Virus record (IMG/VR): IMGVR_UViG_3300025018_003790
Length of the DNA stretch: 64,000 bases
Reading direction: 5' to 3' (one strand)
From: a virus
Taxonomy: Duplodnaviria; Heunggongvirae; Uroviricota; Caudoviricetes
Shown here: positions 1 through 64,000 of the stretch, one piece after another
Position numbering within the stretch: position 1 is the first letter of the stretch
How the letters are laid out: every line of letters begins with the position of its first letter
Notes under the pieces: model-generated
Database searches by the model: none
Seen by the model: only the letters and a program-made list of their open reading frames with translations
Told to the model about the DNA's origin: nothing
Program-made: the position numbers and the translations under genes

Positions 1-137
1 GCCATGCTAATTGTAGCCTCATGTGCGTCTTTACCAATAATTTGTTTTAAATGATTCCTAAAAAGTTCTTTCAAATCATCTTTAGGTCTATTCCCAAAAA
101 ACCATGGGCACAAATCATTTTTCGTCACTTTCTCCAT
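1..137 (-). CDS. hypothetical protein, N-terminal part only (gene continues past window start)
   Basis: ATG at 135-137 preceded by GAGGAGA Shine-Dalgarno; open frame MEKVTKNDLCPWFFGNRPKDDLKELF... runs off the window edge. Confidence 0.35.
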   Translation of the reverse strand, partial: MEKVTKNDLCPWFFGNRPKDDLKELFRNHLKQIIGKDAHEATISM

Positions 138-199
138 CTCTCGGTCTCCTCGTGAAAGAATTATCTCATAGTAACAGGCTACGACTGGCACTGGAAGTA

Positions 200-499
200 T
201 TAACTATCTTTTTTGCTTGATTCGCTCAAACTTATAGATTTACCATTATCAAATAAATTATCTATTTCTCTAGAATAACCGCTCTTGTATGAATGGTTTA
301 TAAAAAAGGGCAATTTTATTATTTTTATTTCTTTTGTATCTCTTAAAAAACATACTATGATATTTTTACTTATTTTCCATTTTATGGCATATTGAACACG
401 ATTAATTGATAGGGTATTTGGAACGTCATAGGAAGATGAATAAAGTGTAAATTTAATTCCATCTTCTTCAACAGTGTGAAGATTTGAATGCATTTTCAT
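200..499 (-). CDS. hypothetical protein
   Basis: ORF track; 4-nt overlap with upstream gene 496..969 in the same minus-strand operon. Confidence 0.4.
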   Translation of the reverse strand: MKMHSNLHTVEEDGIKFTLYSSSYDVPNTLSINRVQYAIKWKISKNIIVCFLRDTKEIKIIKLPFFINHSYKSGYSREIDNLFDNGKSISLSESSKKDS

Positions 500-969
500 T
501 TCTTCCTTTTAGCCATCGACACAGAGCGATCATTTTCAGATGGGTTTTGTTTAACAATTGAGATGCCAGTTTCAATAGGTTTTTTCCCATTAATTTTTTT
601 TATTCCTAAAATTAATTGTTTTTTTTCTTGTTGCTCAACTTTTAATATTTTCTTTTTTTCTTCTATTAAAAATTCTTCATGATCTTTTATCATTATCCCC
701 AAAAATTCTTTAGATTTCACAAACAAATCATCAACAACTTCATCTTCTCCTAATTTATATGAATAAATTTTTGGTTTAAAAAAATCTTCAATAGTTATAG
801 CCTCTTTTTTGGTATAAAAAACAATTTTTGTTCTCCAAGATATTTTCCATTCAATTGAATAATACCAATCATTCGAATTCCAATATTTAACTTTGAATAG
901 ACGAACTTTAAATTTCCCAAATTTTTTCTTTTCAAGTAAAATTCTAGCACTAATATCTATGTCGGTCAT
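496..969 (-). CDS. hypothetical Lys-rich protein
   Basis: ORF track; overlapping stop/start with flanking genes; no recognisable motif. Confidence 0.45.
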   Translation of the reverse strand: MTDIDISARILLEKKKFGKFKVRLFKVKYWNSNDWYYSIEWKISWRTKIVFYTKKEAITIEDFFKPKIYSYKLGEDEVVDDLFVKSKEFLGIMIKDHEEFLIEEKKKILKVEQQEKKQLILGIKKINGKKPIETGISIVKQNPSENDRSVSMAKRKK

Positions 970-1802
970 TCCTTTTCTCCAGTGTCTCCGAACAAATCTG
1001 AAAATTCTTTTTCTGCCATCTCGCTCATTGCTTCAGCGAATTTGGTTAAATCACAGCCATAAAGACCGGCGCAACTTCCTGCGTTTATTTCAACCACTTT
1101 GAAGCCGTCCGGTGTTTCACAAACATCTAATGCCCAAACTGGATCTGGTGAAAATTTCGATGGCAAAACATTTTCAACAAAATCAAAAACTTCTTGTTTG
1201 ATTCTTTGTGTCATCTCTAATTTTTTATCTATTAAATAACTAGAGGCTGTCACTATCTTTCCATTTGAAATAATAAATCGCCATTCAGAGAAAATTAGTT
1301 TTGGTTTGGCAACAACAACTAATGTTTCTGGAAATGGTTGGCAAAACGAAATTAAGTTAATATCGTTCTCCCAATTTTGACTATAAATTAGACATCCTTT
1401 AAAAACTTTTTCACCAACATTTGGCCTAACAAAAACACATCCGTCTTCACCCAAAGTATCTAATAAAAACTCTTTTTGTTTAATTAAATCACCATAAGGC
1501 ATCATTATATATGGTGAATTTAAAAGAGACTCAGAAAAGAAAGGATAATAATTTGTGCATTTATACTTATCAAATGAAGCAAAAGCTCCAGGATAGTTTT
1601 TTGTTGAACTTAAAATATAATTACAACCTTGTATGCTACCATAAAAAATTGCTGGATTTTTTAGTTCAAAGTCACAATCAGAAAGACTACGGTATGGCAT
1701 ATAATCTAATTCTATTAAATCAAAACCTAAAGATTTGATAGAATCAACTAAATCCCCATGCGTTTCTTCAAACACTTTTTTTTCTAGCATCCAGGTAATC
1801 AT
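966..1802 (-). CDS. ATP-grasp fold ligase-like protein
   Basis: Motifs VFVRPNVGEKVFKGCLI, EWRFIISNGKIV and LDVCETPDGFKVVEINAGSCAG resemble ATP-grasp K-loop / E-x-R / C-terminal EhN signatures; GGGAGAG SD before the ATG. Confidence 0.45.
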   Translation of the reverse strand: MITWMLEKKVFEETHGDLVDSIKSLGFDLIELDYMPYRSLSDCDFELKNPAIFYGSIQGCNYILSSTKNYPGAFASFDKYKCTNYYPFFSESLLNSPYIMMPYGDLIKQKEFLLDTLGEDGCVFVRPNVGEKVFKGCLIYSQNWENDINLISFCQPFPETLVVVAKPKLIFSEWRFIISNGKIVTASSYLIDKKLEMTQRIKQEVFDFVENVLPSKFSPDPVWALDVCETPDGFKVVEINAGSCAGLYGCDLTKFAEAMSEMAEKEFSDLFGDTGEKE

Positions 1803-1811
1803 GGCTCTCCC

Positions 1812-2300
1812 TCAAAGAACAATTTCATCCCACTCTTCAAATCTCGATTTGGGCCACTCTAAATCTCCATAATCCGGTGATGGTTCTGAAAGATTATATT
1901 TCGTTTTAAGATAAATTTCTGCTCCTTTAACATATCCGAATTCTTTAACATAAGTGATATAAATAGGGATACAACTTTTAAAATTCATATCATATAAAGA
2001 CAAAAATACCTTATCACCAAATGAATCTTCTAACTCTATTAAACTATCAGATCCTAACCAAACCTCAACATCAAATTCTTGTGTGAATTTAAACAAATAA
2101 GAACCGTCATTAATTAGTGAAATAGATATGTGTTCATTTTTATCAGAAATCACTTCCCAAAAAATATGACCTTTATTGAAACACGATGATAAAAATTTAA
2201 CTCTTGAAATAGAAATAGGTTTTTTGTTGTTTTTTGTTATTTTGATAATTACATCATTAATCCGAGGACAGACCAGATTCTCTGCTAGTTGGATTTCCAT
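1812..2300 (-). CDS. hypothetical protein
   Basis: ORF track; tiles the operon. Confidence 0.45.
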   Translation of the reverse strand: MEIQLAENLVCPRINDVIIKITKNNKKPISISRVKFLSSCFNKGHIFWEVISDKNEHISISLINDGSYLFKFTQEFDVEVWLGSDSLIELEDSFGDKVFLSLYDMNFKSCIPIYITYVKEFGYVKGAEIYLKTKYNLSEPSPDYGDLEWPKSRFEEWDEIVL

Positions 2301-2328
2301 TCAGACGATCCCTTTCTGTTAGTAATAA

Positions 2329-3717
2329 TTATATGATCCATCTAGCTATTCCAATTTTGTTTTGATTACACCATATTTTAAGTATTTCCAGATCCTTCGG
2401 GGTTGGTGATTGGTTTAATCTTTTTCTAGCTTGCACAACTTTCATAGAATTGGGATTTACTTCAACTGTTAACAATCTTTTAATTCCTAAAAAATTATCA
2501 GTAACACGTAAAGACCAAATACTTGAATTCCCTGATGCACATGAATTCCCATAACTAAAGACACAATGATGCATCTCCTTTCCTTCTTCTATAAGATCTT
2601 TTAAGTTAAGCAACTCAACCATTTCATAAATTTTTAGATTTTTTTCTTTGCCTTCTTTGTACAAAAAAGGTTTAAAATCCATAGAATCCCATTTTTCTGC
2701 TTTATATTTTCTTTTCAATAAATTGTTTAATGCGTGCCATTCTTCCATTTGCTTAATGGTTGCATCAACTTCACGCTGCCTCATTGAAAAATTTGGTTGA
2801 ACAGGAATTAAAAAATTGGGGTGTTCTGGATCAGGAATTCTTCTAGCATATTTCTGGTTGAAAAAGAAATCAATCAGTGGCCCATAATAATTAGGATCAA
2901 GCATTGGGTTATCAATAAACCATTTAAAAACAGATTCCCAAAAGATATTTTCCTGTTCACTAAAATCTGTGGCAAGTCTTGTGCCTAGAACTCCATTCAC
3001 AATCCTTTCATCTCCACCCATAGCTAAAATTTGCCCCCATCTAATTGCTTCGGGCATTGAATAAGAATCTGGTGCCATCATCATATAATGAGCAGCTTTT
3101 TTTGTCAATTTTAGCGGAAGATTTTCTGCTGTTCTAATGTTGTTGCCAGAAGCAACATGAGTATACCAAGTCAAATCTTTGTCTAAAAGCAATTGAATAT
3201 TTGGTAGAGCAGAATTTAGCCAAACATTATCAAAAAACTTCGGGACAGGATAAATAGAAAAACAATGATGAACCAAAGATATTAATTGTCTATCTATGTT
3301 GTGACTTTTACATTCCCATTCAGTTATCGGTCTAATTATTTTTTCATTCATTATCGCTATTTTAATAAAAGTATAAGCAACTTTTATTAAATAGTCTTTA
3401 TCTGAAAATTTACATTTTCTTTTAGAACTCAACTCTAAAAGTTCTTTGATTGGTTGAGCCAATTGTTTATTATCTTTGTTATGACAAACAACTCTGTCTA
3501 TTTCTTTAATCAATTCATTTTTCAACAAAATTCTTTGTGAGTATTTAATTCTCCCTAACAACAATTGATAAAAATAATCTATTTCTTCTTGTTCAATATC
3601 TTTTTTCGAATTATTTGAAGATAAAATCAATTCAGCAGTTTTAGCGCTTTTTTCTCTAGCTTTTTTAAAATCCCTTATTCTTTCTGCTCGCATCTTTTTT
3701 CGAGAAGAGCTTGGCAT
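2329..3717 (-). CDS. hypothetical protein (462 aa)
   Basis: Long uninterrupted ORF in the same operon; no motif recognised. Confidence 0.5.
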   Translation of the reverse strand: MPSSSRKKMRAERIRDFKKAREKSAKTAELILSSNNSKKDIEQEEIDYFYQLLLGRIKYSQRILLKNELIKEIDRVVCHNKDNKQLAQPIKELLELSSKRKCKFSDKDYLIKVAYTFIKIAIMNEKIIRPITEWECKSHNIDRQLISLVHHCFSIYPVPKFFDNVWLNSALPNIQLLLDKDLTWYTHVASGNNIRTAENLPLKLTKKAAHYMMMAPDSYSMPEAIRWGQILAMGGDERIVNGVLGTRLATDFSEQENIFWESVFKWFIDNPMLDPNYYGPLIDFFFNQKYARRIPDPEHPNFLIPVQPNFSMRQREVDATIKQMEEWHALNNLLKRKYKAEKWDSMDFKPFLYKEGKEKNLKIYEMVELLNLKDLIEEGKEMHHCVFSYGNSCASGNSSIWSLRVTDNFLGIKRLLTVEVNPNSMKVVQARKRLNQSPTPKDLEILKIWCNQNKIGIARWII

Positions 3718-3770
3718 TGGATTACCCGATCTTTGTGATTAATTCTATTCGCTCACAGATATCTTCGATT

Positions 3771-4235
3771 CTAGCCATGTGATCCCATATTCCTTTCTTT
3801 GAACCAATCTGGAGTTATAGAATACTTCCATTTTGCAAAATATGATTTTTCTTTAATATAGTATCTCTGGTATGCTGTCACTATATTTTTGTCTTTATAT
3901 TCTTCCGGCATAGCTTGCGGTGGATCTGTAAAACCAATGTCTTCTATTGGTGGCTCATTTTTCATCAACCACTCTATTTTTTCTTGTGTTTTATGGATTT
4001 TATTATATCTATAAGTATATTCATAACAAAGAGCCAAAGCTAATTCTCCTAACCAACGATAATTAGACAAAGAAATTCTAACCCATTTACAACATGGGTG
4101 ATTTTTATGTGTTAAACGATATGGAGCTTCTCCACCCAAAACCCAATGTGCTGATGATAATATTTGTGCAGATTCTAAAATCATTTTAACAACGTGCTTG
4201 TCGCAATGATGTTTCGCACAAACATTTGGATCCAT
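3771..4235 (-). CDS. hypothetical Cys/His-rich protein
   Basis: ORF track; CAKHHCDKH...HPCCKW cluster suggests metal binding. Confidence 0.45.
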   Translation of the reverse strand: MDPNVCAKHHCDKHVVKMILESAQILSSAHWVLGGEAPYRLTHKNHPCCKWVRISLSNYRWLGELALALCYEYTYRYNKIHKTQEKIEWLMKNEPPIEDIGFTDPPQAMPEEYKDKNIVTAYQRYYIKEKSYFAKWKYSITPDWFKERNMGSHG

Positions 4236-4605
4236 ATTAAGAAAAAAATATTCATAAGACCCGCTCGACCAGAACCGACAATGCGATCTTCATCACGATC
4301 CTTTCTTCTCCATCCAACTGCGAGACAAACACCTATTGATATTATTAATTAAAAAAAGATCTGATGTTTCTATTATCTTAAACTCTGTGATTTTAGACTC
4401 TGTGATTTTAGAATCCTTTCAAGCAATTCTCTTTTCTTTTGTTCAGCAAGTTGTTCTTTTCTAGCTTGTCTCTTCTCTACTTCTACAACTTTTTTGCAAA
4501 GAATTTTCACCAGTTTCTATTAAACGATCAATTAATTTATTATCATGTTTACGATAAATAAAATATATAACAAAACAACAACTTATTTTGACATAATTAT
4601 CCGAG

Positions 4606-4664
4606 GGGGAAAAAGACATGTTTGTTTTCCAGTCGATATCCCATGAAACAACATGTCTTTTTTT
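4606..4664 (-). terminator. bidirectional intrinsic terminator-like hairpin
   Basis: Inverted repeat AAAAGACATGTTTGTT / AACAACATGTCTTTTT (about 14 bp stem) flanked by a T-run on one side and an A-run on the other; lies in the 520-bp intergenic gap after the HNH gene. Confidence 0.5.
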
Positions 4665-4758
4665 AAGGAATAACTAAATTGGGCTGTCCTAATTCTTACT
4701 AATTTTCCATCTATCTCCCCTTTACAATAGATGTCTTTCATTCATCCCATTCTTTCTC

Positions 4759-4992
4759 TCACCATTTATAATCCCCGTTTTTTTCAGCTTCCAAAATATC
4801 TAAAATTGTTTTTCTTGGATTGCCACCTATAGCGCCGTTTTCTGCTGCATAAACAAGCATTTTATAAACAACAGCACAAGGGCACTTAATTCTTTTATGG
4901 GCTATATTCTCACATGTTTCGCATAAAACAATTAGATTTACCGGGCGATTTTCACCTCCTTTTGAGGCTGGAATAATATGATGTGCAATCAA
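4759..4992 (-). CDS. HNH homing endonuclease (annotated from TTG; domain extends upstream in frame)
   Basis: HHIIPASKGGENRPVNLIVLCETCENIAHKR = HNH motif. The frame stays open upstream to about 5110 and encodes DRCEICGN, the first CxxC of the HNH zinc site, but contains no ATG/GTG/TTG. Confidence 0.55.
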   Translation of the reverse strand: MIAHHIIPASKGGENRPVNLIVLCETCENIAHKRIKCPCAVVYKMLVYAAENGAIGGNPRKTILDILEAEKNGDYKW

Positions 4993-5122
4993 ATCCTCTT
5001 TTGAATTCCCACAAATTTCACAACGATCACTCCGTTTGTGAACTTGTCCCCTAACCCAACCGCTTGTACCCCTTTTTCTCCTTTTGTGTTTCTTTTTTGA
5101 TAAAATGATGAATCACCACCTT

Positions 5123-5578
5123 TCATTGATTCTCTAAATTTATTTGATAATCGAAATAAAAATAACCACGTCCAGTAGATTTTTTTGCAATCTCAAATGA
5201 TTTGAAACTTTTAAAGAATTCAGAAGAAACAGAGTCATGTGGCCCAACCATTAACTCATTTAGTCCCACATGCTTTGCTATTGAAGAAACTAATCGCTTC
5301 CCAATACCTAATCTTCTAAACTTTTCATCAACAAAAACACCAACAGCTTCAAATCGTTGAAAGAAGAGACACCATCCAACTATCTCTTCATTGACAACCG
5401 CAAAACAGATGGGGAAATCAGGATATCTTTTTCTATTTTTGATGTAGCATTTCATGTGCCCATCTGGAAAACATAGTTGTCTAAATCTTTTCCATTGATC
5501 TTCTGTTATGTCAGAAAATTTCTTAATGAAGATTTCAACGTTCATTGGGTTCCTCGCTAGATTTAGGATTTTCCTCAA
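5123..5578 (-). CDS. GNAT family N-acetyltransferase
   Basis: Motif A VDEKFRRLGIGKRLV (R-x-x-G-x-G) and upstream NEEIVGWCLF beta-strand typical of GNAT. Confidence 0.7.
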   Translation of the reverse strand: MRKILNLARNPMNVEIFIKKFSDITEDQWKRFRQLCFPDGHMKCYIKNRKRYPDFPICFAVVNEEIVGWCLFFQRFEAVGVFVDEKFRRLGIGKRLVSSIAKHVGLNELMVGPHDSVSSEFFKSFKSFEIAKKSTGRGYFYFDYQINLENQ

Positions 5579-5953
5579 GGATAGGTTCTACTTTCATCAA
5601 AATCTTGTTTTTTAATTCAGAGGCTGTTAAAAGAATAGATGTTAATGGACCATGTTCGCATCTTATTCTATTGATTTGGTTGAACAAGTTCTCGTCTGCT
5701 ACAAAGTCCATGAGAACACAATCTTTTATTAAACAGTCAGCTATATAGTATTGTTCTCCTTCCTCTTTAAAATAAGGGGAGAAACAACCAAGTATTGTCA
5801 AACTTATCGACTTGCTCTCTGGTTTCACAAGGCATCTCCTGACTTTGGTGTTTAAACAAAAGAACACCGAAAATAAGATTTAAACATTCGTGATAGTCTG
5901 AAGAAAATTTATAAGATTAAAAGACCAGATGTCACAGAGCAAAGAGACTCAGC

Positions 5954-6163
5954 TTAATATTCTTTTTTATTTTTAGATAATTTCCAACACATGTGTGAAG
6001 TTGAAATAAAACAAACCATGAGAGAGAATAGAAAAAAACTATATAGATTTAATCTATTGTATCCTATAAGTGCTCCACAAAGAATGAAATAACCAATAAA
6101 AATTGTTGAACAAACAGCTATTTCCCCAAAATTAGTTTGTTTGTCATTGCTCTCTTCTGCCAT
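5954..6163 (-). CDS. small membrane protein (70 aa)
   Basis: Internal ATG at 6161-6163 preceded by AAGGAGAG SD; hydrophobic helix IFIGYFILCGALIGY. The longer ORF-track version runs into a GC-rich leader and is probably not translated. Confidence 0.45.
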   Translation of the reverse strand: MAEESNDKQTNFGEIAVCSTIFIGYFILCGALIGYNRLNLYSFFLFSLMVCFISTSHMCWKLSKNKKEY

Positions 6164-6164
6164 C

Positions 6165-6275
6165 ACGTCTCTCCTTGGCCGCCCCATCCCCGGGGGCCAA
6201 GCTTGCCGCTGCTGGGCCTCTCTGGCCCTCCTAGCGACCTGTGGCACCATTATAGCATCTCCGCAGAGGGCTTTG
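6165..6275 (-). promoter_or_regulatory. GC-rich leader with TATAAT -10 element (GCTATAATGGTGCCAC)
   Basis: About 70% GC patch in an AT-rich context; TATAAT at 6249-6254 (minus) followed by a palindrome-rich 5' leader (CCCCGGGGG, GGCCAAGCTTGCC) ending at the SD of 5954..6163. Confidence 0.4.
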
Positions 6276-7115
6276 GGCTTGAAATGATTCAGGTGCATGA
6301 AGATGACATAATTGCATGTGCGTTAACTCGGTTGATAAGTCTTTTCTTTTTTAACTGTTCTTTTGTTAGAAAACTTTCCGGTGAAATTTGCATCAGGTCG
6401 CAGCTTTTGAAGACGTTAAAATCTTCATACCATTCATTTGGATTTTTCTCGTCAATTAAATCGTCGCCCTCAAACTCTGCACAGCTACGTTTAGCACAAA
6501 AATCTTTTGACCGCTGAACCACATCATCAAAGTTATTTGTCACAAATAACTCTGGTGACAACTCGGAAACACCATCTCTTTTTACTTGCTTTACATGATA
6601 AATCACATAAGTTATTATTTCTTCTCTACAAACTTTTTCTTCAAACACTCGAACTTTTCTTTTTGATTTTGTTCTTTCTTTTCTTTTTCTTCAAGTTTTC
6701 TGCGTACTAGATATTCATCGAAAAGTTTTTCCATTTTATCTGAAACAAAATCTTCGATGTTGAGTTGATTAAAATCACCAGACTCAAAGACGACTAACTC
6801 GTCTATCCATTCACTTTGATACAAATTTTTTTTCTTCAACAAGTTTTTTTCTATTAAGTCCACGCTTATTTTTATCATAGACAAGACGCTTGCTTTCCAT
6901 GAAAATTTTATCTGCAAAATTTTTCAGTTTTTCTTCATCCATAATTTCATGTGACACTTAAAGTGTGTTTAGATCATCATCATCATATGGATATCTGTCT
7001 CTTCGAATGTAAACTAAATATTTCTTCATGTCTTCCCTTTCTAAATCTAATTCCCTTACATCCATTATACCACTGACGGCAGAGAGGCACACCTTGGAAG
7101 CCTAGTAACCTTGAT

Positions 7116-7589
7116 CTATCCTTCAACAAGATCAATAGAGTTTTCAAGAATTTTGACAAGCTGTGGATTGATGTTGAATCGTGTAGCATTTATTTCAATG
7201 CTTTTTCGCAGGTTTCCATCATTTTGTCTTTGACAAGCAGAAGCACAATCACAAAAAAATTCTACTAGATCCAACAAATTAAAATCATCTATCCCATTTT
7301 TGAAGTGATCTGGATGGTGTCTATTGTTGGCATAGTGGTGAGCTAAAGCTGGCCCCATGTTCTTCAAATGTTCATTGTACTCTTCTGATCCATAAGTTGT
7401 TGCAGCCAATTTGGGCGTGAACTCTGTGAACAACTCAACTTCTGGACTTGAAAGTTTTGAGGCGTCGTGATCTTCGCCTCTCGAAATCAACTCACACGCC
7501 AATTTGTTGATCTTTTTTTGAACCAAATTAATATGATTCATTGTGTGAAAATTCGTTGCTTGTTCTTTGATCGTTAACTCTTTACTCAT
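7116..7589 (-). CDS. HD-domain phosphohydrolase
   Basis: H...HD motif (GEDHDASK) plus downstream HHYANNRHHPDHF histidines and a late aspartate, as in HD superfamily metal-dependent phosphohydrolases. Confidence 0.55.
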   Translation of the reverse strand: MSKELTIKEQATNFHTMNHINLVQKKINKLACELISRGEDHDASKLSSPEVELFTEFTPKLAATTYGSEEYNEHLKNMGPALAHHYANNRHHPDHFKNGIDDFNLLDLVEFFCDCASACQRQNDGNLRKSIEINATRFNINPQLVKILENSIDLVEG

Positions 7590-10058
7590 TTATCATTTCC
7601 TCTCTTATAAAAACTATCTCTTTTGCTAAACTTTCATATTTTTTATCTAAATCTTTTTGATATTCTACAATTAATTCTAAACATCCAAAAATTTTGGCGC
7701 TGTTTTCATCCATTAAATCTATTTTATCCTTTTGAGAATCTAAGATTTCTAGAAAAACATTCAATAATTTTATTAAATTTTTATTCCATACTTCAGATGG
7801 ACTTTTAATTAAATCTTCTTCTGTTTTTTTCATTTTTGTCCCCTCTAAATTTTTGAAGGTTCTCAAGCGATAGTCAAATAACCAGGGAATTCTTTTTCTA
7901 AAATTTTCAATTGGCACCTGTTTTCTAGCTCTTTTTTAAGATCTTCTTCTCTCATAGGAATTAAAGTCCAATTATTGTAAGAAAGTTTGTTTACAAAGAA
8001 ATCTTTATAAACATGTGCTAAAAAATAATTACCTTTTTTTGTCTTTAAAACAAAGACTATGTAATCTATCCCACAAAAATATAGATCATATCTCCCGATT
8101 ATTTTTGATTCTGATGTTTTATAAACAACTTGATCTTTAATTATCATAATAGCGGGTGGGCCTGAAATTTCTTGAGAGTCTTTATATATTTGAACTGCAC
8201 GAACAGTAAAAAAGCTCACAGCAGCAAGAATCACTAGCCAAATAACCCACATCTTTAGTCTCCTTTAGGATCAACAGACATACTAACTTTTATCCTATAA
8301 TCTTCAAATGATAAATCATCTGTAACAAAAACTCTTAAATAACAATTATTCAAGAACATGATTTGCAATTCTTTACCTTTTTCCAAAATGTTATCTTCAT
8401 CAGTGTCTAAAAAGACAAAAAGAGATTCTTCTAAAAATTCAGTTTCTGGGAAAAAAGATTCTGCGACTGAAACATGCCCAACCGAAAGAAGTGATTTAAA
8501 TCCATCTAAATCAACTGTTATTTTGTGATTATAAAAAATTTCTTTATAATTATCTGTTGTAAATTGTAATAAATCTAAATCTTTGATAGATTTTTCTAAT
8601 AGTTTATTTTTAAAATCTTTCATTGAATATAATATCTCGAACTGATCTGGATTAAAAATGTTTCCTTCTACATAACTAATAATTCCAATTATGTTCTTAA
8701 TCTTTTGTTTTGATTTTTCGTCTAATGCTTTGATGTATTCTAGAAAAATTCTTTTATTCTTTTGTGTCTCTAGTCTTGTTAAATGTTCTTTAGATTCTCT
8801 TTGTGTTTTAAAGATTAAGCCGTCGAATGACTTATAGAATTTATTAGATTTTCCATCTAATAAACATTCAAAGAAATTCTCACCGATGTAGGCTTTCTCA
8901 TTAACTTTCATTTTTCTTCTCTCCCTCTAGATAATCAGTTAGCACTTTGGTTGATCTAGCCAAACTTGTGACTGTTTTCGTTAATTCTTCAATTTTTTTC
9001 AAATTGTCAGAAATTTGTTTTTTTCTAATTTCTTGCAAATATTCTAATTCAAAGACACGATCTGAAAGAGAATTTATTGTTTCTGTGTTTATTCTCAACT
9101 CTTTTTCATTCTCAAGTCCTTTATCCCTTGATCTTCCCCACATTATGATTCCTCTCTTTAAAACAAATCACCATTTTCTTCACATTTTATGTCTTCATAA
9201 TCAGCAGCATATCTTCGATAAAACTCTTGTTTAATATTTTCGAGCACACCAGTTATCATCGCAATTTTTGAATACTTCGGAGTGCCAAAAGTTTCTAACA
9301 AAACTTTTGTGAATGAATAATTAATTAAACCAAGATAATTAATTGGAGTAAAATTAGCTTCTTTTTCAATTGCATCAGCTAGTTCTTTAATTTTTGGGTC
9401 AAGGTTTTCTCTCTGCTCTTGTTTGATGTATGGCATTTTTATCTCTTTCTTAAAAAAGGGGGACTGATCTAACCAATTCTTTTTTCTGCTTCTAGTTGTA
9501 GAAAAAACTTTTTGAAATCATCAGATACAACCGCTCCTTAACATATTCATAGCATTAAAAGTCTTCGGTGAAATCCTTTGAATTATTCTAATATCTTTGA
9601 CACCATCTCTTGCCTCCAAAATCTTTCCTTCTTTCCAGATGAAAATAACTTAGTCTCCTTGTGTCCAGATTACTTTAACAAGCTTGTTTGAATAATTATT
9701 TAAAACGAAATCGCCACGAAGCATTAAGTCACATCTGGGACAATAAAACATTTCAATAACATCATGGAATCCTTATCGACTCCACCGATCATAATTAGAC
9801 AAGGATGAATTAAAAACAAACTCTTTATGTCGGCAATCTTCTCTTGGTTCTTTGTTTAAAAACAACTCTTCCATCCAAAAATAAAGAAATGCCATAGCTT
9901 CTAACAATTCATCTTCTAGGATTTCTTTTGCAATTGGTCTTTTGTCATTCATAGCTGAAATTATATTGCCGACTTGATTAATCAACGCTGCGAGTTTTAG
10001 GTTATTAGAAGATCCTCTAAGGTACTCTGTGTCTGAAATTAGATTTTCCGAAGAAGTT

Positions 10059-10463
10059 TTATCTATTCATCTTTTCCGCAAACACCTCAAAATCGAACTT
10101 TGTTTGTCCTTGAAGTTCAAGTTGTTCGAAACGATCTTGAAGATATTTTGAGTGAAGTTCGGGATCTTCACCCAGATCCAAAACACTATATACTTCATCA
10201 TAATGATTAGCTGATAACCTTTGTTCTGCTAATTCATCGGCACGCAAAAATGCTTCATGTTCATCAAACGCTGCAACTATAATAACTTCTATTTCTGATG
10301 TTTTTTCTTCCGCAAGCTCACCATTTTCATCAGTGTATTCATTAACACAAACAGATTCTAAAACTACCTCAAATGCGTGCTTTATTTTCTCACAGGCTAA
10401 AGCTTCCATTTTATTTAATTCTTCTTTTCTTTTTTTTGTTTTTTCTTCCAGATCTTTAAGCAT
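10059..10463 (-). CDS. small highly acidic protein
   Basis: ORF track; Glu/Asp-rich (…DENGELAEEKTSEIEVIIVAAFDEHEAF…). Confidence 0.4.
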   Translation of the reverse strand: MLKDLEEKTKKRKEELNKMEALACEKIKHAFEVVLESVCVNEYTDENGELAEEKTSEIEVIIVAAFDEHEAFLRADELAEQRLSANHYDEVYSVLDLGEDPELHSKYLQDRFEQLELQGQTKFDFEVFAEKMNR

Positions 10464-10811
10464 TGTTTACAATCTGAAGTAGGCTTTCTGATCGCCTTGT
10501 AATATGGATGATCCTTGCATTTTAATTCAATCATTTGTTTCCTCCTGCCTTACGGATACGATCTTGTTTTGTATTATACCCGAGCCCCTGGGGGTTTTGG
10601 TTTTGGATTTAATTAATTAGATTTCGTTTGAATAGTATATTTTGAATTTGTATTGTTAAGCAATTCCTTAATTTTATCAATCGAATCCATGTTGACAATC
10701 ACCACATCCCAAGAATATTCTTCACCATCCATAACAAATGATTTTCTCACTAAAAAATCACGACTGCTCACTTCGTTGCTGTGAAGATAATTCCTCACAT
10801 GTGTTAGGCTT

Positions 10812-11522
10812 TCAAACTTCATGGCGTTCCCTTCCCATTCTTGCTAACTCTTTTAGGTTTAGAGAATACACCTTTTGTGATCTAGCATTTTCGTCAATTT
10901 CTCCGAACTCTTCTTTTAAATATCCAGAAAGCTCAACAATAGGATTAAAACGATCTTCTTCAGGATATTGATTTAAACCATTTTTATCTAATAATAAAAT
11001 ATCGTCATCAAAAGAAACAGAAATATCAAATTTAACTATTTCAAATCCAAATTTTTCACAAAGAATTTCAATTGTTCGATCTTCGAGTTCACTAAAAATA
11101 AAATTAGGACCAAATTCTAAATCTATCTTTGCCGATTCTATTTGATAATCATCGAAAAACCTATCTTTGTTTTCGACAATTGACTCATTTAATTTTATTT
11201 TCTTTTTAATTAATTCTTTTGCTGCTTGTGAAACAGAAAATGATAAACACTGGTCAAATGATTGACTAGAAAATTTCTCCGTGTGGATTAAAAAAATTTT
11301 ATTTCCAGATTCGACATCAAAATGCCCAATTGAATAAAAGAAAACACCGTTTCTACCCATTTCTCTTTCTTCTCTTTCTGCCTGCGTCTTTGCCTTTTTC
11401 AAATAAAGAAAGCCTGAATGCATGAAAATCTTCATTTTGTGCTTGCATGTCAACTTCACCGAAAACATTTTTGATTTTTTCTGATAATTGTATCGTAAGT
11501 TCCCCGTATTCCCCACCAACAT
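10812..11522 (-). CDS. hypothetical protein, tandem paralog A
   Basis: Shares CEKFGFEIVKFD / CKKFGFKMMAPD and surrounding blocks with the adjacent gene; the N-terminal overlap suggests the real start is an internal Met. Confidence 0.4.
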   Translation of the reverse strand: MLVGNTGNLRYNYQKKSKMFSVKLTCKHKMKIFMHSGFLYLKKAKTQAEREEREMGRNGVFFYSIGHFDVESGNKIFLIHTEKFSSQSFDQCLSFSVSQAAKELIKKKIKLNESIVENKDRFFDDYQIESAKIDLEFGPNFIFSELEDRTIEILCEKFGFEIVKFDISVSFDDDILLLDKNGLNQYPEEDRFNPIVELSGYLKEEFGEIDENARSQKVYSLNLKELARMGRERHEV

Positions 11523-11958
11523 AATCGCCTATTCTTTTTGTCAATAAACCAGTGTTACCAGATATCTGAATTTCAGCATCTGGTGCCATCATTTTAAATC
11601 CGAATTTTTTACACATCAATTCTGATAAGCAATCGATGATATCATAAATAGTTGGGTTTATACCTTTTAATGTGACTTTTGCAGATCCTACTAAAAATTC
11701 ATCTTTATCGTCTTTAATAATCTTTTCGAGTCTTATTTTTTCTTCAACAAGTTTTTTTCCCATGGACTTGCTGGCTGCTACACAAAACAACTCAAAAAAT
11801 TGTTCTTGCGAAAACTTTAATTCATGGTAAAAATGAAAAGTGTCACTATCTGGATAAAAATCAAGGCAAATTTCATAAAAAAATCTTTCTACTCTTTCAG
11901 GTTGATCTGTTAATTCACCCACAATTTGCTGAATGTTTTCAACTTGCTCTTGTGTCAT
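11353..11958 (-). CDS. hypothetical protein, tandem paralog B
   Basis: See paralog A. Confidence 0.4.
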   Translation of the reverse strand: MTQEQVENIQQIVGELTDQPERVERFFYEICLDFYPDSDTFHFYHELKFSQEQFFELFCVAASKSMGKKLVEEKIRLEKIIKDDKDEFLVGSAKVTLKGINPTIYDIIDCLSELMCKKFGFKMMAPDAEIQISGNTGLLTKRIGDYVGGEYGELTIQLSEKIKNVFGEVDMQAQNEDFHAFRLSLFEKGKDAGRKRRKRNG

Positions 11959-12085
11959 TCTCGGTCTCCACTGTTGACATTTTCACAATATTCTTTCCAA
12001 ATTTTATTCATTTCGATTCTTTTTTGAGGTCCATCAACGTTCTCAACGAACTCACCATTTTTTAGTTTTTCAATGGCATCATAAC

Positions 12086-12307
12086 TCATGGTGATTCCTT
12101 TTGTCCCTTTTCAATATTTGCTTGTTCAATTAATTCTTCTCTTGTTTCACATCCATAAAAATACATTGTTTCTTGTTCAGCAAAGAAAATTATTTCACCG
12201 CAGCTAAAACATTCAAAAGCATCAATATCATCCCCAAGTGGATGGTCGCTCCCGGCAACATAGTTCATTTGGCCGCATTTGGTGCATGGCTCTTTGTAGA
12301 TCGTCAT
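12086..12307 (-). CDS. zinc-ribbon protein
   Basis: CTKCGQ ... CFSCGE pair of CxxC motifs. Confidence 0.4.
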   Translation of the reverse strand: MTIYKEPCTKCGQMNYVAGSDHPLGDDIDAFECFSCGEIIFFAEQETMYFYGCETREELIEQANIEKGQKESP

Positions 12308-13123
12308 CTGTTAACCTCACCTTCAGAACGACAAGTCATTGAAAAAAAGATAATCTTTCATATCAATATCCTGGCAAAATTTTTCTTTATGAGTTTTTGA
12401 GACTAAAAATTGTCTATACATTTGAGTGTCCCATTGTAGTGCGATAAATAAATAAAAGTTGGAAAAATCTTTTATTTTCCAACTTTTTTGTTTTAGTTGT
12501 AGATACTCTTCAGAATCTAAATAGTTAGAAATTAAGATAGACCAATAAACCGACCCTTCAAAAATTTTAACCCCTCTTGTCTCTGAAAAATAGATACCGT
12601 TTTCGATAGACCCAGAAATGAATGGAGAAAAAAGCAAAGCGTTAGAGACAAAAATAACACCTGTTTTTTTCATATCAATCAACCAGTTTAAGATGATCTT
12701 TTTTAGGAGTCTCTTTCTTTATATCTGAAAATAAATCTTTAGGATTGGGTTCTTTATCTGTGATTAACCATTTGAAAAGTCTTTTTGAATTTTTCTTTCC
12801 ACAAATCCTACCTAATATAAAAAAGAATTCACACAATGCCCAGGTATCATTTGTGATTGTGATGCTAGCTGCTGATTCTTCTCTTGAATTCTCTTCAATT
12901 TTTTCTATTGCGTTCAAAGCTATGCCTGTTAAATGCACAGCTTTTTCCCCGAATGTTTCTGGAATAACTTCATCAAAAATAACTTTCCCTGTTTCAATAT
13001 CTTTGATTAAAATTCTATGTGGGGCTGTTACTATCTTAAAAGCCATGTTTGGCTCCTTTCTGCCCTCTGGCCAAATTCAAGTCTATCGCTTTTCTCGCCC
13101 AGGAGGAAAATCATTGTGTTCAT

Positions 13124-15328
13124 TCAGTCTATGTTTAATGTCCAGATTGCCTTGGGATTAGCTTCCCAGCTTCTGCAAGTTCTAATTTCGTAATTACCCA
13201 TTGGTAAGAATGTTGTTTCATGTTCTGGATGATCGATATAGGTCCCATTCTCAACAATTATACGACCTAGAACATATTTATCTTTTCCGCTGACTTCTTG
13301 GAACGGTAATTGTTCTCTAAACAAATGCGAATCATATGAATTTACAGTTTTTTCTGGAATTATTTCTTTGTCTGTTTTAACAAAAATCAAATCACCCTGT
13401 TGGGCAGCTATATGCTTGGCGTTGATGTTCCCAGCCATCCAGTTGTATGCTCTTGGAACCCAATTGTGAACCGGGTTGTAATCCCCGTCTTTTGATCTAC
13501 ATGGGTGTGTTCTGTGGAAGTGAACTCGTGTCCCTTTTTCTTTAAGTCTTTCAAAGATAATTAGGAAAGTTGGATAACCACGGCCTTGTGCTGTGCCCGT
13601 AAGGGTGTAAAACATTAATCCATAATCATCTCTACCGTTCAATTTCTCTTCAATATCGAACATGGCTGTATTGCCATTTAAAACAAATCCTCGTTTAATA
13701 ACATTGTAGCTCAAGCTATAACAATAAACTGTTTGATATCCTCCAATTGCCAAAGAGGCATATGGAACTGTTACAATTTTATTTTCATTGTCTACAATTG
13801 GTGTTAAAGCGGACCTTTGTCTAACAACACCCGTCTCGTCTTCTTTGGGAGCATCCAATTCGTTTTCGCTATTGACAAGTTTCGGGAGGCACGTCCATGG
13901 ATATCCTGTTTGTTCATTGAGATATTCAGGCAAAGCGTAAAGAATGAAATAAAAATAACTCATCAAATCTTTTTCATAAGTAGTTCTTTTACTTGCCTCT
14001 TTCGCTAGTTTTTTCGTTATCTCTGGATGTTTTTCTAACATCTCTTCCCATAGAACAAAATTGTCATTGAAAAGGAAATATTGTTCATTTTTTTCAGATT
14101 TGAAAAAGATCCTAAGTGGGATTTCACCTTCGGTCATTGCTTGATAAAGAAGAGGAAATCTTGATTCTGAAATATCGATTGAATCAATGTCTTGCATAAT
14201 TTTAGTAAAAGCACGATTGCCCTGGGTTTTAAGGACTGCTTTTCTTTTTTCTTTAAATTCAGGCAATTCTTCTATCCAAGGCATAGACTTTACATTACTA
14301 TAATTTATTGGTTGTTTAATCTTCATCATTAAATCTGATAAATTATTGCAAGCTTTTTCAAATTCTTCGAAAGTTTTAATTTTTCCAAAGTAAGAATTGA
14401 AAACAGTAGAGACTTTAACGGAATTAACTGTAAATTTAGAAGATTTCAAAAATGTTCTGAACCCCATTAATCCAAAGATATTTTTTTCTTTTAATTCCTC
14501 TAAAAATGGTTCTATTTTATTTAAAACCTTTGTTATTCCCGTCTTATTGTCTCCTAAAACATTGTCAATGTAATATCCCTTTGAGACAAAATACTTTAAT
14601 AGATTTTTGAAACTTTCTGAATCAAAATTAAATCTATATCTGATGTCATTTACCGTGTCAAAGGTAAAGTCAAAAGAGCTTGAACTATATTTCTTGTTTG
14701 AGACTAAAAGTTTAGCTAGATTATTTGCTGGGAATTCTTTACCTGACACTTCAAAGTTAAAAGCTTCATTTAATTTGAGACCATAGAGCCTGTCACAACT
14801 TTGCGGATCTATAATTATTGTAACTATTTCGTCGTTAACTTTTACAGATAGAATAACATCTGATTCATAAAATGGATAGCTTCTAGATGAAAACTTGCAG
14901 CCAATTGAGAACAAATCTATCTGTTCAACATCTATTGTTTCTTTTTCTCCTGAATAATCAGATGGGTTTTTTGTGATGTTGTAACTGCCATATCGTGTTT
15001 TCCCATAATTACTTGTTTCGTTAACAACAGTAAAAAACAGCGGAAAATCTTTTTTATCTCCAATTATATTGTAGTTGTTAAATGTCCCTTCGGCGAGAAA
15101 AATTCGAAGAGAAATTAACTTCATTTTATCATCTGGGATTGGAAAATCTGGTAAACTAAAATCATCATCTTGTTCTACAACCAAAAATTTACAATCCCCA
15201 TACACCCGGCCAAACAAATCACGGGGTCTGTCCTCAACTGGTAATAAATTATTATAGCTATTACTTTGGGCAAGCCCAAACAATTCATCAACAGCAACGA
15301 ATTTTCTATTCAGGTCTATGTTAAACAT
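13124..15328 (-). CDS. large hypothetical protein (734 aa)
   Basis: Long ORF with AAGGAG SD 8 nt before the ATG; no confident domain call. Confidence 0.55.
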   Translation of the reverse strand: MFNIDLNRKFVAVDELFGLAQSNSYNNLLPVEDRPRDLFGRVYGDCKFLVVEQDDDFSLPDFPIPDDKMKLISLRIFLAEGTFNNYNIIGDKKDFPLFFTVVNETSNYGKTRYGSYNITKNPSDYSGEKETIDVEQIDLFSIGCKFSSRSYPFYESDVILSVKVNDEIVTIIIDPQSCDRLYGLKLNEAFNFEVSGKEFPANNLAKLLVSNKKYSSSSFDFTFDTVNDIRYRFNFDSESFKNLLKYFVSKGYYIDNVLGDNKTGITKVLNKIEPFLEELKEKNIFGLMGFRTFLKSSKFTVNSVKVSTVFNSYFGKIKTFEEFEKACNNLSDLMMKIKQPINYSNVKSMPWIEELPEFKEKRKAVLKTQGNRAFTKIMQDIDSIDISESRFPLLYQAMTEGEIPLRIFFKSEKNEQYFLFNDNFVLWEEMLEKHPEITKKLAKEASKRTTYEKDLMSYFYFILYALPEYLNEQTGYPWTCLPKLVNSENELDAPKEDETGVVRQRSALTPIVDNENKIVTVPYASLAIGGYQTVYCYSLSYNVIKRGFVLNGNTAMFDIEEKLNGRDDYGLMFYTLTGTAQGRGYPTFLIIFERLKEKGTRVHFHRTHPCRSKDGDYNPVHNWVPRAYNWMAGNINAKHIAAQQGDLIFVKTDKEIIPEKTVNSYDSHLFREQLPFQEVSGKDKYVLGRIIVENGTYIDHPEHETTFLPMGNYEIRTCRSWEANPKAIWTLNID

Positions 15329-15737
15329 GTGGGTTGGCTCCTTCTGCCTCTCTCAGTCGAAACGATAATCTGTAGCTTCAAAATAATCAACGATTTCGTA
15401 TATCCTTTGTTGTGCTCTTTTAATAATATCATCTGCTATTTTCAAAGCGCCTTTAATGCATTCGCCTTTGTTTTCATCCCTAAATCTCTCTTCTTCCGTT
15501 TTTATTCTTATCTCTGCTTCATAATGGAAATCTTGTTCGCTATTTGGCATAGAATAAGATTTTCTTTGGATAAAGATACTAACTGGCCCGATGATAATGA
15601 CTTCTCTGGTGTCATTGACTTTCAAAAGTGGACTCATTGACATTTTTGTTTCCTACCAGCAATTCTGCAACAAGATGTTGCAGAGACATTGTAACACAGT
15701 CTACATACGCTCATGGTGGTATAGCCAAGTGGAATTT

Positions 15738-16655
15738 TTAAAAAGCCAGATCATTAAAAGATTGATCTTGATTGAATTGATCATCTTCCATTAGAATTGG
15801 GTTTTCATTTTTTGATCTTTCATACATTTCTTCTGTATCTAAAATTAATTCCTCTCTTTTTGCTAGTAGCCTATTTATTTCAAATTCTATTGAATCTATT
15901 TCATCTATTTTAGCCTGAATGGCAGCCAAAAATCTCTTGGGGCTTTTCCATCTTGATTTTTTTACAGAGACAGATATCAATTCTGATTGCTTCTTTTGAT
16001 TTATTAATTCTAAAATATCTTTTTCTTTTGAGATTTCATCTTCTTCAATAATTTCTTTTTCTTCTTTTCCTTCATCTTCTATATAATTTGATATATCAAA
16101 ATTTGCTCTTAAATAATCAGAAGCTTCTCTCAAAGTTTGGAATGTGTTTTGAGTAACAATTTCTGACCCTATATTGTAAATAATTAAGTCAAAATTATCA
16201 TTTTGAATAGTTATTTTATATCTAAAAGAATCTTCTCCTGAATATTTATTAAAATAGGTATTAACAAAATATATAGTCTCTTTGTTTATTGATTGGATTA
16301 GTCCGAGGATATTAGATAAATTACCAAAGACACCGATTGGATAATCTGGCATATAGAAAATGGGATCAAGCCGAACGCATTTCTTTCGAATTAATATAGA
16401 TTCTACTTCTTTTAAAGCATCTCGAAATGAAAAAAATTCCTTATTATAAGAATCTCTTTGTATAAGAAAAGATTCGGGGGTGTTGTCATATAAATCTTTA
16501 GTATATAACAAAATCTGATAAGTGTCTTCTTCAAAAGATCTATAAATTTCCACATAATAAAAGACGCTCCAATCCTTATCTTGCAACAATTCAATAGCCA
16601 TATTTTTTGGATAAAAAATATATGATTTTTGGAACGTAACTGATTGAGTTTTCAT
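15738..16655 (-). CDS. hypothetical protein
   Basis: ORF track, 305 aa. Confidence 0.45.
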   Translation of the reverse strand: MKTQSVTFQKSYIFYPKNMAIELLQDKDWSVFYYVEIYRSFEEDTYQILLYTKDLYDNTPESFLIQRDSYNKEFFSFRDALKEVESILIRKKCVRLDPIFYMPDYPIGVFGNLSNILGLIQSINKETIYFVNTYFNKYSGEDSFRYKITIQNDNFDLIIYNIGSEIVTQNTFQTLREASDYLRANFDISNYIEDEGKEEKEIIEEDEISKEKDILELINQKKQSELISVSVKKSRWKSPKRFLAAIQAKIDEIDSIEFEINRLLAKREELILDTEEMYERSKNENPILMEDDQFNQDQSFNDLAF

Positions 16656-16672
16656 TTTATTTTTCGATTAAC

Positions 16673-17050
16673 TTAAAAGATAAGATCCCCAAAATCATCT
16701 TTTGAATCTTCTCCCTCTTGAATTTCTGCAACATAGCTATTGTCTGCTTTCAGACCTTCTAATCTCCAACTCCAATCTAAAGGTTTTGACAAAATTTTAT
16801 ATCCTTTTTTTGTTTTTTCTCTTAATTTCTTTTTTGCATCTAAATAAGCTAATGTGTAAGATTTATAGTCTTTTATGTTTTTCACAGGATTACAACCAAT
16901 TCTGCCATGATAATAAATAACACTCACCAAACCATTTGATGTTGATGGACAAATTTCATATGCCCAGAATTTGAACTCATTTTTTTGATTGTTCACGCAT
17001 TCCGAATAGACACGCTGTTGCTTATCGCCAGCTTCTGCAAAGCTTTCCAT
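16673..17050 (-). CDS. WGR-domain-like protein
   Basis: KFWAYEICPSTSNGLVSVIYYHGRIG resembles the WGR signature (KFYxxQ...RWGRIG) with H replacing W. Confidence 0.35.
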   Translation of the reverse strand: MESFAEAGDKQQRVYSECVNNQKNEFKFWAYEICPSTSNGLVSVIYYHGRIGCNPVKNIKDYKSYTLAYLDAKKKLREKTKKGYKILSKPLDWSWRLEGLKADNSYVAEIQEGEDSKDDFGDLIF

Positions 17051-17453
17051 CTAATTTTCACCGTTCCTTAGTTGGTCTTCTCTAAAGATTTAGTTGCTCG
17101 AACAGACTTAATTTTTTTGTTTCTCTTTCGGTTTCATCTTCTATTTTTGACAATAAATCCTCTAACTTTTCGCTTAAATACTTCATTGCTTTAAGTATTT
17201 GTTGGATTTGGAAATCTATTGATTCTTTTGTCTCTGGCTGTTCTGTTGATTCGCTTATCATAAAAACCTCTATTCATCATCATCGTCTGAGTAATCCCAA
17301 TCGCAACCCTCTTCAAGCTCATTATCTATCAATTCAAATTTGTTATCTCCGATATAAATGATTTCAATTCCGGTCACTATTTCAAAAATTTCAGCCAAAT
17401 TATCTCTATCTACTGTTCTAACTCCTTCTAATATAGAAAAAATTACACTTTCT

Positions 17454-18227
17454 CTATCTGTTATATTTCCCATGATTTTTTTTGTTTATCCTTTTTTTTC
17501 TTGGTTTGCTTTGATGTTCTGTTTTCTTAAAACTTTGATCATCAAATCCTTTCATGTCTCTCATATCTTCATCAGAAATCTTTTGAGGCACTTCTTCATT
17601 GTTGGTTAAAACACCAGAAATAAACATTCTTATTTCTTGATACGCAGAAAAAGTGTCAAATATCTTTTGAAATTCCCAATCTTCAAGTTTCGGGCAAACT
17701 GTTAAAATTACTTCAACCTCTTTTGGTTGAATCAAAAAGCACGGAGTTTTAAGCTCAAAAAATATATTCAAAAAAGATTCTGAAATTGTATCCATTTTTG
17801 TAAACAACTCATTAGCTTTTCTTTTTCTTGAGACATGATCTGCATTTTCTCTTTTGCCTAATTTTTTATGAGATTGAAGAATTTTATTTGTTACCTCAAC
17901 AAATTCTTCAAATGAATAACAAAATTTCTTAACTACTTTATTCTCCATCTTATTCTCAACTTTGTTAAAAGTTTTTTCTGACCACCATACTATAGTTACT
18001 TCATAGAGTTTACCACAAAATCCAATTACATTAAACATGCAACTATATGGTAAACGATAATAACTCCAAGAACGAGCCACAAATCCAAAAAGTTTTTTTA
18101 ATTCACCTTCATAAGTATACTTTCGCAATTCTTCTTCAACTTGATTGCGAACAAAAACAGGTGTTCTTTCTTCATCATCCCTTTGAACAGAATCGTAATA
18201 ATCCTTGAAACCAGAGATTATACGCAT
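17454..18227 (-). CDS. hypothetical basic protein
   Basis: ORF track, 257 aa. Confidence 0.45.
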   Translation of the reverse strand: MRIISGFKDYYDSVQRDDEERTPVFVRNQVEEELRKYTYEGELKKLFGFVARSWSYYRLPYSCMFNVIGFCGKLYEVTIVWWSEKTFNKVENKMENKVVKKFCYSFEEFVEVTNKILQSHKKLGKRENADHVSRKRKANELFTKMDTISESFLNIFFELKTPCFLIQPKEVEVILTVCPKLEDWEFQKIFDTFSAYQEIRMFISGVLTNNEEVPQKISDEDMRDMKGFDDQSFKKTEHQSKPRKKRINKKNHGKYNR

Positions 18228-18510
18228 CGATCTTCAATGCCTCCTTTTCGGTTTTTTCGGGCGGATTTTCTTATTAATCCCTTTTTTCTTCTCAATCTCT
18301 TTTTTAAGATTATCCATCAAATCCTTGACTTCATCACGTTCAGAAATACCATCCATTCTTGGAAAATTAACTTCCCAAAAAGAATAAATCTTTAGTTCTG
18401 GACTTTTTTCAAGTTTTAAACAAAAAGATGCAGCATCCTCTATCCTAACGAAAAGATGTTCATCTAATTTCCAGAATCTTTCATCTTCAGGATCTTCAAT
18501 TTCTGAATGT

Positions 18511-18768
18511 TCAATTAATAATGATAGCATTATTAATTTCTAGTTTTTCTAGTTTTTCTAGTTTTTCTAGTTTTTCTAGTTTTTCTAGTTTTTCTAGTTT
18601 TTCTTGAAGCGCTGAAACAATATCTTCATGCAATATCTTCGAGCCTCTCCTTAAACACCAATCAATCCTTGCAGCATGGGATGGTTTTAATTCTTCTTCG
18701 GCTAAAACCTCTTCTGAAATATCTTTAACCAAATTATATAATAAATTTGGCAATGAACAGTTTCCCAT
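18511..18768 (-). CDS. small protein with (EKL)n repeat
   Basis: ORF track; contains an in-frame 9-bp tandem repeat encoding EKLEKLEKL... Confidence 0.4.
   Translation of the reverse strand: MGNCSLPNLLYNLVKDISEEVLAEEELKPSHAARIDWCLRRGSKILHEDIVSALQEKLEKLEKLEKLEKLEKLEKLEINNAIIIN
18538..18603. repeat. perfect tandem repeat, 9-bp unit TAGTTTTTC x7
   Basis: Directly visible at 18541-18603; multiple of 3, so copy-number change keeps the frame. Confidence 0.85.
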
Positions 18769-18818
18769 CTCTCGCTCCTCTCGCTCCTCTCGCTGGGGCT
18801 TTTCCGTCGCAGGTCTGG

Positions 18819-19496
18819 TTAGGTCGCATCCTGTGGCTCTGTTGGGGCATCCTGTGCTTGGGTCTCGCCTTCGCTACCTTCGTCTTTTACGAAAATGTCA
18901 AAAGAATCATTTGGGTAGGCAAAGAAATCTTCGTTTTTCCCATAAAAATCATGAAGTTGTCTTTTTGCTAATTCTGAGATATCAAAAAAATCTATTTCTC
19001 TAGGATTGTTTTTGTAGTTTTTTAATTTGATCGCATCACCAAGATTTATGTTATTCAAATAAGCAAAATAAATAACTTTAAGATATTGTTCACAAAGTTC
19101 TTTCCCACTAGTTTTGATTGCATTGGGATGTTTTAAAAAGCCACCTTTGAGTTCGGAAACTCTGACCCATTCATTATCAAATTCTCTTAACGGTTTGACT
19201 CTTTTTATCACAAAATCCCATGTCTCTTTGTAAAAGAAGATACTTCTTAAATCTGGTCTATCGTCAAATTCATGTTTTATCTCATAATCCAAGCCATCAA
19301 TAACTCCATCCTCTAAAACTCCGACTGCAATCATTTCAATTTTGTCAAGCAACCCGAAAGGGTGAGCAAAAGTCAAGGAAAAACAAAAAAAATAATCATC
19401 AACATCTTGTTCTGGTTTATATTTTGGCAAAACCATAACAACTTCTTCACCATTTGAAATTGGGACTTTAGTGAGCGCATCTGCCTCAAAATTCAT
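18819..19496 (-). CDS. hypothetical protein
   Basis: ORF track, 225 aa. Confidence 0.45.
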   Translation of the reverse strand: MNFEADALTKVPISNGEEVVMVLPKYKPEQDVDDYFFCFSLTFAHPFGLLDKIEMIAVGVLEDGVIDGLDYEIKHEFDDRPDLRSIFFYKETWDFVIKRVKPLREFDNEWVRVSELKGGFLKHPNAIKTSGKELCEQYLKVIYFAYLNNINLGDAIKLKNYKNNPREIDFFDISELAKRQLHDFYGKNEDFFAYPNDSFDIFVKDEGSEGETQAQDAPTEPQDAT

Positions 19497-19683
19497 TTGA
19501 TACTCCCCAACTTGACATTACCAAACAAGCTGAAATCAATCTCACAAACGAATTGTAAATTGCAAATTTCTCTCTTTTTTTGATTTTTAAACAAACTTCG
19601 TTGTTTTCAAACAACAATTGATATTTCTGACAAATTTTATTGATAAAATCATGTTTTTCATACGGTTCGTCTTTGATTGAGAT

Positions 19684-21087
19684 ACCGTTCCTTAAAATCT
19701 GCGGAAATCTAAGCATTTGACAATGCTCCAAATATTCGCAAACCTACTGGTTTAAAACCGGCACCGTAAGGTCCGGTAAAGAATCGATTCAAAATATTCC
19801 TCCCTGCATTTGTATCTGCGTTGCCTTTATGACCACAGCCAAGGCACAGGAATATCTCTCCATTCCGATTCTTCTTATCAGCATGACCACATTCAAGGCA
19901 AGTGATACTGGTATTATAACAGGGAACAGAACGGAAGGAAACACGGTTTTCTTCACATCCCATTTGAACCCGATTCAACCAATATCGCCACACCCACGAG
20001 CCGATAACTCGACGCATATTTTTGGAAAGGCGTCGTCTTTCCTTTGTCTTGTGATTCAAGTTTGACAACTTTTCAACAACCACAAGATCAATCTTTTCAT
20101 TAGAAACTATTTGTTTTGCAACCTCATCCATTCGTTGTTTCAATGCCCTTCTGGCTCGCTTTTGTCCTTTAGAGCCATGTTCACAACGAACTATTCTCTG
20201 CACACATTCTTTTATGTCTCTGCCCAACTGCTCACCGTTAGAAAAAGAAGCCAAGGCGTTGATGCCAGAGTCAATTCCGATAGCATTTTTGCCTTCCTTC
20301 TTCTCTCCTGTTTGAATCTCAAAGCAGAACTGGACATCTTTGTCTGTTATGATGTAGCTATTCAATCTCTGTCCCAAATTGTTCCATTTGTTAAAATGCT
20401 TGTGATATCTGATTGGCAAGTCAATGATAGTCTTTTCCCCAATAGAAGACAGATGTAGCCAACCATCGAATTCGTTTGTCTTAGATGGCTGAATATCAGC
20501 GATAGTGCAAGAGACATACATCCGATTGCCCTTATGCTTTGGCTTTTCTGCTGTCAATGCTTCTGCCTTCTGCTTCAACTGATTAGCTTTGTTGGAATAC
20601 TTCGCCTTTTCGGCTTTAGCTAACAATCGCTTCTTATCATTGGCTATTCGCTCTTGCGAGGCTTTAATCATATCTATTGCTTCACGAGCACAGACTTTTC
20701 TAAGTCTCGCTGATAGCCAAGACTCTGGTTTATTGACTATATCCTTTAGCAATTCTGCTTTGGTTGGGCAATCATCCCAGAAAGAATCAATGAACAGATT
20801 GCAAAGTCTACCATATTCAGTCAGCACAGTTTTAAGTTGCTCACGCTTGGTAGCGGTAGCGAATTTCAAAGAACACTGTGTTGACCGAATTATCTTCATT
20901 TTTCTGTCTTCGCCTCTGCTTCTTTAGCTTCCGCTTCTTTCTATTTTCACTACTTCTTTTGCCGTATATTTTGTTGGAAAATGACGCCATTAGAGAAGCC
21001 GGGTTTGCGAATGCTCACATGTTTCCCTTTCGTTTCCCGCAGTTATCCATAGATTTTCGCAGATTTAGTGCCAACTGTTATTAACCC
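19684..21087 (-). mobile_element. IS607-family element, internally deleted copy (tnpB only, with a tnpA 3' remnant)
   Basis: Right end ACCGTTCCTTAAAATCTGCGGAAATCTAAGCATTTGACAATGCTCCAAAT and left end ATCCATAGATTT(T/C)CGCAGATTTAGTGCCAACTGTTAT are shared with the copy at 47616..51623. Sequence 20900-20990 is homologous to the 3' end of tnpA in the other copy. Confidence 0.7.
19709..20899 (-). CDS. tnpB: TnpB (OrfB) RNA-guided endonuclease, IS607/IS605 family
   Basis: RuvC-I IGIDSGIN, RuvC-II VVVEKL, zinc finger CLECGH...CLGCGH, RuvC-III NADTNAGRNI; about 88% identical to the 47641..48831 copy, with the C-terminal half near-identical. Confidence 0.85.
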   Translation of the reverse strand: MKIIRSTQCSLKFATATKREQLKTVLTEYGRLCNLFIDSFWDDCPTKAELLKDIVNKPESWLSARLRKVCAREAIDMIKASQERIANDKKRLLAKAEKAKYSNKANQLKQKAEALTAEKPKHKGNRMYVSCTIADIQPSKTNEFDGWLHLSSIGEKTIIDLPIRYHKHFNKWNNLGQRLNSYIITDKDVQFCFEIQTGEKKEGKNAIGIDSGINALASFSNGEQLGRDIKECVQRIVRCEHGSKGQKRARRALKQRMDEVAKQIVSNEKIDLVVVEKLSNLNHKTKERRRLSKNMRRVIGSWVWRYWLNRVQMGCEENRVSFRSVPCYNTSITCLECGHADKKNRNGEIFLCLGCGHKGNADTNAGRNILNRFFTGPYGAGFKPVGLRIFGALSNA

Positions 21088-21311
21088 ATCAAGATAGCTA
21101 TTGTCCCTTCGTCGGACAGAACAAAATAATCATCTTCAATTGAGAAAATTATTGAGACACCAGAGCCATCTGGGTAAATCAAATCTGTTTCAACCAAAAA
21201 AGAGTTTTCACTATGATCTTGCAAAAAATATTCATTCCTTCCAATTAGATCGTAGACATCATCTAGTATTAAATGACCCATCTCTCTCACTGCCTCCGCT
21301 GCCATTGCCAC
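21081..21311 (-). CDS. hypothetical small protein (likely starts at internal ATG near 21281)
   Basis: ORF track; GGAGGCAGTGAGAGAG SD precedes the second Met; TATAAT lies only 10 nt upstream of the first ATG; the stop codon abuts the IS left end. Confidence 0.35.
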   Translation of the reverse strand: MAMAAEAVREMGHLILDDVYDLIGRNEYFLQDHSENSFLVETDLIYPDGSGVSIIFSIEDDYFVLSDEGTIAILMG

Positions 21312-21316
21312 CCTGT

Positions 21317-21328
21317 ATTATACCACAA
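21317..21328 (-). promoter_or_regulatory. extended -10 promoter TTGTGGTATAAT
   Basis: Sequence seen on the minus strand; same core found upstream of tRNA-Glu and after tRNA-Ser(CGA). Confidence 0.45.
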
Positions 21329-21350
21329 CGCTGCCTCTGCGGCGGTTGGT

Positions 21351-21384
21351 GGAAAAAACAAACGGCCGGTGGACTCCGGCCGTT
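21351..21384 (-). terminator. rho-independent terminator
   Basis: Minus-strand AACGGCCGG-agtcca-CCGGCCGTT (9-bp GC stem) followed by TGTTTTTTCC. Confidence 0.55.
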
Positions 21385-21583
21385 CGTGGTTCTTTATTAA
21401 CTTGGTCGTCCCAGCACACAATTACATTCTGACCATTCTTGGGGACGGGTCCTTTTACAGCTATAGCCGAAGTTGCGGCCTCTGATTTCGTCTTCAGGAC
21501 GCTTTTATTCCCATAAAAGTAAGGATGCATATTTTTGTGATTTACATATGCGTCTATAACCAATTTGGTTTTTTGCTGTTAAT

Positions 21584-22654
21584 TCAATTATATGTAACAA
21601 TTTCTAAATCTTCTCCGTTAATTTCTTTTTTAATTCTTTCTATCGCTATTTCACTTATTTTTACAAATTTTCCATCTGTCTTTTTAATCTTTTCATTAGA
21701 TTGGATACCTATGAATCGAAGATCGTTTTTGTGCCTTGAACAAGCTATCGCAGTTGAAGCTGTCCCCGCAAAAAAATCTAGAACAACGTCGCCATCATCT
21801 GTAAATATATCTAGAATTTTCAACAACAACCCAATTGGTTTTGGGGATTCAAAAGCACGAACATCACCTATTTCTTTTTGAAGATTTTGAGTTGCAGAGT
21901 GATAATGCCCAACCTCTTTCCAACTCCAAACTGTGCTTGGTGGGACCTCAAAAGTTTTGCTAAAATATTGTTTAACATAAACCTCCCAATGATTATTCTT
22001 TTTCACCCATTCAAGGAATTCTTTTTCTTTTTCAACTTTTTTCTTTGACCATCTCCAATGACCTTGGGTGCCATCAGGTTTGATGGGCCAAACCTCCGAC
22101 CCATCAGGTGAAGTCAAAGGGTAGAAAAGAGTTGGGGCATTTTCTTTTAAAGAACCTTTCCCTTCTTTTCTTAATGATCGTCGTCGATATTTCCCTTTTA
22201 AATCTTCGTGATTAAATCTATTTGTATAATTTTCATCAGCTTGTCTAATTTCTTTGTTTATTTTTGAATTTTTACTTCTTTTATAAACTAATAAATATTC
22301 ATGATCTTTTGAAAAGAACGAGCAATTCATTTTGGGGCTATAATTTCTATGCCAAACTAATGTCGCTACAAAATTACTTTCTCCGAAAATTTTATCCATC
22401 ATCAATTTCAAGTTGTAAATTTCATTATCATCAATAGATAAACAAATAAACCCATTGTTTTGAAGAATTCTAAAAGATTCTTTTAGGCAAGGATAAATCA
22501 TTTCTTTCCATTGTTGATGTGTTTTAGAATCTTCATAACTCAAAGAGTTTTTTGTATTGTAAGGCAAATCAGAATAAATTAATTTAACAGATTTATCATC
22601 AATTCTTTTTAATGCTATTTTATTATCAGATTCTATAAATAAAAATTTTATCAA
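21584..22654 (-). CDS. beta-class DNA amino-methyltransferase (N6-adenine or N4-cytosine), apparently orphan
   Basis: Motif IV LIYSDLPYN (DPPY-like) near the N-terminus and motif I VLDFFAGTASTAIA near the C-terminus; no adjacent restriction endonuclease candidate. Confidence 0.8.
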   Translation of the reverse strand: MIKFLFIESDNKIALKRIDDKSVKLIYSDLPYNTKNSLSYEDSKTHQQWKEMIYPCLKESFRILQNNGFICLSIDDNEIYNLKLMMDKIFGESNFVATLVWHRNYSPKMNCSFFSKDHEYLLVYKRSKNSKINKEIRQADENYTNRFNHEDLKGKYRRRSLRKEGKGSLKENAPTLFYPLTSPDGSEVWPIKPDGTQGHWRWSKKKVEKEKEFLEWVKKNNHWEVYVKQYFSKTFEVPPSTVWSWKEVGHYHSATQNLQKEIGDVRAFESPKPIGLLLKILDIFTDDGDVVLDFFAGTASTAIACSRHKNDLRFIGIQSNEKIKKTDGKFVKISEIAIERIKKEINGEDLEIVTYN

Positions 22655-22836
22655 TCATTCCCTTTCTAAATCAATTTGTTCTAATATTATATCTATGTTA
22701 GAACAAAATATGGGTTCTAATTCTAAACGCTGTGAAATATTTTGCAAAAGTTTCATTTCCTCTTCAATGTTGTAACCTAGGGATCCCATTAGTCCTTTTC
22801 GTGCTAATCTCAAAAAGATCGATTTTACTCTTAATC

Positions 22837-23142
22837 TCAAGTAATAAAGATATGCAACTTTAAACAGATTATATAATAAGACACATGAAATAACAAAATA
22901 TGAAATGAAAAAAATATCTCAATTGTCATAGAATACTCTAACCTAATCATTTCTTTGAAGATTTTATTGCAATCTTTTAGTAAAATGAAAAGAACCGAAA
23001 CCAATAGGAAACGTGTTGTTATAAATAAATTGCATTTTCTGGTTATTAGATCTTCTCTGTTAAAAGTGTCCAAACCTCCTAATTTTAAAATTTCTGATAC
23101 AGATCTAGTCTGTTGTTCTCTATAGTAGTTAATGGATTTCAT
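22837..23142 (-). CDS. small membrane protein
   Basis: Two hydrophobic helices (LLVSVLFILL, FFSFHILLFHVSYYIICL). Confidence 0.4.
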   Translation of the reverse strand: MKSINYYREQQTRSVSEILKLGGLDTFNREDLITRKCNLFITTRFLLVSVLFILLKDCNKIFKEMIRLEYSMTIEIFFSFHILLFHVSYYIICLKLHIFIT

Positions 23143-23159
23143 CTCTTACTCTCCTTCTG

Positions 23160-23702
23160 TTAAAGAGATATGTCATCAAACACAGATCCGACTTCAGACA
23201 TATTTGTTTTTTCTGGTGATTTTTTTAATAGGATGGGTAATTCAATACTAGAGATGGACGCCACAACTTTTCGGTTAGAGTATAAATATAGACCTTGATT
23301 ATCTAAGATTAATTCATTTCCAAAAACACCGACAGTTGTTCCCTCTGACAATTTATCCAAATTCAGAGAAAGAACAATATCTGATTGGGATATTTTTTGA
23401 GTATCATTTAAATTAGACAACAAGACTAAATCATTATTATAAATAATTTTGTGTATAAAATACCATACTGCAAAATACATATAAAAATACATAGATAGAT
23501 TAGAAATTCCGCCAAAAATAAAATAGAATATTAACTCGGATTTATAACTATGAAAAATAATTACTCCTGCTATAATACCTGTCACTATTGATACAAATAT
23601 AGATACCAACATTGCGTTGGAAATAAAATTTTTGGTAGAATTATATTGTTCTAATATATCACCGTGGACAGATACTAAATCAATCCGCTTATTTTGTTCC
23701 AT
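23160..23702 (-). CDS. membrane protein (180 aa)
   Basis: Predicted TM helices SIFVSIVTGIIAGVIIF and IFYFIFGGISNLSMYFYMYFAVWYFI. Confidence 0.4.
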   Translation of the reverse strand: MEQNKRIDLVSVHGDILEQYNSTKNFISNAMLVSIFVSIVTGIIAGVIIFHSYKSELIFYFIFGGISNLSMYFYMYFAVWYFIHKIIYNNDLVLLSNLNDTQKISQSDIVLSLNLDKLSEGTTVGVFGNELILDNQGLYLYSNRKVVASISSIELPILLKKSPEKTNMSEVGSVFDDISL

Positions 23703-23712
23703 ATCCTCACTC

Positions 23713-24678
23713 TCAAGCCGGGATTTGCATTTCAGGATATTTTTCTTCTATAATCTTATTTCTTAATTCCTCGGAAAGAATACATTCTTCTGAAGATTTT
23801 TCTACTAATTTAAACTTTGTGATATTGAGGCACAATGAACCTGAAATTAATTGATCCTCTCCTAGAAAAGCATCGTTATTCTGAACAGCTATCGAAAATG
23901 GGAATAGTATACTTCCTAGTCTTATTTTATTTTCTCCTTCTGTCTCACCAATCTCTAACTTTGGCTTTGAATCAGAATTATAAATATATCTCTCAACAAA
24001 ATCATAGTTTACATTTATGGCAATTGAACTAATTATTTTATCCATAAAAAATTCAGGATCAACATTAGCTACCCATTCTCTTATGCAAACCAGTTTGTCA
24101 TAAATTGAGATGTTTTTATCAAAATCTAATTGATGTCCACTTCTTAAATAGGAATATAAAATTTTAAAATTAATTAAAGATTTTTTATCTATGTAAAATT
24201 CATCAGAGAATGATGATTTTCTTTTTTTGAAATTGACTACAAATGGGAACAACTGATTAGTTGGTTCTTCAAAGAAAGTTATTTTTTGAAATGAATTTAA
24301 TGAGATGCTAACTAAAAAAATGTTATTAGGTATAAAACTAACCCCATAGACTTCTGTTAACAAAGAAAACCTTTTCATAACAGCAGATGAAAAACAATCT
24401 TTACATCTTTTATCCTCAAGTTTTTGAATTTCTTGTCTATCTAATCTTTTATTTTTTAATTCTAAAAATTCATCGCTTTTTGTTATCACGCCATTTTTGA
24501 TCACTGACATAATTGGAAAACCATTTTGTTTAAATCTAACTGTTGCATCTTTAATGTTTCTTTGATTTAAAAGATCAGTTATTTCTTTAGAAATATCTTT
24601 GACAACTCTATCTTTTTCTTCTAACTTTTCAAGGATACTTATTTTTATATCCAACATTCTCTCCTGGGCATAAATCAA
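23713..24678 (-). CDS. hypothetical protein
   Basis: ORF track, 321 aa. Confidence 0.45.
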   Translation of the reverse strand: MIYAQERMLDIKISILEKLEEKDRVVKDISKEITDLLNQRNIKDATVRFKQNGFPIMSVIKNGVITKSDEFLELKNKRLDRQEIQKLEDKRCKDCFSSAVMKRFSLLTEVYGVSFIPNNIFLVSISLNSFQKITFFEEPTNQLFPFVVNFKKRKSSFSDEFYIDKKSLINFKILYSYLRSGHQLDFDKNISIYDKLVCIREWVANVDPEFFMDKIISSIAINVNYDFVERYIYNSDSKPKLEIGETEGENKIRLGSILFPFSIAVQNNDAFLGEDQLISGSLCLNITKFKLVEKSSEECILSEELRNKIIEEKYPEMQIPA

Positions 24679-25182
24679 AGAGCCAACATATCAAAGAAGT
24701 TGTTACTAGTCCCGACTTGCGTTTCTTGATTCATATTTTCATCTTTTTTTGGCAACTCTTCTTTTAATGAATCAGATAATTCTTCTAATCCTTTAAACAT
24801 CCTATCTTCAAAATATTTAGAATAAAACACCACAGTGTTGACGCTATTAAATATCTGGTATGGTTGTGGATTCATCCTTTCCCTCTCTCTCTTCGTTAAA
24901 ATCAAGATCGTCGAAAATATTTAATTCTTCAGATTTATTTTCTTCAATGATAACATCATCTTTTTTCTTCTTTTTCTTTTTCTTCTTCTTTGTATATCCT
25001 AATTTCATCTCAACTGTTCTCCACTCCTAAAAGAATGGGTCTTGGAAAGCATTGCCCGACGCACCATTTCATCAGGATTCTATCCAAGACCCATCCTATT
25101 ATACATCAGGGGGCTGCCGTCAGCCAAGGAATTTTTGGAAGTAATAGGTTATTTCATTCCCAATGTTGAATTATAAATAACG

Positions 25183-26457
25183 GTGATAAAAATGAAGAAA
25201 AAAATAAAAATTAGTGAGCTAATTAGATCGTCGATCAAGAAAGATTTAGATGGAGAACATCGTAGTTCTGATGAATTAATCAAAATATCAGCACCGTTTT
25301 TAAGAGATATGTGGGACAAAATAAAAGGTTTTGGAGAAGAGGTCTCACATGGAATTAGCGCACAATTTTCTGCAATTGATGAAATTGATAAAATAACAGA
25401 TGAAATTGATGAATTCTTATCATCTGCAAATTTTGAAAATGAAGAGGATGGGAATCAATATGATAATCCATTTGGTAATTTCTACAAAGGAAGCAATGAA
25501 GAATATGTCATCGAAATTCCAACTAAAAACAATCAAAAATTAAGAATAACAATTAGAGATCCATTAGACCCAATTTTAATTGAAAAATTATTTTCTTTTA
25601 GAGATGGTAGAACAGAATGGAATCCAATTGCTACAATTTCAATCTATGATTTACCTAAAACTTATGAAAAATTTATTCACCCAGAAGAATCAAGACTCTC
25701 TGCTTTAGATCGAGGAATTAGTTTAAACACCGAGCAAGATCCAACAATAGAACGTGGGATTAGTTTAGCAGATCCAAAGAATGACTTGGAAGCAAGTGTT
25801 AAATCTAAATTTTCCAAAGTATCTTTTGTCCCGCAAGAAGTTTCTAAAACAAGAGAAAAGGCGTTACAACATTTTTATGGGAATCCTAACCCAACACCAG
25901 AAAGATTTAAAGAAGAGTTAGCCCCACGAGAAGCAAACGAATATGTTATCAATCCATGGAAAACAGGCGGTGGAGAAGCAACCTTGGATGTGGGGAATAG
26001 AAAACAAATTGAACTAGATGCTAACACTTGGATGGATGAAGCCTTTCTTCCACCAGAACACGGAAAAAGATTAACATACGAATCTAGAAGACCAGGGCAA
26101 TGGGGTTACGATGTCTTTTCACCTGAAAACTTTACTTTAACAGGGGAAGAAGATTTAGACACAAGAAAAGAGAGAGAAGAAATCTTCCATCAATTTGATC
26201 CGAATAACGAAGAAATGCAAAGAATGAAAGAAAATAATGAAAAAATTGAAACAGAAAGAGAAGGAAAAGAACAAAGATCTCTTGAAACAGAAACAATTGA
26301 AAGACAAAAAAATAAACTGATCAAAGAATTAATTGCTAAATATCCTGAAAAATTCAAAAAAATCATCCTAGAGTTAAAAAGAATTGATTCATCTGAAATT
26401 TCTTTAGATGAATGGAAGAGGTTGTTTAGAAAAATAAAAAAACAAATGGGGAAATAA
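25183..26457 (+). CDS. hypothetical Lys/Glu-rich protein (plus-strand block)
   Basis: ORF track, 424 aa; first gene of a three-gene block of opposite orientation. Confidence 0.5.
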   Translation: MIKMKKKIKISELIRSSIKKDLDGEHRSSDELIKISAPFLRDMWDKIKGFGEEVSHGISAQFSAIDEIDKITDEIDEFLSSANFENEEDGNQYDNPFGNFYKGSNEEYVIEIPTKNNQKLRITIRDPLDPILIEKLFSFRDGRTEWNPIATISIYDLPKTYEKFIHPEESRLSALDRGISLNTEQDPTIERGISLADPKNDLEASVKSKFSKVSFVPQEVSKTREKALQHFYGNPNPTPERFKEELAPREANEYVINPWKTGGGEATLDVGNRKQIELDANTWMDEAFLPPEHGKRLTYESRRPGQWGYDVFSPENFTLTGEEDLDTRKEREEIFHQFDPNNEEMQRMKENNEKIETEREGKEQRSLETETIERQKNKLIKELIAKYPEKFKKIILELKRIDSSEISLDEWKRLFRKIKKQMGK

Positions 26458-27057
26458 ATGAATAAAATATATAATTTGATTATTAATTTAATGAAGACCG
26501 CTGATCTAGCTGATCGCAAAGATTTAAAACAGATATCTGAAAGTCTCGATAAAATAGCCTTTGAATCAGGGAAGCTGATTAAAAAGTCTTTTGGGTTTAA
26601 CGTCCCACAGCAATCTAATGGTTTTCAAGGTGCTCAACAAACCCAACAACAACCTCAACAACAACCTCAACAGCCGGTAAATGAATTCCAAAGAATTCAT
26701 GCGTTTATAGAGCGTTGCGGTCAGGATATTTTTAGTCTTCAAGAACTTTTTCAAAATGACCCGCAAACAAGGGAAGCAATGATCAATGCACTCGGTTATT
26801 TAAATGGGCTTGATCAAGCATTTACACAAATAGAGAGGGCTTACAATTATTTAGCTGAAAATCCGAATGCAAATCAAAATGTTCCCACCAATCAACAAGC
26901 GCCTAATTATTCTACTGCTCAACAACAACAGATTTATAATAGTTTGTCACCAGAACAAAAACAAATTTATGATAGATTGACACCGGATCAAAAAGCAACT
27001 GTTAACATGTATGGGCAAGAAGCACGAACCTTAAATAATCAATGGGGCGGTCAATAA
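26458..27057 (+). CDS. hypothetical Gln/Pro-rich protein
   Basis: Start ATG overlaps the stop of the previous gene (TAAATG); QQTQQQPQQQPQQP low-complexity tract. Confidence 0.45.
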   Translation: MNKIYNLIINLMKTADLADRKDLKQISESLDKIAFESGKLIKKSFGFNVPQQSNGFQGAQQTQQQPQQQPQQPVNEFQRIHAFIERCGQDIFSLQELFQNDPQTREAMINALGYLNGLDQAFTQIERAYNYLAENPNANQNVPTNQQAPNYSTAQQQQIYNSLSPEQKQIYDRLTPDQKATVNMYGQEARTLNNQWGGQ

Positions 27058-27061
27058 TCGG

Positions 27062-27568
27062 TTAAATCATAACAATACATAAATAATCAGTTTCCTGAAA
27101 ACAATTAATTAACAAATTATCTATTTCAAATTCATCAATCCCTAACAACTCTTTGGATAAATCTGGAATTAAAAAAATCAAACTTTTTCCATAAGATTTA
27201 ATTTCAGGAATAATATATGAAAAAATGGAGCTTTTTACTTTTTGTAAATTTTTAGAAATAATTTTAGGATCGCATTGTTCTGATGGTGTCTCTCTAACTT
27301 TAAAGTTAAGAAAATATTCATTAAGCAAAGATTTAAATAAATAAACCTTTTCATTTTCTATTGGGTCTGATTGATAACGATTTAAATATCCTCTCTTCAT
27401 TTGATCATTATTAATTGATATCCTTCTTGAGAAACCAGTTTGAAATGGTTTTGATGAAATTAACGGAACTGCATACGCATATCTATATTTTTTTTCGAAA
27501 TTAATCTCATTTTCTGGTCTAAAAATCAACATACAAACATTCCTCCTATTTACTTCCATAGTTGACAT
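27062..27568 (-). CDS. hypothetical protein
   Basis: ORF track, 168 aa. Confidence 0.4.
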   Translation of the reverse strand: MSTMEVNRRNVCMLIFRPENEINFEKKYRYAYAVPLISSKPFQTGFSRRISINNDQMKRGYLNRYQSDPIENEKVYLFKSLLNEYFLNFKVRETPSEQCDPKIISKNLQKVKSSIFSYIIPEIKSYGKSLIFLIPDLSKELLGIDEFEIDNLLINCFQETDYLCIVMI

Positions 27569-27610
27569 GCTGACATACTCCCTCCGCTAAAGCAGGAAGG
27601 CTTTCTAGCC

Positions 27611-28720
27611 GTGTTCTTTGTAAATTATACCTTGTTGTGTCAACCAAAAATTTATGTTTTGCAGGGAATAAAATTTTTTGTTAGAATTAATACTTTGATC
27701 CTTTGGAGGTTTTTCAAAATGGAATTTAATAAAAAAGTAGATAGGGCTTTGTCTGATTTAACAAAATCTTCACAATGGTGTGATGATCATTTTAATGAAG
27801 GATGGGGAAATCTTGCAAATTGTTTTGATGATACTATTTTGCTTTTATCTGCATTTTCATCTAAAGATAAAAAATTAATTAAATTAAATCAACAAAGAAT
27901 TAAAATGGGAAAAATATCTGGTCTCCCTCAAATATCTCTTGATGCCATCTTGGAGAGTGGGGGTAGGAAAATTCTAGAGAATATTGTCCCCCTCGGCGAG
28001 AGGTTCTTGCAGCATCAAACTGGCGGTGGGGACCACATGAAAGACGAGAGGAAAGAAGTTCCAGGTTGGAGAGACAAAGCAGGAAGAGCTTTAGATTATG
28101 GGACTACATTTTCAAGGAACCCAGGTTTTTTGAATATGGTCGGCGCTGGTCTAGGGGAATATCTAAAAGGTGGTGATTTAAAGGGAGTTGCAGAAAAAGC
28201 TGGATTGGCAAATCTTCCATACGAAGTTAGAATCGGTCTTGAGACATTTGAGGGATTAATTCCATTGGTTGAGGAGGTTGCCCCTGTTCTTAATCAGTTC
28301 ACAAATTATAATGTCTCAGAAATTATTAACAAAATGAAATCTATAATCCCACAAGTAGCTGCTGCTATCGGTTGGGGTTTGTTACTCAGGAAAATCATGG
28401 GGCTTGGTGGGGGAGATCAAATAGACGAAAAGAATAAAGATCATAAAATAATAGATGATTCAGTCCCAGAAGCTCCAAAACCCCAAGAATCGGGAGAACC
28501 AACCAGGGTCATGCCATCAAATTCTTCAGACGGTTTTGCTAATGATGTTTCTGATTTTGGTTTAGGATCAGAAAAACAATTGGGATTGAGAAGAGAATCT
28601 TCAAAAAAATCATCAAATCCATTAGTTTATGTTGCAATAAAAAAGAAAAACTCAAATGGGACCATTAAAAAAGAACTTGGGATTTTGCCATACTCACTTG
28701 CTAAATTGATGAATGATTAA
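27611..28720 (+). CDS. hypothetical protein
   Basis: ORF track, 369 aa; its stop abuts the stop of the convergent gene 28721..29506. Confidence 0.45.
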   Translation: MFFVNYTLLCQPKIYVLQGIKFFVRINTLILWRFFKMEFNKKVDRALSDLTKSSQWCDDHFNEGWGNLANCFDDTILLLSAFSSKDKKLIKLNQQRIKMGKISGLPQISLDAILESGGRKILENIVPLGERFLQHQTGGGDHMKDERKEVPGWRDKAGRALDYGTTFSRNPGFLNMVGAGLGEYLKGGDLKGVAEKAGLANLPYEVRIGLETFEGLIPLVEEVAPVLNQFTNYNVSEIINKMKSIIPQVAAAIGWGLLLRKIMGLGGGDQIDEKNKDHKIIDDSVPEAPKPQESGEPTRVMPSNSSDGFANDVSDFGLGSEKQLGLRRESSKKSSNPLVYVAIKKKNSNGTIKKELGILPYSLAKLMND

Positions 28721-29506
28721 TCATTCATCAATTAAAAGATCTTCTAAAATTTGTTCAATTTGTTCTTCGGTGTATCCCCACACTCTTCCAAGTTTTCTTA
28801 TTTTTTTAATTATTTCCCTTTGATTGAAATTTTCCCAAAGACTTTCTGGGTCGTAGCCAACCAAGTCATGTGATTCGATAATTGCTTCAATCAATCCTGG
28901 ATCAATAATTTCATTATTATAAACAATCTGTGATTCATCTTCTTCATCTGATTTCCCCCAAAACCTCCAACCAAAAGGCATCCCATAAATTGGATTTGGG
29001 AATTCTGTAATATCTATTAAAAAACTTCCATTATCGTCTTCGGGCCACATCAAATCTTCTTCTCCAATTTTATCTTGATGCAAATACCATAGATAAGGAT
29101 TAAAATTCATAAGGCCATTACTTTGATCTGATAAAAAGATATCATAAACATAAGAATAAGATTGGGTAGCATCCCAGGGTGAAAAACCATAACTTGAAAT
29201 CAAGTCGGTGAATTGACCTAAAAAGTTTTTTCTTTCATCAGAATTGATTTCATTCCAAAATCCTTTTATTTTAACGAAAATATCTATATCTTTTGTGTCA
29301 GCGTCAAGTTCCTCTTCTTTGGCTAGTGCAGGTGAGCCAGTTGCATAAGCATTTTCAACAATTTCTGGGAAACTATGTTTCAAGACTTGACATATTTCAA
29401 TAGCAAAAGATAAGGCAATCCTTTTGCTAACATCAGCCATACTAATTTTCATTAGGAAATCGACTGTTGTATGTTTGCCTTTTCTTTCTAGATCACCTGA
29501 ATTCAT
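28721..29506 (-). CDS. Pol-beta-fold nucleotidyltransferase-like protein
   Basis: Helix then GS...D.D pattern (YATGSPALAKEEELDADTKDIDIFV), with a later acidic YVYDIFL, as in minimal/CD-NTase-type nucleotidyltransferases. Confidence 0.4.
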   Translation of the reverse strand: MNSGDLERKGKHTTVDFLMKISMADVSKRIALSFAIEICQVLKHSFPEIVENAYATGSPALAKEEELDADTKDIDIFVKIKGFWNEINSDERKNFLGQFTDLISSYGFSPWDATQSYSYVYDIFLSDQSNGLMNFNPYLWYLHQDKIGEEDLMWPEDDNGSFLIDITEFPNPIYGMPFGWRFWGKSDEEDESQIVYNNEIIDPGLIEAIIESHDLVGYDPESLWENFNQREIIKKIRKLGRVWGYTEEQIEQILEDLLIDE

Positions 29507-29586
29507 AAAAGATAATTCTTTTTTTGTTTAACTAATACTTTTATTATTCTGATAAAAGTACCCAATGACAAAATTATTTTTTAAAT

Positions 29587-30072
29587 CTAAAACAAACTCC
29601 CAGAATCATCAGCCTCAAGTTTTGTCCTTGCTTTCTCGTCTTTCTGATCTTTGGTTAAAATTTCGCCATAACATTCAGAAACTGTTGAAACCAAATCTAA
29701 AATCTTTCCAAGTTGTGTCTTTTTTCCACTCGTAACTATTTTATAGCACTTCCCAATTTGAATTTTATCAGCAGAAGCCAATGTCAAAGGATAAACCTCA
29801 ATTGATGAAGCAGATGGGATCGGGATGATATCCCCATCTTCATCAACGCTTACAGGGGATCCTCTAACCGTTAGATATTCATCAGAAATTTCTGTTTGGG
29901 AGATGATTAAGATAGTAGAAATTTCAAATGGTTTTGTTTTAGATTCATATGTAGATTTTAAGAAAAAAGGTGTTATAATTGATGCAAACATAGCAATTAT
30001 TGAAATAACAACTAACAACTCAACTAGACTAAATCCTCTTCGTTTCCTGATCATTTCGGTCCTCTCTCTCAT
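29587..30072 (-). CDS. type IV pilin / pseudopilin-like protein
   Basis: N-terminus KRRGFSLVELLVVISIIAMFASI = prepilin leader, G|F(S)LxE cleavage/methylation motif with Glu at +5, then a hydrophobic helix. Confidence 0.5.
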   Translation of the reverse strand: MRERTEMIRKRRGFSLVELLVVISIIAMFASIITPFFLKSTYESKTKPFEISTILIISQTEISDEYLTVRGSPVSVDEDGDIIPIPSASSIEVYPLTLASADKIQIGKCYKIVTSGKKTQLGKILDLVSTVSECYGEILTKDQKDEKARTKLEADDSGSLF

Positions 30073-30076
30073 GCTT

Positions 30077-32020
30077 TCAGATAGTTTTTAGTCTTTCTAG
30101 TTCATCAAGTTTTAAGAAATAGAACCCGAAAACAGTAGGATACTGCAAGGTTCTTTCTGTGTCAAGATCAATATCTTCCAAATGAGTTCCCTGTGGTTTT
30201 TGAACCCACTTATGAATGTTGCCAAAGAATCTAATAAAAAATTTTTTCACCCAATCAACGATTTGGTTGTGTAAATAATCTTCAAATTTTTCAAAGAGGA
30301 TCAATGCTATTTCATATGGTGATTTCCCATGAGTTACCAATAATTCATAACAAGAGTCTAAAACTTCAAATGGCATTAATTCTCTTTCATCTTCTTGGTT
30401 TTCTGCAAGTTCCGCAGAAGCAACAGTTTTGTAGATCAATCTAGCAAGAACAATCGCAAGTTGTGCGCTCTGTTCGTCGTTTTGATTTGCAAGTGCTTTT
30501 AGATAAAAATACTCCAAAATTTTGTTAATCTTTGTTTTTCGGCAACCAGAGATTGGGGCAAAATCTCCTTGCATATCACCAAGTTTTGTCGCATACCCAA
30601 CGGCTGTTTCCGACATATTGCTTGTGCAGAGCACAAGCCCTCGACAAATATTTGAAAGATTGGCAATTTTTGTTGCACGGATTCTCGCTTGTATATTTTG
30701 ATCTGCAATTCTGTAATCCGCCTCTCCAAAACCAAGCCCTTCATTCAATTTACGCAAATCTACTGATTCTCTTTGAAACGGTTCAGCAATTGATTGTTCG
30801 TAAAAATTAAGACCAAGTGTTTCACATAAATCCTTTGAAATATTTCTGGTAGCATCAGAGTTATAAGATGTTGGGAAAGAGACACAGGTAACAACATCGT
30901 GAGGATTCAAATTATTTCTGATTGCCCATTCATAAGCTAAAATTGCAACCAAGACAGAATCTCGGCCACCAGAAATAGAGATTAACATCCTATCAAAAGT
31001 ACCAACTTTTCTGAAATAATCACCCATTCCCATAATAATTGCATTAATTATTTCTTCGATTTCATCAAAAACTACAACTTTTTCTTGTTTTTTAATTCTT
31101 GATCGATCAATGTTTATTCCCTGTGGAATTTTGACTGTATAAATAGAAGGAATTAACTTTTCTCTTTCAATAAAATCTTCTGCTTGACTTTTCCAGGTTG
31201 TATCTCTTGCCCTTGATGCCCAGACTTCATCAAAATCAACATCTTGGATAACAATTCCTGGTTGGAATCGTTCCAATTCAGCTAAACATTCACCCTCTTG
31301 AATAATATAGCCACCACCATCAAATGAAAGTTCTCCGTTCCCACCAACTTGATATGCTGCTAGAAGAATCGAATGATCATCAATTGATCTTTGTCTCAAC
31401 ATCATTTTTCGATTGTTTTCGACTCCTGATCTAAAAGGCGATGCGTTCAAAATAGCATGAACAACTGCGCCTTCATAACCATGGTGCCTCATTGGCCCAT
31501 CTGGCACCCAAGAGGTTTCACAAATTTCACAAGAAAAAATGAAGGAACCATTAATTTCAAAAAGGAGATCGCCAAAATCTGGATTCTCTAAACCAAAACC
31601 AATTTTTGTTAAATCAAATTGTTTGCCTTCTGTGGTTGTTCTTTTTTCATAAAAAATACCATAGTTCGGAAGATGTTGTTTGGGGGTGATACCGACAACT
31701 TTACCTTTATGAATCACAAAAGCACAATTAAAAATTCCACGACTCGGGATCGGCAGGAATCCACCAATCACAAAAATTGTATCTAGATACATTGTAGCTT
31801 CACAAAATCTATAAATTTCTTCTATTTCTCGGTGAAAGAAAAATGGCAACAAAAGAAAATCGCTACAAGGATAACCTGTTACACAACCTTCTGCATAAAC
31901 CAATAGATTACAACCAAGATCATTTGCATGAGAAGCATAAGGAAGCATTAAATCTACATTGTTCTTAAAATCACCAACTTTAGGATTCATGGAGACAACA
32001 CCGAGACGTGCTTTTGACAT
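30077..32020 (-). CDS. nadE: glutamine-dependent NAD+ synthetase
   Basis: N-terminal CN-hydrolase (nitrilase) domain, C-terminal NAD synthetase domain with PP-loop ISISGGRDSVLVAI (SGGxDS); 647 aa. Confidence 0.8.
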   Translation of the reverse strand: MSKARLGVVSMNPKVGDFKNNVDLMLPYASHANDLGCNLLVYAEGCVTGYPCSDFLLLPFFFHREIEEIYRFCEATMYLDTIFVIGGFLPIPSRGIFNCAFVIHKGKVVGITPKQHLPNYGIFYEKRTTTEGKQFDLTKIGFGLENPDFGDLLFEINGSFIFSCEICETSWVPDGPMRHHGYEGAVVHAILNASPFRSGVENNRKMMLRQRSIDDHSILLAAYQVGGNGELSFDGGGYIIQEGECLAELERFQPGIVIQDVDFDEVWASRARDTTWKSQAEDFIEREKLIPSIYTVKIPQGINIDRSRIKKQEKVVVFDEIEEIINAIIMGMGDYFRKVGTFDRMLISISGGRDSVLVAILAYEWAIRNNLNPHDVVTCVSFPTSYNSDATRNISKDLCETLGLNFYEQSIAEPFQRESVDLRKLNEGLGFGEADYRIADQNIQARIRATKIANLSNICRGLVLCTSNMSETAVGYATKLGDMQGDFAPISGCRKTKINKILEYFYLKALANQNDEQSAQLAIVLARLIYKTVASAELAENQEDERELMPFEVLDSCYELLVTHGKSPYEIALILFEKFEDYLHNQIVDWVKKFFIRFFGNIHKWVQKPQGTHLEDIDLDTERTLQYPTVFGFYFLKLDELERLKTI

Positions 32021-32051
32021 CGCAGTTCCCTTTCGACACAGGCCCTTGGGT

Positions 32052-32696
32052 TTAGATTAACAATTCATCAAAAAGTTCTGTATCGAGATTAGTTAAGCAA
32101 TTGACTTCAAATTTTGAAAGTTGTTTGCCGTTGATCCACCAACTTTTATTGCCATCAGCTAATTCAATAGCAGGCCCATCAAGGCGGTGAAGCTGGCCAT
32201 TTTGCAACCAAGATTTTGAACCATTGGCAAATTCAATTGCTGGGCCATCAAGGCGATGAAGTTTGCCGTTGAGCCACCATTCTTTTGTTCCGTCAAACCT
32301 TTCAATAGCTGGCCCATCAAGGCGATGAGATTTGCCATTCAATCTCCATTCTTTTGATCCGTCGGCATTTTCAATTGCTGGCCCATCAAGGCGGTGAGGC
32401 TGGCCATTTTGCCACCATTCTTTTGATCCATCGGCAAATTCCTTTGCTGGCCCATCAAGACGATGAGGTTTGCCGTTGATGAACCATTCTTTTACCCCAT
32501 TGGGCCAATCAACAGCAGGCCCATTAAGGCGATGAAGTTTGCCGTTGATGTACCAATGTTCTACTCCCTCGGGTGTTTGATATGCTGGCCCATCTTCTCG
32601 GTGAAGTTGGCCATTTAAAGTCCAAGTTTTTACGCCATTATTCTCGATCCTTAATTTTGGATTTTTTTTCATAGTTAACCTCAATTCATCAATCAA
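32052..32696 (-). CDS. MORN-repeat (variant) protein
   Basis: About eight tandem units of the WxNGKxHRLDGPAxE..DGSKEW form. Confidence 0.7.
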   Translation of the reverse strand: MIDELRLTMKKNPKLRIENNGVKTWTLNGQLHREDGPAYQTPEGVEHWYINGKLHRLNGPAVDWPNGVKEWFINGKPHRLDGPAKEFADGSKEWWQNGQPHRLDGPAIENADGSKEWRLNGKSHRLDGPAIERFDGTKEWWLNGKLHRLDGPAIEFANGSKSWLQNGQLHRLDGPAIELADGNKSWWINGKQLSKFEVNCLTNLDTELFDELLI

Positions 32697-33952
32697 TAAA
32701 TAGTTTCTTCAAAGAATTCGGTTGAATTATCCCAAACACGTTGATACCTTTCGACTTCACTCTTGGGGCCTTGTGCTTTCGCAAGATTGTTGCTAATTTT
32801 AACTGTTGAAACAGGTTCGTTGATCATCAAAGAACTTATCACTTCAACTGCTTTAACAATAATTGACAAAGGATCCGCACCAAGATCATTCGAGCAATTT
32901 GTACCAATCCCGAATTTAACACCAATCCTTCCACTGAAAGCTTCAAATAGTTTTTTAGCAAGTGGGGGATTTAATCCATCACTGAAAAAGATGACTTTTT
33001 TGAGTGGGTCAATACCTTGCGATTGATAGAAAGAAATAACCCTTTTACCGAACTTGAAGGGGTCGCCAGAATCATGCCTAATCCCTTTGTAAAAACCAGA
33101 AAGAAATCCAGCAAAATCAGCAAAAAATGCATCATCACCAAATGTATCCCCCAAAGCTATTGATAATGGTTTCCCATAAAAAAGTTTCCAATTTCTAAGG
33201 ACAAATCTTTGTGATTTCCTCAAAGATTCATCCCCACCAATTGCCCCCATTATTGCAGCTATAACCATATACAATTCGTGGGCTTGAGTCCCGCCTGGAA
33301 TTTGTACGTGTTTCATAGCTAAATTAATATTTGATGTCCCTAAACAAGAAGGACAATTCTCAACAAAATCCTCATAACATTCTTCTTGCCATTCAGGACT
33401 AAAAGCCCGCCTTGTCCCAAATTCTACCCACTCAAAACCAGGAATAGAATTGAATAATTCAATTTTTTCTTTTCTGCGGCGGCGGCCTTCTTTTTTAAGT
33501 TCTTCCATTTGATTTGGATATTTATACCGATAATAAAGAGCATTGATTATTGACATAATAAAGGTCTCTGAATAACTGGATCTAGCCCAATAATCTTGAG
33601 AGTCGATCAAAAATTGTCCATCCCGAATGTCAACATTGATTTTAGGCATTTGATAATTTTTTAAGAATTCAAAATAATCAGAAAAATCTTCTTTCTTATA
33701 CCCAACCCTGAATGAATCAGCAATGAATCCAATTTCGTTTGCAGAAAACCTTAATGATCTGCAATGATCTAATTCTTCTCTAACTGCTTCAATTGGAATA
33801 ACTTCAGCTAATTTATTGTCTTTTTTTCTATTGTTGAAAGCAAATCTAACAATAGGGTCTGGGAATCTTTCTTCAATGAAAGCCTGCATGGCAATTTTAT
33901 ACCAATCTGTATGCAAAAGAGTTTTGATAATTGGTTCTGGGTTTGTTAGCAT
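32693..33952 (-). CDS. pncB: nicotinate phosphoribosyltransferase-like enzyme (NAPRTase/NAMPT superfamily)
   Basis: N-terminal LLHTDWYKIAMQ matches the PncB signature LLDTDAYKLHMQ; real start probably the internal ATG at 33950-33952, preceded by GAGGAGGAAAG SD. Confidence 0.65.
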   Translation of the reverse strand: MLTNPEPIIKTLLHTDWYKIAMQAFIEERFPDPIVRFAFNNRKKDNKLAEVIPIEAVREELDHCRSLRFSANEIGFIADSFRVGYKKEDFSDYFEFLKNYQMPKINVDIRDGQFLIDSQDYWARSSYSETFIMSIINALYYRYKYPNQMEELKKEGRRRRKEKIELFNSIPGFEWVEFGTRRAFSPEWQEECYEDFVENCPSCLGTSNINLAMKHVQIPGGTQAHELYMVIAAIMGAIGGDESLRKSQRFVLRNWKLFYGKPLSIALGDTFGDDAFFADFAGFLSGFYKGIRHDSGDPFKFGKRVISFYQSQGIDPLKKVIFFSDGLNPPLAKKLFEAFSGRIGVKFGIGTNCSNDLGADPLSIIVKAVEVISSLMINEPVSTVKISNNLAKAQGPKSEVERYQRVWDNSTEFFEETIY

Positions 33953-33990
33953 CTCTGCTTTCCTCCTCGCCCTCTTCCCCGTTTGTAGCA

Positions 33991-34025
33991 AAGCCCTGCG
34001 GCGCTGTGAGAGCGCCGCAGGGCTT
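33991..34025 (-). promoter_or_regulatory. 15-bp perfect GC-rich hairpin between the vWA and pncB genes
   Basis: AAGCCCTGCGGCGCT-gtgag-AGCGCCGCAGGGCTT; no U-tract, so not a canonical terminator. Confidence 0.5.
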
Positions 34026-34036
34026 ACGATCGGCTC

Positions 34037-34849
34037 TTACCCGAAGAGTCCGCTTGAGGCGGCCCCAGAGAAGCCCTTGGAGCTACGACTCATCGTTTGC
34101 GTCGTGCGTGAGGCGGCTTGGAACTTGAGCCGGACTTCTCGCTTCAAGGCGTCGGGGTCGGTGACCCCGACGCCGACTTCAACAATGTCTTTTTCGGGGA
34201 TTCCCATTCTTGTGAAAATATCTTTGTAGAAATCGGGCCTTGTTCCACCAATCCCCATAGCTGAAATTGTAATCCATTCATTAGGAACAATATCGTTTGT
34301 GATCAACGGAGCCAATTCTTCGGGGTTGCGGCCGGTGGTGTCGCCACCATCAGTCACAATCACAATCGCACCCCGAGGATCAATGTTGGCTGACCGAATG
34401 ACTTCATATTGTGCCAAAAAATCAGCAATAGCAGTTTCAATTGTGGGGATCAATGGGGTTCCGCCGCCGGGGAAATAATTCTGACGACTCAATCTTGTCG
34501 CCTGCTCAACAGGCATGAAAGAATCTAGCATCCCGTTGTTGAGTGTAAATGTGAGAACCAAAATATCATCCCTGACCTTCGAGGCTTCCATGCCATCAAG
34601 GATACAATTGAATCCTTCAATGATACAATCTTCAAATCCACTCAAACTTCCGCTATCATCAAGAATAATCAACATCAAAAATGCACTGGAACTTTCCAAA
34701 TCATCAGGGTCAATTGTTACAGCATCACGAATTGAAGTTGCAATTCCAGGTTGAGCAATTAGATTGCTTGCAGCCGATGAAAGCTCCCCATTACCAAATG
34801 CTTCATTAAATGCACGCTCAATATCGGTGAGTCCTTGGTTTTCAGACAT
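34037..34849 (-). CDS. von Willebrand factor A domain protein (TerY-like)
   Basis: MIDAS motif IILDDSGSLSG (DxSxS) and later T/D ligands; GC-rich C-terminal third. Confidence 0.7.
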   Translation of the reverse strand: MSENQGLTDIERAFNEAFGNGELSSAASNLIAQPGIATSIRDAVTIDPDDLESSSAFLMLIILDDSGSLSGFEDCIIEGFNCILDGMEASKVRDDILVLTFTLNNGMLDSFMPVEQATRLSRQNYFPGGGTPLIPTIETAIADFLAQYEVIRSANIDPRGAIVIVTDGGDTTGRNPEELAPLITNDIVPNEWITISAMGIGGTRPDFYKDIFTRMGIPEKDIVEVGVGVTDPDALKREVRLKFQAASRTTQTMSRSSKGFSGAASSGLFG

Positions 34850-34894
34850 CGGGATCGTCCTTTCGCCTTCCGTAGTTTAGATACGTTCACCAGT

Positions 34895-36025
34895 TCAGAG
34901 TCGGATTCCCCACTCTTCAATCGGAACGATCCTATCGCCGTCAAACATCTTCACAAATTTCATTCCAGCATCAGCAAATTTCTTGTAAGAAACTTCAGAA
35001 ATTGCATCAAATGGGACACCTTCAAATCCAACCGAAGGATTCGGTGGAATGTCGGGAACAGGAGAAGTTCCGTCACGAACGATCAGGACCTTCTGTGCCA
35101 GCGACGGATCCAATCCCATAATTCTTTCCAACAAATGATCAATGCAACATTTCACACAATGCGTTTTTGCTTCACCCTTGATGATCAAATAATCAACAGC
35201 AAGCAATTGGTTGATGAAGGTATCATCGTCTTCACCAACTTTGTATCCACCAAATGTTTCCGTAACTTCTGGACCCAATGGAGAAAAATGTTCCGTGTTG
35301 GGCCAAGTGCCCTTGATTGAAAAATCGAATTGAGATTTTCTTGCAACTGTGTGGAAAAATGCAAGTTCATACAAGGCCGGGATAAGCGCATGGCTCGGCT
35401 CACCAATCCCGCCGTGGTAGGTCCAAACTGTATGAAGGTATTTCCCCGTGTCCTCAAGTTCTTTGGTGTAGAAAAGAGAATGTTTGACCATCATTGCATA
35501 ATTACCCTTCCCGTCATCGGTCGGGAAAACATAATGTGCAATATCGGGATTCGGCATCCAAATTCTATTCTTGATATCTTCGTTTTTGATCACCGTAAAT
35601 GGACCTGGGAAGTTGCCATTCCGGTCAACCCAATAGATCGGGTGAAAAATTTGCATCGGGTAGTGCGAATCAAGAGTAATGAAAAATCTAGAAATATGAT
35701 CTAAATTAGCATAGGACCAACGACAGGTTCTCTCAACATCTCCAAGAGCACCTGGGACAACCAATTCATATCCGGGGATACAGAAAGTGATCTGAAAATC
35801 GACCCAAAGGACGCCAATTTTTACTTTATCGTTGAGATGATGTTCAACATTATTTGTTTTTGCCCAATCAACAGCGTCTTGTGCTCGTTGTTCCTTGGGG
35901 GTTGGCCAAACTTCTCCGAGCCGGGGCATGGTGTCCCGCTCGAAGAAAGTTGGCAAGGGTAGCAGTCTCGCATCTGGCATGGTCAAGGCTCCTTGTTGAC
36001 TGGTTAGTCGCCGAGATTCTCGCAC
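34895..36025 (-). CDS. cysteine-hydrolase (isochorismatase/nicotinamidase)-like protein
   Basis: KIGVLWVDFQITFCIPG resembles the isochorismatase-family D-x-Q-x-x-F start and KGEAKTHCVKCCI a candidate nucleophile cysteine, but the D-to-C spacing is much longer than in PncA. Confidence 0.35.
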   Translation of the reverse strand: MRESRRLTSQQGALTMPDARLLPLPTFFERDTMPRLGEVWPTPKEQRAQDAVDWAKTNNVEHHLNDKVKIGVLWVDFQITFCIPGYELVVPGALGDVERTCRWSYANLDHISRFFITLDSHYPMQIFHPIYWVDRNGNFPGPFTVIKNEDIKNRIWMPNPDIAHYVFPTDDGKGNYAMMVKHSLFYTKELEDTGKYLHTVWTYHGGIGEPSHALIPALYELAFFHTVARKSQFDFSIKGTWPNTEHFSPLGPEVTETFGGYKVGEDDDTFINQLLAVDYLIIKGEAKTHCVKCCIDHLLERIMGLDPSLAQKVLIVRDGTSPVPDIPPNPSVGFEGVPFDAISEVSYKKFADAGMKFVKMFDGDRIVPIEEWGIRL

Positions 36026-36026
36026 G

Positions 36027-37928
36027 TCACACAGAGAATGTCAAGCGGCGCAGACTCTTTCCTGCGAACGAGAACACAGTCCCGTCGCTAGAGACCCAAA
36101 CAACATCTCCATCTGAAATAAATTTTGAGGTATCAGGGAATTCTCGGGTCAAAGCAAACTCTCCACGATCTACTTCAAATCTTTTCAATCCTTCATCCGT
36201 AGCAACAAACAAATATCTACTGATGGCTGATTTACTTCCCATAGATTTCATTAATTCTTTATTCTTTTCTTCGTCGTCTGAAAATGCTAAAATATCTCCA
36301 GCAGAATTAACAACCAAACATTTGTTTTTAAGCTTCGGGCCATCTTTATGTGAGATGAAAATCCAAGCATAATCTTTTGAGAAACAGACATTCATATCAA
36401 TCAATTGTCCAGTGATTCTCGGGAAATCATTAATTATACTTTTGCCTTGACCTTCAACGGGAAAGGTAAAAGCAGAATAAAACGCTCCAACTCTAAACCA
36501 ACCAAAACCGAAATTTTCACCAATCCAAATCTTTGTTCTTCTCTGAAGAGCAGAACATATTTTTTTACTAGAAATCCCATCCCCATTCTTATAAACATTC
36601 CCGTTTTCCAACCAAAAATAAGCATTTGAATTTGCATCAATCATGGGGATGTTATCAACAACATCTAATTGTCCTTTATAACAAACCTCTCCATTTTTGA
36701 TAACTGAAAACTGGCTATTTTCCGCAAAAACTGTTAATTTACCACAAACCCTAATTCTTGATTTTGATGATTTCGGAAGATATTCGGTTGAGATAACTTC
36801 TCCATTTTCACGCAAAATAATCCTATCTTCTAATCTCACCAAAAGCATTTTGTTATTTTGTAACTGTGCAAATAAAATTCTTTTTGTTCTTTCCATTGGA
36901 GAAGATAGAACAATCTCACTTTTGACATTCCCCATAATTTGAATCGTTTGAGTCACAACCCCCCCAGCCCCACCACAAGAGGGACATGAGTTTCTCATGT
37001 GGACAGATCCACAAGTTGAACAAGTTGTAAATCTTAATGATTCTAATAGCCTTTTTGGAATAGGTTCTCTTCTATCTTGAACAAAACAATTATAGAAAAT
37101 CTGTAAAAGATCATCATTGATGTATCCAAATGGCATTGCATTTTTGGGGAATCCAACTTGTTTTTCATCGAAGACGGTTATCCTATTCCTTCTTCGATAA
37201 ACCCAAGTTTCATCTCTTGTCATTTTACTCGGGGGTGTAAACTTGCCACCATAAGGGCCTTCAAAAGTTAGACCAGTGAAAAGAAGACAGAGATATCCAT
37301 ACCAGTCAGATTGAACACTATGTCTATTTGAGAATTTTATTTCATTAGCATCTAAATCACAATTTAATGGATCAACATAATCAACAGAAAAAACACGGCA
37401 AGGCCAAGAATCATATTGCATACTATCTGCGTCAATAAAATATGGAGTCAAATCTGCATTAGAAACCATTAAGTTAAATTCACTCACATCTCCAACAACA
37501 ACCTTTTGTGAGTGAATTTCTTGCATCGTGTTAGCAAAACCAAGAAAAATATTCAAGATATCATTTATATCTTTTGACCCTCTAAATTTTTTATTAAACC
37601 ATCTTGAAAGCAGAACATGATCTGACAAAAGTTGCATGGTGTAACCAATAACCATTTTGTTATTCAGAATCAAATCAGTTGGGCTTACAACATTAGATGG
37701 TAAATTTCTTGGAAATGCTGGCAGTTTTGATTGATATTCGTCAATTCTATCTTTGACTGCTTTTTGTCTCCAAGGTTCTGTGAAATCTGGGTGATTCGGT
37801 GGTTTATAAATCTTAAAAAGGATATTCCCCAATTTGTAAATAGTTGCTTCGCCACCCTCTGAAAAGTAGTTGTTTACATCATCAATTTTCTCTGTCCGAC
37901 CGTTAACCTGGATGTTGAAGTTACCCAT
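36027..37928 (-). CDS. atypical Ser/Thr protein kinase-like protein with zinc ribbon and repeat-rich C-terminal domain
   Basis: Gly-rich loop FSEGGEATIYKLGN, Lys in LFKIYK, catalytic-loop-like VVVGDVSEFNLMV, DFG-like FIDADS, then CSTCGSVHMRNSCPSCGG zinc ribbon; start overlaps the stop of the PP2C gene. Confidence 0.5.
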   Translation of the reverse strand: MGNFNIQVNGRTEKIDDVNNYFSEGGEATIYKLGNILFKIYKPPNHPDFTEPWRQKAVKDRIDEYQSKLPAFPRNLPSNVVSPTDLILNNKMVIGYTMQLLSDHVLLSRWFNKKFRGSKDINDILNIFLGFANTMQEIHSQKVVVGDVSEFNLMVSNADLTPYFIDADSMQYDSWPCRVFSVDYVDPLNCDLDANEIKFSNRHSVQSDWYGYLCLLFTGLTFEGPYGGKFTPPSKMTRDETWVYRRRNRITVFDEKQVGFPKNAMPFGYINDDLLQIFYNCFVQDRREPIPKRLLESLRFTTCSTCGSVHMRNSCPSCGGAGGVVTQTIQIMGNVKSEIVLSSPMERTKRILFAQLQNNKMLLVRLEDRIILRENGEVISTEYLPKSSKSRIRVCGKLTVFAENSQFSVIKNGEVCYKGQLDVVDNIPMIDANSNAYFWLENGNVYKNGDGISSKKICSALQRRTKIWIGENFGFGWFRVGAFYSAFTFPVEGQGKSIINDFPRITGQLIDMNVCFSKDYAWIFISHKDGPKLKNKCLVVNSAGDILAFSDDEEKNKELMKSMGSKSAISRYLFVATDEGLKRFEVDRGEFALTREFPDTSKFISDGDVVWVSSDGTVFSFAGKSLRRLTFSV

Positions 37929-38844
37929 TCTTCCTTCTCCTGATTGCGATCAATGAGGTATCATCAATCAGGAGTGAATTCTCTGTCCGAACTTTTCTAT
38001 TGTCCCAATCAACAACAGTCCTATTGGCTTGCATCATGCCAAATAAACGTTGCAAAGTTTGCGGGTTTCTGAAAAAAACATCAGTTGAAATTATTTCATC
38101 AATAGAAGGGACTACCTTGTCGGTTCTGCCAGGAAGAAGTTCCCCTTGAGCTTCTTCCAAGAACATGACCCCATCTGATCCTACAACAAGACTTTCAACA
38201 TCTTCTGTCGCAAGCTCTTCATGGAATGAAAATTCGAAACAAAGTGGTTGAGTTTCATGGAAACTTGAATATTTACTTGCAATAATCTCTTCGTGTGTTT
38301 CTCTGAACCCTTCAATTGCACTATAGACAATATAAGGCGGGGCATTATTTTCAAATGGACCTATTTGAGTCCTTTGACCATTAAGATAATAAACCCCATC
38401 ACCAATTGAAAAAATAGTTGTTTTATCTTCTGTTACAACAAACCCAATCAATGTTGCAGCAAAAGTATCAATCATATCTTTAATAGTTTCTAATAAACAA
38501 AAATTCTTATTAGATTGATAGATTCCAAAACTTGTTCTTTTGATTAAAGAGACCAAAGATAAATGTAGACTACTATAAATAAATTCGTTTATAGTATCCC
38601 AATATCCAGTCCTGATTTGAGTCGCAATTGAATTAGCTAAATAATTAGCAAGGATACTTGATCCAATTTGGGCGTTATCGGTGCTCCCACACCCGTCTGA
38701 AACAACTCCAATAAGAAAAAGTTTATGATGATTAAGAGCAATGGAATCTTGATTCGGCAATCCTTTCAAGCCTATTTCATTGCCTAAGTGTTCTCTACCA
38801 ATGATTGAAGCACTGGTAGTTTCGAACCTCTCCATCAGATCCAT
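37921..38844 (-). CDS. PP2C-family (PPM) Ser/Thr phosphatase
   Basis: LIGVVSDGCGSTDNAQIGS (DG.GG-like), FSIGDGVYYLNG (GDSR-like), VVGSDGVMFLEE (SDG-like) metal-binding motifs. Confidence 0.7.
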   Translation of the reverse strand: MDLMERFETTSASIIGREHLGNEIGLKGLPNQDSIALNHHKLFLIGVVSDGCGSTDNAQIGSSILANYLANSIATQIRTGYWDTINEFIYSSLHLSLVSLIKRTSFGIYQSNKNFCLLETIKDMIDTFAATLIGFVVTEDKTTIFSIGDGVYYLNGQRTQIGPFENNAPPYIVYSAIEGFRETHEEIIASKYSSFHETQPLCFEFSFHEELATEDVESLVVGSDGVMFLEEAQGELLPGRTDKVVPSIDEIISTDVFFRNPQTLQRLFGMMQANRTVVDWDNRKVRTENSLLIDDTSLIAIRRRKNG

Positions 38845-38863
38845 TTACTGCTCCATCCTTCGG

Positions 38864-39457
38864 TCAGGTGGTTGAATTTCGGCAATTAAAGCACAAACTA
38901 TCTAGGTTATCTAATGGGTATGGGGAAAGAGATTTACATTTTTTGCAAACACAAAGTTCTTTTAATTCTTCAATAGCATCTTGCATTAATCCTAAATTTA
39001 ATTCATAAGCATCAAACAAAAGATCTTGACCAGAAACAGATTTAATTAATGGGAGATTATTCAGTGCCAAGTAGAACAGAAATTTATCAATCATTCCTAT
39101 TTCCTCGACGGTTAATGTCCAGTCTTCTTTTCTTTTAGAGACATAATCAATCAAATCAGAGTCAAACGAATATTCGGAGATACTCGTCCTCAATTTAGCT
39201 TTTTGAATTTTGTCCCAAGCTTTTTGTTTTATAAGAACTAGAAGTCTTTTATCACATTCAATATCTTTAATTCCACCACAATCATCATAGATACCAATGA
39301 AAATTTGTGAAAAAACATTTACTGATTGAAAAGGTCCTGAATATTGTTCCATATAATTAGATAAAAATTGTTTTTCATTAGCTAATAAACCAACTACTTT
39401 TTCATCTTCTATAATTGGAATTCTAGTTGCAGCGCACAAAGAATTGTAATATCCCAT
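38864..39457 (-). CDS. hypothetical protein with C-terminal zinc ribbon
   Basis: CVCKKCKS...CFNCRN at the C-terminus. Confidence 0.4.
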   Translation of the reverse strand: MGYYNSLCAATRIPIIEDEKVVGLLANEKQFLSNYMEQYSGPFQSVNVFSQIFIGIYDDCGGIKDIECDKRLLVLIKQKAWDKIQKAKLRTSISEYSFDSDLIDYVSKRKEDWTLTVEEIGMIDKFLFYLALNNLPLIKSVSGQDLLFDAYELNLGLMQDAIEELKELCVCKKCKSLSPYPLDNLDSLCFNCRNSTT

Positions 39458-39895
39458 TAGGGAGCCCCTTCTTTTGTTTTAGTTGTTATTTCTACATATT
39501 CTTTATCTTCAATCATTTCCTTAATCATAGCAATAATATCAGATTCTGAAACAAAATCACCAATTTCCCTATCAACGCCCTTTATTGCTGATTTTCTGCT
39601 GACATTATTTAAAGAGGTGCTATTTTTTTGAACACCAACCACCCAAGCACCACTATCTATATCATCAAGTAATTCACAAAAAACTTTTGCTTTAAAATCA
39701 TTGGTCTTCGATGAATTATTAGAATTAAAATTAACAAAAACAATATCAATTTTTTCTAGCAAAGTTTTTAAAGAATTTTTCCCATCAGATAGATCTGGAA
39801 GTTTTAAACTTATAATATAAAACATATTTATCAATTTTACAGCCCAAGCAGATGATCTTTCTTCACTAAAACCAACCAATAGAGCATTATTCTTG

Positions 39896-40465
39896 TCATC
39901 CATCTTTTTTATCTTCCGTTTCTTCGGTTGCTTCCGTTTCTTCGGTTGCTTCCGTTTCTTTGACTTCTTCCGTTTCTTCGGTTGCTTCGGCTTCTTCAGC
40001 GCTGGTAATAGCTTCTAGAATGTTTTGGATAATTATTTTTGATGCTGCAAATTTGTAAAGTTTTACTCCACCAGCTTCTTCTATTTTGACTCTTATTGGT
40101 TCACTAATTATTTGTGTTAAACCAAAAACAACAAGACTTGGGAAATTCTGGACTAATGATTTTATAACAGTCAGATTTTTTGAAGCAACGCTTTCCACAG
40201 GGACAATGATTGAACAGTAATCTTTATCTTGAATTAACTTCGCTAAACTTTTTCCACCATTTTCTAAATCTTTTTTGACAATTGAGTTCACCTCAAAAGC
40301 ATCTAATAGTTTTTCAACAAAACTATTTACGAAGTTATCGGGGGCGAGACCAACGATCAAGATGCTCTGCTTCTCGGATGACATATTCGTTCTACCTTTC
40401 GGTGGTTTTTGTGATTCGATCAAATTGTTCTTTGAGAGCAGGAAATTCTTGCATCCTTTGTTCAA
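39896..40465 (-). CDS. hypothetical protein with acidic TEETEA repeat tail
   Basis: ORF track; 18-bp tandem repeats TTCCGTTTCTTCGGTTGC (about 4 copies, 39914-39985) encode the repeat. Confidence 0.4.
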   Translation of the reverse strand: MNKGCKNFLLSKNNLIESQKPPKGRTNMSSEKQSILIVGLAPDNFVNSFVEKLLDAFEVNSIVKKDLENGGKSLAKLIQDKDYCSIIVPVESVASKNLTVIKSLVQNFPSLVVFGLTQIISEPIRVKIEEAGGVKLYKFAASKIIIQNILEAITSAEEAEATEETEEVKETEATEETEATEETEDKKDG

Positions 40466-40731
40466 GATATGCCTTCGTCTCTTCTATCCCTTTTGTGGCC
40501 ATCATAAAAACTAAAAACTGGATATCTGAAAGTTTTTTTTCAAGTAATTCAATTTCTTTTTTAATCCTCGCTCTTTCATAGCCTTCTCGATCATCTCTTA
40601 AAACTTTCGAAACAATAGCATTAACTATACTTGAAAATAATACTACACCGAATTCTTTCCACTCTCCAAAACCTTGTTTCCTTGTTCTCATGCTCTTCCC
40701 TTCTCCAAACATTCTACCACATCCGATCAAA

Positions 40732-41676
40732 TCAGCCGGTGGGTGGAACAAAATCTTCCCTTAATCTCTCAGGTGTCACTAAGCAAGGATCTAAATAGTT
40801 GCCCTTTTTTGAATTACATAAGCAACACATTGTTTGAATGTTGACCGGATTATCATTCCCACCTTTTGACTTTGGAACAATATGATCATGAGTCATCAAA
40901 TAATTCTCACCATCATAAAGATTGAAGTGTGGTCTATTTTGATTGACAGGAAGTTCTAAAACAAATTTAACACCAACTCGCCCACATTCAGAACAAACAA
41001 GTGAATCTTTAAACGCCATCAAACGAACAGAATTTAATCTTGATTTATAAAAACAACCATCTATTTCTATTTCTAGATCATGCGTAGATCCAAGTAATGG
41101 AACTATTTCATCAACTGAAAACTCTTTCAAATTAATCAAATTTGTGTTCCCAAGTTTTGTCCCAACATTCCCTTGGTTTTTCTTTTTTCTCTTCTTCTTT
41201 TTGCCCTGCCGTTCCACAAAAGGTAGGGTTTTGCTTATTCTAGAAGAACTTATGGAATTCATTACTTTAATAAACTCAAAATATTCAAGATCTATTTTTG
41301 AAAATAAATCTAATTTGGTTATATCCGCAAACATATTTATTTTCAAAATAGCAGGGACAAATCTTGTGTCAATTCTTTCTGTGTCGAAAGAATAACTTTC
41401 AAAATCTTCTTCGTCCATTTCTAAATCAATAAGTGCATCAATTCTATCAAAAACATCTAAACAAAAAAACAACAATTTCTCTTCATCTTTTAATTCCACA
41501 CCACTAATTAATTCTATCAATCCCATAGAAAGAGAGGTTATCTTAGATAATGGAATTTGATCTTCTAATTCAAAAAAGTCAATTTCACCTAACCCTAAAA
41601 TGACACAGATAGCTTTTTCACCTGGAAAAATAGGCATTTTAGAGATTGCACAGACCGGATGTTTTAATTCAGACAT
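40732..41676 (-). CDS. HNH endonuclease (free-standing, 314 aa)
   Basis: C-terminal HDHIVPKSKGGNDNPVNIQTMCCLCNSKKGN = HNH motif with CxxC...CxxC. Confidence 0.6.
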   Translation of the reverse strand: MSELKHPVCAISKMPIFPGEKAICVILGLGEIDFFELEDQIPLSKITSLSMGLIELISGVELKDEEKLLFFCLDVFDRIDALIDLEMDEEDFESYSFDTERIDTRFVPAILKINMFADITKLDLFSKIDLEYFEFIKVMNSISSSRISKTLPFVERQGKKKKRKKKNQGNVGTKLGNTNLINLKEFSVDEIVPLLGSTHDLEIEIDGCFYKSRLNSVRLMAFKDSLVCSECGRVGVKFVLELPVNQNRPHFNLYDGENYLMTHDHIVPKSKGGNDNPVNIQTMCCLCNSKKGNYLDPCLVTPERLREDFVPPTG

Positions 41677-43718
41677 CGAAGCTATCGCCTTTCCTTCCCC
41701 AAATTATCTATTTGATTTAATTTTTGCAATTTTTTCTATTTCTTTTAGTCTTTCTTGTGTATCAATATCTTCATCTAACAAAATCGCAGATAAAAGATCA
41801 ATAATTTTTATTTCATTATTCTTAAGTTCTTCAAAATCTAGATTCAATTTAGAGAATTCTTTGGAAAGTTCTGAAAACTTCTTTTCTTTATTTTGTTTAG
41901 ATAGTTCAAACAAATTATCAATTATATAAAACAACACCCCTCCGACAATAATAATAATGATTAGGTCGTTCATTTTTTATCTCCGAAGATTAAGCTTGAA
42001 GAACTTGAAAAAACTAAATCATCCTTAAAAAGAGGATTTTCGGTTTTTTTGAAAGGACAGGGGATCTGATCATAAAATTGATTGATATTTCTTCCGAATA
42101 TTGAATAGCCTTCTTTTTGTTTAATGACTTGAATTCTCTTGGTAGAAAGGCCACGAGTATTCCTTGAATAAGTTGGTGCATTAAGATTAATAATCAAGAT
42201 ATCTTTGTTCTTAGGGCGCCAAATATCATATACAGAAAGCCATCTTAAATCATTTTCTTGCAAATCTTTCACAAGAATTATTTTTGGCTCTTCTTTTTCT
42301 TTATAAACTATCTTTTCTTTTTGGGGTGGAATAACAAATGGTTTTACTGCAAATATAAACAAAGCCATTGATAGGATAAAATAGATCAACTTCGGTCTGT
42401 TTTTCATGGCTGTTCCCTTCCCAAAATGGGCGCATTGCCTACGATAACCGTTTCTTCTCCTGCTTGGACTTCAAATTCTTTTTGGGTTAAATCAAAACAG
42501 CCGCTTGCTAAACCAATTTTTATATCCTTTTGATGAAGTGGACAGGTTAAACAACCAAGTAATTTCAAATATTGAGTTGAGTTTGGGTTGATCACCATCC
42601 CACTTGCCTGCCTTTCAGGATGAGTGCCCGACCAGTCCATACTTAATGCACACTTCGCCCACAATGTTTGATTTTAAAAAGGAGATCAAATCAGAATATT
42701 CTAATTCCATCAATTCAATTTGCCTTTCCCTTTCAGAATCTGAAGGGATTTCAAAAAGCAATCCTTCTTGAAACATTTTCTCTTCATTCCACCAAAAACT
42801 TTCAACCTTAACCTTTGATGAATTAGTCATTAGAACAACACGGTTTGATTCGTTAAAAGTCCCACGATCACAAAGACGATCATAGAAATCTTCCGGGAAA
42901 TTTTTGGTATCATATCCTAATTTAATCAAAGCTGTCGAAACACCATCACCAACAATTTCGATGTATGGCCCCATGTAGTGTCTGATTGAAAATGACATCT
43001 CCAGCCCCTCTGGCAGTCCAGCCGCCACACCTTAGTATACCCCAACGGAGGCCATCCGAGTAAGCTTCGCCGTTGGGGCGCAAAAATATCAAAAAATTGA
43101 TTAGTTATTTAGATTTAATCAAATAGCTAATTGCTTGTTCTATTGTTTCAAAAGTAGCCTCTGTCTCATAAAAAGATGTAACAAGAGCTACACCTTTTTT
43201 ATAAATAAATAAAGTGCTATTTTCATCCAATATTGATACACAAGAAAGACTAAAAGAAAATGAAATTCTTAATACTTTTGCACTAATCATACTATGTTTT
43301 TTGTTGATGCCATGTTCATCACAATCATAATAATCAATTTCAAAGTTTTTTCTAATAAACGGAAGAATACAATTTAATTCTTCCATATATTCTTCTATTG
43401 GAGTATTTCCAAAAACCATTAAATAAAAATCACACTGTTCTTTTTCTTTATTAAAACAATTTTGATAAATATGCTTAAATTTAGCATCCATTGCAGCGGT
43501 ATAAGCTGCAATTTCCCAGATGTTTGAATTTGTTTTATATTTATATGAGAACCAATCTAGAATTTCCTCTCGTGTCAGACTCATAATTCTTTCTAATTCA
43601 TTTTCTTCTGTTGGATCCCTAATTTCAGTTAAAATATCACCTTTTTTTAATTTAAATGTCTCAACTTGTGCTTTTTCAGATGAAAAGAATGTTATATCCA
43701 TAAGTTTTTTCTACTACA

Positions 43719-44144
43719 TCAATACAGACTTAGAACACCAGTTATTTCGTCGATGTCCTCTGATTTGTTTGGGCCAATTCCAACTGCTGTGTTAGTAGGA
43801 ATCCCCTTGAATTCAGTTAAACCTGCATCTGTGATTAATTCACAGGTTAATCCTGCTTCTTTTGCTCTGTTGAAAATATATAAAAGTTCTTCTTCACTTC
43901 CAACTTGCAGACAGACTTTTGTGAATTTCCCATTAATCCAAATAATTTCTTCTTCTGTTAATTCAATTGTTACTTGGTTTGATGAGGGTTTCAATTCTTT
44001 TCTGATTTTGTTTGTCAAAAAAGCTTGTGCGGCATGGCTACCTTGTGCAATTTCTTTCCCTCTTCGAACTTTTAAATCTTTCCTCATAATTATTACCTGC
44101 TTCACATTCATCATCCCCACCTCCATTCTAGTGTGTTTAGCCAT
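43719..44144 (-). CDS. pth2: peptidyl-tRNA hydrolase, PTH2 family
   Basis: KQVIIMRKDLKVRRGKEIAQGSHAAQAF matches the PTH2 N-terminal core (K/R-G-K-hAAQ-SHA). Confidence 0.75.
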   Translation of the reverse strand: MAKHTRMEVGMMNVKQVIIMRKDLKVRRGKEIAQGSHAAQAFLTNKIRKELKPSSNQVTIELTEEEIIWINGKFTKVCLQVGSEEELLYIFNRAKEAGLTCELITDAGLTEFKGIPTNTAVGIGPNKSEDIDEITGVLSLY

Positions 44145-44939
44145 TGCTCAGAACCGTCTTCATAAACAAGAACTTGCCTTGTTCTTAATTTTTTAATTTT
44201 ACCATTATAAAAAACATATTTGTAATATCATCCATTCTCCTTTTCTAATTGTTTTAACAATTCAATTAGTTCAATTGGGATTTCAATTCGGTATGAAATA
44301 TCCCAAGCCATAATTCTAGAAAACCATTTGTCCTTTTTGGCTAATAAAATCAAACTGCTTCTATTTAATCTTTCATAAAAATCAGGATTTAAAGAAGAAC
44401 TTTTGTTAATCCTCTCTCCCCATTCATAGTACCATTCTAAATCTTTTAATGGGCAATTCTTTTCAACACTTATCCCAGATCTAAGTCTTGTATCAATTTC
44501 TAAAACCTCTAAAGGATGTCTTTTAATTGCACGATTAATATCTATTTTTATCTTTCCATCTTCAAGTAGCATATTCATCAAGAATCTCCTCGTTGATTAA
44601 CCTATAATTCCTTTGAATGACTTGACAGCATTTCTTTAATCGTTTTTCACGCTGAAAGAGATTGGTGATAACAGCCTTATTCTCAAATTCTCTTGGCTCG
44701 TCTCCCCAAGAATTCCCAGCATATCCACCAGCAAAATATTTCCCTGTCTCAGTGTTCTTTATCACAAACACCGTTTTTGTCTCTGTTAGTTTGAATCCCA
44801 TTGCTCCGACCTCCATCCTCTCGGGTTGAGAGCATCTCATTATACCACAGAGACAAGGACGAAACACACCGGAAAGAAGGAACTTTTTAGAAGGATATTT
44901 AAGAAAGCTTGAGAATTAGGAATAATCAGGAGAATAAAA

Positions 44940-45680
44940 ATGCCTAATATTGACAAAAATTTTATTGTGGAAATTCTTAAATATGCAGAAAAATATGAGA
45001 AAGATGGGAATGTAATATTTTCTGACATACTTGATTCTGTAGCTGAAACTCTAGCAACTATTTCTAATCCATCAAAAATTAAACGTTTTTCACAAACTGA
45101 CCAACAAGTAATTCCTAATCAAAAACTTGAAATATCAGAACCAATTTCTTTTAATGGAAGAGAGAATTCTGATTTTGATCAAGCTTTTAATCTTCTAGAA
45201 AAAGCAATAGAAATAGTTCTTCCATATAAAGGCATTCCACAACTTCAACAACCTATTGCTAATTTGTTCAATTCTGTTCAAATGATGGGATGGGCTATTG
45301 GTGGGAATCCTTTAATGAAACAAGATTCAAAATGGGCTCAAGAAATGATTGCAGCGGGACGTGGCCCAGAAGTTTTCCAATTTATCAGTCAATTAGATAA
45401 CCCCGACGAACAAACAAGGAATGAAATTGTTGAAAACGGATATATCCCTGGGAAAAGTCTTTCAGATATTATTGATGATACTACCCAACAAAATGTCCCC
45501 GAAAAAGAAAAACCATTAGCACCAAAAGAAGCAGAGAATAAAACTATTAAAAAACTTGCAGAAGCGAACCCAAAATTTGAAGATCTTGATGGTAAAACAA
45601 AAGTAGCATTTATTTCAAATTATGGTTTAATGATTTTAAACAAAAATCTGTATCTGAAACTACAAGATTTTTGCAACTAG
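44940..45680 (+). CDS. hypothetical protein (plus strand)
   Basis: ORF track, 246 aa, divergent from the upstream minus-strand genes. Confidence 0.45.
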   Translation: MPNIDKNFIVEILKYAEKYEKDGNVIFSDILDSVAETLATISNPSKIKRFSQTDQQVIPNQKLEISEPISFNGRENSDFDQAFNLLEKAIEIVLPYKGIPQLQQPIANLFNSVQMMGWAIGGNPLMKQDSKWAQEMIAAGRGPEVFQFISQLDNPDEQTRNEIVENGYIPGKSLSDIIDDTTQQNVPEKEKPLAPKEAENKTIKKLAEANPKFEDLDGKTKVAFISNYGLMILNKNLYLKLQDFCN

Positions 45681-45746
45681 ATTGGAAAGCAACACACAGG
45701 CAAAATTGCTTTGCCTGTGTGTTGCTTTCCAATTCTTTTCAGTCTC

Positions 45747-46658
45747 TTATTTTTCTGCTTTTTTCGACTTGCTGCTGGTTTCTTCTGCGGCCGGAAGATT
45801 GAGAATCATCCCGTTCCCAGAGCCAACGACCAAGGGTTGTGCCCCATCCCAAGCATCAATCGTAAGATACTTCAAAAGACTTGGAGTCAAAGATTCGTTG
45901 ATAATTCTATTCGATTCTGCTTGTGCTCGGGCGATTTCCAGCTTCGATTCGGCCTCGCCCTTTGCTTTCGCAATTGCCTGATCAGCTTGTGCCTTAATCT
46001 CCTTGACCTTTTGCTCCGCTTTACTGGCCTCCTGGCTGGCTTCGATCACAGCGTTGATCGAGTTTACAACCCTTTCGTCAGGCCGAGGAGCGGTCATAAA
46101 GCTAACGTTGTTGAAAATAAATCCACTTGGGCCAAGTTCCGATTCCAAATATTCCTTAACTTCATCAAGCAATGCACCCTTCTTTTCACCGAAAATTTCA
46201 ATCGCTGAATACTTCGAGGCACAACGATTGAATCCATCCCTGACTCTGTCACGGACAGTGTTGTCAGAAAGTTCTTCAATCGTCGTCCAACGATATTTGC
46301 TGTAAATATCAGGGGCTTTTGCCGGATCAATTTGATATTCAATACTCACATCAGCATTGAAATTTGCACCTTCGCTGGACGAAAAATCGAAAGAATCATC
46401 GTTCTTGCTACCCTCTGTGGGGTTTTTCGTCCATTTCTCTGATTGACGATAAATTGGGAAAACAATAATTTCTGTTGTGGGCATGAAATAGAAATGGTAT
46501 CCAACGCCCAACGGAGTCGGGTGGACGCCAGCAGAGCTACCTGTTTTTTTGACTTCAACCCCGACATGTTGCGGTGGGACCTTCGCACACCCCGAAGCAA
46601 AAATTGACACAAAAATCATAATCGAAACTGCCACTGCGGTTCTTTTGGAGAACATCAT
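45747..46658 (-). CDS. SPFH/Band-7 (prohibitin-like) lipoprotein
   Basis: Lipobox IFASGC after a signal helix; SPFH core followed by an Ala/Glu/Lys-rich coiled coil (EASKAEQKVKEIKAQADQAIAKAKGEAESKLEIARAQAE). Confidence 0.7.
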   Translation of the reverse strand: MMFSKRTAVAVSIMIFVSIFASGCAKVPPQHVGVEVKKTGSSAGVHPTPLGVGYHFYFMPTTEIIVFPIYRQSEKWTKNPTEGSKNDDSFDFSSSEGANFNADVSIEYQIDPAKAPDIYSKYRWTTIEELSDNTVRDRVRDGFNRCASKYSAIEIFGEKKGALLDEVKEYLESELGPSGFIFNNVSFMTAPRPDERVVNSINAVIEASQEASKAEQKVKEIKAQADQAIAKAKGEAESKLEIARAQAESNRIINESLTPSLLKYLTIDAWDGAQPLVVGSGNGMILNLPAAEETSSKSKKAEK

Positions 46659-46951
46659 TCACCTTCTTTCGGTTCGGTTGCCGCTTTGATTTCAGCAGGA
46701 GGTTGTTCGGCTTCAACGGTTGGTTTCCAAATTCCAGCGATTTTATTAACACCAATAAGCACAAGGATCAAATCTATACCGAGGACAAGGATCCCATTAA
46801 TTACATATAAATCATTTCTTTTGTTCAAGAGAAAAATTCCAATAATTGCAATAATTGAGACAGCAATTAACCCTAAAATTGAATAGAAAATTGTTTTCGA
46901 AATTTTCATCAGCATCTCGTCACTCATCATCGCTTTCTGTCCTTTCCCCAA
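46655..46951 (-). CDS. small integral membrane protein, SPFH partner
   Basis: Two TM helices; 4-nt overlap with the SPFH gene. Confidence 0.5.
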   Translation of the reverse strand: MGKGQKAMMSDEMLMKISKTIFYSILGLIAVSIIAIIGIFLLNKRNDLYVINGILVLGIDLILVLIGVNKIAGIWKPTVEAEQPPAEIKAATEPKEGE

Positions 46952-47005
46952 ACAAAAAAACGAGAGGCTGAACCAACCAGGGCCATTGGTCGATTCAGCC
47001 TCTCG
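46951..47005 (-). terminator. strong rho-independent terminator
   Basis: CGAGAGGCTGAA-(19 nt loop)-TTCAGCCTCTCG perfect 12-bp stem followed on the minus strand by TTTTTTTGTTTGG. Confidence 0.6.
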
Positions 47006-47289
47006 TATCTTGCTTTTTGGCGCTTGTTAGCACCTTTTCGGCCAACCCAAGCCGGTTCCATAATCCGCAAGAGATCATGGCTCATTGTGCCACCCAGGCC
47101 GAAATGGAGATCACCGATTGCCGGTTTCTTCGAAATGATCATCAACAGCTTTTCAGCCGGATAGGCCCATTTCGACTTCACCAAGAATCTCCCTCACAAA
47201 TCGGCTTACCTTTTTGTGGCACCTTCCACGATACCTCGAACCGGAGAGGCGGATGGTCCTCTCCGGCCCGAGGCACTCTGCGTCAACAC
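46951..47289 (-). ncRNA. candidate structured ncRNA (about 335 nt, GC-rich, promoter-to-terminator unit)
   Basis: Sigma70-type promoter TTGACA-N16-TATACT (47296-47323, minus) upstream, intrinsic terminator downstream; about 55% GC with many perfect stems (e.g. CCGGAGAGG/CCTCTCCGG). The only ORF (TTG start) runs through the terminator hairpin. Confidence 0.35.
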
Positions 47290-47295
47290 ACCTAG

Positions 47296-47323
47296 AGTAT
47301 ATCACCCCAGCGACCAGTGTCAA
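47296..47323 (-). promoter_or_regulatory. sigma70-like promoter TTGACA-N16-TATACT
   Basis: Exact -35 and near-consensus -10 read on the minus strand. Confidence 0.5.
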
Positions 47324-47640
47324 ACTAGGTGGCCTCTGGAAGAAATTCTATCTTTTCTAATAAATCGTTATTGGGAAGCCACTCATCAAACCAATTAAGA
47401 TATTCATCTAATCGTTCTTTTGAAAGATTCAATCTCATACCATGATCACGATCAAGAGAGATTAAGCAACATAACAATTTTTCTAAAAAATCTATGGAAA
47501 TAGACAACCACCATTTTCTACCGAATGAAGAAAAAAGAATCGAGCCGCTGCTGGCCCTATAAAAATAACCACATTGAGTAGGATAATCTTCTCCAATCGG
47601 GACAAAAAGAATCAAACCGTTCCTTAAAATCTGCGGAAAT

Positions 47641-48831
47641 CTAAGCATTTGACAATGCTCCAAATATCCGCAAACTCACTGGTTTGAAACCGGCACCGTA
47701 AGGTCCGGTGAAAAATCGATTCAAAATATTCCTCCCTGCATTTGTATCTGCGTTGCCTTTATGACCACAACCAAGGCACAGGAATATCTCTCCATTCCGA
47801 TTCTTCTTATCAGCATGACCACATTCAGGGCAAGTGATACTGGTATTATAACACGGAACGGTTCGGAAGGAAACACGGTTTTCTTCACACCCCATTTGAA
47901 CCCGGTTCAACCAATATCGCCACACCCACGAGCCAATAACTCGACGCATATTTTTGGAAAGGCGTCGTCTTTCCTTTGTCTTGTGATTCAAATTGCTAAG
48001 CTTCTCCACAACCACAAGATCAATCTTTTCATTAGAAACTATTTGCTTCGCAACCTCATCCATTTGTTGCTTCAATGCCCTTCTGGCTCGCTTTTGTCCT
48101 TTAGAACCATGTTGGCAACGATTGATGCGATTAACGCAACCTTTTATATCTCTGCCCAACTGCTCGCCGTTGGAAAAAGAAGCTAAAGCATTGATACCAG
48201 AATCAATCCCTATGGCATTTTTGCCTTGCTTCTTTTCACCAGTTTCAATTTCAAAGCAAAATTGAACAGAATCTTTTGTTATGATATAGGAATTAAGTCT
48301 TTTTCCCAAGTTGTCCCATTTATTGAAATGCTTATGGAAACGAATTGGCAGGTTCATCACGATCTTATTTCCTATTGAAGCTAGATGAAGCCAAGCATCG
48401 AATTCATTAGTTTTAGACATTTGAAGATCAGCAATAGTGCAACTGACATTCATTCTATTGCCTTTGTGCTTTGGCTTCACGGCTATCAATGACTCTGCTT
48501 TCTGTCTCAATTGGTTCGCCTTTGTTGCGCTTTTAGCTTTTTCTGCTTTGGCAAGAAGCCTCTTCTTTTCGTTGTTGGTTTTTTCTTGGGAAGCCTTGAT
48601 CATGTCAATTGCTTCTCTGGCACAAACCTTTCTAAGTCTAGCTGAAAGCCAAGAATCAGGAGCGTTCACGATGTCTTTTAACAATTCTGCTTTGGTTGGG
48701 CATTGCTCCCAGAAGGAATCGATGAACAGGTTGCAAACTCTTCCGTATTCGGTCAACACAGCACCAAGCTCCAGCCTCTTTGCGGAGGTTGAAAACTTGA
48801 GGCTGCACTGTGCTGACCGAATAATTTTCAT
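47641..48831 (-). CDS. tnpB: TnpB (OrfB) RNA-guided endonuclease
   Basis: Same RuvC-I/II/III and zinc-finger motifs as 19709..20899. Confidence 0.85.
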   Translation of the reverse strand: MKIIRSAQCSLKFSTSAKRLELGAVLTEYGRVCNLFIDSFWEQCPTKAELLKDIVNAPDSWLSARLRKVCAREAIDMIKASQEKTNNEKKRLLAKAEKAKSATKANQLRQKAESLIAVKPKHKGNRMNVSCTIADLQMSKTNEFDAWLHLASIGNKIVMNLPIRFHKHFNKWDNLGKRLNSYIITKDSVQFCFEIETGEKKQGKNAIGIDSGINALASFSNGEQLGRDIKGCVNRINRCQHGSKGQKRARRALKQQMDEVAKQIVSNEKIDLVVVEKLSNLNHKTKERRRLSKNMRRVIGSWVWRYWLNRVQMGCEENRVSFRTVPCYNTSITCPECGHADKKNRNGEIFLCLGCGHKGNADTNAGRNILNRFFTGPYGAGFKPVSLRIFGALSNA

Positions 48832-48832
48832 A

Positions 48833-49120
48833 TCAGTGGACCATCCCTTGCGTATCTATGGTAATTTTCTTTTCTCTCACACTATCTAATATAATAGGAT
48901 ATGGCCTTGATTCAGTAAAAACCTCTTCTCCAATAAGACCGGCTGTATATTCTCCAGATTCCAATGCTAATTGTTTATCATCTTTAACCCACCAATCCAT
49001 TACTTGCTGTTCTTCACCTTCACCAGAAGAAGCAACCTCTGATAATTCGAATTCTATATTCAATTCATAGTCATGTCCATCAATGTTTAGTTTGTGTTCA
49101 GTTTCATATTTAGTTGTCAT
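48833..49120 (-). CDS. small acidic protein (95 aa) inside the IS element
   Basis: ORF track; pI clearly acidic (EFELSEVASSGEGEEQQVMDWW...); 1-nt gap to the tnpB start. Confidence 0.45.
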   Translation of the reverse strand: MTTKYETEHKLNIDGHDYELNIEFELSEVASSGEGEEQQVMDWWVKDDKQLALESGEYTAGLIGEEVFTESRPYPIILDSVREKKITIDTQGMVH

Positions 49121-49132
49121 AATTTTTCTCCT

Positions 49133-50650
49133 TTACAGGTACATAACAGTTTTCTTGAGCTTGCCTAGTTCAATAACATTCTCTATAGGTTCGAACCAAA
49201 AATACTTTCCCTCCCAATCCGGCTGCCTTTGAATAAGTGAATTCCAACTATCAATGTGATTTGAATTTGGGCCGTCACAAAAAGTAAGTCTTTCTTTTCC
49301 AGCGAAGGCGCTTTCTCTCGGATTCCTATCCAATAGGGCCTTTGCCCTATCAATCCCCTTTTCACCAGATACCGTATTCGTAGCAACGCTCTTCTTTATT
49401 ATTTCCTCTGGAATATCCTCATACTTATCAAACACAATCATCTTGTATTGTCTTTTAATTTTGCTTTGAGAATTCCATCTCCCACCAGGGATTATGGTGA
49501 ATTCTCCATCAAAGAATCCGATGATATTATCCACCAATTTAGTGCTTGAGATATAAATCGGGAACACGTCGTCTTGTTTCCTGTGTCCTGATTTACAAGG
49601 AAAGCCTAAATATCTACCGATGGACTGATATAAAGAATCATCGGTTTTATAAGCATCAATATGCATACGAATATGCATAGTCTCATTTAGTGTCTTTCCT
49701 GCTCTCATTGCGCCTTTGATTATAATAATAGAAGGCTTTTTGGGTTGCTCTGATAAAGCACCATCTAACTGACTAATTTCGTAATCTCCATCAATAGAGT
49801 ATTCCCTAAACCAAATATTGGGATAGTTTTGCCCCAAATATCTTTCTATAACGAAGGGGGCTTGCCCCTGTGTCCTAATCACAAGATGACCGTTTCCATT
49901 CTTGTTGCAAAGACCAATGAATTCGTCTAGTCTTTCTTTAAAGAATGGAGTGACACAAGACTTCCTATCATCGGCCACTTTTGTTTCATGAACGACTACA
50001 AATCTCCCATCATTCTTTGCGTCTTCGATTGAATAATAATTATCACTCAATTCCAATTGGATACAAGAAAATGAATTCTCTCTTATTTTTGACTGAAGGA
50101 CAGATGCAAATGGGGTAGCTGACAGAGAAAGAACATAGTTATGACCATTATTCCAATCAGAAATAGGCATACCATATTCTATGCCCAATTTATCAAACAG
50201 CACATTAAGTGGACGACTATTGCCTAGAGCCTGATGGCATTCGTCAAGGAAGATTAGCCTTCTATCTACCGTTAGATCTATTTTATCGGGGATCGCATAT
50301 TCTGCCCCGCTTTTCTTAGTAAAATCTGCGAGATGGAAAACTTTAACCCGACAAGAAGCATTAGGCTCGTAGATACCAGCGTTCTGTAACCTTCGTTGCT
50401 GTTGTATTTTGAGTTCATTATCGGAAATATGAAGGATAAACAATATTTCGTAAGTTAGTCCTTCTTTCTCCCATTCATCTTTCATCATTTTAGCGACAAA
50501 GGTAGCCACTCCAGTTTTCCCCTGTTGGGTTTGAGCAATTAGCAATGGCGGGCCTTCATGCTTGGCAAATTCTTCTATAACCTCTTCTCCTGCTTTAATT
50601 TGTTCATAGTAAATAACTTCATCTCCAATTTTCATTTCAGATAGGCTCAT
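49133..50650 (-). CDS. SF2 helicase-like ATPase (DExH type)
   Basis: Motif I AQTQQGKTGVA, motif II FLDECHQAL, motif III SATP, motif VI-like QSIGRYLG; start overlaps the tnpA stop by 14 nt. Confidence 0.55.
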   Translation of the reverse strand: MSLSEMKIGDEVIYYEQIKAGEEVIEEFAKHEGPPLLIAQTQQGKTGVATFVAKMMKDEWEKEGLTYEILFILHISDNELKIQQQRRLQNAGIYEPNASCRVKVFHLADFTKKSGAEYAIPDKIDLTVDRRLIFLDECHQALGNSRPLNVLFDKLGIEYGMPISDWNNGHNYVLSLSATPFASVLQSKIRENSFSCIQLELSDNYYSIEDAKNDGRFVVVHETKVADDRKSCVTPFFKERLDEFIGLCNKNGNGHLVIRTQGQAPFVIERYLGQNYPNIWFREYSIDGDYEISQLDGALSEQPKKPSIIIIKGAMRAGKTLNETMHIRMHIDAYKTDDSLYQSIGRYLGFPCKSGHRKQDDVFPIYISSTKLVDNIIGFFDGEFTIIPGGRWNSQSKIKRQYKMIVFDKYEDIPEEIIKKSVATNTVSGEKGIDRAKALLDRNPRESAFAGKERLTFCDGPNSNHIDSWNSLIQRQPDWEGKYFWFEPIENVIELGKLKKTVMYL

Positions 50651-51287
50651 TGTTTTCTTCCTTTTCTTTTTCAGCTTTACGCTTTTTCCTATTATCAGCA
50701 GACCGTTTTCCGTAAATTTTATTTGAAAAAGATGCCATCAGCGAAAGAATGTCTTCCACTAACTCTTCTTCATAACTCTTTCCAAGTATTTCTTCAACCC
50801 ATTCAATCTCGACACCGTGGCTTCGGAAGAATTTCACAAGAAACTCAAACATAAATCGGCACAACCGATCACGATGTTCAATGATAACCTTGTCAATCTC
50901 ACCTTCTTCAGCCAGTTTGAGAAGCCGGTTCAATTTTGGGCGATCATCCGACATTCCAGAAGCAACCTCTTCAAAAGTTGCCACGACGAAATATTTTTTA
51001 TCAACACAATATTTTGACAATCTTCCCGATTGTCTCCCTAAGTCGCCTTTTGTTTTTTGTTCTTGCGATGATACTCTAGCATATACCGCTACTCTGATAG
51101 TATCTCTAGTTTTCTCTGCCTCTTCGCCAATAAAAGCCTGAATATCTGATATTTTGTATCGCCTGTGACCACCGGGGGTTTTCATCGGGACAAGAGTTCC
51201 TGACTTGTCCCATTGGCGCAAGGTATCTATATTGACTCCAAGGATTTGTGAGGCTTCTCCTATGCTAACTAACTTCTGTTGCGCCAT
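50637..51287 (-). CDS. tnpA: IS607-type TnpA serine recombinase with N-terminal MerR-like HTH
   Basis: HTH LVSIGEASQILGVNIDTLRQWDKSG; resolvase catalytic block IRVAVYARVSSQEQ...GDLGRQ; 216 aa. Confidence 0.8.
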   Translation of the reverse strand: MAQQKLVSIGEASQILGVNIDTLRQWDKSGTLVPMKTPGGHRRYKISDIQAFIGEEAEKTRDTIRVAVYARVSSQEQKTKGDLGRQSGRLSKYCVDKKYFVVATFEEVASGMSDDRPKLNRLLKLAEEGEIDKVIIEHRDRLCRFMFEFLVKFFRSHGVEIEWVEEILGKSYEEELVEDILSLMASFSNKIYGKRSADNRKKRKAEKEKEENNEPI

Positions 51288-51613
51288 CTATAAGTTCTTT
51301 CTCCTTGAAGGTGTAATACCATTGATCATAGATTCTTTGGAATTCTTCAATCTCAGGAAGTTCATCTTCGGCAAATGGCAACGGATGCGGAAAGACCGAT
51401 CCGTTATCAAGTTCGAATTCAGTTGTTGTAAGTCTAACAACAGTATGCTTTGTAATCATTTTGTCCATACCTTCCTATTCGCAGTTTTCTAACAGATTCC
51501 TGCATATTTTTAAGATTTCCTGAGATTTATTTTGAGGACAGATTTTGCAATGCTCGTTAGAGCATCTTATTTACCCATATATCCATAGATTTCCGCAGAT
51601 TTAGTGCCAACTG

Positions 51614-51877
51614 TTATCTACCCTTTTGGAGCGCAATCAAAGATCCTGCTATTTCTTCATAAACAACACCCAATCTTGTGTTTCCTAAAAGAAACTTTTG
51701 GGATAAAACCATAGCCATATGTTTATCGTCGATATTAAGACCTTTTGCTTTAAGTAATTCTTGGAATTTTACCCTAATTTGATACAAATCATGCCTATTT
51801 TCAGATAAAAACTTCAAAACATCTTTCACCCCCTGGCCCTCTTCCTCTGACATGGCTCTAGACCTTCCTGAAATCAA
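51614..51877 (-). CDS. hypothetical protein (stop codon supplied by the IS left-end sequence)
   Basis: ORF track; TAA at 51614-51616 lies inside the conserved IS terminal block. Confidence 0.4.
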   Translation of the reverse strand: MISGRSRAMSEEEGQGVKDVLKFLSENRHDLYQIRVKFQELLKAKGLNIDDKHMAMVLSQKFLLGNTRLGVVYEEIAGSLIALQKGR

Positions 51878-52288
51878 TTCACAATTGAAATTTCAGAATT
51901 CGAGTACCCAGACCAAAAAGATCTAGATTGAAGAGTTTGAATAGCCCTTGCTGAAAGTAAAGAAATGATCAAGATCAAAATTACCTTTTTCATTTCTTTT
52001 TCTCCGATTCAATCTTTTCTTTCAATGAACCTAATGCCAATGGGATTGTGCCTCTTTTTTCAGAGTTAAAATCTACACCAAAAATAGTATGTTTGAAAGC
52101 TTCAAAACTATCACCATCTTTAGTGATTTCAATTAAATATCCTTCGGATCTTGTTGGTCTGCAAATAAAAGAGTTTCCATCATCTGATGACGAAACATTA
52201 AATTCTTCACCTAAAAACCCCCTGACTAATTCACTGATCTGTTCACATTGTCCCATGTCTTAACTCCTTTTGTGGTTTTTTCGAAACA

Positions 52289-52362
52289 TAGCCAAGGAGA
52301 GACTCGAACTCTCAATAACACGGTTCTTGGCCATGCTCCTCTACCAATTGGGATACTTGGCC
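52289..52362 (-). tRNA. tRNA-like gene, anticodon loop CCAAGAA (nominal anticodon AAG, Leu) with C33; possibly aberrant
   Basis: 74 nt: acceptor GGCCAAG/CTTGGCT (G1-U72), D-arm with GG, anticodon stem CATGG/CCGTG, short variable loop, T-arm GAGAG-TTCGAGT-CTCTC, discriminator A, no encoded CCA. Confidence 0.5.
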
Positions 52363-52370
52363 ATCAGACA

Positions 52371-52889
52371 TTATTCAACTATCCTTAAAAAGTAAATCAC
52401 ATGCATCTCATCAAAATTTTCACTTTTGAAACCAATCACTTCAAAACCATCATCAACAACATTTTGAATTGCTTCTTGTAATGAAAAATCTGAATATCTA
52501 AAAGTCTTTGTTGCAACTTCTTTTTTGATTCCAGCTAATTTTTCGAATTCTTTAACCGTTTTGAAAATTAGACCCATTCGTTTTTTCAAATTTTTAAACA
52601 ATTCTTCAGGGTCTCTTTTCGGTGGATAGGTTTTGATGGGCGGCAATGTTTCACAACAAAGACAAGCAATGTATCCACTCCATTCTTCGTGACTCTCCCA
52701 TTCATCGGAAACAACAATCGCAAAATCTTTCTTTTCTGCGGGTTGAAATTCAACCCTAAATCTTCCAGAACTTTCCAAAAAACTCTCAACAAAATCTTTT
52801 GGCTTAACTACAACCCAAGAATAACCTGGGAAAACTTTGGAAATAGCAGCTAAAAGTTCTTCTATCGCTTTCTCCTTTAGCGACATCAT
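52371..52889 (-). CDS. hypothetical protein
   Basis: ORF track, 172 aa. Confidence 0.45.
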   Translation of the reverse strand: MMSLKEKAIEELLAAISKVFPGYSWVVVKPKDFVESFLESSGRFRVEFQPAEKKDFAIVVSDEWESHEEWSGYIACLCCETLPPIKTYPPKRDPEELFKNLKKRMGLIFKTVKEFEKLAGIKKEVATKTFRYSDFSLQEAIQNVVDDGFEVIGFKSENFDEMHVIYFLRIVE

Positions 52890-53018
52890 TGCGCCTCCTT
52901 TAGATCACTTTTTATTTCATCATTCTCCCGTGAATCTTTAAGTTCCCATTCCATCCCAGGAAATTCTTTTTTGATAGCTTCCATTATTTCTTTTTGTTCA
53001 TCCGTCAAAGTTTGGTTC

Positions 53019-53453
53019 TCACTCATAAATCACCTCCGAAACATCGGTCGTGATTTTGATTTCTTCATTAGGAATTACCATAAAACGAAATTGTTTCAGA
53101 CGATTTGCCCATTCTTCAGGAACCTTTGAATATTTGTTAAAAACGGTTTCATCAACATCAGAGACACGAACAATTTCATTGTTTCCAAACAAAGTATCTA
53201 ATTGGGCACGGATTTCTTTAAGAGATTTATCAGACAAGATGTATTTGTACAAACTCCCATCCGGCCAAGAATAGCAAGGGAGATGTTCAATTCCTGCTTC
53301 TTCTAAAACTGTTCTTACGATTTCTTTTGCGTCTGAAAGTGCCTTCTGTTCTTTTTCGCTTGGTTCTATCCCACCATGAGGCTCTTGATAATAAAAAGCA
53401 ATAGTAAACGAAAGATATTTTTTCCCACAGACATCCGGTGTTGCTTGGCCCAT
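53019..53453 (-). CDS. hypothetical protein
   Basis: ORF track, 144 aa. Confidence 0.45.
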   Translation of the reverse strand: MGQATPDVCGKKYLSFTIAFYYQEPHGGIEPSEKEQKALSDAKEIVRTVLEEAGIEHLPCYSWPDGSLYKYILSDKSLKEIRAQLDTLFGNNEIVRVSDVDETVFNKYSKVPEEWANRLKQFRFMVIPNEEIKITTDVSEVIYE

Positions 53454-53455
53454 TT

Positions 53456-53860
53456 TCAGTCCTTTCTCTCAATCCCAAGAAGTTTTAGATCTTCTGGGGA
53501 CAAACCTGCAAGCAATTTCTTTTTTTTGAAATCATCTAAAGAATAACTTGTTTGCGCCAAAATTGATTGAGAAATTTCAGGTGGGGTTATATCTGCTTCC
53601 CAATCCATAATCTCTTTCCCTGCGAACCAAGCTTTTCTCCAAACACCACCATATTCACTCAGACCATCAAGAACAATAACCACACCAGGAAGTTTTTCTG
53701 AAACCTTCGCAATATTCTCATAATCCCATGATTTTGTGTTCCCAACTCCGGGGCAATCTGTCATTTTGAAAAACAATTCCTCAACTTCTTTTGTTGCTTC
53801 TGTCGGGACAACAGTTAAGGTGTGCTTAGTGTAATCGCCCACGGGTTTTCTCCTGCTCAT
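53456..53860 (-). CDS. hypothetical protein; start codon overlaps tRNA-Glu discriminator base
   Basis: The ATG is formed by the tRNA discriminator A plus TG. The longer ORF-track version (TTG at 54067) is the reverse complement of tRNA-Glu and a GC-rich leader, so it is rejected. Confidence 0.45.
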   Translation of the reverse strand: MSRRKPVGDYTKHTLTVVPTEATKEVEELFFKMTDCPGVGNTKSWDYENIAKVSEKLPGVVIVLDGLSEYGGVWRKAWFAGKEIMDWEADITPPEISQSILAQTSYSLDDFKKKKLLAGLSPEDLKLLGIERKD

Positions 53861-53931
53861 AGCCCTGGGGGGAATTGAACCCCTCGTTTTAGCCTTGAAA
53901 GGGCTGCGTTCTACCATTGAACTACAGGGCC
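53860..53931 (-). tRNA. tRNA-Glu(TTC)
   Basis: 72 nt: acceptor GGCCCTG/CAGGGCT (G1-U72), D-arm GTTC-AATGGTA-GAAC, anticodon loop CTTTCAA, T-arm GGGG-TTCAATT-CCCC, discriminator A; coordinates anchored to the ORF track (+/-1). Confidence 0.8.
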
Positions 53932-54029
53932 TAACCGGGGAGCACCTCACCCCACTGTGTAACAGGCGCATCGCCCAACTCATGCATGGGGGAGTTTCCC
54001 CTCGGCCCGATCTGGTGCCTGCCCGTGGC

Positions 54030-54150
54030 GGGGCTGAGACAACCCCAGCCCCGCCACGGAGGCTCAACAGGTATGGTAGACCAACCCGGCCGCCAAGTCA
54101 ACAACGAGCCCTCGGGCTCGTTGGGTGTCTTTATTATACCACGAGTTTTT
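54030..54150 (-). promoter_or_regulatory. GC-rich leader with tandem promoters and two perfect hairpins upstream of tRNA-Glu
   Basis: Minus strand: CGTGGTATAAT, hairpin AACGAGCCC-gag-GGCTCGTT, TTGACT-N17-TACCAT, then 12-bp perfect stem GTGGCGGGGCTG/CAGCCCCGCCAC, then about 95 nt to the tRNA. Confidence 0.45.
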
Positions 54151-54763
54151 TGCTCAATTCCAAGAATTCAAAAGTAGAGTCTTAATTTAACGCTGCGGAT
54201 TAAATCTTTTCCCCAAATTCTGTAATCCTCCATTTCTTTTCCCCTACTTTCCCTTTCGGATAAATCATCTTTTTCCTTGACATATTAGCAATGACCTGAT
54301 TCTTTTGTGATTTTGTTAATTTAAAAATAAGATATTTTGTGGGAATCCTCTTCGCCAATCATTCTTTCGGCAAGAAATACAGCTTCTTCTATTTCATCTT
54401 CATCACTTCTGTAACCGTTCATCTCCCCTATTGTTTTTTGAATATAAACATCTTTTTCAGATTTAATATTCTTGATTCTAGAATAAAAACCTAAAAGTCT
54501 TAATGTCTCAAAGAAACAAAAAATAATCTTCATCCCCACATCAAAATATGAAAAGGCTGTAATTAAAATAACAAAAGTTGAAATAAACAAAACTTTGTTC
54601 ATTTTTATTTGTTTATCTTTTGCTTTTAAATTCATTCATTTTGATTTTAATTCTTTTATTTCTCTGAAGTATTTTAGTTCAATAAAAGCTAAAAAGAAAT
54701 AAATTGCAGAAATTATCCACCAAGCGAATGGAATCATATCTTTTTCTCCTGGGTTTGATTAGT

Positions 54764-55639
54764 TCAAGTGTTCACAATCTCGAACCAAAACTGTTCTCTA
54801 TCAAGGTCAGCGAGAACGAAATTGTTTTCATTTTCGTTGGGAATTGATGTAAATCCGTTTTTCATTCTGGTTGGTGTTGCTTTGACCCAAACGCCAAACT
54901 CAGGGTAAAGCGAAAGAACAGCAGATAATGGATCGTGAAATGCTTTTTGGTCTCTTTGATCTAGATAAATTGACATTCCTTCCCGAATCAATTCTCCCCC
55001 TATACTTTTTGTATTTGAGGCTAAAACTCGTTCATGAATTTGTTTGTTGTAAACAACTGTATGACAAATATTCTTCCCTACAAATCTTCTTTCAGAGAAA
55101 TTGGATAGCAACAACATTTCAAGTCCAGAGGGGCACCCCATCATGTTGAAGGTTGGGAAAAACTCATGCCCCTCAAATTTTTCTAATCTTTGTTTTGGAG
55201 AAAACTTTGAGTAGGGCAGAAATCCACCCTGCATCAAAAGCTTCCCAAGTTGATGTGTTTGATTGAGGGCTATTTCACCAGAAGCAATAGCCGGACCAAT
55301 GACGAACCAATTATCTTCTTCAGAAATTTCTATTTTATCTTCGTCAGCTTCCAACTCAAAAGGAGCATTATGTCTGGTCAAAACTTTCTGATGAAAACCA
55401 TGGGAATAATCTTTTCGATCACTTGATTTCCCTGGTTTGCTTGAAAAGATTGGGAAGTCTTGTTCAAACTTGTCCCTCAAAAATTTAGCAATGGCTATTT
55501 GTGTTGAGTATCCCGGCGTGATAAACCAAGCTTTGAATTTAATCCCCTTTGATTGAAGATAGCACAAAGCAAAAAAATCATCTGGGTCTCCACCAAGATC
55601 AGTCTCAATTATCATTTTTAATCCTTCGACCATTGCCAT
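54764..55639 (-). CDS. nucleoside hydrolase (IU-NH family)-like protein
   Basis: N-terminal IIETDLGGDPDDFFAL matches the DxDxxxDD Ca-binding signature of inosine-uridine nucleoside hydrolases. Confidence 0.5.
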   Translation of the reverse strand: MAMVEGLKMIIETDLGGDPDDFFALCYLQSKGIKFKAWFITPGYSTQIAIAKFLRDKFEQDFPIFSSKPGKSSDRKDYSHGFHQKVLTRHNAPFELEADEDKIEISEEDNWFVIGPAIASGEIALNQTHQLGKLLMQGGFLPYSKFSPKQRLEKFEGHEFFPTFNMMGCPSGLEMLLLSNFSERRFVGKNICHTVVYNKQIHERVLASNTKSIGGELIREGMSIYLDQRDQKAFHDPLSAVLSLYPEFGVWVKATPTRMKNGFTSIPNENENNFVLADLDREQFWFEIVNT

Positions 55640-55686
55640 TCTTCTTCATCATCTTCATCACGGCCCGCCTTCCTCAACAAAAACAA

Positions 55687-55771
55687 CGGAGAGCAGAGGA
55701 CTCGAACCTCAACCACTTCCATGATCCAACCGATTAGCAATCGGTGCCCAAACCTCTTGGGTTTACTCTCC
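55687..55771 (-). tRNA. tRNA-Ser(GCT), type II
   Basis: 85 nt: acceptor GGAGAGT/GCTCTCC, anticodon arm ACCGA-TTGCTAA-TCGGT, 17-nt variable arm, T-loop TTCGAGT, discriminator G. Confidence 0.85.
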
Positions 55772-55785
55772 TCATTTTCCTAAAA

Positions 55786-56307
55786 TCAATCCCCGATAAT
55801 TTCACGAGCAAATTTGGCGAACCAATCTCTTCGTTCGAAAAGACCTTTAAGTTGACCACCGACAACCGAAATCTCCCTCGAAATGATTTTACGAACAATT
55901 TCTGAAGGTTCTCCTGACGCCAAATTCTTTTTGGGAATTTTGAATTGGAATTTGATGGGACGTTCTATTTCCTTCTTCTTGCCCTTCTTTCCATTCTTCT
56001 TCTTCTTTTTGATCTTCTTCTTTTTATTTTCAGCAAGAAGTCGCTGAATTGCAATTGACGCCCCGTCCTTTGTGTCAAATTCATCCAAATCAGCACAAAT
56101 CGCAAATCCAACTCTGAAATAATCCCCACAATCAAGAATTGCGGCCGTTAAACCGCCAGTTTCTTCGAACTCACCCCGAGGGGTTGAACGAAGAAGAGTG
56201 AGAAGCTTAACCTTTGCTGGGTCAGCTTCTACATTTGAAGCAGCCTTCGTTTTCATCTCGCTCATGTCGATCCCTTCTTTTGTCTCGGATTGGTTTAGTC
56301 GGTTCAA
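55786..56307 (-). CDS. hypothetical protein with poly-Lys tract
   Basis: KKKKIKKKKKNGKKGKKKE; ORF track. Confidence 0.45.
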   Translation of the reverse strand: MNRLNQSETKEGIDMSEMKTKAASNVEADPAKVKLLTLLRSTPRGEFEETGGLTAAILDCGDYFRVGFAICADLDEFDTKDGASIAIQRLLAENKKKKIKKKKKNGKKGKKKEIERPIKFQFKIPKKNLASGEPSEIVRKIISREISVVGGQLKGLFERRDWFAKFAREIIGD

Positions 56308-57103
56308 TTTGTTCTAAAATTAGCAAACGGATCAGTCTCTTTTTTCCATTCAATTCCACGAAATCCTCTGCCGTCAGCATACCAATCAATTCCACCAAAT
56401 TCAAAAGAAATACTTCCATAATATTCACACAAACAATCTACAATTGAAGCCAAAAAACGACAAAGGCTTGAGGCTTTCGAAGCTGCTTTTTTGAATTCCT
56501 TTTTCAATTGTCCAACTGTTGTAAACCAAACTTTAGATCCCTCTCCTGGGAAACTACAACCAGTGACTCTTATCTTGTAATCATCTGGCAAACAAAATTC
56601 TGTCGGCAAACGCTCTCCTGATTTGTAATAGCTCCTCAAAACGATTGGCCCTTTCGTTCCCACGACAGACTCCTTTCGTTAGCCGCCAACCCTTCAAAAC
56701 TCATTCAAAAAATCAAGAGGTTCAATATCAATTGGATTTCTTCTAAAAGTCATACCTTTGTTTTCTAGATCTAAATTAATTCCAGTAAATTCCACCAATT
56801 CAAAACGAAGTCTATGTTTCGGATCTGGGACAAAACATGAAGAAACAGCTTTTTTAGGGGATCCATCTCCTTCTTCAAAAAAAGAAGTAACCAACCATCC
56901 ATTTGGCATTGGAATAAATTCATAACTTGGATCCCCATTAAAAACAACTCTATCAAAAATAACTGTTTGAGCATTTTGATTGTTTTTCAAATGTCGAAGA
57001 GGAAAAACACCACCTAACTTTTTCTTCTTTCTAATCCAATATTGAATCGAAAACTTCAAATCACGAAAGCAGTTCCAATCCCACGGCCATTTCCATCGAA
57101 TTT

Positions 57104-57394
57104 TCATCGACCCACTCCCCACTCTTCTTCTAATATCTTATTGGAATAATCTATTGTTTTTTGATCTAAATCTGCAAGGGTTTTGTTCCTTTGAACCCGA
57201 TCTTCTTCTGATTTAGAAATTAAATAAGCTAAAGATAATTCATCTTCGTGATAAATAAATTCGTTTTTAGCAAATTTATCTCTGGCCTTTTGAGTTAAAT
57301 CGGAAGTTTCTTGTTTCTTATGCCCAAAAATCTCTACTAGAAACCTTTCGGTGATAGACCAAAAGGTTTCTTCCATCTGATCTATTCCCCTCAT
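57104..57394 (-). CDS. hypothetical protein (shortened from ORF-track call)
   Basis: The N-terminal 75 codons of the ORF-track version are antisense to tRNA-Ser(CGA) and a GC-rich spacer; the first plausible Met is at 57392-57394. Confidence 0.35.
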   Translation of the reverse strand: MRGIDQMEETFWSITERFLVEIFGHKKQETSDLTQKARDKFAKNEFIYHEDELSLAYLISKSEEDRVQRNKTLADLDQKTIDYSNKILEEEWGVGR

Positions 57395-57434
57395 CTCAAT
57401 TCCTTCCTTGCTGCCACACAGGCCGCACAAACAC

Positions 57435-57446
57435 AGTATACCACAA
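57435..57446 (-). promoter_or_regulatory. extended -10 promoter TTGTGGTATACT in GC-rich spacer 57400-57525
   Basis: Same TTGTGGTATA(A/C)T core as sites 21317 and about 54140. Confidence 0.4.
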
Positions 57447-57525
57447 GGCCGACAGAGCCCGCAATAGCAGACCTGTGGCGTTGCTGTGGCAAGGTGTGAG
57501 GGCTCGGAGTGTGGGGGGGCGAGAA

Positions 57526-57610
57526 CGGAAGGGGTGAGACTCGAACTCACAAGGGCTTTGCCACCCCACTTGTTTTCGAAACAAACTCCTGATCCAGCCG
57601 GATCCCTTCC
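57526..57610 (-). tRNA. tRNA-Ser(CGA), type II
   Basis: 85 nt: acceptor GGAAGGG/CCCTTCC perfect, anticodon arm TTTGT-TTCGAAA-ACAAG, long variable arm, T-arm GTGAG-TTCGAGT-CTCAC, discriminator G. Confidence 0.8.
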
Positions 57611-57729
57611 TGGGAGCAAACTTTCAATCTTTAATCATTCATAGATTACTTTTAATTTAGCCATTAAATGCGGATCATTTTGATCTTCTATATCCATTCG
57701 GAGTCTCACTTTCCTGGGTTTTCAAAACA

Positions 57730-57802
57730 AGCCGGTGATTGGGGTTGAACCAACGACCTGCGGGTTACAAATCCGCTGCTCTACCAACTGAGCTACACCG
57801 GC
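57730..57802 (-). tRNA. tRNA-Thr(TGT)
   Basis: 73 nt: acceptor GCCGGTG/CACCGGC, D-arm GCTC-AGTTGGTA-GAGC, anticodon loop TTTGTAA, T-arm GTTGG-TTCAACC-CCAAT, discriminator T. Confidence 0.8.
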
Positions 57803-58402
57803 ATTTTCGACACACTTTCATTTTTTCTAAACTAAATCCTACAATTATCTGAAATCTAAAAAATCAAACAAAGATAAAATTTCATCTTTTCTATAAAACT
57901 TTTCTGCCGAACTAACAATATCTTGAATTATTTTATCCCCAAACCTTGGATAACTAGGTCTAATTTCTTCCGCATCCCAAAATAAATCTGTGCTTAAAGA
58001 AATCATTAAATAAACAACTTGTTCGTCTCTCTCATCAAAGCAAATGTTCAAATGAATCTCACTGTTTAGTTTTGAAATCAAAACATTATTTTTTCTATTC
58101 CAAATAAGTTCTGACATTTTTTTATTTTCAAAATTTTTAAGATTGATCAATTTTCATGCCCAACTCAAACCTGGGCCATCATGCAAAGAGTTATACAAAT
58201 TGTCAATTAACAGTTCCCACTCCGCCCCACTATAACCGCAATGTGTATGCAAATTTCCAATCCTTATCGTCAAACTATTACCGCCAAGATCTTCTTCAAT
58301 TGAAACAATCGCACCATTTTCGTTAATTATCTCAACAATCTTTTTGAGGCACTCTTCGCATTTCTCTGCGGTTGTCATTGCTTCCTCACTTTTAAATCAA
58401 AA

Positions 58403-58486
58403 CGGTAGACCTGGGACTCGAACCCAGAAGGGCTATTAACCCCACCGCTTTTCAAGAGCGGCCCCTGATCCAGCCGGTTGCCTACC
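58403..58486 (-). tRNA. tRNA-Ser(TGA), type II
   Basis: 84 nt: acceptor GGTAGGC/GTCTACC, anticodon arm CCGCT-CTTGAAA-AGCGG, long variable arm, T-arm CTGGG-TTCGAGT-CCCAG, discriminator G. Confidence 0.85.
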
Positions 58487-58607
58487 AAGAACAGACCAAT
58501 CAATCTTTAATTTTTCTCTTTGTCGTCCCTCTCATTTAGCAATCTAACAAGAGCCTGTGCTGCTTTTTTCCCGCCAAAGGTTTTGCCCTCCATGTTTTAC
58601 TCCTCTT

Positions 58608-59015
58608 TCAAAGCACAACCATCGGGAAACCGACTCCACACCAATGAGCGATCCACAAGAACGGGGCAACCAAAATAACACTTTCCAAAGTTAGAACCCC
58701 ACCAACACAATCTACAAAAAATGGAATGTTCTTCCCGACTATCACATTCAAACAATAATTAAATGAAGCACCCCCTAAAATAAAAATAAAAAGAAGAAGC
58801 AAAGAGCAACAACAGCAACAAAACGCTAATGATTTATCGCTCTCCTGTTTTTCTTTTATTTCTCTTTCCTCCCTCTTTTTGTTCATCTCCTCAATAATTT
58901 CTTTTCCACTTCTTTTCTTTTTTTTGGGCATTTTGTCGGTGTCAAAAAGATTAAGATTTAGTTTCCCATCCCTTGGTGTGAGCCCCATCACTCTCTCCTT
59001 GTCCTCACAAATCAA
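58608..59015 (-). CDS. small Cys-rich membrane protein, paralog 1
   Basis: CCCCCS + TM helix + conserved C-terminus ...VGKNIPFFVDCVGGVLT...VAPFLWIAHWCGVGFPMVVL, shared with 60227..60562. Confidence 0.45.
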   Translation of the reverse strand: MICEDKERVMGLTPRDGKLNLNLFDTDKMPKKKKRSGKEIIEEMNKKREEREIKEKQESDKSLAFCCCCCSLLLLFIFILGGASFNYCLNVIVGKNIPFFVDCVGGVLTLESVILVAPFLWIAHWCGVGFPMVVL

Positions 59016-59373
59016 GGACTTGTCCTAATTCTTTGATTGCTTTGTTTTTTAATTCTGTCCTTAAATCTTCTCCTTGTTCTAAAAATTCAGTTAAACTCTT
59101 TGTTGCTGAATTGATATATTCTTGAACAACAGGATTATTCCATTCAATATCAGATGTAGTTATTTCGCAGTTAATAATAATTGTTTTATAGCCATTCTCT
59201 TGTCGAAACTTTTTCAATTGAATTGAATATGGATCGGTTTCTTTAAATGAAACTAAGATTTCTCTATTTTCTTTTTCGATATAAGCTCTATATACGATAA
59301 GTTTCAAAGAGTCCTTATAAACATACCATTTACCGTGTTTGCTCATTTTGTCCCTTCTTTCGGTTTCAGGGTT

Positions 59374-60114
59374 TTACCTAAGAAAGTAATGCCATTCTTC
59401 AGTTGTTTTGTTGATCCCATCAGATTCAACAGTTGGTCCTTTATCATTTTCGATTGAAATTCCTAGATAATCTTCATAAATAGAAAAGATATTTGCATCA
59501 AATTTTCTGCAAAGCTTATGAAGTCCTTGAAGGAATTTTTTCATTTTCTTTGACATTTTCGGCGGTTCCACAAAATTCTCGGCAACTTCACTTAAATAAT
59601 CATTTGTTTCTTGATAATGAGCTTTTGCAAAAATTCTCAATTCATCAACTGTTGGGATAGACCCACCTTCAATTGCAACAACTCTTCCAGAAGTCAAACC
59701 TGCAATTTGATTGGTTTTAAGAGCGTGATTAATTCTTGTTTTTTGAATTGCATGACCATAATTCCTATAAAAAAATACTTTTTCTCTTTCTTGAAATGCA
59801 CGGTAAGAAGGATCAGTTAAAGACATAAAAGATCCAGCCTCAAGATCGATATCAAACTCTTCCCAATGAAGAACTCCACCATCTAATTGAATCTCAAATT
59901 TTTTGATTTGATCTTCGGTTAAATCTTTAAGTGCCGGAATTTCTAAAACGTGGACATTAAATGTTTTTCCGCTTTTCATAATAACCGTCAGAAATCCATC
60001 CTTAAAACAAGCATCCTGAATGATGAAGTCTTTCCTCGACATGATGGCTATCTCTCCCTTTCTTTCCTGACTCAAACCTTCAAATTTGTCAAATACTCCT
60101 GAATTAAATAACAA
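59374..60114 (-). CDS. hypothetical protein
   Basis: ORF track, 246 aa. Confidence 0.45.
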   Translation of the reverse strand: MLFNSGVFDKFEGLSQERKGEIAIMSRKDFIIQDACFKDGFLTVIMKSGKTFNVHVLEIPALKDLTEDQIKKFEIQLDGGVLHWEEFDIDLEAGSFMSLTDPSYRAFQEREKVFFYRNYGHAIQKTRINHALKTNQIAGLTSGRVVAIEGGSIPTVDELRIFAKAHYQETNDYLSEVAENFVEPPKMSKKMKKFLQGLHKLCRKFDANIFSIYEDYLGISIENDKGPTVESDGINKTTEEWHYFLR

Positions 60115-60226
60115 TAAGTCTCAATATCCCCCGACGCACAACCAACACTTTTTGGATTCTCCATACCAACTGATCTTCGAAGGAAAACAACTTCTTCCAT
60201 TGTGGTTCAACATTCCTCTAACACAA

Positions 60227-60562
60227 TCATAGCACAACCATTGGAAAATTCATGCCACATAAATGACAAATCCATAAAAAGGGTGCAACAACAAGCACAC
60301 ATTCAGCAGTCAAAAGGCCGCCAACACAATCAGCAAAAAATGGGATTTCTTTTCCAACCATCGCATTCAAACTATAATCAAAAGTCCAACCGCCCAAAAG
60401 AAAAATAATAACCATAGCTAACAAACAACAATAACAAGAATATACCAATGAATCTGTGTTACCACTCTTTTGTTTTCTTGTTTTTTTAATTTGATCTAGT
60501 TCTGCAATTGATCTTTTAATTGGCTGACCAAAATAAAGATCCGTCTCAGATTCGTCTGGCAT
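60227..60562 (-). CDS. small Cys-rich membrane protein, paralog 2
   Basis: CYCCLLAMVIIFLLGG...VGKEIPFFADCVGGLLT...VAPFLWICHLCGMNFPMVVL. Confidence 0.45.
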   Translation of the reverse strand: MPDESETDLYFGQPIKRSIAELDQIKKTRKQKSGNTDSLVYSCYCCLLAMVIIFLLGGWTFDYSLNAMVGKEIPFFADCVGGLLTAECVLVVAPFLWICHLCGMNFPMVVL

Positions 60563-60963
60563 TCTCCGGCCCCTTTTCAGCTTGGCATACCATTAACAAT
60601 TTGCCAAGGTTCAACGCCAACAGATTCAATGTATTTGCATCTTTTCCAAATTTCTTCGACATTTGCCGCAGCCAACGACAATTCGTCTTTATGGAAATAA
60701 AAAACGACAGGATCACCGCCTCCGCAACTTTGACCGTGCATATCTCTATTAAATTCCATAAATACCTTATCTAGAAGGTCTTGCGCCTCAACTTCCATTT
60801 CGTCTGTCATCCAATCATATTCGTATGGACTGAAAATTAAGACTTTTAATTTCCAATAGATATCATCATGATTTTCAAAAGGATTAACAAGAGATTGTGG
60901 CTCAGAAAGTTCTTCATTGCTCATTCCATCTCTCCTTCATTGGTTTTTTTTCGAACCTAACAA

Positions 60964-61035
60964 TACCCCCGGCAGGAATCGAACCTGCATTAATGGCTTA
61001 GAAGGCCACTGCTCTATCCATTGAGCTACGGAGGC
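60964..61035 (-). tRNA. tRNA-Arg(TCT)
   Basis: 72 nt: acceptor GCCTCCG/CGGGGGT (two G-U pairs), D-arm GCTC-AATGGATA-GAGC, anticodon arm GTGGC-CTTCTAA-GCCAT, T-arm GCAGG-TTCGATT-CCTGC, discriminator A. Confidence 0.85.
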
Positions 61036-61081
61036 AAACTACGAACCGTCAGTCTAGCCAACCATTCAATTATACTTCAAT

Positions 61082-61615
61082 TCATTCTTTAACTGCTGTT
61101 TTCTTTTCGTTCATTTTGGTCTCAACAATTTTCGGGACATAATTTGAAACATCAAGGTTCAAATCGAACAATTGTTTAACCATTGAAGAACTGAGATGAC
61201 TCAAGTCCTGGTCTCCAGTCAAAAATACTGTTTGAACTCCAGATATTTCTTGATTGATCTTTGCTATTTCAATTTCAAACAAAAAATCAGTTACACTTCG
61301 GAGGCCCCGCACGATTGAGACGTTGGCGTTCCCAAGCCTTTCCATTATTTCTTTTGCTGTGACTGCTGTTGATCCTTCATAACAAACAACACTCCACATC
61401 CCGTCAAAATCATCAAGTGTTTCTTTTAGAGCTTGATTGACAAGTTCTTCTCGTTCTTTGATATCAAAAAATTCACTTCCTACCTTTGCCGGGTTGATGC
61501 CAATCCCAACAATCACATGATTAAAGACATTTGTTGCTTCTTTGATCACAGAGATATGGCCGAATGTAATTGGATCAAAGCTTCCTGGGTAAAAACCTGC
61601 CGAAATTTTATTCAT
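61082..61615 (-). CDS. cytidylyltransferase-fold nucleotidyltransferase (PPAT/NadD-like)
   Basis: AGFYPGSFDPITFGHISVI = (T/H)xGH motif in the PPAT/NaMN-adenylyltransferase context. The start is probably the ATG at 61613-61615 (AAGGGA SD), because the upstream 44 codons of the ORF-track call lie in a GC-rich leader. Confidence 0.6.
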   Translation of the reverse strand: MNKISAGFYPGSFDPITFGHISVIKEATNVFNHVIVGIGINPAKVGSEFFDIKEREELVNQALKETLDDFDGMWSVVCYEGSTAVTAKEIMERLGNANVSIVRGLRSVTDFLFEIEIAKINQEISGVQTVFLTGDQDLSHLSSSMVKQLFDLNLDVSNYVPKIVETKMNEKKTAVKE

Positions 61616-61760
61616 AATCCCTTGATCGCTTTCTTCCGGCGGCCCGGCGCTTCCTGGCCGCCTCCTGCTTCGTGCCACCATGATACCCCGAAGCACCGCT
61701 CTTAGCAATACGCCAGAGGCTTTCTTCGACGGCCCGCCTTTGGGCAACAGCGTCGGGCAT
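61616..61760 (-). promoter_or_regulatory. GC-rich leader with TATCATGGTGGCAC element
   Basis: Shares TAT(A/C)ATGGTG(C/G)CAC and downstream GGCCAG(A/G)A composition with the 6165-6275 leader. Confidence 0.4.
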
Positions 61761-62872
61761 ATCGGTGGACTCGATTCTATTTGTTTTTTTCTCCCTTTTC
61801 ATTTTCTTCCTCTATCCATCCAAATCCAGACTGACATACTCCCTCCGCTAAAGCAGGAGGGCTTTCTAGCCGTGTTCTTTATAATGAGCGATGACATCAT
61901 TAAAAAAGTTCCAAACAAAGGGAACTATTTCCTTTTTTCCCCATAACTTCTTCATGTGTCAACCACAAAAGTTCCGAACATTTATCAGGTTCTTTAATTT
62001 CATGTATTCCACTCCAAATTGCTGTTTCCCAAAAAAGGTCCAGATATTCGCCTTTATCGCCCATCCGATGGCAAACATGGCAAAGATTCATATTTTCAGT
62101 TTAAACACCAACACCAACTTTCAGTCTGAAACGCTCGTCGCCCGTGTCGCTCATATCACTCATTCTACACCCCTAAACTTAAAACAAAAATCAAAAATCT
62201 TTGCAGTTTATTCATTTTCTTTTCTCCCTAAAATTGGGCTTGTTGCTCCAAAAAATAAACATTAAGTTCTTGATAATCTACTAAATCATCACCATATTGC
62301 TCGTTATATTCATAGATATAAAATCCAAGAATTTGTTTTCCTTGATCAACAAGTTGTTGAAGGATTTCTTCGATTATAAACGGTTGTTTAAAAACTTCAC
62401 ATTTGACCATAATTTACTCCTGTTCTTCAAATTCTCCGATGTCCTCCGGTTCCAACCCATTCATCCATTCCTGATAAAATAGTCCTCTGACAGTATACTC
62501 TTCAATTTGAAGCCCTCGCCGTCTGGTTCTTTGGAAACGTTCTTTATCTGTTTCTTTAGCCATTAATTCTGCTTCTGCTTTGACTAAAGGAATTATTCCA
62601 CAGGAAGAGATTGAACAATATCTACCAAGACAATAAAGTTCAAGTTCTGGTAGAATTTTTTTGAATTGAGTCCAATCAACCGGCAATTCTGGTAAATTCA
62701 ACCCATCTGTTTTACCTGTTGCAGCAAACCATTTAATCAAGCTGATCCCAACAATTTCATCTTCTTCATCATCTCTAAAGATTCACAACTGAGGTTCAAA
62801 AAAACAATCTTCATAAAAGGTTCCTGGTTGAATTTCAGGTCTTATATGCGCTTCAGATATTGAATTCCCCTT

Positions 62873-64000
62873 TCATAAATTAATCTTTTCTGGAAAATCT
62901 CTTGGAATTAGAGAAATTTGGTCAAAGAAATCAAGTTCTTGCGACAGTGCTACAAAACCATGACCTTTTAAATTGATTACCATTTCAGTTGTTTCAGCAT
63001 CTGGAAAAACATCCATAATTTCATCAGCTTCTTCAATGGCCCCGCAAGGCACAATCATCGGAATCCCATCAATTTCTTTTGTCAACATGGGGGCACCTTC
63101 AACATAAAAATGCCCATGAATAATATATCTAATGTTGGGATAAAAATCATAAAGACAAAGTTGAACTGGTGCATCTACTGAAGGTTTATGTGGGCCAAAA
63201 AATTCAACAGGAAGAACACCTGGATTCAAAGCGACAAAACCATCTTTGGAAATCATTGATTTATTTAGATTTCTTTTAGACATATAAATATAATTTTCAT
63301 CTTTGAATGATGTGAATCCGTTCAAACAACGATCAACAATTTTATTTCTAAAAGAGGCATTCCCTAAATATCTAACTTGTTCGACACCTGGAAATTTGCT
63401 TTCAAAAAGACAATTAAAATCATCAGAAAATCTTCGAACTATTGTAAAAAAGGCTTCATCCTCGGGAATTTCAACAGCTTCCCCGGCTTGAAAACTACTG
63501 ATTCTTGTAACATAGAGACTAAGTTGACTTGCTCTTTCAGCAACAACCCTGCACAATTCCTGAATTTCTGTTGAATAATCTAAAAAGAGATTACCAAAGG
63601 GGTCAAGAACACGGGCTTGGAATTTATCATTTGCTCTTGAAAACTCTATTACAATATTTGATCTTGTTCTAAGAGAGTGTTGAACCACATCAAAAGATGT
63701 GTAATTCCCATTTTCAACTCGTTTTGATGAAATAAAAATACTTGTTTTGTATTTTGATTTCATTTTGTCAATAAGCTTTTCAAGTTCATTGGGGATATTT
63801 GGCATCCAAAGAACTATATCAAAATCGTTTTCTTCTGAGAGAACAGCTTGTAAATTTTGATAATAGCCTCCGTTACGAAGTTCTATTTCAAGACCTATTT
63901 TTTGGAATTCTTCTGACATTTGTTGAACTATGCCAGAAGATTTGCCTCCATTTAAATCAAAATTCCCACCAACAAAAAGAAGTTTCATGGGATTCTTCAT
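62873..64000 (-). CDS. hypothetical protein (375 aa); start codon is the last triplet of the window
   Basis: ORF track; N-terminal KLLFVGGNFDLNGGKSSGIVQQ Rossmann-like glycine-rich segment, no confident family call. Confidence 0.45.
   Translation of the reverse strand: MKNPMKLLFVGGNFDLNGGKSSGIVQQMSEEFQKIGLEIELRNGGYYQNLQAVLSEENDFDIVLWMPNIPNELEKLIDKMKSKYKTSIFISSKRVENGNYTSFDVVQHSLRTRSNIVIEFSRANDKFQARVLDPFGNLFLDYSTEIQELCRVVAERASQLSLYVTRISSFQAGEAVEIPEDEAFFTIVRRFSDDFNCLFESKFPGVEQVRYLGNASFRNKIVDRCLNGFTSFKDENYIYMSKRNLNKSMISKDGFVALNPGVLPVEFFGPHKPSVDAPVQLCLYDFYPNIRYIIHGHFYVEGAPMLTKEIDGIPMIVPCGAIEEADEIMDVFPDAETTEMVINLKGHGFVALSQELDFFDQISLIPRDFPEKINL

Follow-up and report, generated by a model that had tools for sequence, protein, structure and literature searches.

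A translated-leader candidate: a promoter-to-terminator unit whose reading frame runs through its own terminator in a phage genome

The window, i.e., the whole stretch of phage DNA that was analysed (64,000 nucleotides), is identical to a 114-kb metagenomic contig (ENA ERZ27293386) with genes of phage type: NAD-salvage genes, HNH endonucleases, five tRNAs, and a PHROG-200 SPFH protein. At the locus described here, the features follow one another on the minus strand. Read 5′ to 3′, they are the stop codon of a 107-aa ORF, a promoter, about 335 nt, a stem-loop with a run of seven Ts, a gap of 23 nt, and the ATG of a gene for a 91-aa protein (Table 1). An SPFH/Band_7 gene comes next and is the last gene of the unit. 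The hairpin between convergent genes that lies beyond it is probably a bidirectional terminator closing the unit. A TnpB gene is located on the opposite side and is listed for context only.

Table 1. Features of the promoter-to-terminator unit and its surroundings, with positions in the window
Feature	Position	Strand	Details
TnpB gene (47641-48831) and right end, context only	47617..48831	-	PF07282; four-copy homology stops at 47617
Sigma-70-type promoter	47296..47323	-	11/12 matches and TG extended -10
-35 box TTGACA	47323-47318	-	Spacer of 16 nt to the -10
-10 box TATACT	47301-47296	-	TG extended
5′-proximal 19-bp GC-rich hairpin GCCUCGGGCCGGAGAGG...CCUCUCCGGUUCGAGGU	47231..47276	-	Predicted fold and inverted repeat; without U-tract
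Long irregular hairpin domain	47087..47222	-	Single-sequence prediction; GUGCCAC/GUGGCAC closing, GAAA-capped tip
Shine-Dalgarno-like GAGGGAG	47189..47195	-	7 nt before GTG 47181, 4 nt before TTG 47184
84/85-codon ORF (GTG 47181 or TTG 47184), ORF84	46927..47184	-	Basic, pI 11
9-bp hairpin CCAUGAUCU-CUUGC-GGAUUAUGG	47058..47080	-	Predicted; GGAACCGGCUUGG motif immediately after
Intrinsic terminator	46953..47006	-	20-bp stem, 7-nt loop (47006-46960), U7 (46959-46953)
91-aa two-helix membrane protein gene	46655..46930	-	Codon score 0.35; RBS GGGGAAAGGA immediately after the U-tract
SPFH/Band_7 (prohibitin-like) gene, last of the unit	45747..46655	-	PF01145 E = 3.5e-22; phrog_200 E = 4e-68
20-bp perfect hairpin between convergent genes	45684..45730	.	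Inverted repeat

An earlier note on this DNA had described a discrete promoter-to-terminator unit with an unusually structured RNA on the transcribed strand, and this description is supported by the promoter and terminator calls together with the folding. The flagged stretch is a real, well-delimited transcription unit in the phage genome. Its proposed minus-strand promoter, TTGACA-16-TATACT, was borne out with 11 of 12 matches plus a TG extended -10, and transcription would start near position 47289. No other site within the 64 kb combines 11/12 matches with the TG, and within the phage's promoter class a consensus -35 is found only here. The GC enrichment was also confirmed, although not with the figures first given (55% against 32%): we computed 52.3% for positions 46951-47323 against 35.1% for the window, and the sequence of about 335 nt between promoter and terminator has 52-54%. 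As for the motifs, the CCGGAGAGG/CCTCTCCGG stem is present as the arms of the 19-bp hairpin (47276-47231) and both segments singled out, GGTAAGCCG and ATGGAACCGGCTTGG, occur in the sequence, whereas the CCCC blocks are absent.

At the 3′ end of the unit, the earlier description of a perfect hairpin followed by a T-run held, but the stem had been underestimated at 12 bp and has 20 perfect base pairs. The predicted free energy of this hairpin is -35 kcal/mol. Only two canonical intrinsic terminators were found on the minus strand of the 64-kb window, and the one of the unit is the stronger. We searched the folds for an RNA-only antiterminator and found none: forbidding the terminator (3′ arm) cost 31 kcal/mol, and no substitute helix for the 5′ arm appeared. 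The best antiterminator candidate was a pairing with the 3′ arm of the 5′ hairpin, complementary at 9 of 10 positions. Thus, the folds of the unit did not contain the mutually exclusive antiterminator that defines a riboswitch or another RNA-switch attenuator. With no RNA-only switch against a hairpin of this strength, read-through requires a factor acting in trans, e.g., a ribosome.

Downstream of the terminator, the 91-aa gene starts so close to the U-tract that there is no space for a promoter, and no further promoter with at least 9/12 matches was detected inside the unit or between the terminator and the start of that gene. Since neither the 91-aa gene nor the SPFH gene has a promoter of its own, their transcription must pass through the terminator. 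Both present gene-like codon usage and family matches (Pfam, PHROG). Homologues of the SPFH protein were found in 784 phage records, with identities of 35% or less. The closest Band_7/SPFH operons (46% and 42% identity) showed no leader like that of the unit, and the three phage SPFH loci inspected showed no comparable one. As related SPFH operons lack it, the leader arrangement is not conserved with the operon.

The earlier note reported a basic 85-aa ORF with a TTG start as the only ORF of the unit, reading through the terminator. The read-through was confirmed, but two other ORFs are present: one of 56 aa on the same strand, and one of 92 aa on the plus strand that is a codon-aligned shadow ORF. 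The U7 tract sits 24 nt ahead of the stop codon of ORF84, a TGA joined to the start of the 91-aa gene in the overlap ATGA (46930-46927); of about 19 gene pairs in the neighbourhood, 3 have such an ATGA overlap. The gene callers of JGI and ENA called ORF84 as an 84-aa gene in seven contigs. When first-order Markov sequences were generated with matching composition, 12% had an open frame of 84 codons or more, and 1.7% combined such a frame with a Shine-Dalgarno (SD) sequence and terminator read-through, a chance figure that leaves out the ATGA overlap.

The composition of ORF84 is not that of its neighbours. Its composition-corrected codon score was -0.11, whereas the 19 called genes around it all score 0.04-0.37; among random open frames, 10.8% matched or exceeded the score of ORF84. 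The GC3 was 0.53, compared with 0.16-0.45 in the tabulated real genes. Searches of about 15 billion proteins, covering 1.84 billion representatives and 5.8 billion clusters, gave no homologue, and Pfam, PHROGs, and PADLOC gave no match. The AlphaFold2 single-sequence model was of low confidence and uninformative (pLDDT 51). ORF84 also showed no similarity to the small ORFs that precede the SPFH genes of other phages, which mostly encode hydrophobic membrane proteins, whereas its own product would be hydrophilic, with a pI of 11. Codon usage unlike that of a gene, together with no homologue, fits selection for translation rather than for the product.

Regarding the RNA, the whole unit folded with a z-score of -8.4, and none of 100 shuffled sequences was equally stable. 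The middle part of about 220 nt, taken without the two long hairpins, reached z = -3.57 on the minus strand vs. -0.88 on the plus strand. This is about the 1st percentile among 88 windows of the same size from the genome, where 3-4 coding windows nearly match it. The 5′-proximal 19-bp hairpin would act as a 5′ stabiliser. In the long irregular hairpin domain, nucleotides 47105-47125 are predicted to pair with the SD and the start codon of ORF84. Along the growing transcript, the predicted mean unpaired probability of the SD-to-start region is 0.59 as long as at most 153 nt have been made and drops to 0.25 from 198 nt on; for the SD core alone, the predicted change is only from about 0.6 to about 0.4. 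Because the predicted fold leaves the SD and start largely paired in the terminated RNA, translation of this stop-less molecule would be limited.

To place these features in their genomic setting, the other promoters and leaders of the phage are informative. The window contains about 20 GC-rich islands, many of which are promoter and leader regions of minus-strand genes. The promoter class sTTG-TGGTATAAT / GGGTATACT has about 11 coding-strand members in the window, that of the unit included. Behind each of the other class promoters that we read comes a GC-rich leader, and in many of these leaders a 5′ hairpin is visible by eye. An SD and a start codon, mostly ATG, come within about 35-85 nt, except at one promoter, which has a 200-nt GC-rich leader and a tRNA-Glu at 54141 instead. 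In the unit, the first SD and start codon come about 108 nt past the promoter, and the start is GTG or TTG. A high GC content and a 5′ hairpin recur in the promoter regions of this phage, so we regard them as its house style and not as the mark of a special RNA gene. Special to the unit are the consensus -35, the long leader, the terminator, and the ORF geometry.

We looked for relatives of the unit in several collections. No homologue of its DNA was retrieved by blastn against phage and plasmid collections, and exact/k-mer and spaced-seed scans of viral contigs gave chance matches only. A metagenome scan retrieved just an identical contig, and two scans of species-representative genomes were empty. 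Nine or more contigs from different samples were 100% identical across the unit, with no substitution. Apart from the TnpB, the phages that carry it had nothing in common with the window; two of these contigs were confirmed to match it only in the insertion sequence (IS). No related phage backbone was found, and IMG/VR contained no relative of a neighbouring 246-aa gene. Complementarity of the unit RNA to the rest of the window was at chance level (12-13 nt). The unit occurs only in a single clonal phage population, and at present it allows no generalising.

The reading that we prefer, tentatively and at somewhat less than an even chance, is that the unit is a leader whose internal terminator is suppressed when the ORF around it is translated. 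This is suggested by the arrangement of the sequence elements. The operon would have three cistrons, from the leader ORF84 to the 91-aa membrane protein and the SPFH/Band_7 protein. Host RNA polymerase would initiate at the strong promoter (47323-47296), the 5′ stabilising hairpin would form on the nascent RNA, and the SD and GTG of ORF84 would become exposed. A ribosome trailing the polymerase would then cover the 5′ arm of the terminator inside the ORF, suppressing termination, and after ending at the ATGA overlap it would pass to the next gene, so that the two membrane-protein genes would be expressed. When no ribosome is close, the polymerase would stop at the U7 and free a stable RNA of about 335 nt. 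Under this mechanism the ORF would be translated, its translation would control read-through, and the terminated RNA would be a by-product rather than a second product.

We favour the leader reading because the ribosome is the one trans factor that the sequence itself suggests. In published experiments, translating ribosomes repressed an intrinsic terminator that was located within a coding region or close to the stop codon (PMC4824070). When translation stopped 5 bp upstream of the terminator, termination efficiency dropped from about 90% to less than 10%, and when the stop codon was placed 38 bp beyond the U-tract, it dropped to about 40% of its original value (PMC4824070). Several points count against the leader reading: a leader ORF of 84 codons is long, its GTG or TTG start departs from the ATG of most leaders read, chance may still account for the ORF features (given the 12% of random sequences with an open frame of this length), the codon score is within the range of random open frames, related SPFH operons lack the arrangement, and the promoter and terminator exactly fill the intergenic space, which fits a stand-alone RNA equally well.

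Such a stand-alone non-coding RNA gene is the main rival, which we consider rather unlikely. It would produce an abundant and stable RNA of about 335 nt, of an undescribed class, with a function in trans as a regulator, a decoy, or a protein partner. The ORF would be accidental, and the downstream genes would be reached by leak-through or by a terminator-resistant polymerase. It would explain why the only consensus -35 of the class and the strongest terminator bracket the unit from stop codon to next RBS, and the strand-specific excess of folding, both in the whole unit and in its core, points the same way. The terminated transcript would have no stop codon, the GC3 and codon score of ORF84 lie outside the values of its neighbours, and the missing homologue and poor structure model are as expected for an accidental frame. 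Moreover, the same promoter class already makes a non-coding GC-rich RNA, the leader with tRNA-Glu at 54141. Against this, the unit matches no Rfam family, no homologue or variant turned up in the searched collections and hence no covariation, and its complementarity to the window does not exceed chance. The core folding is nearly equalled by a few ordinary windows, an SD, a long ORF, and the ATGA are improbable together by chance, and two real genes would be left without a usable promoter. A highly expressed RNA of a new class, made by host polymerase from the strongest pair of promoter and terminator in this part of a large phage with tRNA genes and acting in trans on the host or on the RNA metabolism of the phage itself, is likewise unlikely, and slightly more so. 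We judge it improbable, well below the stand-alone RNA, that ORF84 is a functional basic 84-aa orphan protein encoded by the first gene of the operon, its internal hairpin and U-tract being incidental or an element of mRNA stability or weak polarity. Two pipelines call the gene, the SD and the ATGA coupling fit a translated frame, the shadow ORF on the opposite strand is codon-aligned, orphan small proteins are common in phages, and small ORFs do precede SPFH genes elsewhere. But those ORFs mostly encode hydrophobic proteins, the codon score of ORF84 falls below that of all 19 neighbours, neither homologues nor the structure model speak for a conserved protein, and a terminator of this strength with its U7 stands just ahead of the stop codon.

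Two further explanations assign the unit to known RNAs, and both are very improbable. One sees in it the guide (omega) RNA of the TnpB/IS607-type element next to it, or some other RNA component of that element. The neighbouring TnpB has 396 aa and more than a thousand relatives; its closest copies are a second one in the same phage (19684-20829) and others in unrelated phage contigs. Four copies, two from this phage and two from unrelated phages, share only the sequence from the TnpB ATG to position 47617, and their flanks are unrelated. This right end of the element is 24 nt past the tnpB stop codon and 293 nt before the -35 of the unit. The earlier note placed the unit next to an IS element, which is right about adjacency but not about membership. 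The TnpB gene does adjoin the unit, and the RNA contains a 10-nt complementarity, GAAACCGGCA, to the 3′ end of tnpB, although we estimate that chance alone gives about 0.7 such 10-nt matches per 1.2 kb. The unit lies outside the right end and has its own promoter, its 3′ end is the terminator hairpin with U7 and carries no guide, it is missing downstream of the other TnpB copies, and it matches neither the HEARO nor the IS605-orfB RNA model. A TnpB omega RNA was rejected on the boundary, with the element ending at 47617 while the unit begins at 47323. An omega RNA of IscB (HEARO) found no model match either, and the neighbours of the unit are TnpB, the 91-aa membrane protein, and the SPFH protein. 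The other explanation is a degenerate or minimal RNase P RNA, or a tmRNA-like one, that serves the tRNA cluster of the phage. The earlier note had named RNase P, tmRNA, 6S, GOLLD, ROOL, and HEARO/omega as candidates for an Rfam search. In that search none of these families matched the 356 nt of the unit, neither at the gathering score nor at E<=10, and these suggestions were not upheld. At gathering scores, Rfam 15 detected only four tRNAs in the 64-kb window; at E<=10, the 1.3 kb and 356 nt searched gave only chance hairpin matches (NrrF, miRNA, and snoRNA models). The RNase P models of type A, type B, archaeal, and type T did not score on the 356 nt even at E<=10, and ARAGORN found five tRNAs and no tmRNA. 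By eye, we take the segment AGGUAAGCCG to resemble RNase P CR-I (AGGAAAGUCCGG) and GGAACCGGCUU to resemble CR-V (AGAACCCGGCUU). The two could form a P4-like pairing of 6-7 bp, in a phage with at least five tRNA genes. Yet the order of elements (hairpin, P2-like strand, CR-I-like segment) is unlike P1-P2-P3-P4, a convincing P1 is absent by eye, and the two-motif pattern retrieved a single chance match, within an ORF, from 2.9 million viral contigs. A minimal RNase-P-like ribozyme, the extreme version of the stand-alone RNA, is the least probable of all.

If the leader reading is true, the unit would be a natural phage example of a strong terminator placed in a translated leader ORF and gating membrane-protein genes. 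Translation gating of this kind has been described mainly in synthetic constructs and in a small number of bacterial operons. If the stand-alone RNA is true instead, the unit would be a new orphan phage RNA. The value of the analysis is mostly negative, as it disposes of RNase P, omega RNA, and GOLLD as identities for the unit; it also shows GC-rich structured leaders as a general trait of this phage.

Compared with known systems, the unit resembles GOLLD, ROOL, and RNase P RNA in being a GC-rich, well-folded RNA of a tRNA-carrying phage, with motifs like CR-I and CR-V. It differs from them in that no covariance model matched at any threshold, and its helix order is incompatible with RNase P. 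GOLLD and ROOL are also much longer than its RNA of about 335 nt. All that it has in common with the TnpB omega and IscB HEARO RNAs is the setting of a structured RNA close to a TnpB gene, and it is set apart from them by its place outside the element, its own promoter, the 3′ terminator, its absence at other copies, and the lack of a model match.

The lambda PR'-tR' (6S) arrangement is similar in its strong promoter, short terminated RNA, and promoterless genes directly downstream, and in a terminator too strong for an RNA switch. In lambda the block is relieved by the Q antiterminator, whereas no Q-like gene and no Q-binding or pause elements were identified for the unit, and only two genes lie downstream of it before another terminator. 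Like a phage moron, the unit stands between two phage genes with its own promoter and terminator around it. The promoter is strong and host-type, the terminator is strong, the space from stop codon to RBS is exactly filled, and the composition is unlike the backbone (52% vs. 35% GC). Unlike in a moron, the ORF inside extends beyond the terminator and does not look like a gene, and the promoter belongs to the phage's own class.

Finally, the pyrBI leader of Escherichia coli works on the same ribosome-mediated principle as the one proposed here. Both place a Rho-independent terminator ahead of the structural genes and inside a leader ORF, which follows a sigma-70 promoter. In the unit, an ORF with an RBS spans the terminator (47006-46953) and stops at 46927. 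In both, a closely following ribosome would block the hairpin, and no RNA-only antiterminator is needed. The pyrBI leader ORF has about 44 codons, compared with the 84 of the unit, which further differs in its ATGA coupling, its large structured 5′ part, and a phage setting with membrane-protein genes downstream, for which a nucleotide-sensing logic was not identified. Among these systems, the best place for the unit is, for now, with the terminator-containing leaders or the moron-like cassettes.

The minus strand of the window carries a class of extended -10 promoters, sTTG-TGGTATAAT / GGGTATACT / TGCTATAAT, each followed by a GC-rich leader that often starts with GGTG and, as judged by eye, often contains a 5' hairpin. 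These promoters together with their leaders account for most of the approximately 20 GC-rich islands of this 35% GC genome. One of the leaders lies directly before tRNA-Glu and includes, immediately upstream of the tRNA, a 14-bp hairpin (CCGUGGCGGGGCUG...CAGCCCCGCCACGG). No Rfam family matched this stretch; it could serve as an extended, structured leader of the pre-tRNA, or be some other RNA.

Features on the minus strand of the window
Feature	Position	Strand	Description
Promoter-class -10 elements	61688, 57443, 54141, 47304, 44847, 43042	minus	
Promoter-class -10 elements, rest	21325, 10581, 7072, 6257, 3168	minus	
tRNA-Glu leader	53932-54141	minus	class promoter, then ~200 nt non-coding at 63-70% GC, directly before tRNA-Glu
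tRNA-like sequence	57527-57610	minus	long variable arm, anticodon loop UUCGAAA
Well-folding 223-nt windows	about 18451-18673, 22051-22273, 29701-29923, 32401-32623	minus	
IS607-type serine-recombinase TnpA	50637-51287	minus	MerR HTH + resolvase
NAD-salvage genes	30077-33991	minus	NadE-like NAD synthetase (647 aa), nicotinamide phosphoribosyltransferase (432 aa)

The tRNA-like sequence was detected neither by ARAGORN nor by the Rfam scan at gathering level; against the tRNA-Sec model it scored 37.8 bits (E = 4.5e-6), below the gathering score of 47. Its anticodon is CGA, possibly for Ser, and the phage may thereby have an atypical tRNA as its sixth.

Folding comparable to that of the core of the promoter-to-terminator unit occurs elsewhere on the minus strand: four 223-nt windows reached z values of -3.3 to -3.8 when the genome was scanned coarsely, with 30 shuffles for each window. 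The unit's promoter has a lookalike. In an unrelated viral contig (IMGVR_UViG_3300028602_000024, 6225-6740), a nearly identical promoter, TTGACA-N14-TGATATACT-AAAGGTGTG, is followed by ~470 nt lacking a convincing gene up to the next RBS; this region folds with z = -1.8, has no Rfam match and does not resemble the unit in sequence.

If an intrinsic terminator is strictly required to have a T-run and a perfect stem of at least 8 bp, the coding strand has only two in 64 kb, at 21359-21386 (-) and 46953-47006 (-). Each is located within ~700 nt of a TnpB copy, which is probably a coincidence.

The phage contains two TnpB copies, 47617-48831 and 19684-20829 (minus), with ~84% DNA identity; their homology starts at the ATG and ends with ...TTTAAGGAACGG. 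Beyond it, the flanking sequences, TTTGATTCTTTTTGTC in the 47617-48831 copy and TATCTCAATCAAAGAC in the 19684-20829 copy, are presumed to be the respective guides. In both copies, gene callers place an ORF (107 aa and 76 aa, respectively) that begins 8 nt before the TnpB stop and continues past the end of the element into flanking DNA. Within 47641-51287 (minus), TnpA and TnpB are separated by two extra ORFs encoding a 505-aa ResIII-helicase-like and a 95-aa protein, and the related copies in two unrelated phage contigs (L001 and L006) keep only a truncated HTH remnant immediately before TnpB. The TnpA-TnpB element may be cargo-carrying or decayed.

The window also encodes NAD-salvage genes, and in Myxococcus phage Mx1 the SPFH gene likewise adjoins genes for NAD salvage.

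Follow-up and report, generated by a model that had tools for sequence, protein, structure and literature searches.

Results

The stretch of DNA analysed here (the window; 64 kb of a 114-kb metagenomic contig, from a probable large phage) carries on its minus strand a 4-kb unit at 47617-51622, in which a left end (LE) is followed by orf67, tnpA, a gene for a 505-aa helicase-like protein, orf95, tnpB and a right end (RE). Judged from its sequence, this unit is an IS607-family transposon with the helicase gene and orf95 as cargo. The first-pass annotation had placed four minus-strand genes here, which were confirmed by ORF positions and domain matches, and its outer coordinates (47616-51623) lie 1-2 nt from the boundaries derived here, where GG cores occupy 47617-47618 and 51621-51622. 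It did not list orf67 (51265..51468), the host ORF that the element interrupts, or the large-phage look of the host. The 4-kb arrangement with both flanks was identical in four independently assembled contigs (ENA and JGI, including the 114-kb contig and one of 7 kb), so an assembly artefact can be dismissed. Metagenomic assemblies are often broken or mis-joined at IS repeats, and some contigs do end inside tnpB, but against this fourfold agreement a chimera of an IS copy with some unrelated helicase locus is almost inconceivable. The element had no match in phage DNA databases, and a promoter and terminator scan of the locus gave no signal above that of shuffled sequences. No group I intron was found with Rfam, either at the gathering threshold over the whole window or at E ≤ 1 within 47000-52400, and an identity as an IStron (group I intron plus IS607) was therefore rejected.

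The LE of this long copy (51480..51622, minus strand) was delimited by its 97% identity to the LE of a short copy in the same window, by motif positions and by reading the boundary off the sequence. It consists of a GG core (51621-51622) inside GGG 51621-51623, with an AGGG flank, a terminal block at 51580-51620, and five AAATCT motifs on the minus strand whose first bases are 51602, 51592, 51545, 51528 and 51518. The RE (47617..47660, minus strand) ends in AAGGAACGG (GG core, 47617-47618), and its two AAATCT motifs are inverted relative to those of LE; the AAATCT repeats of both ends are putative TnpA-binding sites. The 64 kb contain exactly four matches to a 17-nt motif, AAATCTGCG[G/A]AAATCTA (chance expectation, 0.05), one per end of each copy in inverted orientation and none elsewhere. 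As in IS607 elements generally, long terminal inverted repeats are absent and short repeated or inverted motifs take their place, a GG core lies at both junctions within an xGGG target, and the target site is not duplicated. The junctions read AAAG-GG/TAGAT... and ...GAAC-GG/TTTG in the long copy and GATG-GG/TTAAT... and ...GAAC-GG/TATC in the short copy, the flank being unduplicated in each. The RE terminus (...AACGG/T) was almost invariant across 27 related elements, and their similarity ended there.

The long copy is flanked by the two parts of one host ORF. The N-terminal part (51623..51877, minus strand) terminates at a TAA stop (51614-51616) supplied by LE, and the C-terminal part (47325..47616, minus strand) is the remainder of the interrupted frame; gene callers report a 107-aa protein there because RE contains an in-frame ATG (47648) that overlaps the tnpB stop. 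In-silico excision of the long copy yielded a single in-frame host ORF of 187 codons, and excision of the short copy likewise restored an in-frame host ORF, of 143 codons. The short copy is a tnpB-only derivative at 19685..21086 (minus strand), with RE and a GG core at 19685-19686, an LE block at 21044-21084 and the LE-side GG core at 21085-21086 in a TGGG flank. Its tnpB (19709..20899, minus strand) encodes a protein with 87% amino acid identity to the long-copy TnpB, and a 3' remnant of tnpA (20897-20997, minus strand) is fused to the tnpB start. When the two copies were aligned base by base, 19684-20829 matched 47616-48761 with 84% identity and 21044-21081 matched 51580-51617 in LE with 97% identity; the left-end block is thus included, not just the tnpB flanks. 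Both LE and RE are common to the two copies, bearing out the first-pass claim that the two termini recur at 19684..21087. Its further claim, that sequence from the tnpA 3' end lies upstream of the short-copy tnpB, also held, as the remnant (20896-20997) aligned to 50647-50745 (local score 56; 300 shuffles gave 22.6 ± 2.6, maximum 33), and its translation, SLMASFSNKIYGKRS, is identical to the TnpA C-terminus.

The transposase gene tnpA (50637..51287, minus strand) encodes 216 aa, in which a MerR-like HTH at the N-terminus is combined with a resolvase catalytic domain, the small serine recombinase architecture expected of IS607. The protein matched Pfam Resolvase (5e-26) and MerR (5e-12; also MerR_1), PHROG 6620 transposase (4e-52) and the NCBIfam equivalog NF033518, 'IS607 family transposase' (191.5 bits; cutoff 110), and it has an ARVSS active-site context at residue 70. 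Between LE and tnpA, and overlapping the tnpA start, lies orf67 (51265..51468, minus strand), which encodes a 67-aa acidic protein (pI 4.4) with no match in Pfam, PHROG, NCBIfam or PADLOC. Homologs of orf67 were found directly upstream of tnpA in two related loci (L044 and L045; 45% and 33% identity), and of 54 related viral loci, 47 have the gene upstream of their tnpA according to an HMM built from the three orf67 sequences. Such a distribution marks orf67 as native to the IS and conserved as a third gene in this IS607 subgroup, rather than as cargo.

On the same strand downstream of tnpA, as in IS607, but with 1.8 kb inserted between the two genes, tnpB (47641..48831, minus strand) starts 1 nt past the orf95 stop and encodes a predicted RNA-guided nuclease. 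This protein matched Pfam Cas12f1-like_TNB (2.6e-12) and NCBIfam guided_TnpB (E=6e-23; 81.7 bits, under the 100-bit cutoff). Its RuvC motifs are intact (IGIDSG at 207, VVVEKL at 273 and NADTNA at 360), and the RuvC D-E-D triad and CxxC...CxxC zinc ribbon are present in both window copies. Between these copies, the 3' ~450 nt of tnpB are 93-97% identical and the 5' part 62-83%. An omega-RNA scaffold is predicted at 47619..47806 (minus strand), overlapping the tnpB 3' end and extending to RE as expected of a TnpB/OMEGA system; its covariation-supported helices occupy about 47689-47806, and a terminal hairpin comes after them. For 27 related elements, RNAalifold gave 38 pairs, 17 of them with compensatory changes; 95.6% of cells were paired, compared with 41-46% in slid controls, double-change cells numbered 87 compared with 8-22, and the observed values were reached in 0 of 500 shuffles. 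This covariation-supported RNA lies in the tnpB 3' end of both window copies, and it matched no Rfam family. The predicted guide (47597..47616, minus strand; a 20-nt length is assumed) is directly 3' of RE, and is identical in sequence to the donor joint's target half, TTTGATTCTTTTTGTCCCGA; the predicted TnpB target of the native guide is AGGG or TGGG followed by TTTGATTCTTTTTGTC. In every IS607 feature that can be assessed without an experiment, the long element is of this family. Identity values gave no clear signal of a mixed origin of tnpA and tnpB from two sublineages.

The first cargo gene (49133..50650, minus strand; 505 aa) has a start that overlaps the tnpA stop by 14 nt. Its product matched Pfam ResIII (E=1.6e-6) and contains helicase motifs I (GKT, 44-46), II (DECH, 136-139), III (SAT, 177-179) and Q..GR (342-346); in an alignment of 18 family members, GKT, DECH, SAT and Q..R..G were invariant. 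The AlphaFold2 model (pLDDT 83.4) matched only SF2 helicases in Foldseek (TM about 0.4-0.57), and the protein has the motifs (I, II, III and VI) and the two RecA-like lobes of SF2. The family comprises 252 cluster representatives at E ≤ 1e-30. From motifs and model, the 505-aa protein is most likely a nucleic-acid-dependent ATPase of the stand-alone type found in large phages and giant viruses. A profile search against solved structures pointed to no specific helicase subfamily, and the fold search returned generic SF2 only. Eleven of the 18 family members matched cpSF2-GREB1 (PF20692; best E=1.1e-9), while the window helicase matched ResIII only; its family therefore appears related to cpSF2-GREB1, and the window protein itself is not a member by that test. 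No second helicase paralog was found within the 64-kb window, and the phage might have no other copy of this gene, which is widespread in large phages.

The second cargo gene, orf95 (48833..49120, minus strand), encodes a 95-aa acidic protein (pI 4.3; 22 D+E and 8 K+R) with no detectable homologs in Pfam, PHROG, PADLOC or NCBIfam profiles and no similarity to the cargo ORFs of related elements. We considered orf95 as a conserved partner of the helicase and rejected this, as it is unlike the genes downstream of helicase homologs. A defence or anti-defence identity of the cargo was also rejected: no PADLOC defence model matched the helicase, orf95 or orf67 at E ≤ 0.1, and the cargo of relatives gave generic SF2 matches only. 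The GC3 of orf95 is 24% and that of the helicase gene 35%, compared with 24-28% for phage genes and 41% for tnpB.

In other large phages and giant viruses, homologs with 31-38% identity to the window helicase occur as stand-alone genes, and the cargo thus probably came from the viral gene pool. In about ten distinct contexts, most homologs have no adjacent tnpA or tnpB, with TnpB next door only in L008-L010; some lie near replication genes or homing endonucleases, and synteny with the window is limited to the helicase itself. According to the first-pass annotation, IS-independent flanks of the helicase gene in related genomes would speak against its reading. Such flanks literally exist, in these distant homologs, but the helicase here stays inside the element, and the flanks bear on the source of the cargo rather than placing this helicase outside the element. 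We also considered whether the helicase gene and orf95 are resident phage genes in their native place, between the remains of two IS607 insertions, an upstream copy that lost tnpB and RE and a downstream copy that lost LE and tnpA. Mobile genes do adjoin helicase homologs elsewhere (TnpB in L008; DUF723, T5orf172, LAGLIDADG and HNH in L001, L007 and L011). However, no LE-like or RE-like sequence lies inside the unit, the 17-nt end motif being confined to the four outer ends; the cargo junctions coincide exactly with start and stop codons; and removal of everything between the outer GG cores restores one in-frame host ORF, as a single insertion predicts. Two separate insertions are accordingly very improbable.

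To place the cargo among related elements, we used 54 related IMG/VR viral loci, 51 of which have tnpB downstream of tnpA. Same-strand ORFs lie between the two genes in 29 of the 51, and 18 have no cargo; within the same tnpB clade the slot is filled in 21 loci and the two genes abut in 5. The first-pass annotation had regarded cargo in such elements as scarcely described, and in these viral relatives the same slot is in fact often filled. The window helicase family is absent from it (no match at E<0.01 in the 54 loci), and the SF2 helicases that directly follow tnpA in related IS607 elements belong to at least two unrelated families: ResIII proteins take this place in L047 and L063, and a 720-878-aa ResIII/DEAD/Helicase_C helicase is found in L070, L089, L090 and L095, at four different insertion sites. 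A database search for the helicase near IS607 genes, as had been proposed, gave a divided answer, in that the window family nearly always occurs without tnpA or tnpB and other SF2 helicases do follow tnpA. Other slot contents are methyltransferases, LAGLIDADG proteins, a peptidase, DUF4238 and small ORFs without assignment. The L070, L089, L090 and L095 elements are homologous only from LE to RE and have unrelated flanks, and cargo-bearing IS607 elements can thus move as units.

The insertion of the helicase gene and orf95 looks derived, because in three related elements a tnpA remnant or MerR-only gene directly abuts tnpB. In the short copy, the TnpA C-terminal remnant is fused straight onto the tnpB start codon; in the P0020 type (L027-L032; TnpB 89% identical), a short MerR-HTH gene directly precedes tnpB; and in P0023 (TnpB 78% identical) a MerR-only gene does so. 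In L036 the slot before tnpB holds a short MerR-HTH gene, and in L097, a full-length relative, the tnpA stop overlaps the tnpB ATG in a canonical ATGA overlap. Given the short copy, the P0020 type, L036 and L097, acquisition of the cargo between tnpA and tnpB is the parsimonious account, and these slot-empty sister elements support the original suggestion that both genes were gained there. This direction is read from the sister elements rather than from an outgroup that shares the ends. The junction sequences have ATGA at both sides of the insert, and a 9-bp sequence, ATGAAAATT, is found both at codon 6 of the helicase gene and at the start of tnpB; these repeats would equally permit precise loss of the insert. 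The cargo-bearing form could then be ancestral, with the tnpB-only and MerR-only relatives having lost both genes between the short repeats (ATGA or ATGAAAATT), which also needs a further deletion inside tnpA. The direct repeats that flank the insert fit this scheme, as do the excess of filled over abutting slots in the clade (21 and 5 loci) and the decay of tnpA in all close relatives of the window tnpB, from which deletions would be frequent. It nevertheless requires the same precise loss in three separate lineages, the helicase family is in no relative's slot, and the base composition of the cargo is more phage-like than that of tnpA and tnpB. We regard it as distinctly unlikely and retain a gain of the cargo as the preferred direction.

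The 4-kb form was seen at one genomic site only. Neither an empty site nor a second insertion was found among metagenome contigs searched with the flanking Band_7 protein, with a fused, 'repaired' host protein or among all contexts of the downstream fragment. Exact junction patterns (empty site or circle junction) had no match in IMG/VR, where the end motif gave two chance matches only. We therefore infer, rather than observe, mobility of the 4-kb form as a unit; its excision is predicted to leave the donor joint CTCCAAAAGGGTTTGATTCT and to produce the circle junction TTAAGGAACGGTAGATAACAGTTGG.

Discussion

The window element resembles IS607 of Helicobacter pylori and CboIStron of Clostridium botulinum in having a serine transposase with a MerR-like HTH followed by TnpB, a GG core at both junctions with a T/AGGG flank at LE and no target duplication, short inverted end motifs, an omega-RNA in the tnpB 3' end and RE, and tnpB-only derivatives in the same genome. 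In CboIStron, the target and TAM is TGGG with a GG core, and excision requires 6-7-bp inverted motifs (bioRxiv 10.1101/2023.11.20.567912). Unlike IS607 and CboIStron, the window element has two extra genes between tnpA and tnpB and a conserved small gene upstream of tnpA, and it resides in a large phage-like genome; unlike CboIStron, it has no group I intron. It also resembles transporter IS (tIS), the ISfinder term for IS elements with passenger genes, in that one IS, complete with ends and transposase, has non-transposition genes inside. Described tIS belong mostly to DDE families, whereas the carrier here is a serine-recombinase/TnpB element with its cargo at one fixed slot.

Among Ser-3 serine-recombinase TnpB transposons, an 'ATP-dependent RNA helicase' has been reported as cargo 'on rare occasions', together with WhiA/meganuclease-like proteins, an extra HTH and unknown proteins (Altae-Tran et al. 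2023, PNAS, PMC10691335). The same cargo classes fill the slot in relatives of the window element, and unlike in that report, a filled slot is common in the viral contigs surveyed (29/51). In view of this one mention in the literature and of the filled slots in viral relatives, the first-pass remark that cargo is not commonly described has to be corrected, and the arrangement is not unique. The L070-type elements are closest in plan, having an orf67-like gene, tnpA, an SF2 helicase, a small ORF and a tnpB of the same clade, as well as similar ends (GGG/TTAATCAACTGC ... AACGG/T). Their 720-878-aa helicase, however, has C-terminal repeats and shares only a generic SF2 N-lobe with the window protein (hhalign probability 8%); the window family (ResIII only, with relatives that match cpSF2-GREB1) differs from this DEAD/Helicase_C type, and the window form is known from one site rather than four.

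Taken together, we consider it likely that this is a phage IS607 element in which a viral-type helicase gene and orf95 were inserted at the tnpA/tnpB junction as passengers that are not essential for transposition. By analogy with CboIStron, TnpA would synapse the ends, cut at the GG core, excise a circular dsDNA and insert it anew at xGGG sites, leaving the target unduplicated. The emptied donor joint (AGGG + TTTGATTC...) would be cleaved by TnpB and its omega-RNA, and recombination with an occupied copy would then restore the element. The 1.8-kb segment with the helicase gene and orf95 would have been inserted exactly at the tnpA/tnpB junction, likely by illegitimate recombination at ATGA microhomology. 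The helicase gene would thereby have taken over the former ribosome-binding site and start codon of tnpB, leaving tnpB after orf95 with a 1-nt spacer, and both cargo genes may be co-expressed with those of the transposon and move along as passengers.

A different reading is that the helicase is no inert cargo but, perhaps together with orf95, serves the transposon as a selected functional partner; it could act in recombinational repair after TnpB cleavage, in resolution or replication of the circle, or in remodelling of omega-RNA or target DNA. The recurrence of SF2 helicases in the slot hints at more than chance hitch-hiking, with at least two unrelated families after tnpA, one of them (720-878 aa) at four independent sites, and ResIII proteins after tnpA in L047 and L063. 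The window helicase gene also appears translationally coupled to tnpA, and helicase cargo was seen by Altae-Tran et al. 2023 (PMC10691335) as well. Yet 18 of 51 related loci are without cargo and others carry different genes, so a helicase is not required; homologs of the window helicase nearly all occur without tnpA or tnpB; and no helicase is carried by the tnpB-only copy or by CboIStron-type elements, which nonetheless work or persist (bioRxiv 10.1101/2023.11.20.567912). A partner role is therefore unlikely in our view, and the helicase most likely benefits the phage or the element without being required for transposition. That the tnpA-tnpB junction is a dedicated slot, to which SF2 helicases are repeatedly recruited because they raise the success of the element, is a rather improbable idea. 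If true, helicases could promote recombinational copying after TnpB cleavage in phage co-infection, and such elements would be three-part gene drives (recombinase, RNA-guided nuclease and helicase), not carriers of accidental passengers.

IS200/IS605 and IS607 elements are usually seen as minimal, consisting of a transposase, TnpB and an omega-RNA. The gain from this window is modest, as the element adds one helicase-carrying example to a kind that has barely been described, and its helicase family is new. Its relatives extend the picture: orf67 represents an unannotated small protein family that is a near-constant companion of this TnpA subgroup, and in viral contigs the tnpA-tnpB junction is often a loading bay for helicases, DNA methyltransferases, homing-endonuclease-like proteins and small unknown proteins. 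Since TnpB gives the element homing-gene-drive behaviour, whatever occupies the slot would be driven through the phage population, making it a plausible route for the spread of phage accessory genes.

Organization of the long copy

The long copy (47617-51622, minus strand) is probably a phage-borne transposon of the IS607 family that carries two passenger genes, a derived insertion where tnpA meets tnpB. In the ORF list, orf67 (51265..51468, minus strand) precedes tnpA (50637..51287, minus strand), whose product showed MerR-HTH and resolvase domains in family scans and scored 191.5 bits against the NCBIfam model 'IS607 family transposase' (cutoff, 110). The gene for a 505-aa ResIII/DECH protein (49133..50650, minus strand) overlaps the tnpA stop by 14 nt and is followed by orf95 (48833..49120, minus strand; pI 4.3) and by tnpB (47641..48831, minus strand), which begins 1 nt past the orf95 stop. 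A second tnpB, 27 kb distant (19709..20899; 87% amino acid identity), belongs to the short copy (19685-21086, minus strand), and neither copy has lost the catalytic or zinc-finger motifs of TnpB.

Comparison of the two copies by blastn and by local alignment yielded three pieces, namely the right end (RE) with tnpB (84% identity), a 38-nt left-end (LE) block (97% identity), and a ~100-nt tnpA 3'-end remnant directly upstream of tnpB in the short copy. This remnant, already noted in the first-pass annotation, scored 56 compared to 22.6 +/- 2.6 in shuffles, and its translation (SLMASFSNKIYGKRS) is identical to the TnpA C-terminus. In addition, a 17-nt motif, for which 0.05 chance matches were expected, is confined to the four element ends in inverted orientation. 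The three-piece alignment and this motif, together with the ORF list and family scans, thus confirmed almost to the nucleotide the annotated four-gene minus-strand arrangement with ends shared between copies.

Element ends and the predicted omega-RNA

On the element strand (slash, boundary), the junctions read AAAG-GG/TAGATAACAG... and ...AAGGAAC-GG/TTTGATT for the long copy, and GATG-GG/TTAATAACAG... and ...AAGGAAC-GG/TATCTCA for the short copy. Both copies have a GG core and an xGGG left flank without target duplication, the same pattern as in an experimentally tested IS607 element in which TGGG is the TnpA target and also the TnpB TAM (bioRxiv 10.1101/2023.11.20.567912). The AAATCT motifs, five in LE and two, inverted, in RE, resemble the short excision-required motifs of that element.

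When 27 related right ends were aligned, similarity ceased directly past a near-invariant AACGGT. The last ~190 nt of tnpB and RE form a conserved fold of 38 pairs, 17 with compensatory changes; 95.6% of cells were paired compared to 41-46% with partners slid, 87 cells carried double changes compared to 8-22 in slid controls, and the observed values were reached by 0 of 500 shuffles. This covariation indicates that the structure is most likely the expected omega-RNA. No group I intron was found in the element or the window. Between the two tnpB copies (47641-48831 and 19709-20899), identity is 62-83% in the 5' 750 nt and 93-97% in the 3' ~450 nt, a jump that omega-RNA constraint or gene conversion between copies, or the two together, could explain.

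Phage context and insertion sites

The window belongs to a 114-kb metagenomic contig (ENA ERZ27293386 k141_349346), with 100% identity across the 15 kb compared. Nearly all window genes lie on one strand, and they include PHROG matches, HNH endonucleases, a DNA methyltransferase and NAD-salvage genes. Five tRNA genes (Leu, 52288-52363; Glu, 53860-53931; Thr, 57730-57802; Ser, 58402-58487; Arg, 60963-61036) are interspersed with small ORFs immediately upstream of the long copy; ARAGORN called all five, and Rfam confirmed four at the gathering threshold. No capsid or terminase gene was seen within the 64-kb window. That the host of the element is a large phage is a well-supported inference.

In-silico excision between the GG cores fused the flanking ORFs in frame, giving 187 codons for the long copy (fragments 47325-47663 and 51614-51877) and 143 codons for the short copy (19486-19731 and 21081-21311); therefore, both copies interrupt genes. 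The host ORFs are split in identical codon phase by both copies. A stop codon in LE ends the split host ORF within a few nucleotides, and RE holds an ATG that is in frame and overlaps the tnpB stop codon, which explains the 107-aa 'protein' predicted by gene callers with a start inside RE. The downstream host-gene fragment could be re-initiated from this ATG. The open frame through RE is kept in several, not all, of the relatives in the alignment of 27 right ends.

Several further features of the window were recorded. NAD synthase, NAPRTase and an aldolase-II-like gene occur in phage-like context (30077-33991 and 62873-64000), and a similar set, NAPRTase with an aldolase-II-like gene, is found in L007, an unrelated large-phage contig with a helicase homolog. 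An N6/N4 DNA methyltransferase gene (21584-22654, minus strand) lies ~500 nt from the short-copy LE, and methyltransferases are also IS607 cargo or neighbours in the loci L044, L047 and L060-L062. The ORF at 18511-18768 (minus strand) ends in a (KLE)n repeat, KLEKLEKLEKLEKLEKLE. A 1.6-kb contig, L035 (Ga0210041_1066497), shares 204 nt at 100% identity with the window (46598-46801) and then diverges within the Band_7 gene; it represents strain variation or else a mis-assembly.

Source of the cargo

A word-indexed search returned 18 helicase relatives, one identical and the next best 38% identical, and the full profile search gave 252 cluster representatives at E<=1e-30, rising to 1507 at E<=1e-10; among the matches listed, most were of stand-alone size (500-650 aa). 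The GKT, DECH, SAT and Q..GR motifs are invariant in the family alignment. Pfam assigned ResIII to the window helicase and also cpSF2-GREB1 to 11 of the 18 relatives. All PDB matches of the AlphaFold2 model (pLDDT 83.4) were generic SF2 helicases, and its best BFVD matches were uncharacterised proteins of giant viruses and phages.

The homologs lie mostly in contexts without IS association, adjoining DNA polymerase A, gp32, RecA and a 5'-3' exonuclease (L001) or a dUTPase (L011), or near Thg1 (L007, L008). A tnpA relative was absent from all homolog loci examined, and a tnpB-only element lay next door in one case. These IS-independent contexts suggest that the cargo was derived from a gene family native to large viruses. 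Such flanks had been named in advance as evidence against the cargo reading; the homologs literally have them, and they identify only the source of the cargo. DUF723, T5orf172 and LAGLIDADG homing-endonuclease-like genes are often adjacent to or near the homologs in the L001, L007, L008 and L011 set, with an HNH gene ~1.6 kb upstream in L011, which suggests that the helicase gene is a conserved landmark targeted by selfish elements. No relatives of orf95 were detectable in family scans, in cargo of related elements or beside helicase homologs, and neither helicase nor orf95 matched a defence-system model.

Insertion or loss of the cargo

The contigs that carry the nearest tnpB relatives are similarly phage-like. 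In P0020 (89% amino acid identity), a 130/146-aa MerR-only gene precedes tnpB and its stop overlaps the tnpB ATG, while in P0023 (78%) a 58-aa MerR-HTH fragment abuts the tnpB start; the short copy carries its TnpA C-terminal remnant at this same position. In a full-length relative, L097 (TnpA 64%), tnpA and tnpB overlap at the canonical ATGA. These tnpA-side genes directly at tnpB support the original proposal that helicase and orf95 were gained between the two genes. Base composition fits insertion weakly: GC3 is 24% in orf95 and 35% in the helicase gene, compared to 24-28% in phage genes and 41% in tnpB.

The insert has ATGA at each junction (...AACAATGA/GCCTATCTGAAATGAAAATTGG... and ...CACTGATATGA/AAATTATTCGG), and the 9-nt ATGAAAATT is present at helicase codon 6 and again at the tnpB start. 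Since these repeats would equally permit precise loss of the insert, we retained the alternative that the cargo is ancestral and was later lost, which we consider quite improbable. The simplest reading is that helicase and orf95 arrived in one illegitimate-recombination event, which would have placed them behind the earlier tnpB ribosome-binding site and start codon.

Related IS607 elements and occupancy of the junction

A TnpA alignment used to query IMG/VR retrieved 54 loci (L047-L100; 43-67% identity). An orf67 homolog, detected with a home-made HMM, immediately precedes tnpA in 47 of these, and also in an actinobacterial MAG, which argues that orf67 is a native third gene of this IS607 subgroup. 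The family (window 51265-51468, minus strand; L044:5751-6020; L045:519-740) consists of small acidic proteins with a conserved TEFE..G..P...DE...FQ..YD.W, and the gene usually overlaps tnpA. It matched nothing in Pfam, PHROG, NCBIfam or PADLOC, and may encode an unannotated accessory factor, e.g., a directionality or regulatory protein.

In 51 loci with tnpB downstream of tnpA, the two genes abut in 18, are separated by a 250-315-nt gap in 4, and enclose at least one same-strand ORF (>=67 aa) in 29, counts that come from one collection, home-made HMMs and mechanical ORF calls and include some near-duplicate loci. By Pfam, the enclosed genes encode SF2 helicases (L070, L089, L090 and L095, the L070 type, and also L047 and L063), N6/N4 and Dam methyltransferases, LAGLIDADG-like proteins, an M24 peptidase and DUF4238 (L044/L048); many ORFs of 60-250 aa have no Pfam match, and L092 holds a nested second IS607 (tnpA and tnpB of another clade).

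The four L070-type elements (~4.9 kb; helicase, 720-878 aa) occupy unrelated insertion sites, and their homology spans only LE (GGG/TTAATCAACTGC) to RE (AACGG/T), with unrelated flanks; therefore, this helicase-carrying IS607 has moved as one unit on at least four occasions. Similarity of their helicases to the window helicase is confined to the generic SF2 N-lobe (hhalign probability, 8%), so that helicase recruitment was independent in the two cases. The L070-type C-terminus carries repeated WTKE.C.ESA..Y....EW......AY.AA.KNGW..EC..HM units.

IS607 cargo is already on record, in one sentence and one figure: in branches such as Ser-3, TnpB transposons carry extra genes 'on rare occasions', including an additional HTH protein, 'an ATP-dependent RNA helicase', 'a WhiA/meganuclease-like protein' and proteins without known domains (Altae-Tran et al. 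2023, PNAS, PMC10691335), classes that cover those found in the window-related elements. Our literature search on IS607 cargo found no other paper. The first-pass remark that such cargo is not commonly described thus needs correcting for this earlier mention, and the element is a further case, not the first of its kind. The recurrent use of the tnpA/tnpB junction and the repeated capture of helicases merit systematic study.

Follow-up and report, generated by a model that had tools for sequence, protein, structure and literature searches.

The long variable arm is regarded as the hallmark of the class to which the canonical bacterial tRNA-Leu (type II) belongs, and it is reportedly not an identity element in E. 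coli, where the leucine identity set comprises A73, A14, A15-U48, G18G19, A20a and the D/T tertiary pairs, and where tRNA-Leu deprived of both its anticodon and variable arms is still charged (PMC9976931). Animal mitochondrial tRNA-Leu is of type I and is recognised via A73 and A14 (PMC9976931). The characterised exception among Bacteria is the natural type I tRNA-Leu(CAA) of S. coelicolor, a chromosomal and essential molecule with U33 and a variable loop of 5 nt, the length of which matters and the sequence of which does not; it is leucylated by the S. coelicolor LeuRS, while the E. coli LeuRS fails to charge it, and its A73 is no identity element (Fan et al. 2019, PMC6614811). To its authors this tRNA was a rarity, and their paper says nothing about phages.

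Cultured phages, as our BLAST searches against GenBank phages demonstrated, also carry type I genes of 74-78 nt annotated as tRNA-Leu. In Escherichia phage wV8 (Felixounavirus) these are Leu-UAG (77 nt) and Leu-CAA (78 nt), in Cronobacter phage CR3 a type I tRNA-Leu, in Lactobacillus phage Bacchae three type I Leu genes (74-77 nt), and in Rhodococcus phage Peregrin a Leu-CAA gene of 75 nt, the 5' half of which is near-identical to that of the tRNA described here. Further matches in phages of Bacillus, Pseudomonas, Serratia and Mycobacterium are classed as tRNA-Leu by annotation alone. The tRNA-Ser of wV8, Bacchae and CR3 retains the long arm (87-93 nt). As to the anticodon loop, the nuclease-resistance candidates among phage tRNAs (van den Berg et al. 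2023, PMC10264068) have, like the tRNA considered below, a loop that is abnormal outside the anticodon; their changes lie at positions such as 32, 37 and 38 and were judged against known host tRNAs and cleavage sites. The tRNAs of phage T5, set against the PARIS and retron effectors, are a related precedent for phage tRNAs with variant anticodon loops. Precedents thus exist for phage tRNAs, for type I tRNA-Leu (in S. coelicolor and animal mitochondria) and for phage anticodon-loop variants, and a tRNA combining these features is not categorically new.

The window analysed here, a stretch of viral DNA of 64,000 nt, contains a tRNA gene of 74 nt on the minus strand at 52289-52362, which ARAGORN called as tRNA-Leu(aag) at 52288-52363. 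The full-length match to Rfam RF00005 (model positions 1-71, window positions 52362-52289) scored 46.2 bits against a gathering threshold of 29 (E=1e-6). The RNA reads GGCCAAG UA UCC C AAUUGGUAG A GGA G CAUGG CCAAGAA CCGUG UUAUU GAGAG UUCGAGU CUCUC CUUGGCU A, and its parts are as follows.

52289-52362, minus strand: type I (short variable loop) tRNA-Leu(AAG), no encoded CCA (ARAGORN, Rfam, MFE fold, covarying family)
52356-52362, minus strand: acceptor stem, 5' strand GGCCAAG, with G1·U72 (Rfam alignment)
52337-52353, minus strand: D arm in the leucine register, U10-A25, C11-G24, C12-G23, C13·A22 (Rfam alignment)
within 52337-52353, minus strand: D loop AAUUGGUAG, with A14, A15, G18G19 and A20a (Rfam alignment)
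52319-52335, minus strand: anticodon arm, with loop CCAAGAA on a 5-bp stem (CAUGG/CCGUG) that includes one U·G pair (Rfam, MFE fold)
52329, minus strand: position 33, C and not U, the sole deviation at family columns conserved at 90% or more
52326-52328, minus strand: anticodon AAG (A34 A35 G36), Watson-Crick match to CUU (ARAGORN, Rfam)
52314-52318, minus strand: variable loop UUAUU, 5 nt, in which U48 can form the A15-U48 Levitt pair (Rfam, family alignment)
52297-52313, minus strand: T arm GAGAG UUCGAGU CUCUC, with G53, U54, U55, C56, A58 and C61 (Rfam, family alignment)
52289-52296, minus strand: acceptor stem, 3' strand CUUGGCU, and discriminator A73 (at 52289), followed by the trailer UGUUUCG with no CCA

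The purely thermodynamic MFE fold returned the same cloverleaf with the same 7-nt anticodon loop. All four stems are present, together with the universal tertiary nucleotides U8, A14, G18G19, G53, U54U55C56, A58 and C61; none of the 20 pairs is broken (the family described below has 0.6 broken pairs on average), and two pairs are G·U. [quoted passage not shown] It left the strand unstated; the gene lies on the minus strand, and the sequence that it quoted is the tRNA sense. It had also named a better alternative fold with a canonical U33 loop as evidence against an unusual loop. The loop is C32-C33-A34-A35-G36-A37-A38 and contains no uridine, so that U33 cannot be restored by any re-registration, and the MFE fold keeps the loop as it is. 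A plus-strand "mirror" tRNA with the loop UUCUUGG (anticodon CUU) received no ARAGORN or Rfam call, and its D and T arms are, by eye, non-canonical. Nine metagenome contigs, assembled independently from samples in ENA and JGI, agree at 100% identity over the 170-nt region, so that the tRNA is no assembly artefact.

We scanned for other tRNAs of this kind with a pattern combining the leucine D loop, an NAG anticodon and a variable loop of 4-6 nt. In IMG/VR at least 120 viral contigs with a type I Leu tRNA were found; among the matches listed, the anticodon loops were CUUAGAA (105), CUAAGAA (8), CUCAGAA (6) and CUGAGAA (1). In 596 Gb of genomes of bacteria and archaea, the same pattern occurred at only 84 loci, many of which lie within tRNA arrays. 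The members share the leucine-type D arm (3-bp stem and A22), A15/U48, A73 and leucine anticodons. In an alignment of 115 sequences (the window tRNA and 114 non-redundant members), compensatory double substitutions were observed at all 21 predicted cloverleaf pairs, and the window tRNA pairs at every one of them; as a member of a covarying tRNA family, it is far beyond chance. It has the variable loop of 4-6 nt, the leucine-register D arm, A73 and a leucine anticodon, it aligned without core indels, and it matches every column conserved at 90% or more except position 33. Its Rfam score lies within the range of 44-59 bits found for the type I Leu tRNAs of cultured phages. The window tRNA is therefore a member of a large family of covarying type I tRNA-Leu, carried mostly by phages.

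The cultured-phage members resemble it in their length of 74-78 nt, 5-nt variable loop, A73, frequent G1·U72 and the same D-arm register and loop (…CCCAAUUGG(U/C)AGAGG…), and differ from it in that all of them have U33 and the anticodons UAG, CAA or UAA. CCA is encoded in the genes of wV8 and CR3 and is missing, as in the window tRNA, from those of Bacchae and Peregrin. G1·U72 occurs in 34 of the 115 aligned members, while A73 and U48 are each conserved at 97%. Hence the view of the sequence-only reading that a leucine anticodon on a body with a short variable loop, G1·U72 and A73 are aberrant did not hold, as this combination is the normal state of a family that cultured phages carry and that our scans located in 84 genome contigs and at least 120 viral ones. 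In the phage tRNA arrays that we fetched, the long arm is retained by 97 of 99 tRNA-Ser and 35 of 37 tRNA-Tyr, while tRNA-Leu is mostly armless. One viral contig (L005) carries a type II tRNA-Leu(UAG) whose T arm and 3' acceptor strand are identical to those of the window tRNA. No paper on armless tRNA-Leu being common in phages was found in the literature searched, in which the prevalence of such tRNAs thus appears to be under-described.

The leucine assignment can be examined through the D arm. A D-loop sequence signature did not discriminate, since it also fitted the D arms of type I tRNAs in general, and a register-aware test was used instead. Of the Leu tRNAs from the fetched contigs, 166 of 204 had the leucine register (3 bp, N13 and A22), namely 139 of the 170 with a type I body and 27 of the 34 with a type II body; outside Leu it was present in only three of about 1,320 tRNAs of the same contigs. 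We take the 3-bp D stem, the 13·A22 mismatch and the loop AAUUGGUAG to be the register of E. coli tRNA-Leu, the D loop being presumably that of Leu(CAG). The anticodons found on the type I Leu body are UAG, CAG, GAG, AAG, CAA and UAA, which cover both leucine boxes and include no others. The occurrence of all six leucine anticodons on one body is what charging by an enzyme that, like LeuRS, does not read the anticodon would lead one to expect.

Every E. coli identity element listed in the literature (PMC9976931, PMC6614811) is found in the window tRNA; the earlier remark that A73 is a LeuRS identity element can thus be extended to the whole E. coli-type set. These elements and the 3-bp D stem with its 13·A22 mismatch are shared with canonical bacterial type II tRNA-Leu. 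In contrast to the latter, the window tRNA has no long variable arm (only the 5-nt UUAUU), and it has A34, C33 and A37. In bacteria A34 is an unusual wobble base, and G37 is the usual expectation for CUN readers. The failure of the E. coli LeuRS on the S. coelicolor tRNA, mentioned above, indicates that whether an armless Leu tRNA can be charged depends on the host. Nevertheless, coliphages of the Felixounavirus group do carry type I Leu tRNAs despite the limit reported for the E. coli enzyme.

The window is of low GC content (31-42%), and nearly all of its ORFs lie on the minus strand. Its gene content is of the type known from large phages and includes a DNA methylase, a nucleoside hydrolase, NAD synthase, an HNH endonuclease, NAPRTase, an NMNAT-like gene, an IS607-type serine recombinase and two TnpB-like ORFs. 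An IS607-like element lies about 0.7 kb from the tRNA. The possibility that the tRNA is part of this element was excluded by the element-end repeat at 51580-51617. ARAGORN placed five tRNA genes, none of which encodes CCA, at scattered sites along 9 kb of the minus strand. The four others and the two ORFs flanking the tRNA-Leu gene are listed below.

51990-52256, minus strand: downstream ORF, 88 aa, with a Shine-Dalgarno sequence and ATG after a 32-nt spacer from the tRNA
52371-52889, minus strand: upstream ORF, 172 aa, an ORFan, with its stop codon 8 nt ahead of the tRNA 5' end
53860-53931, minus strand: tRNA Glu-UUC (ARAGORN, Rfam)
57730-57802, minus strand: tRNA Thr-UGU (ARAGORN, Rfam)
58402-58487, minus strand: tRNA Ser-UGA, type II (ARAGORN, Rfam)
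60963-61036, minus strand: tRNA Arg-UCU (ARAGORN, Rfam)

Since the stop codon of the 172-aa ORF lies only 8 nt from the 5' end of the tRNA, tRNA-Leu(AAG) is likely to be co-transcribed with the flanking minus-strand genes; no promoter-like site was found between this ORF and the tRNA, and no terminator-like site after the tRNA.

Codon usage was counted in the 44 long ORFs of the window (12,897 codons). CUU accounts for 258 of 457 CUN codons (56%) and is the commonest of its box. Each of the five phage tRNAs pairs exactly with a codon that is the most used of its box or all but shares that rank, the shares of the other four being GAA 81%, AGA 49%, ACA 42% and UCA 32% (with UCU at 33%). Given the dominance of CUU and the four other matches between tRNA and codon, the AAG anticodon fits the logic of the tRNA set.

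Searches for close relatives of the phage by ORF, tRNA and DNA sequence found none. The 2-kb neighbourhood of the gene had no match among GenBank phages in a DNA search, and the 172-aa ORF had no relatives in IMG/VR and only self-matches among 5.8 billion proteins. The 289-aa ORF is a nucleoside hydrolase homologue with matches of 41-49% identity; three contexts examined for synteny around these matches were those of other phages, with no Leu tRNA nearby. When all ORFs of the window were compared by tblastn with the fetched loci, only scattered weak matches were obtained, which means that none of the fetched loci is a related phage. The nearest tRNA to the window gene is identical at 59 of 74 positions. 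The exact sequence of the anticodon arm occurred four times in IMG/VR, each time by chance and within GC-rich coding sequence (…MAKNR…). The nine identical copies carry no evolutionary information.

The only departure of the window tRNA from the family columns conserved at 90% or more is thus C33, a genuine rarity that nevertheless recurs. None of the at least 120 type I Leu members listed from IMG/VR has it (U33 in 100%), and a C33-specific scan of IMG/VR gave no matches. One metagenome scan, on the other hand, retrieved eight C33 loci (L135-L142), all of them true tRNAs on high-GC contigs; their loops are CCCAGAA or CCGAGAA, and at least five of the sequences differ from one another; seven loci lie within arrays of 7-31 tRNAs, and L140 lies beside a single other Leu tRNA. 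In the genome scan CCGAGAA occurred in two arrays (L179 and L213), and one more C33 match, L212, was a chance, non-tRNA match. The exact CCAAGAA loop was found once (L163), on a lone type I tRNA-Leu with GC-rich stems in an unrelated, high-GC chromosomal contig of an actinobacterial (Pseudonocardiaceae) MAG, where the neighbours are ordinary chromosomal genes (P450, MarR, FAA hydrolase and L,D-transpeptidase). In total, C33 arose, or was kept, in at least seven further type I Leu tRNAs of distinct sequence (L135-139, L136, L140, L141, L142, L179/L213 and L163), once with the same A34.

Two scans used a pattern open to both pyrimidines at position 33, and in these C33 was observed only with a non-U wobble base (3/51 vs 0/153, Fisher p=0.015), a weak hint of an association. 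Among 1,536 unique tRNAs of many isotypes from the fetched loci, a biased sample that includes unvetted predictions, C33 occurs in roughly 3%, for instance in 9 of 77 Ile-GAU, 5 of 56 Val, 6 of 100 Ser, 5 of 97 Gly and 4 of 101 Thr tRNAs. Eukaryotic cytoplasmic initiator tRNA has C33, so a C33 tRNA can function on ribosomes; however, initiator tRNAs bind the P site directly, while the window tRNA is of elongator design. The initiator and mitochondrial tRNAs belong to different domains or compartments, and no evolutionary link to the window tRNA is implied. Because U33 is near-universal, and universal among the at least 120 IMG/VR members listed, C33 could be mildly or strongly deleterious in the window tRNA. 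No paper on C33 in phage tRNAs was found in the literature searched, where both the recurrence of C33 in the type I Leu family and the loop with C33 and A34 shared by two unrelated lineages appear to be under-described.

Judging from sequence, we suppose that the gene probably encodes a functional phage armless tRNA-Leu(AAG), charged via LeuRS identity elements that are independent of the anticodon and the variable arm. It would be transcribed with the flanking minus-strand genes, excised by RNase P and 3' processing, and supplied with its CCA tail by the host CCA-adding enzyme. The host LeuRS would then leucylate it via the discriminator and the D/T-loop core, without reading the anticodon or a variable arm, and CUU, the dominant CUN codon, would be decoded by A34-U pairing, more of the box becoming readable if A34 were deaminated to inosine. 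The unusual decoding role that had been proposed for the tRNA could then apply only in a narrow sense, through what C33 and the wobble base A34 might do. C33 would in this case be a tolerated, recurrent variant of the anticodon loop, which might make the U-turn weaker, change the modification of the tRNA or render it less recognisable to nucleases directed at the loop.

The last of these effects leads to the suggestion that loss of the arm, C33 or both were selected to hide the phage tRNA-Leu from those tRNA-targeting effectors of the host whose recognition relies on the class II arm or the U33 loop, so that leucine decoding survives an attack on host tRNA-Leu. This suggestion refines and overlaps the reading as a functional tRNA-Leu, and the two are not mutually exclusive; we consider it possible, but on balance unlikely. 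Changes in the anticodon loop were indeed proposed to shield phage tRNAs from anticodon nucleases, although position 33 is not mentioned in that eLife paper (PMC10264068). C33 of the window tRNA departs from the family consensus, which is the comparison made here. MenT3, of an abortive-infection toxin family, needs the long class II variable loop, deletion of which abolishes modification, but it prefers Ser over Leu (PMC11541572), and no effector that targets tRNA-Leu via the arm or U33 is known. A paper on bacterial Schlafen proteins offered no evidence that type II tRNAs are specifically cleaved in bacteria. The contrast between the mostly armless Leu and the armed Ser and Tyr tRNAs of phage arrays fits arm loss only where the synthetase permits it; however, such loss could be merely neutral or favoured by gene compaction, and armless Leu tRNAs are also present in ordinary bacterial chromosomal contexts such as L163. 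C33 recurs across isotypes in phage arrays, and the CCAAGAA loop offers no uridine. Nevertheless, the gamma-toxin of K. lactis cleaves U33C substrates as it does wild type (PMC2275089), which means that C33 need not confer resistance.

A broader version, according to which phages repeatedly dropped the Leu arm and some lineages also replaced U33 by C as counter-defence remodelling, the host LeuRS still charging an orthogonal-looking tRNA that is missed both by transferases or nucleases reading the arm and by anticodon nucleases reading U33 or the loop, seems to us more doubtful still and is offered tentatively. If it were true, the window tRNA, armless and without a uridine in its anticodon loop, would be among the most extreme versions.

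It is rather improbable that the gene is a recently disabled one, in which U33C crippled the decoding by a normal type I tRNA-Leu(AAG) and decay is to follow. The near-invariance of position 33 and the lack of C33 among the at least 120 IMG/VR members listed agree with such a history, as does the Rfam score, the lowest among the four Rfam-detected tRNAs of the window (62-72 bits for the neighbours), and relatives that could show maintenance of C33 were not found. However, a second lesion is absent, all 20 pairs and the other conserved nucleotides being intact; the same substitution occurs in at least seven other sequence-distinct members, including the identical loop of L163; and the sequence is fixed in nine assemblies from different samples, with a score within the family range. 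Multiple disrupted pairs, lost conserved nucleotides or truncation, by which tRNA pseudogenes are recognised, were not observed, there being a single atypical base. On these grounds the pseudo-tRNA that had been proposed for this locus is not favoured.

Very improbable is a tRNA of non-leucine identity, mischarged by another synthetase, or one that is not charged at all, owing to a host LeuRS that requires the arm, with CUU being recoded or the RNA being inert. That the type I tRNA-Leu(CAA) of S. coelicolor is not a substrate of the E. coli LeuRS (PMC6614811) gives some grounds for it. Against it stand the restriction of the body to six leucine anticodons in two boxes, as an anticodon-independent LeuRS would produce, the presence of all E. 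coli-type Leu determinants, and the coliphages of the Felixounavirus group that carry such tRNAs. Besides, by our reasoning, AAG would give anticodon-reading synthetases no identity handle.

Finally, a non-translational tRNA-like RNA (nuclease decoy, regulatory RNA or source of tRNA fragments), two forms of which, decoy and regulatory RNA, had been put forward earlier and found no positive evidence here, can hardly be credited, since the oddity of C33 and an IS607-like element about 0.7 kb away, whose repeat boundary leaves the tRNA outside, are set against a full aminoacylatable tRNA design including A73 and the elbow nucleotides, an anticodon that fits codon demand and a location in a cluster of ordinary tRNAs.

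As to the significance of a probably functional armless tRNA-Leu(AAG), the characterised bacterial exception was presented as rare (PMC6614811), while our scans show armless genes to be common in phages. Those of coliphages pose a concrete question on recognition by LeuRS. Annotation pipelines may flag genes of this kind as aberrant or as pseudogenes though they are probably functional. Armless phage tRNA-Leu is a natural test of codon supply versus evasion of tRNA-targeting immunity, and in its C33 variants, among them two of unrelated lineages with the identical CCAAGAA loop, nature has put the dispensability of the U-turn uridine in elongator tRNAs to the experiment.

The window contains two IS607-like units, each of which is probably marked at one end by a 38-nt repeat, and the TnpB-like ORFs of the two share 84% identity across 1,149 nt:

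19709-20899, minus: TnpB-like ORF with a Cas12f1-like TNB domain
47641-48831, minus: TnpB-like ORF with a Cas12f1-like TNB domain
21044-21081 and 51580-51617: 38-nt repeat pair, 97% identical
49133-50650: ResIII-like passenger ORF (505 aa) of the second unit
50637-51287: MerR-HTH serine recombinase of the second unit

Further repeats were found in the window. A 54-nt direct repeat (96% identical), whose copies are separated by 34 kb and lie within or close to intergenic DNA, could be a regulatory element common to both sites. A 53-nt inverted repeat between convergent ORFs looks like a bidirectional terminator. The direct repeats inside the ORF 32052-32696, which are offset by about 70 and 207 nt and show 76-78% identity, imply that its product would be a repeat-containing protein.

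27570-27623 and 61831-61884: copies of the 54-nt direct repeat
32136-32616: direct repeats within the ORF 32052-32696
45681-45733: 53-nt inverted repeat, 91% self-complementary, between the ORFs 44940-45680 (plus) and 45747-46658 (minus)

The window also carries a scattered NAD/nucleoside salvage set, which consists of a glutamine-dependent NAD synthase, NAPRTase, a nucleoside hydrolase homologue (41-49% identity to its PF01156 relatives) and a CTP_transf_like (NMNAT-like) ORF. A peptidyl-tRNA hydrolase domain ORF of the PTH2 (archaeal/eukaryotic) type, also present in the locus L006 (18746-19171), is a further translation-related accessory gene and shares the phage region with the tRNA cluster. 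One member of this cluster, the tRNA-Ser(UGA), was called by ARAGORN and was not reported by the Rfam tRNA model at the gathering threshold.

30077-32020, 32693-33991, 54764-55639 and 61082-61747, all minus: salvage genes
about 43719-44144, minus: PTH2-type ORF
58402-58487, minus: type II tRNA-Ser(UGA)

An unrelated phage contig (L235; ENA ERZ21869602 ctg81118l, features at 2924-3787, 8267-8342 and 10154-10540) encodes an amber suppressor-like tRNA with the anticodon CUA, a fragment of a GluRS/GlnRS catalytic domain, an RNA ligase and a PcfJ-like protein, and may belong to a stop-codon-recoding phage.

Arrays of 7-31 tRNAs, counted within fetched loci of at most 11 kb, were found in L135, L137, L138, L141, L142, L179 and L213, each with 2-4 Leu isoacceptors, almost all of which have type I length. 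The GC content of the L13x and L14x array contigs is 59-68%. The 75-nt 'tRNA-Ser(gga)' call in L141 may be either wrong or a further class II tRNA that lacks the arm.

The anticodon loop of the window tRNA-Leu, CCAAGAA (C33 and AAG), recurs identically in a lone chromosomal type I tRNA-Leu among housekeeping-type genes of a Pseudonocardiaceae MAG (L163, DASYBO010000165.1, 6494-6568, minus). In a second such MAG (L148), the lone type I tRNA-Leu has the anticodon UAG and U33. Among the ARAGORN-predicted tRNAs of phage arrays (loci L015-L142), C33 occurs in roughly 3% (e.g., L061 5562-5635, L097 9566-9641, L021 633-706), Ile-GAU being especially rich in it (9 of 77, loop CCGAUAA). These C33 tRNAs, which are spread over many isotypes, suggest that phage tRNAs in general are under a relaxed U33 rule.
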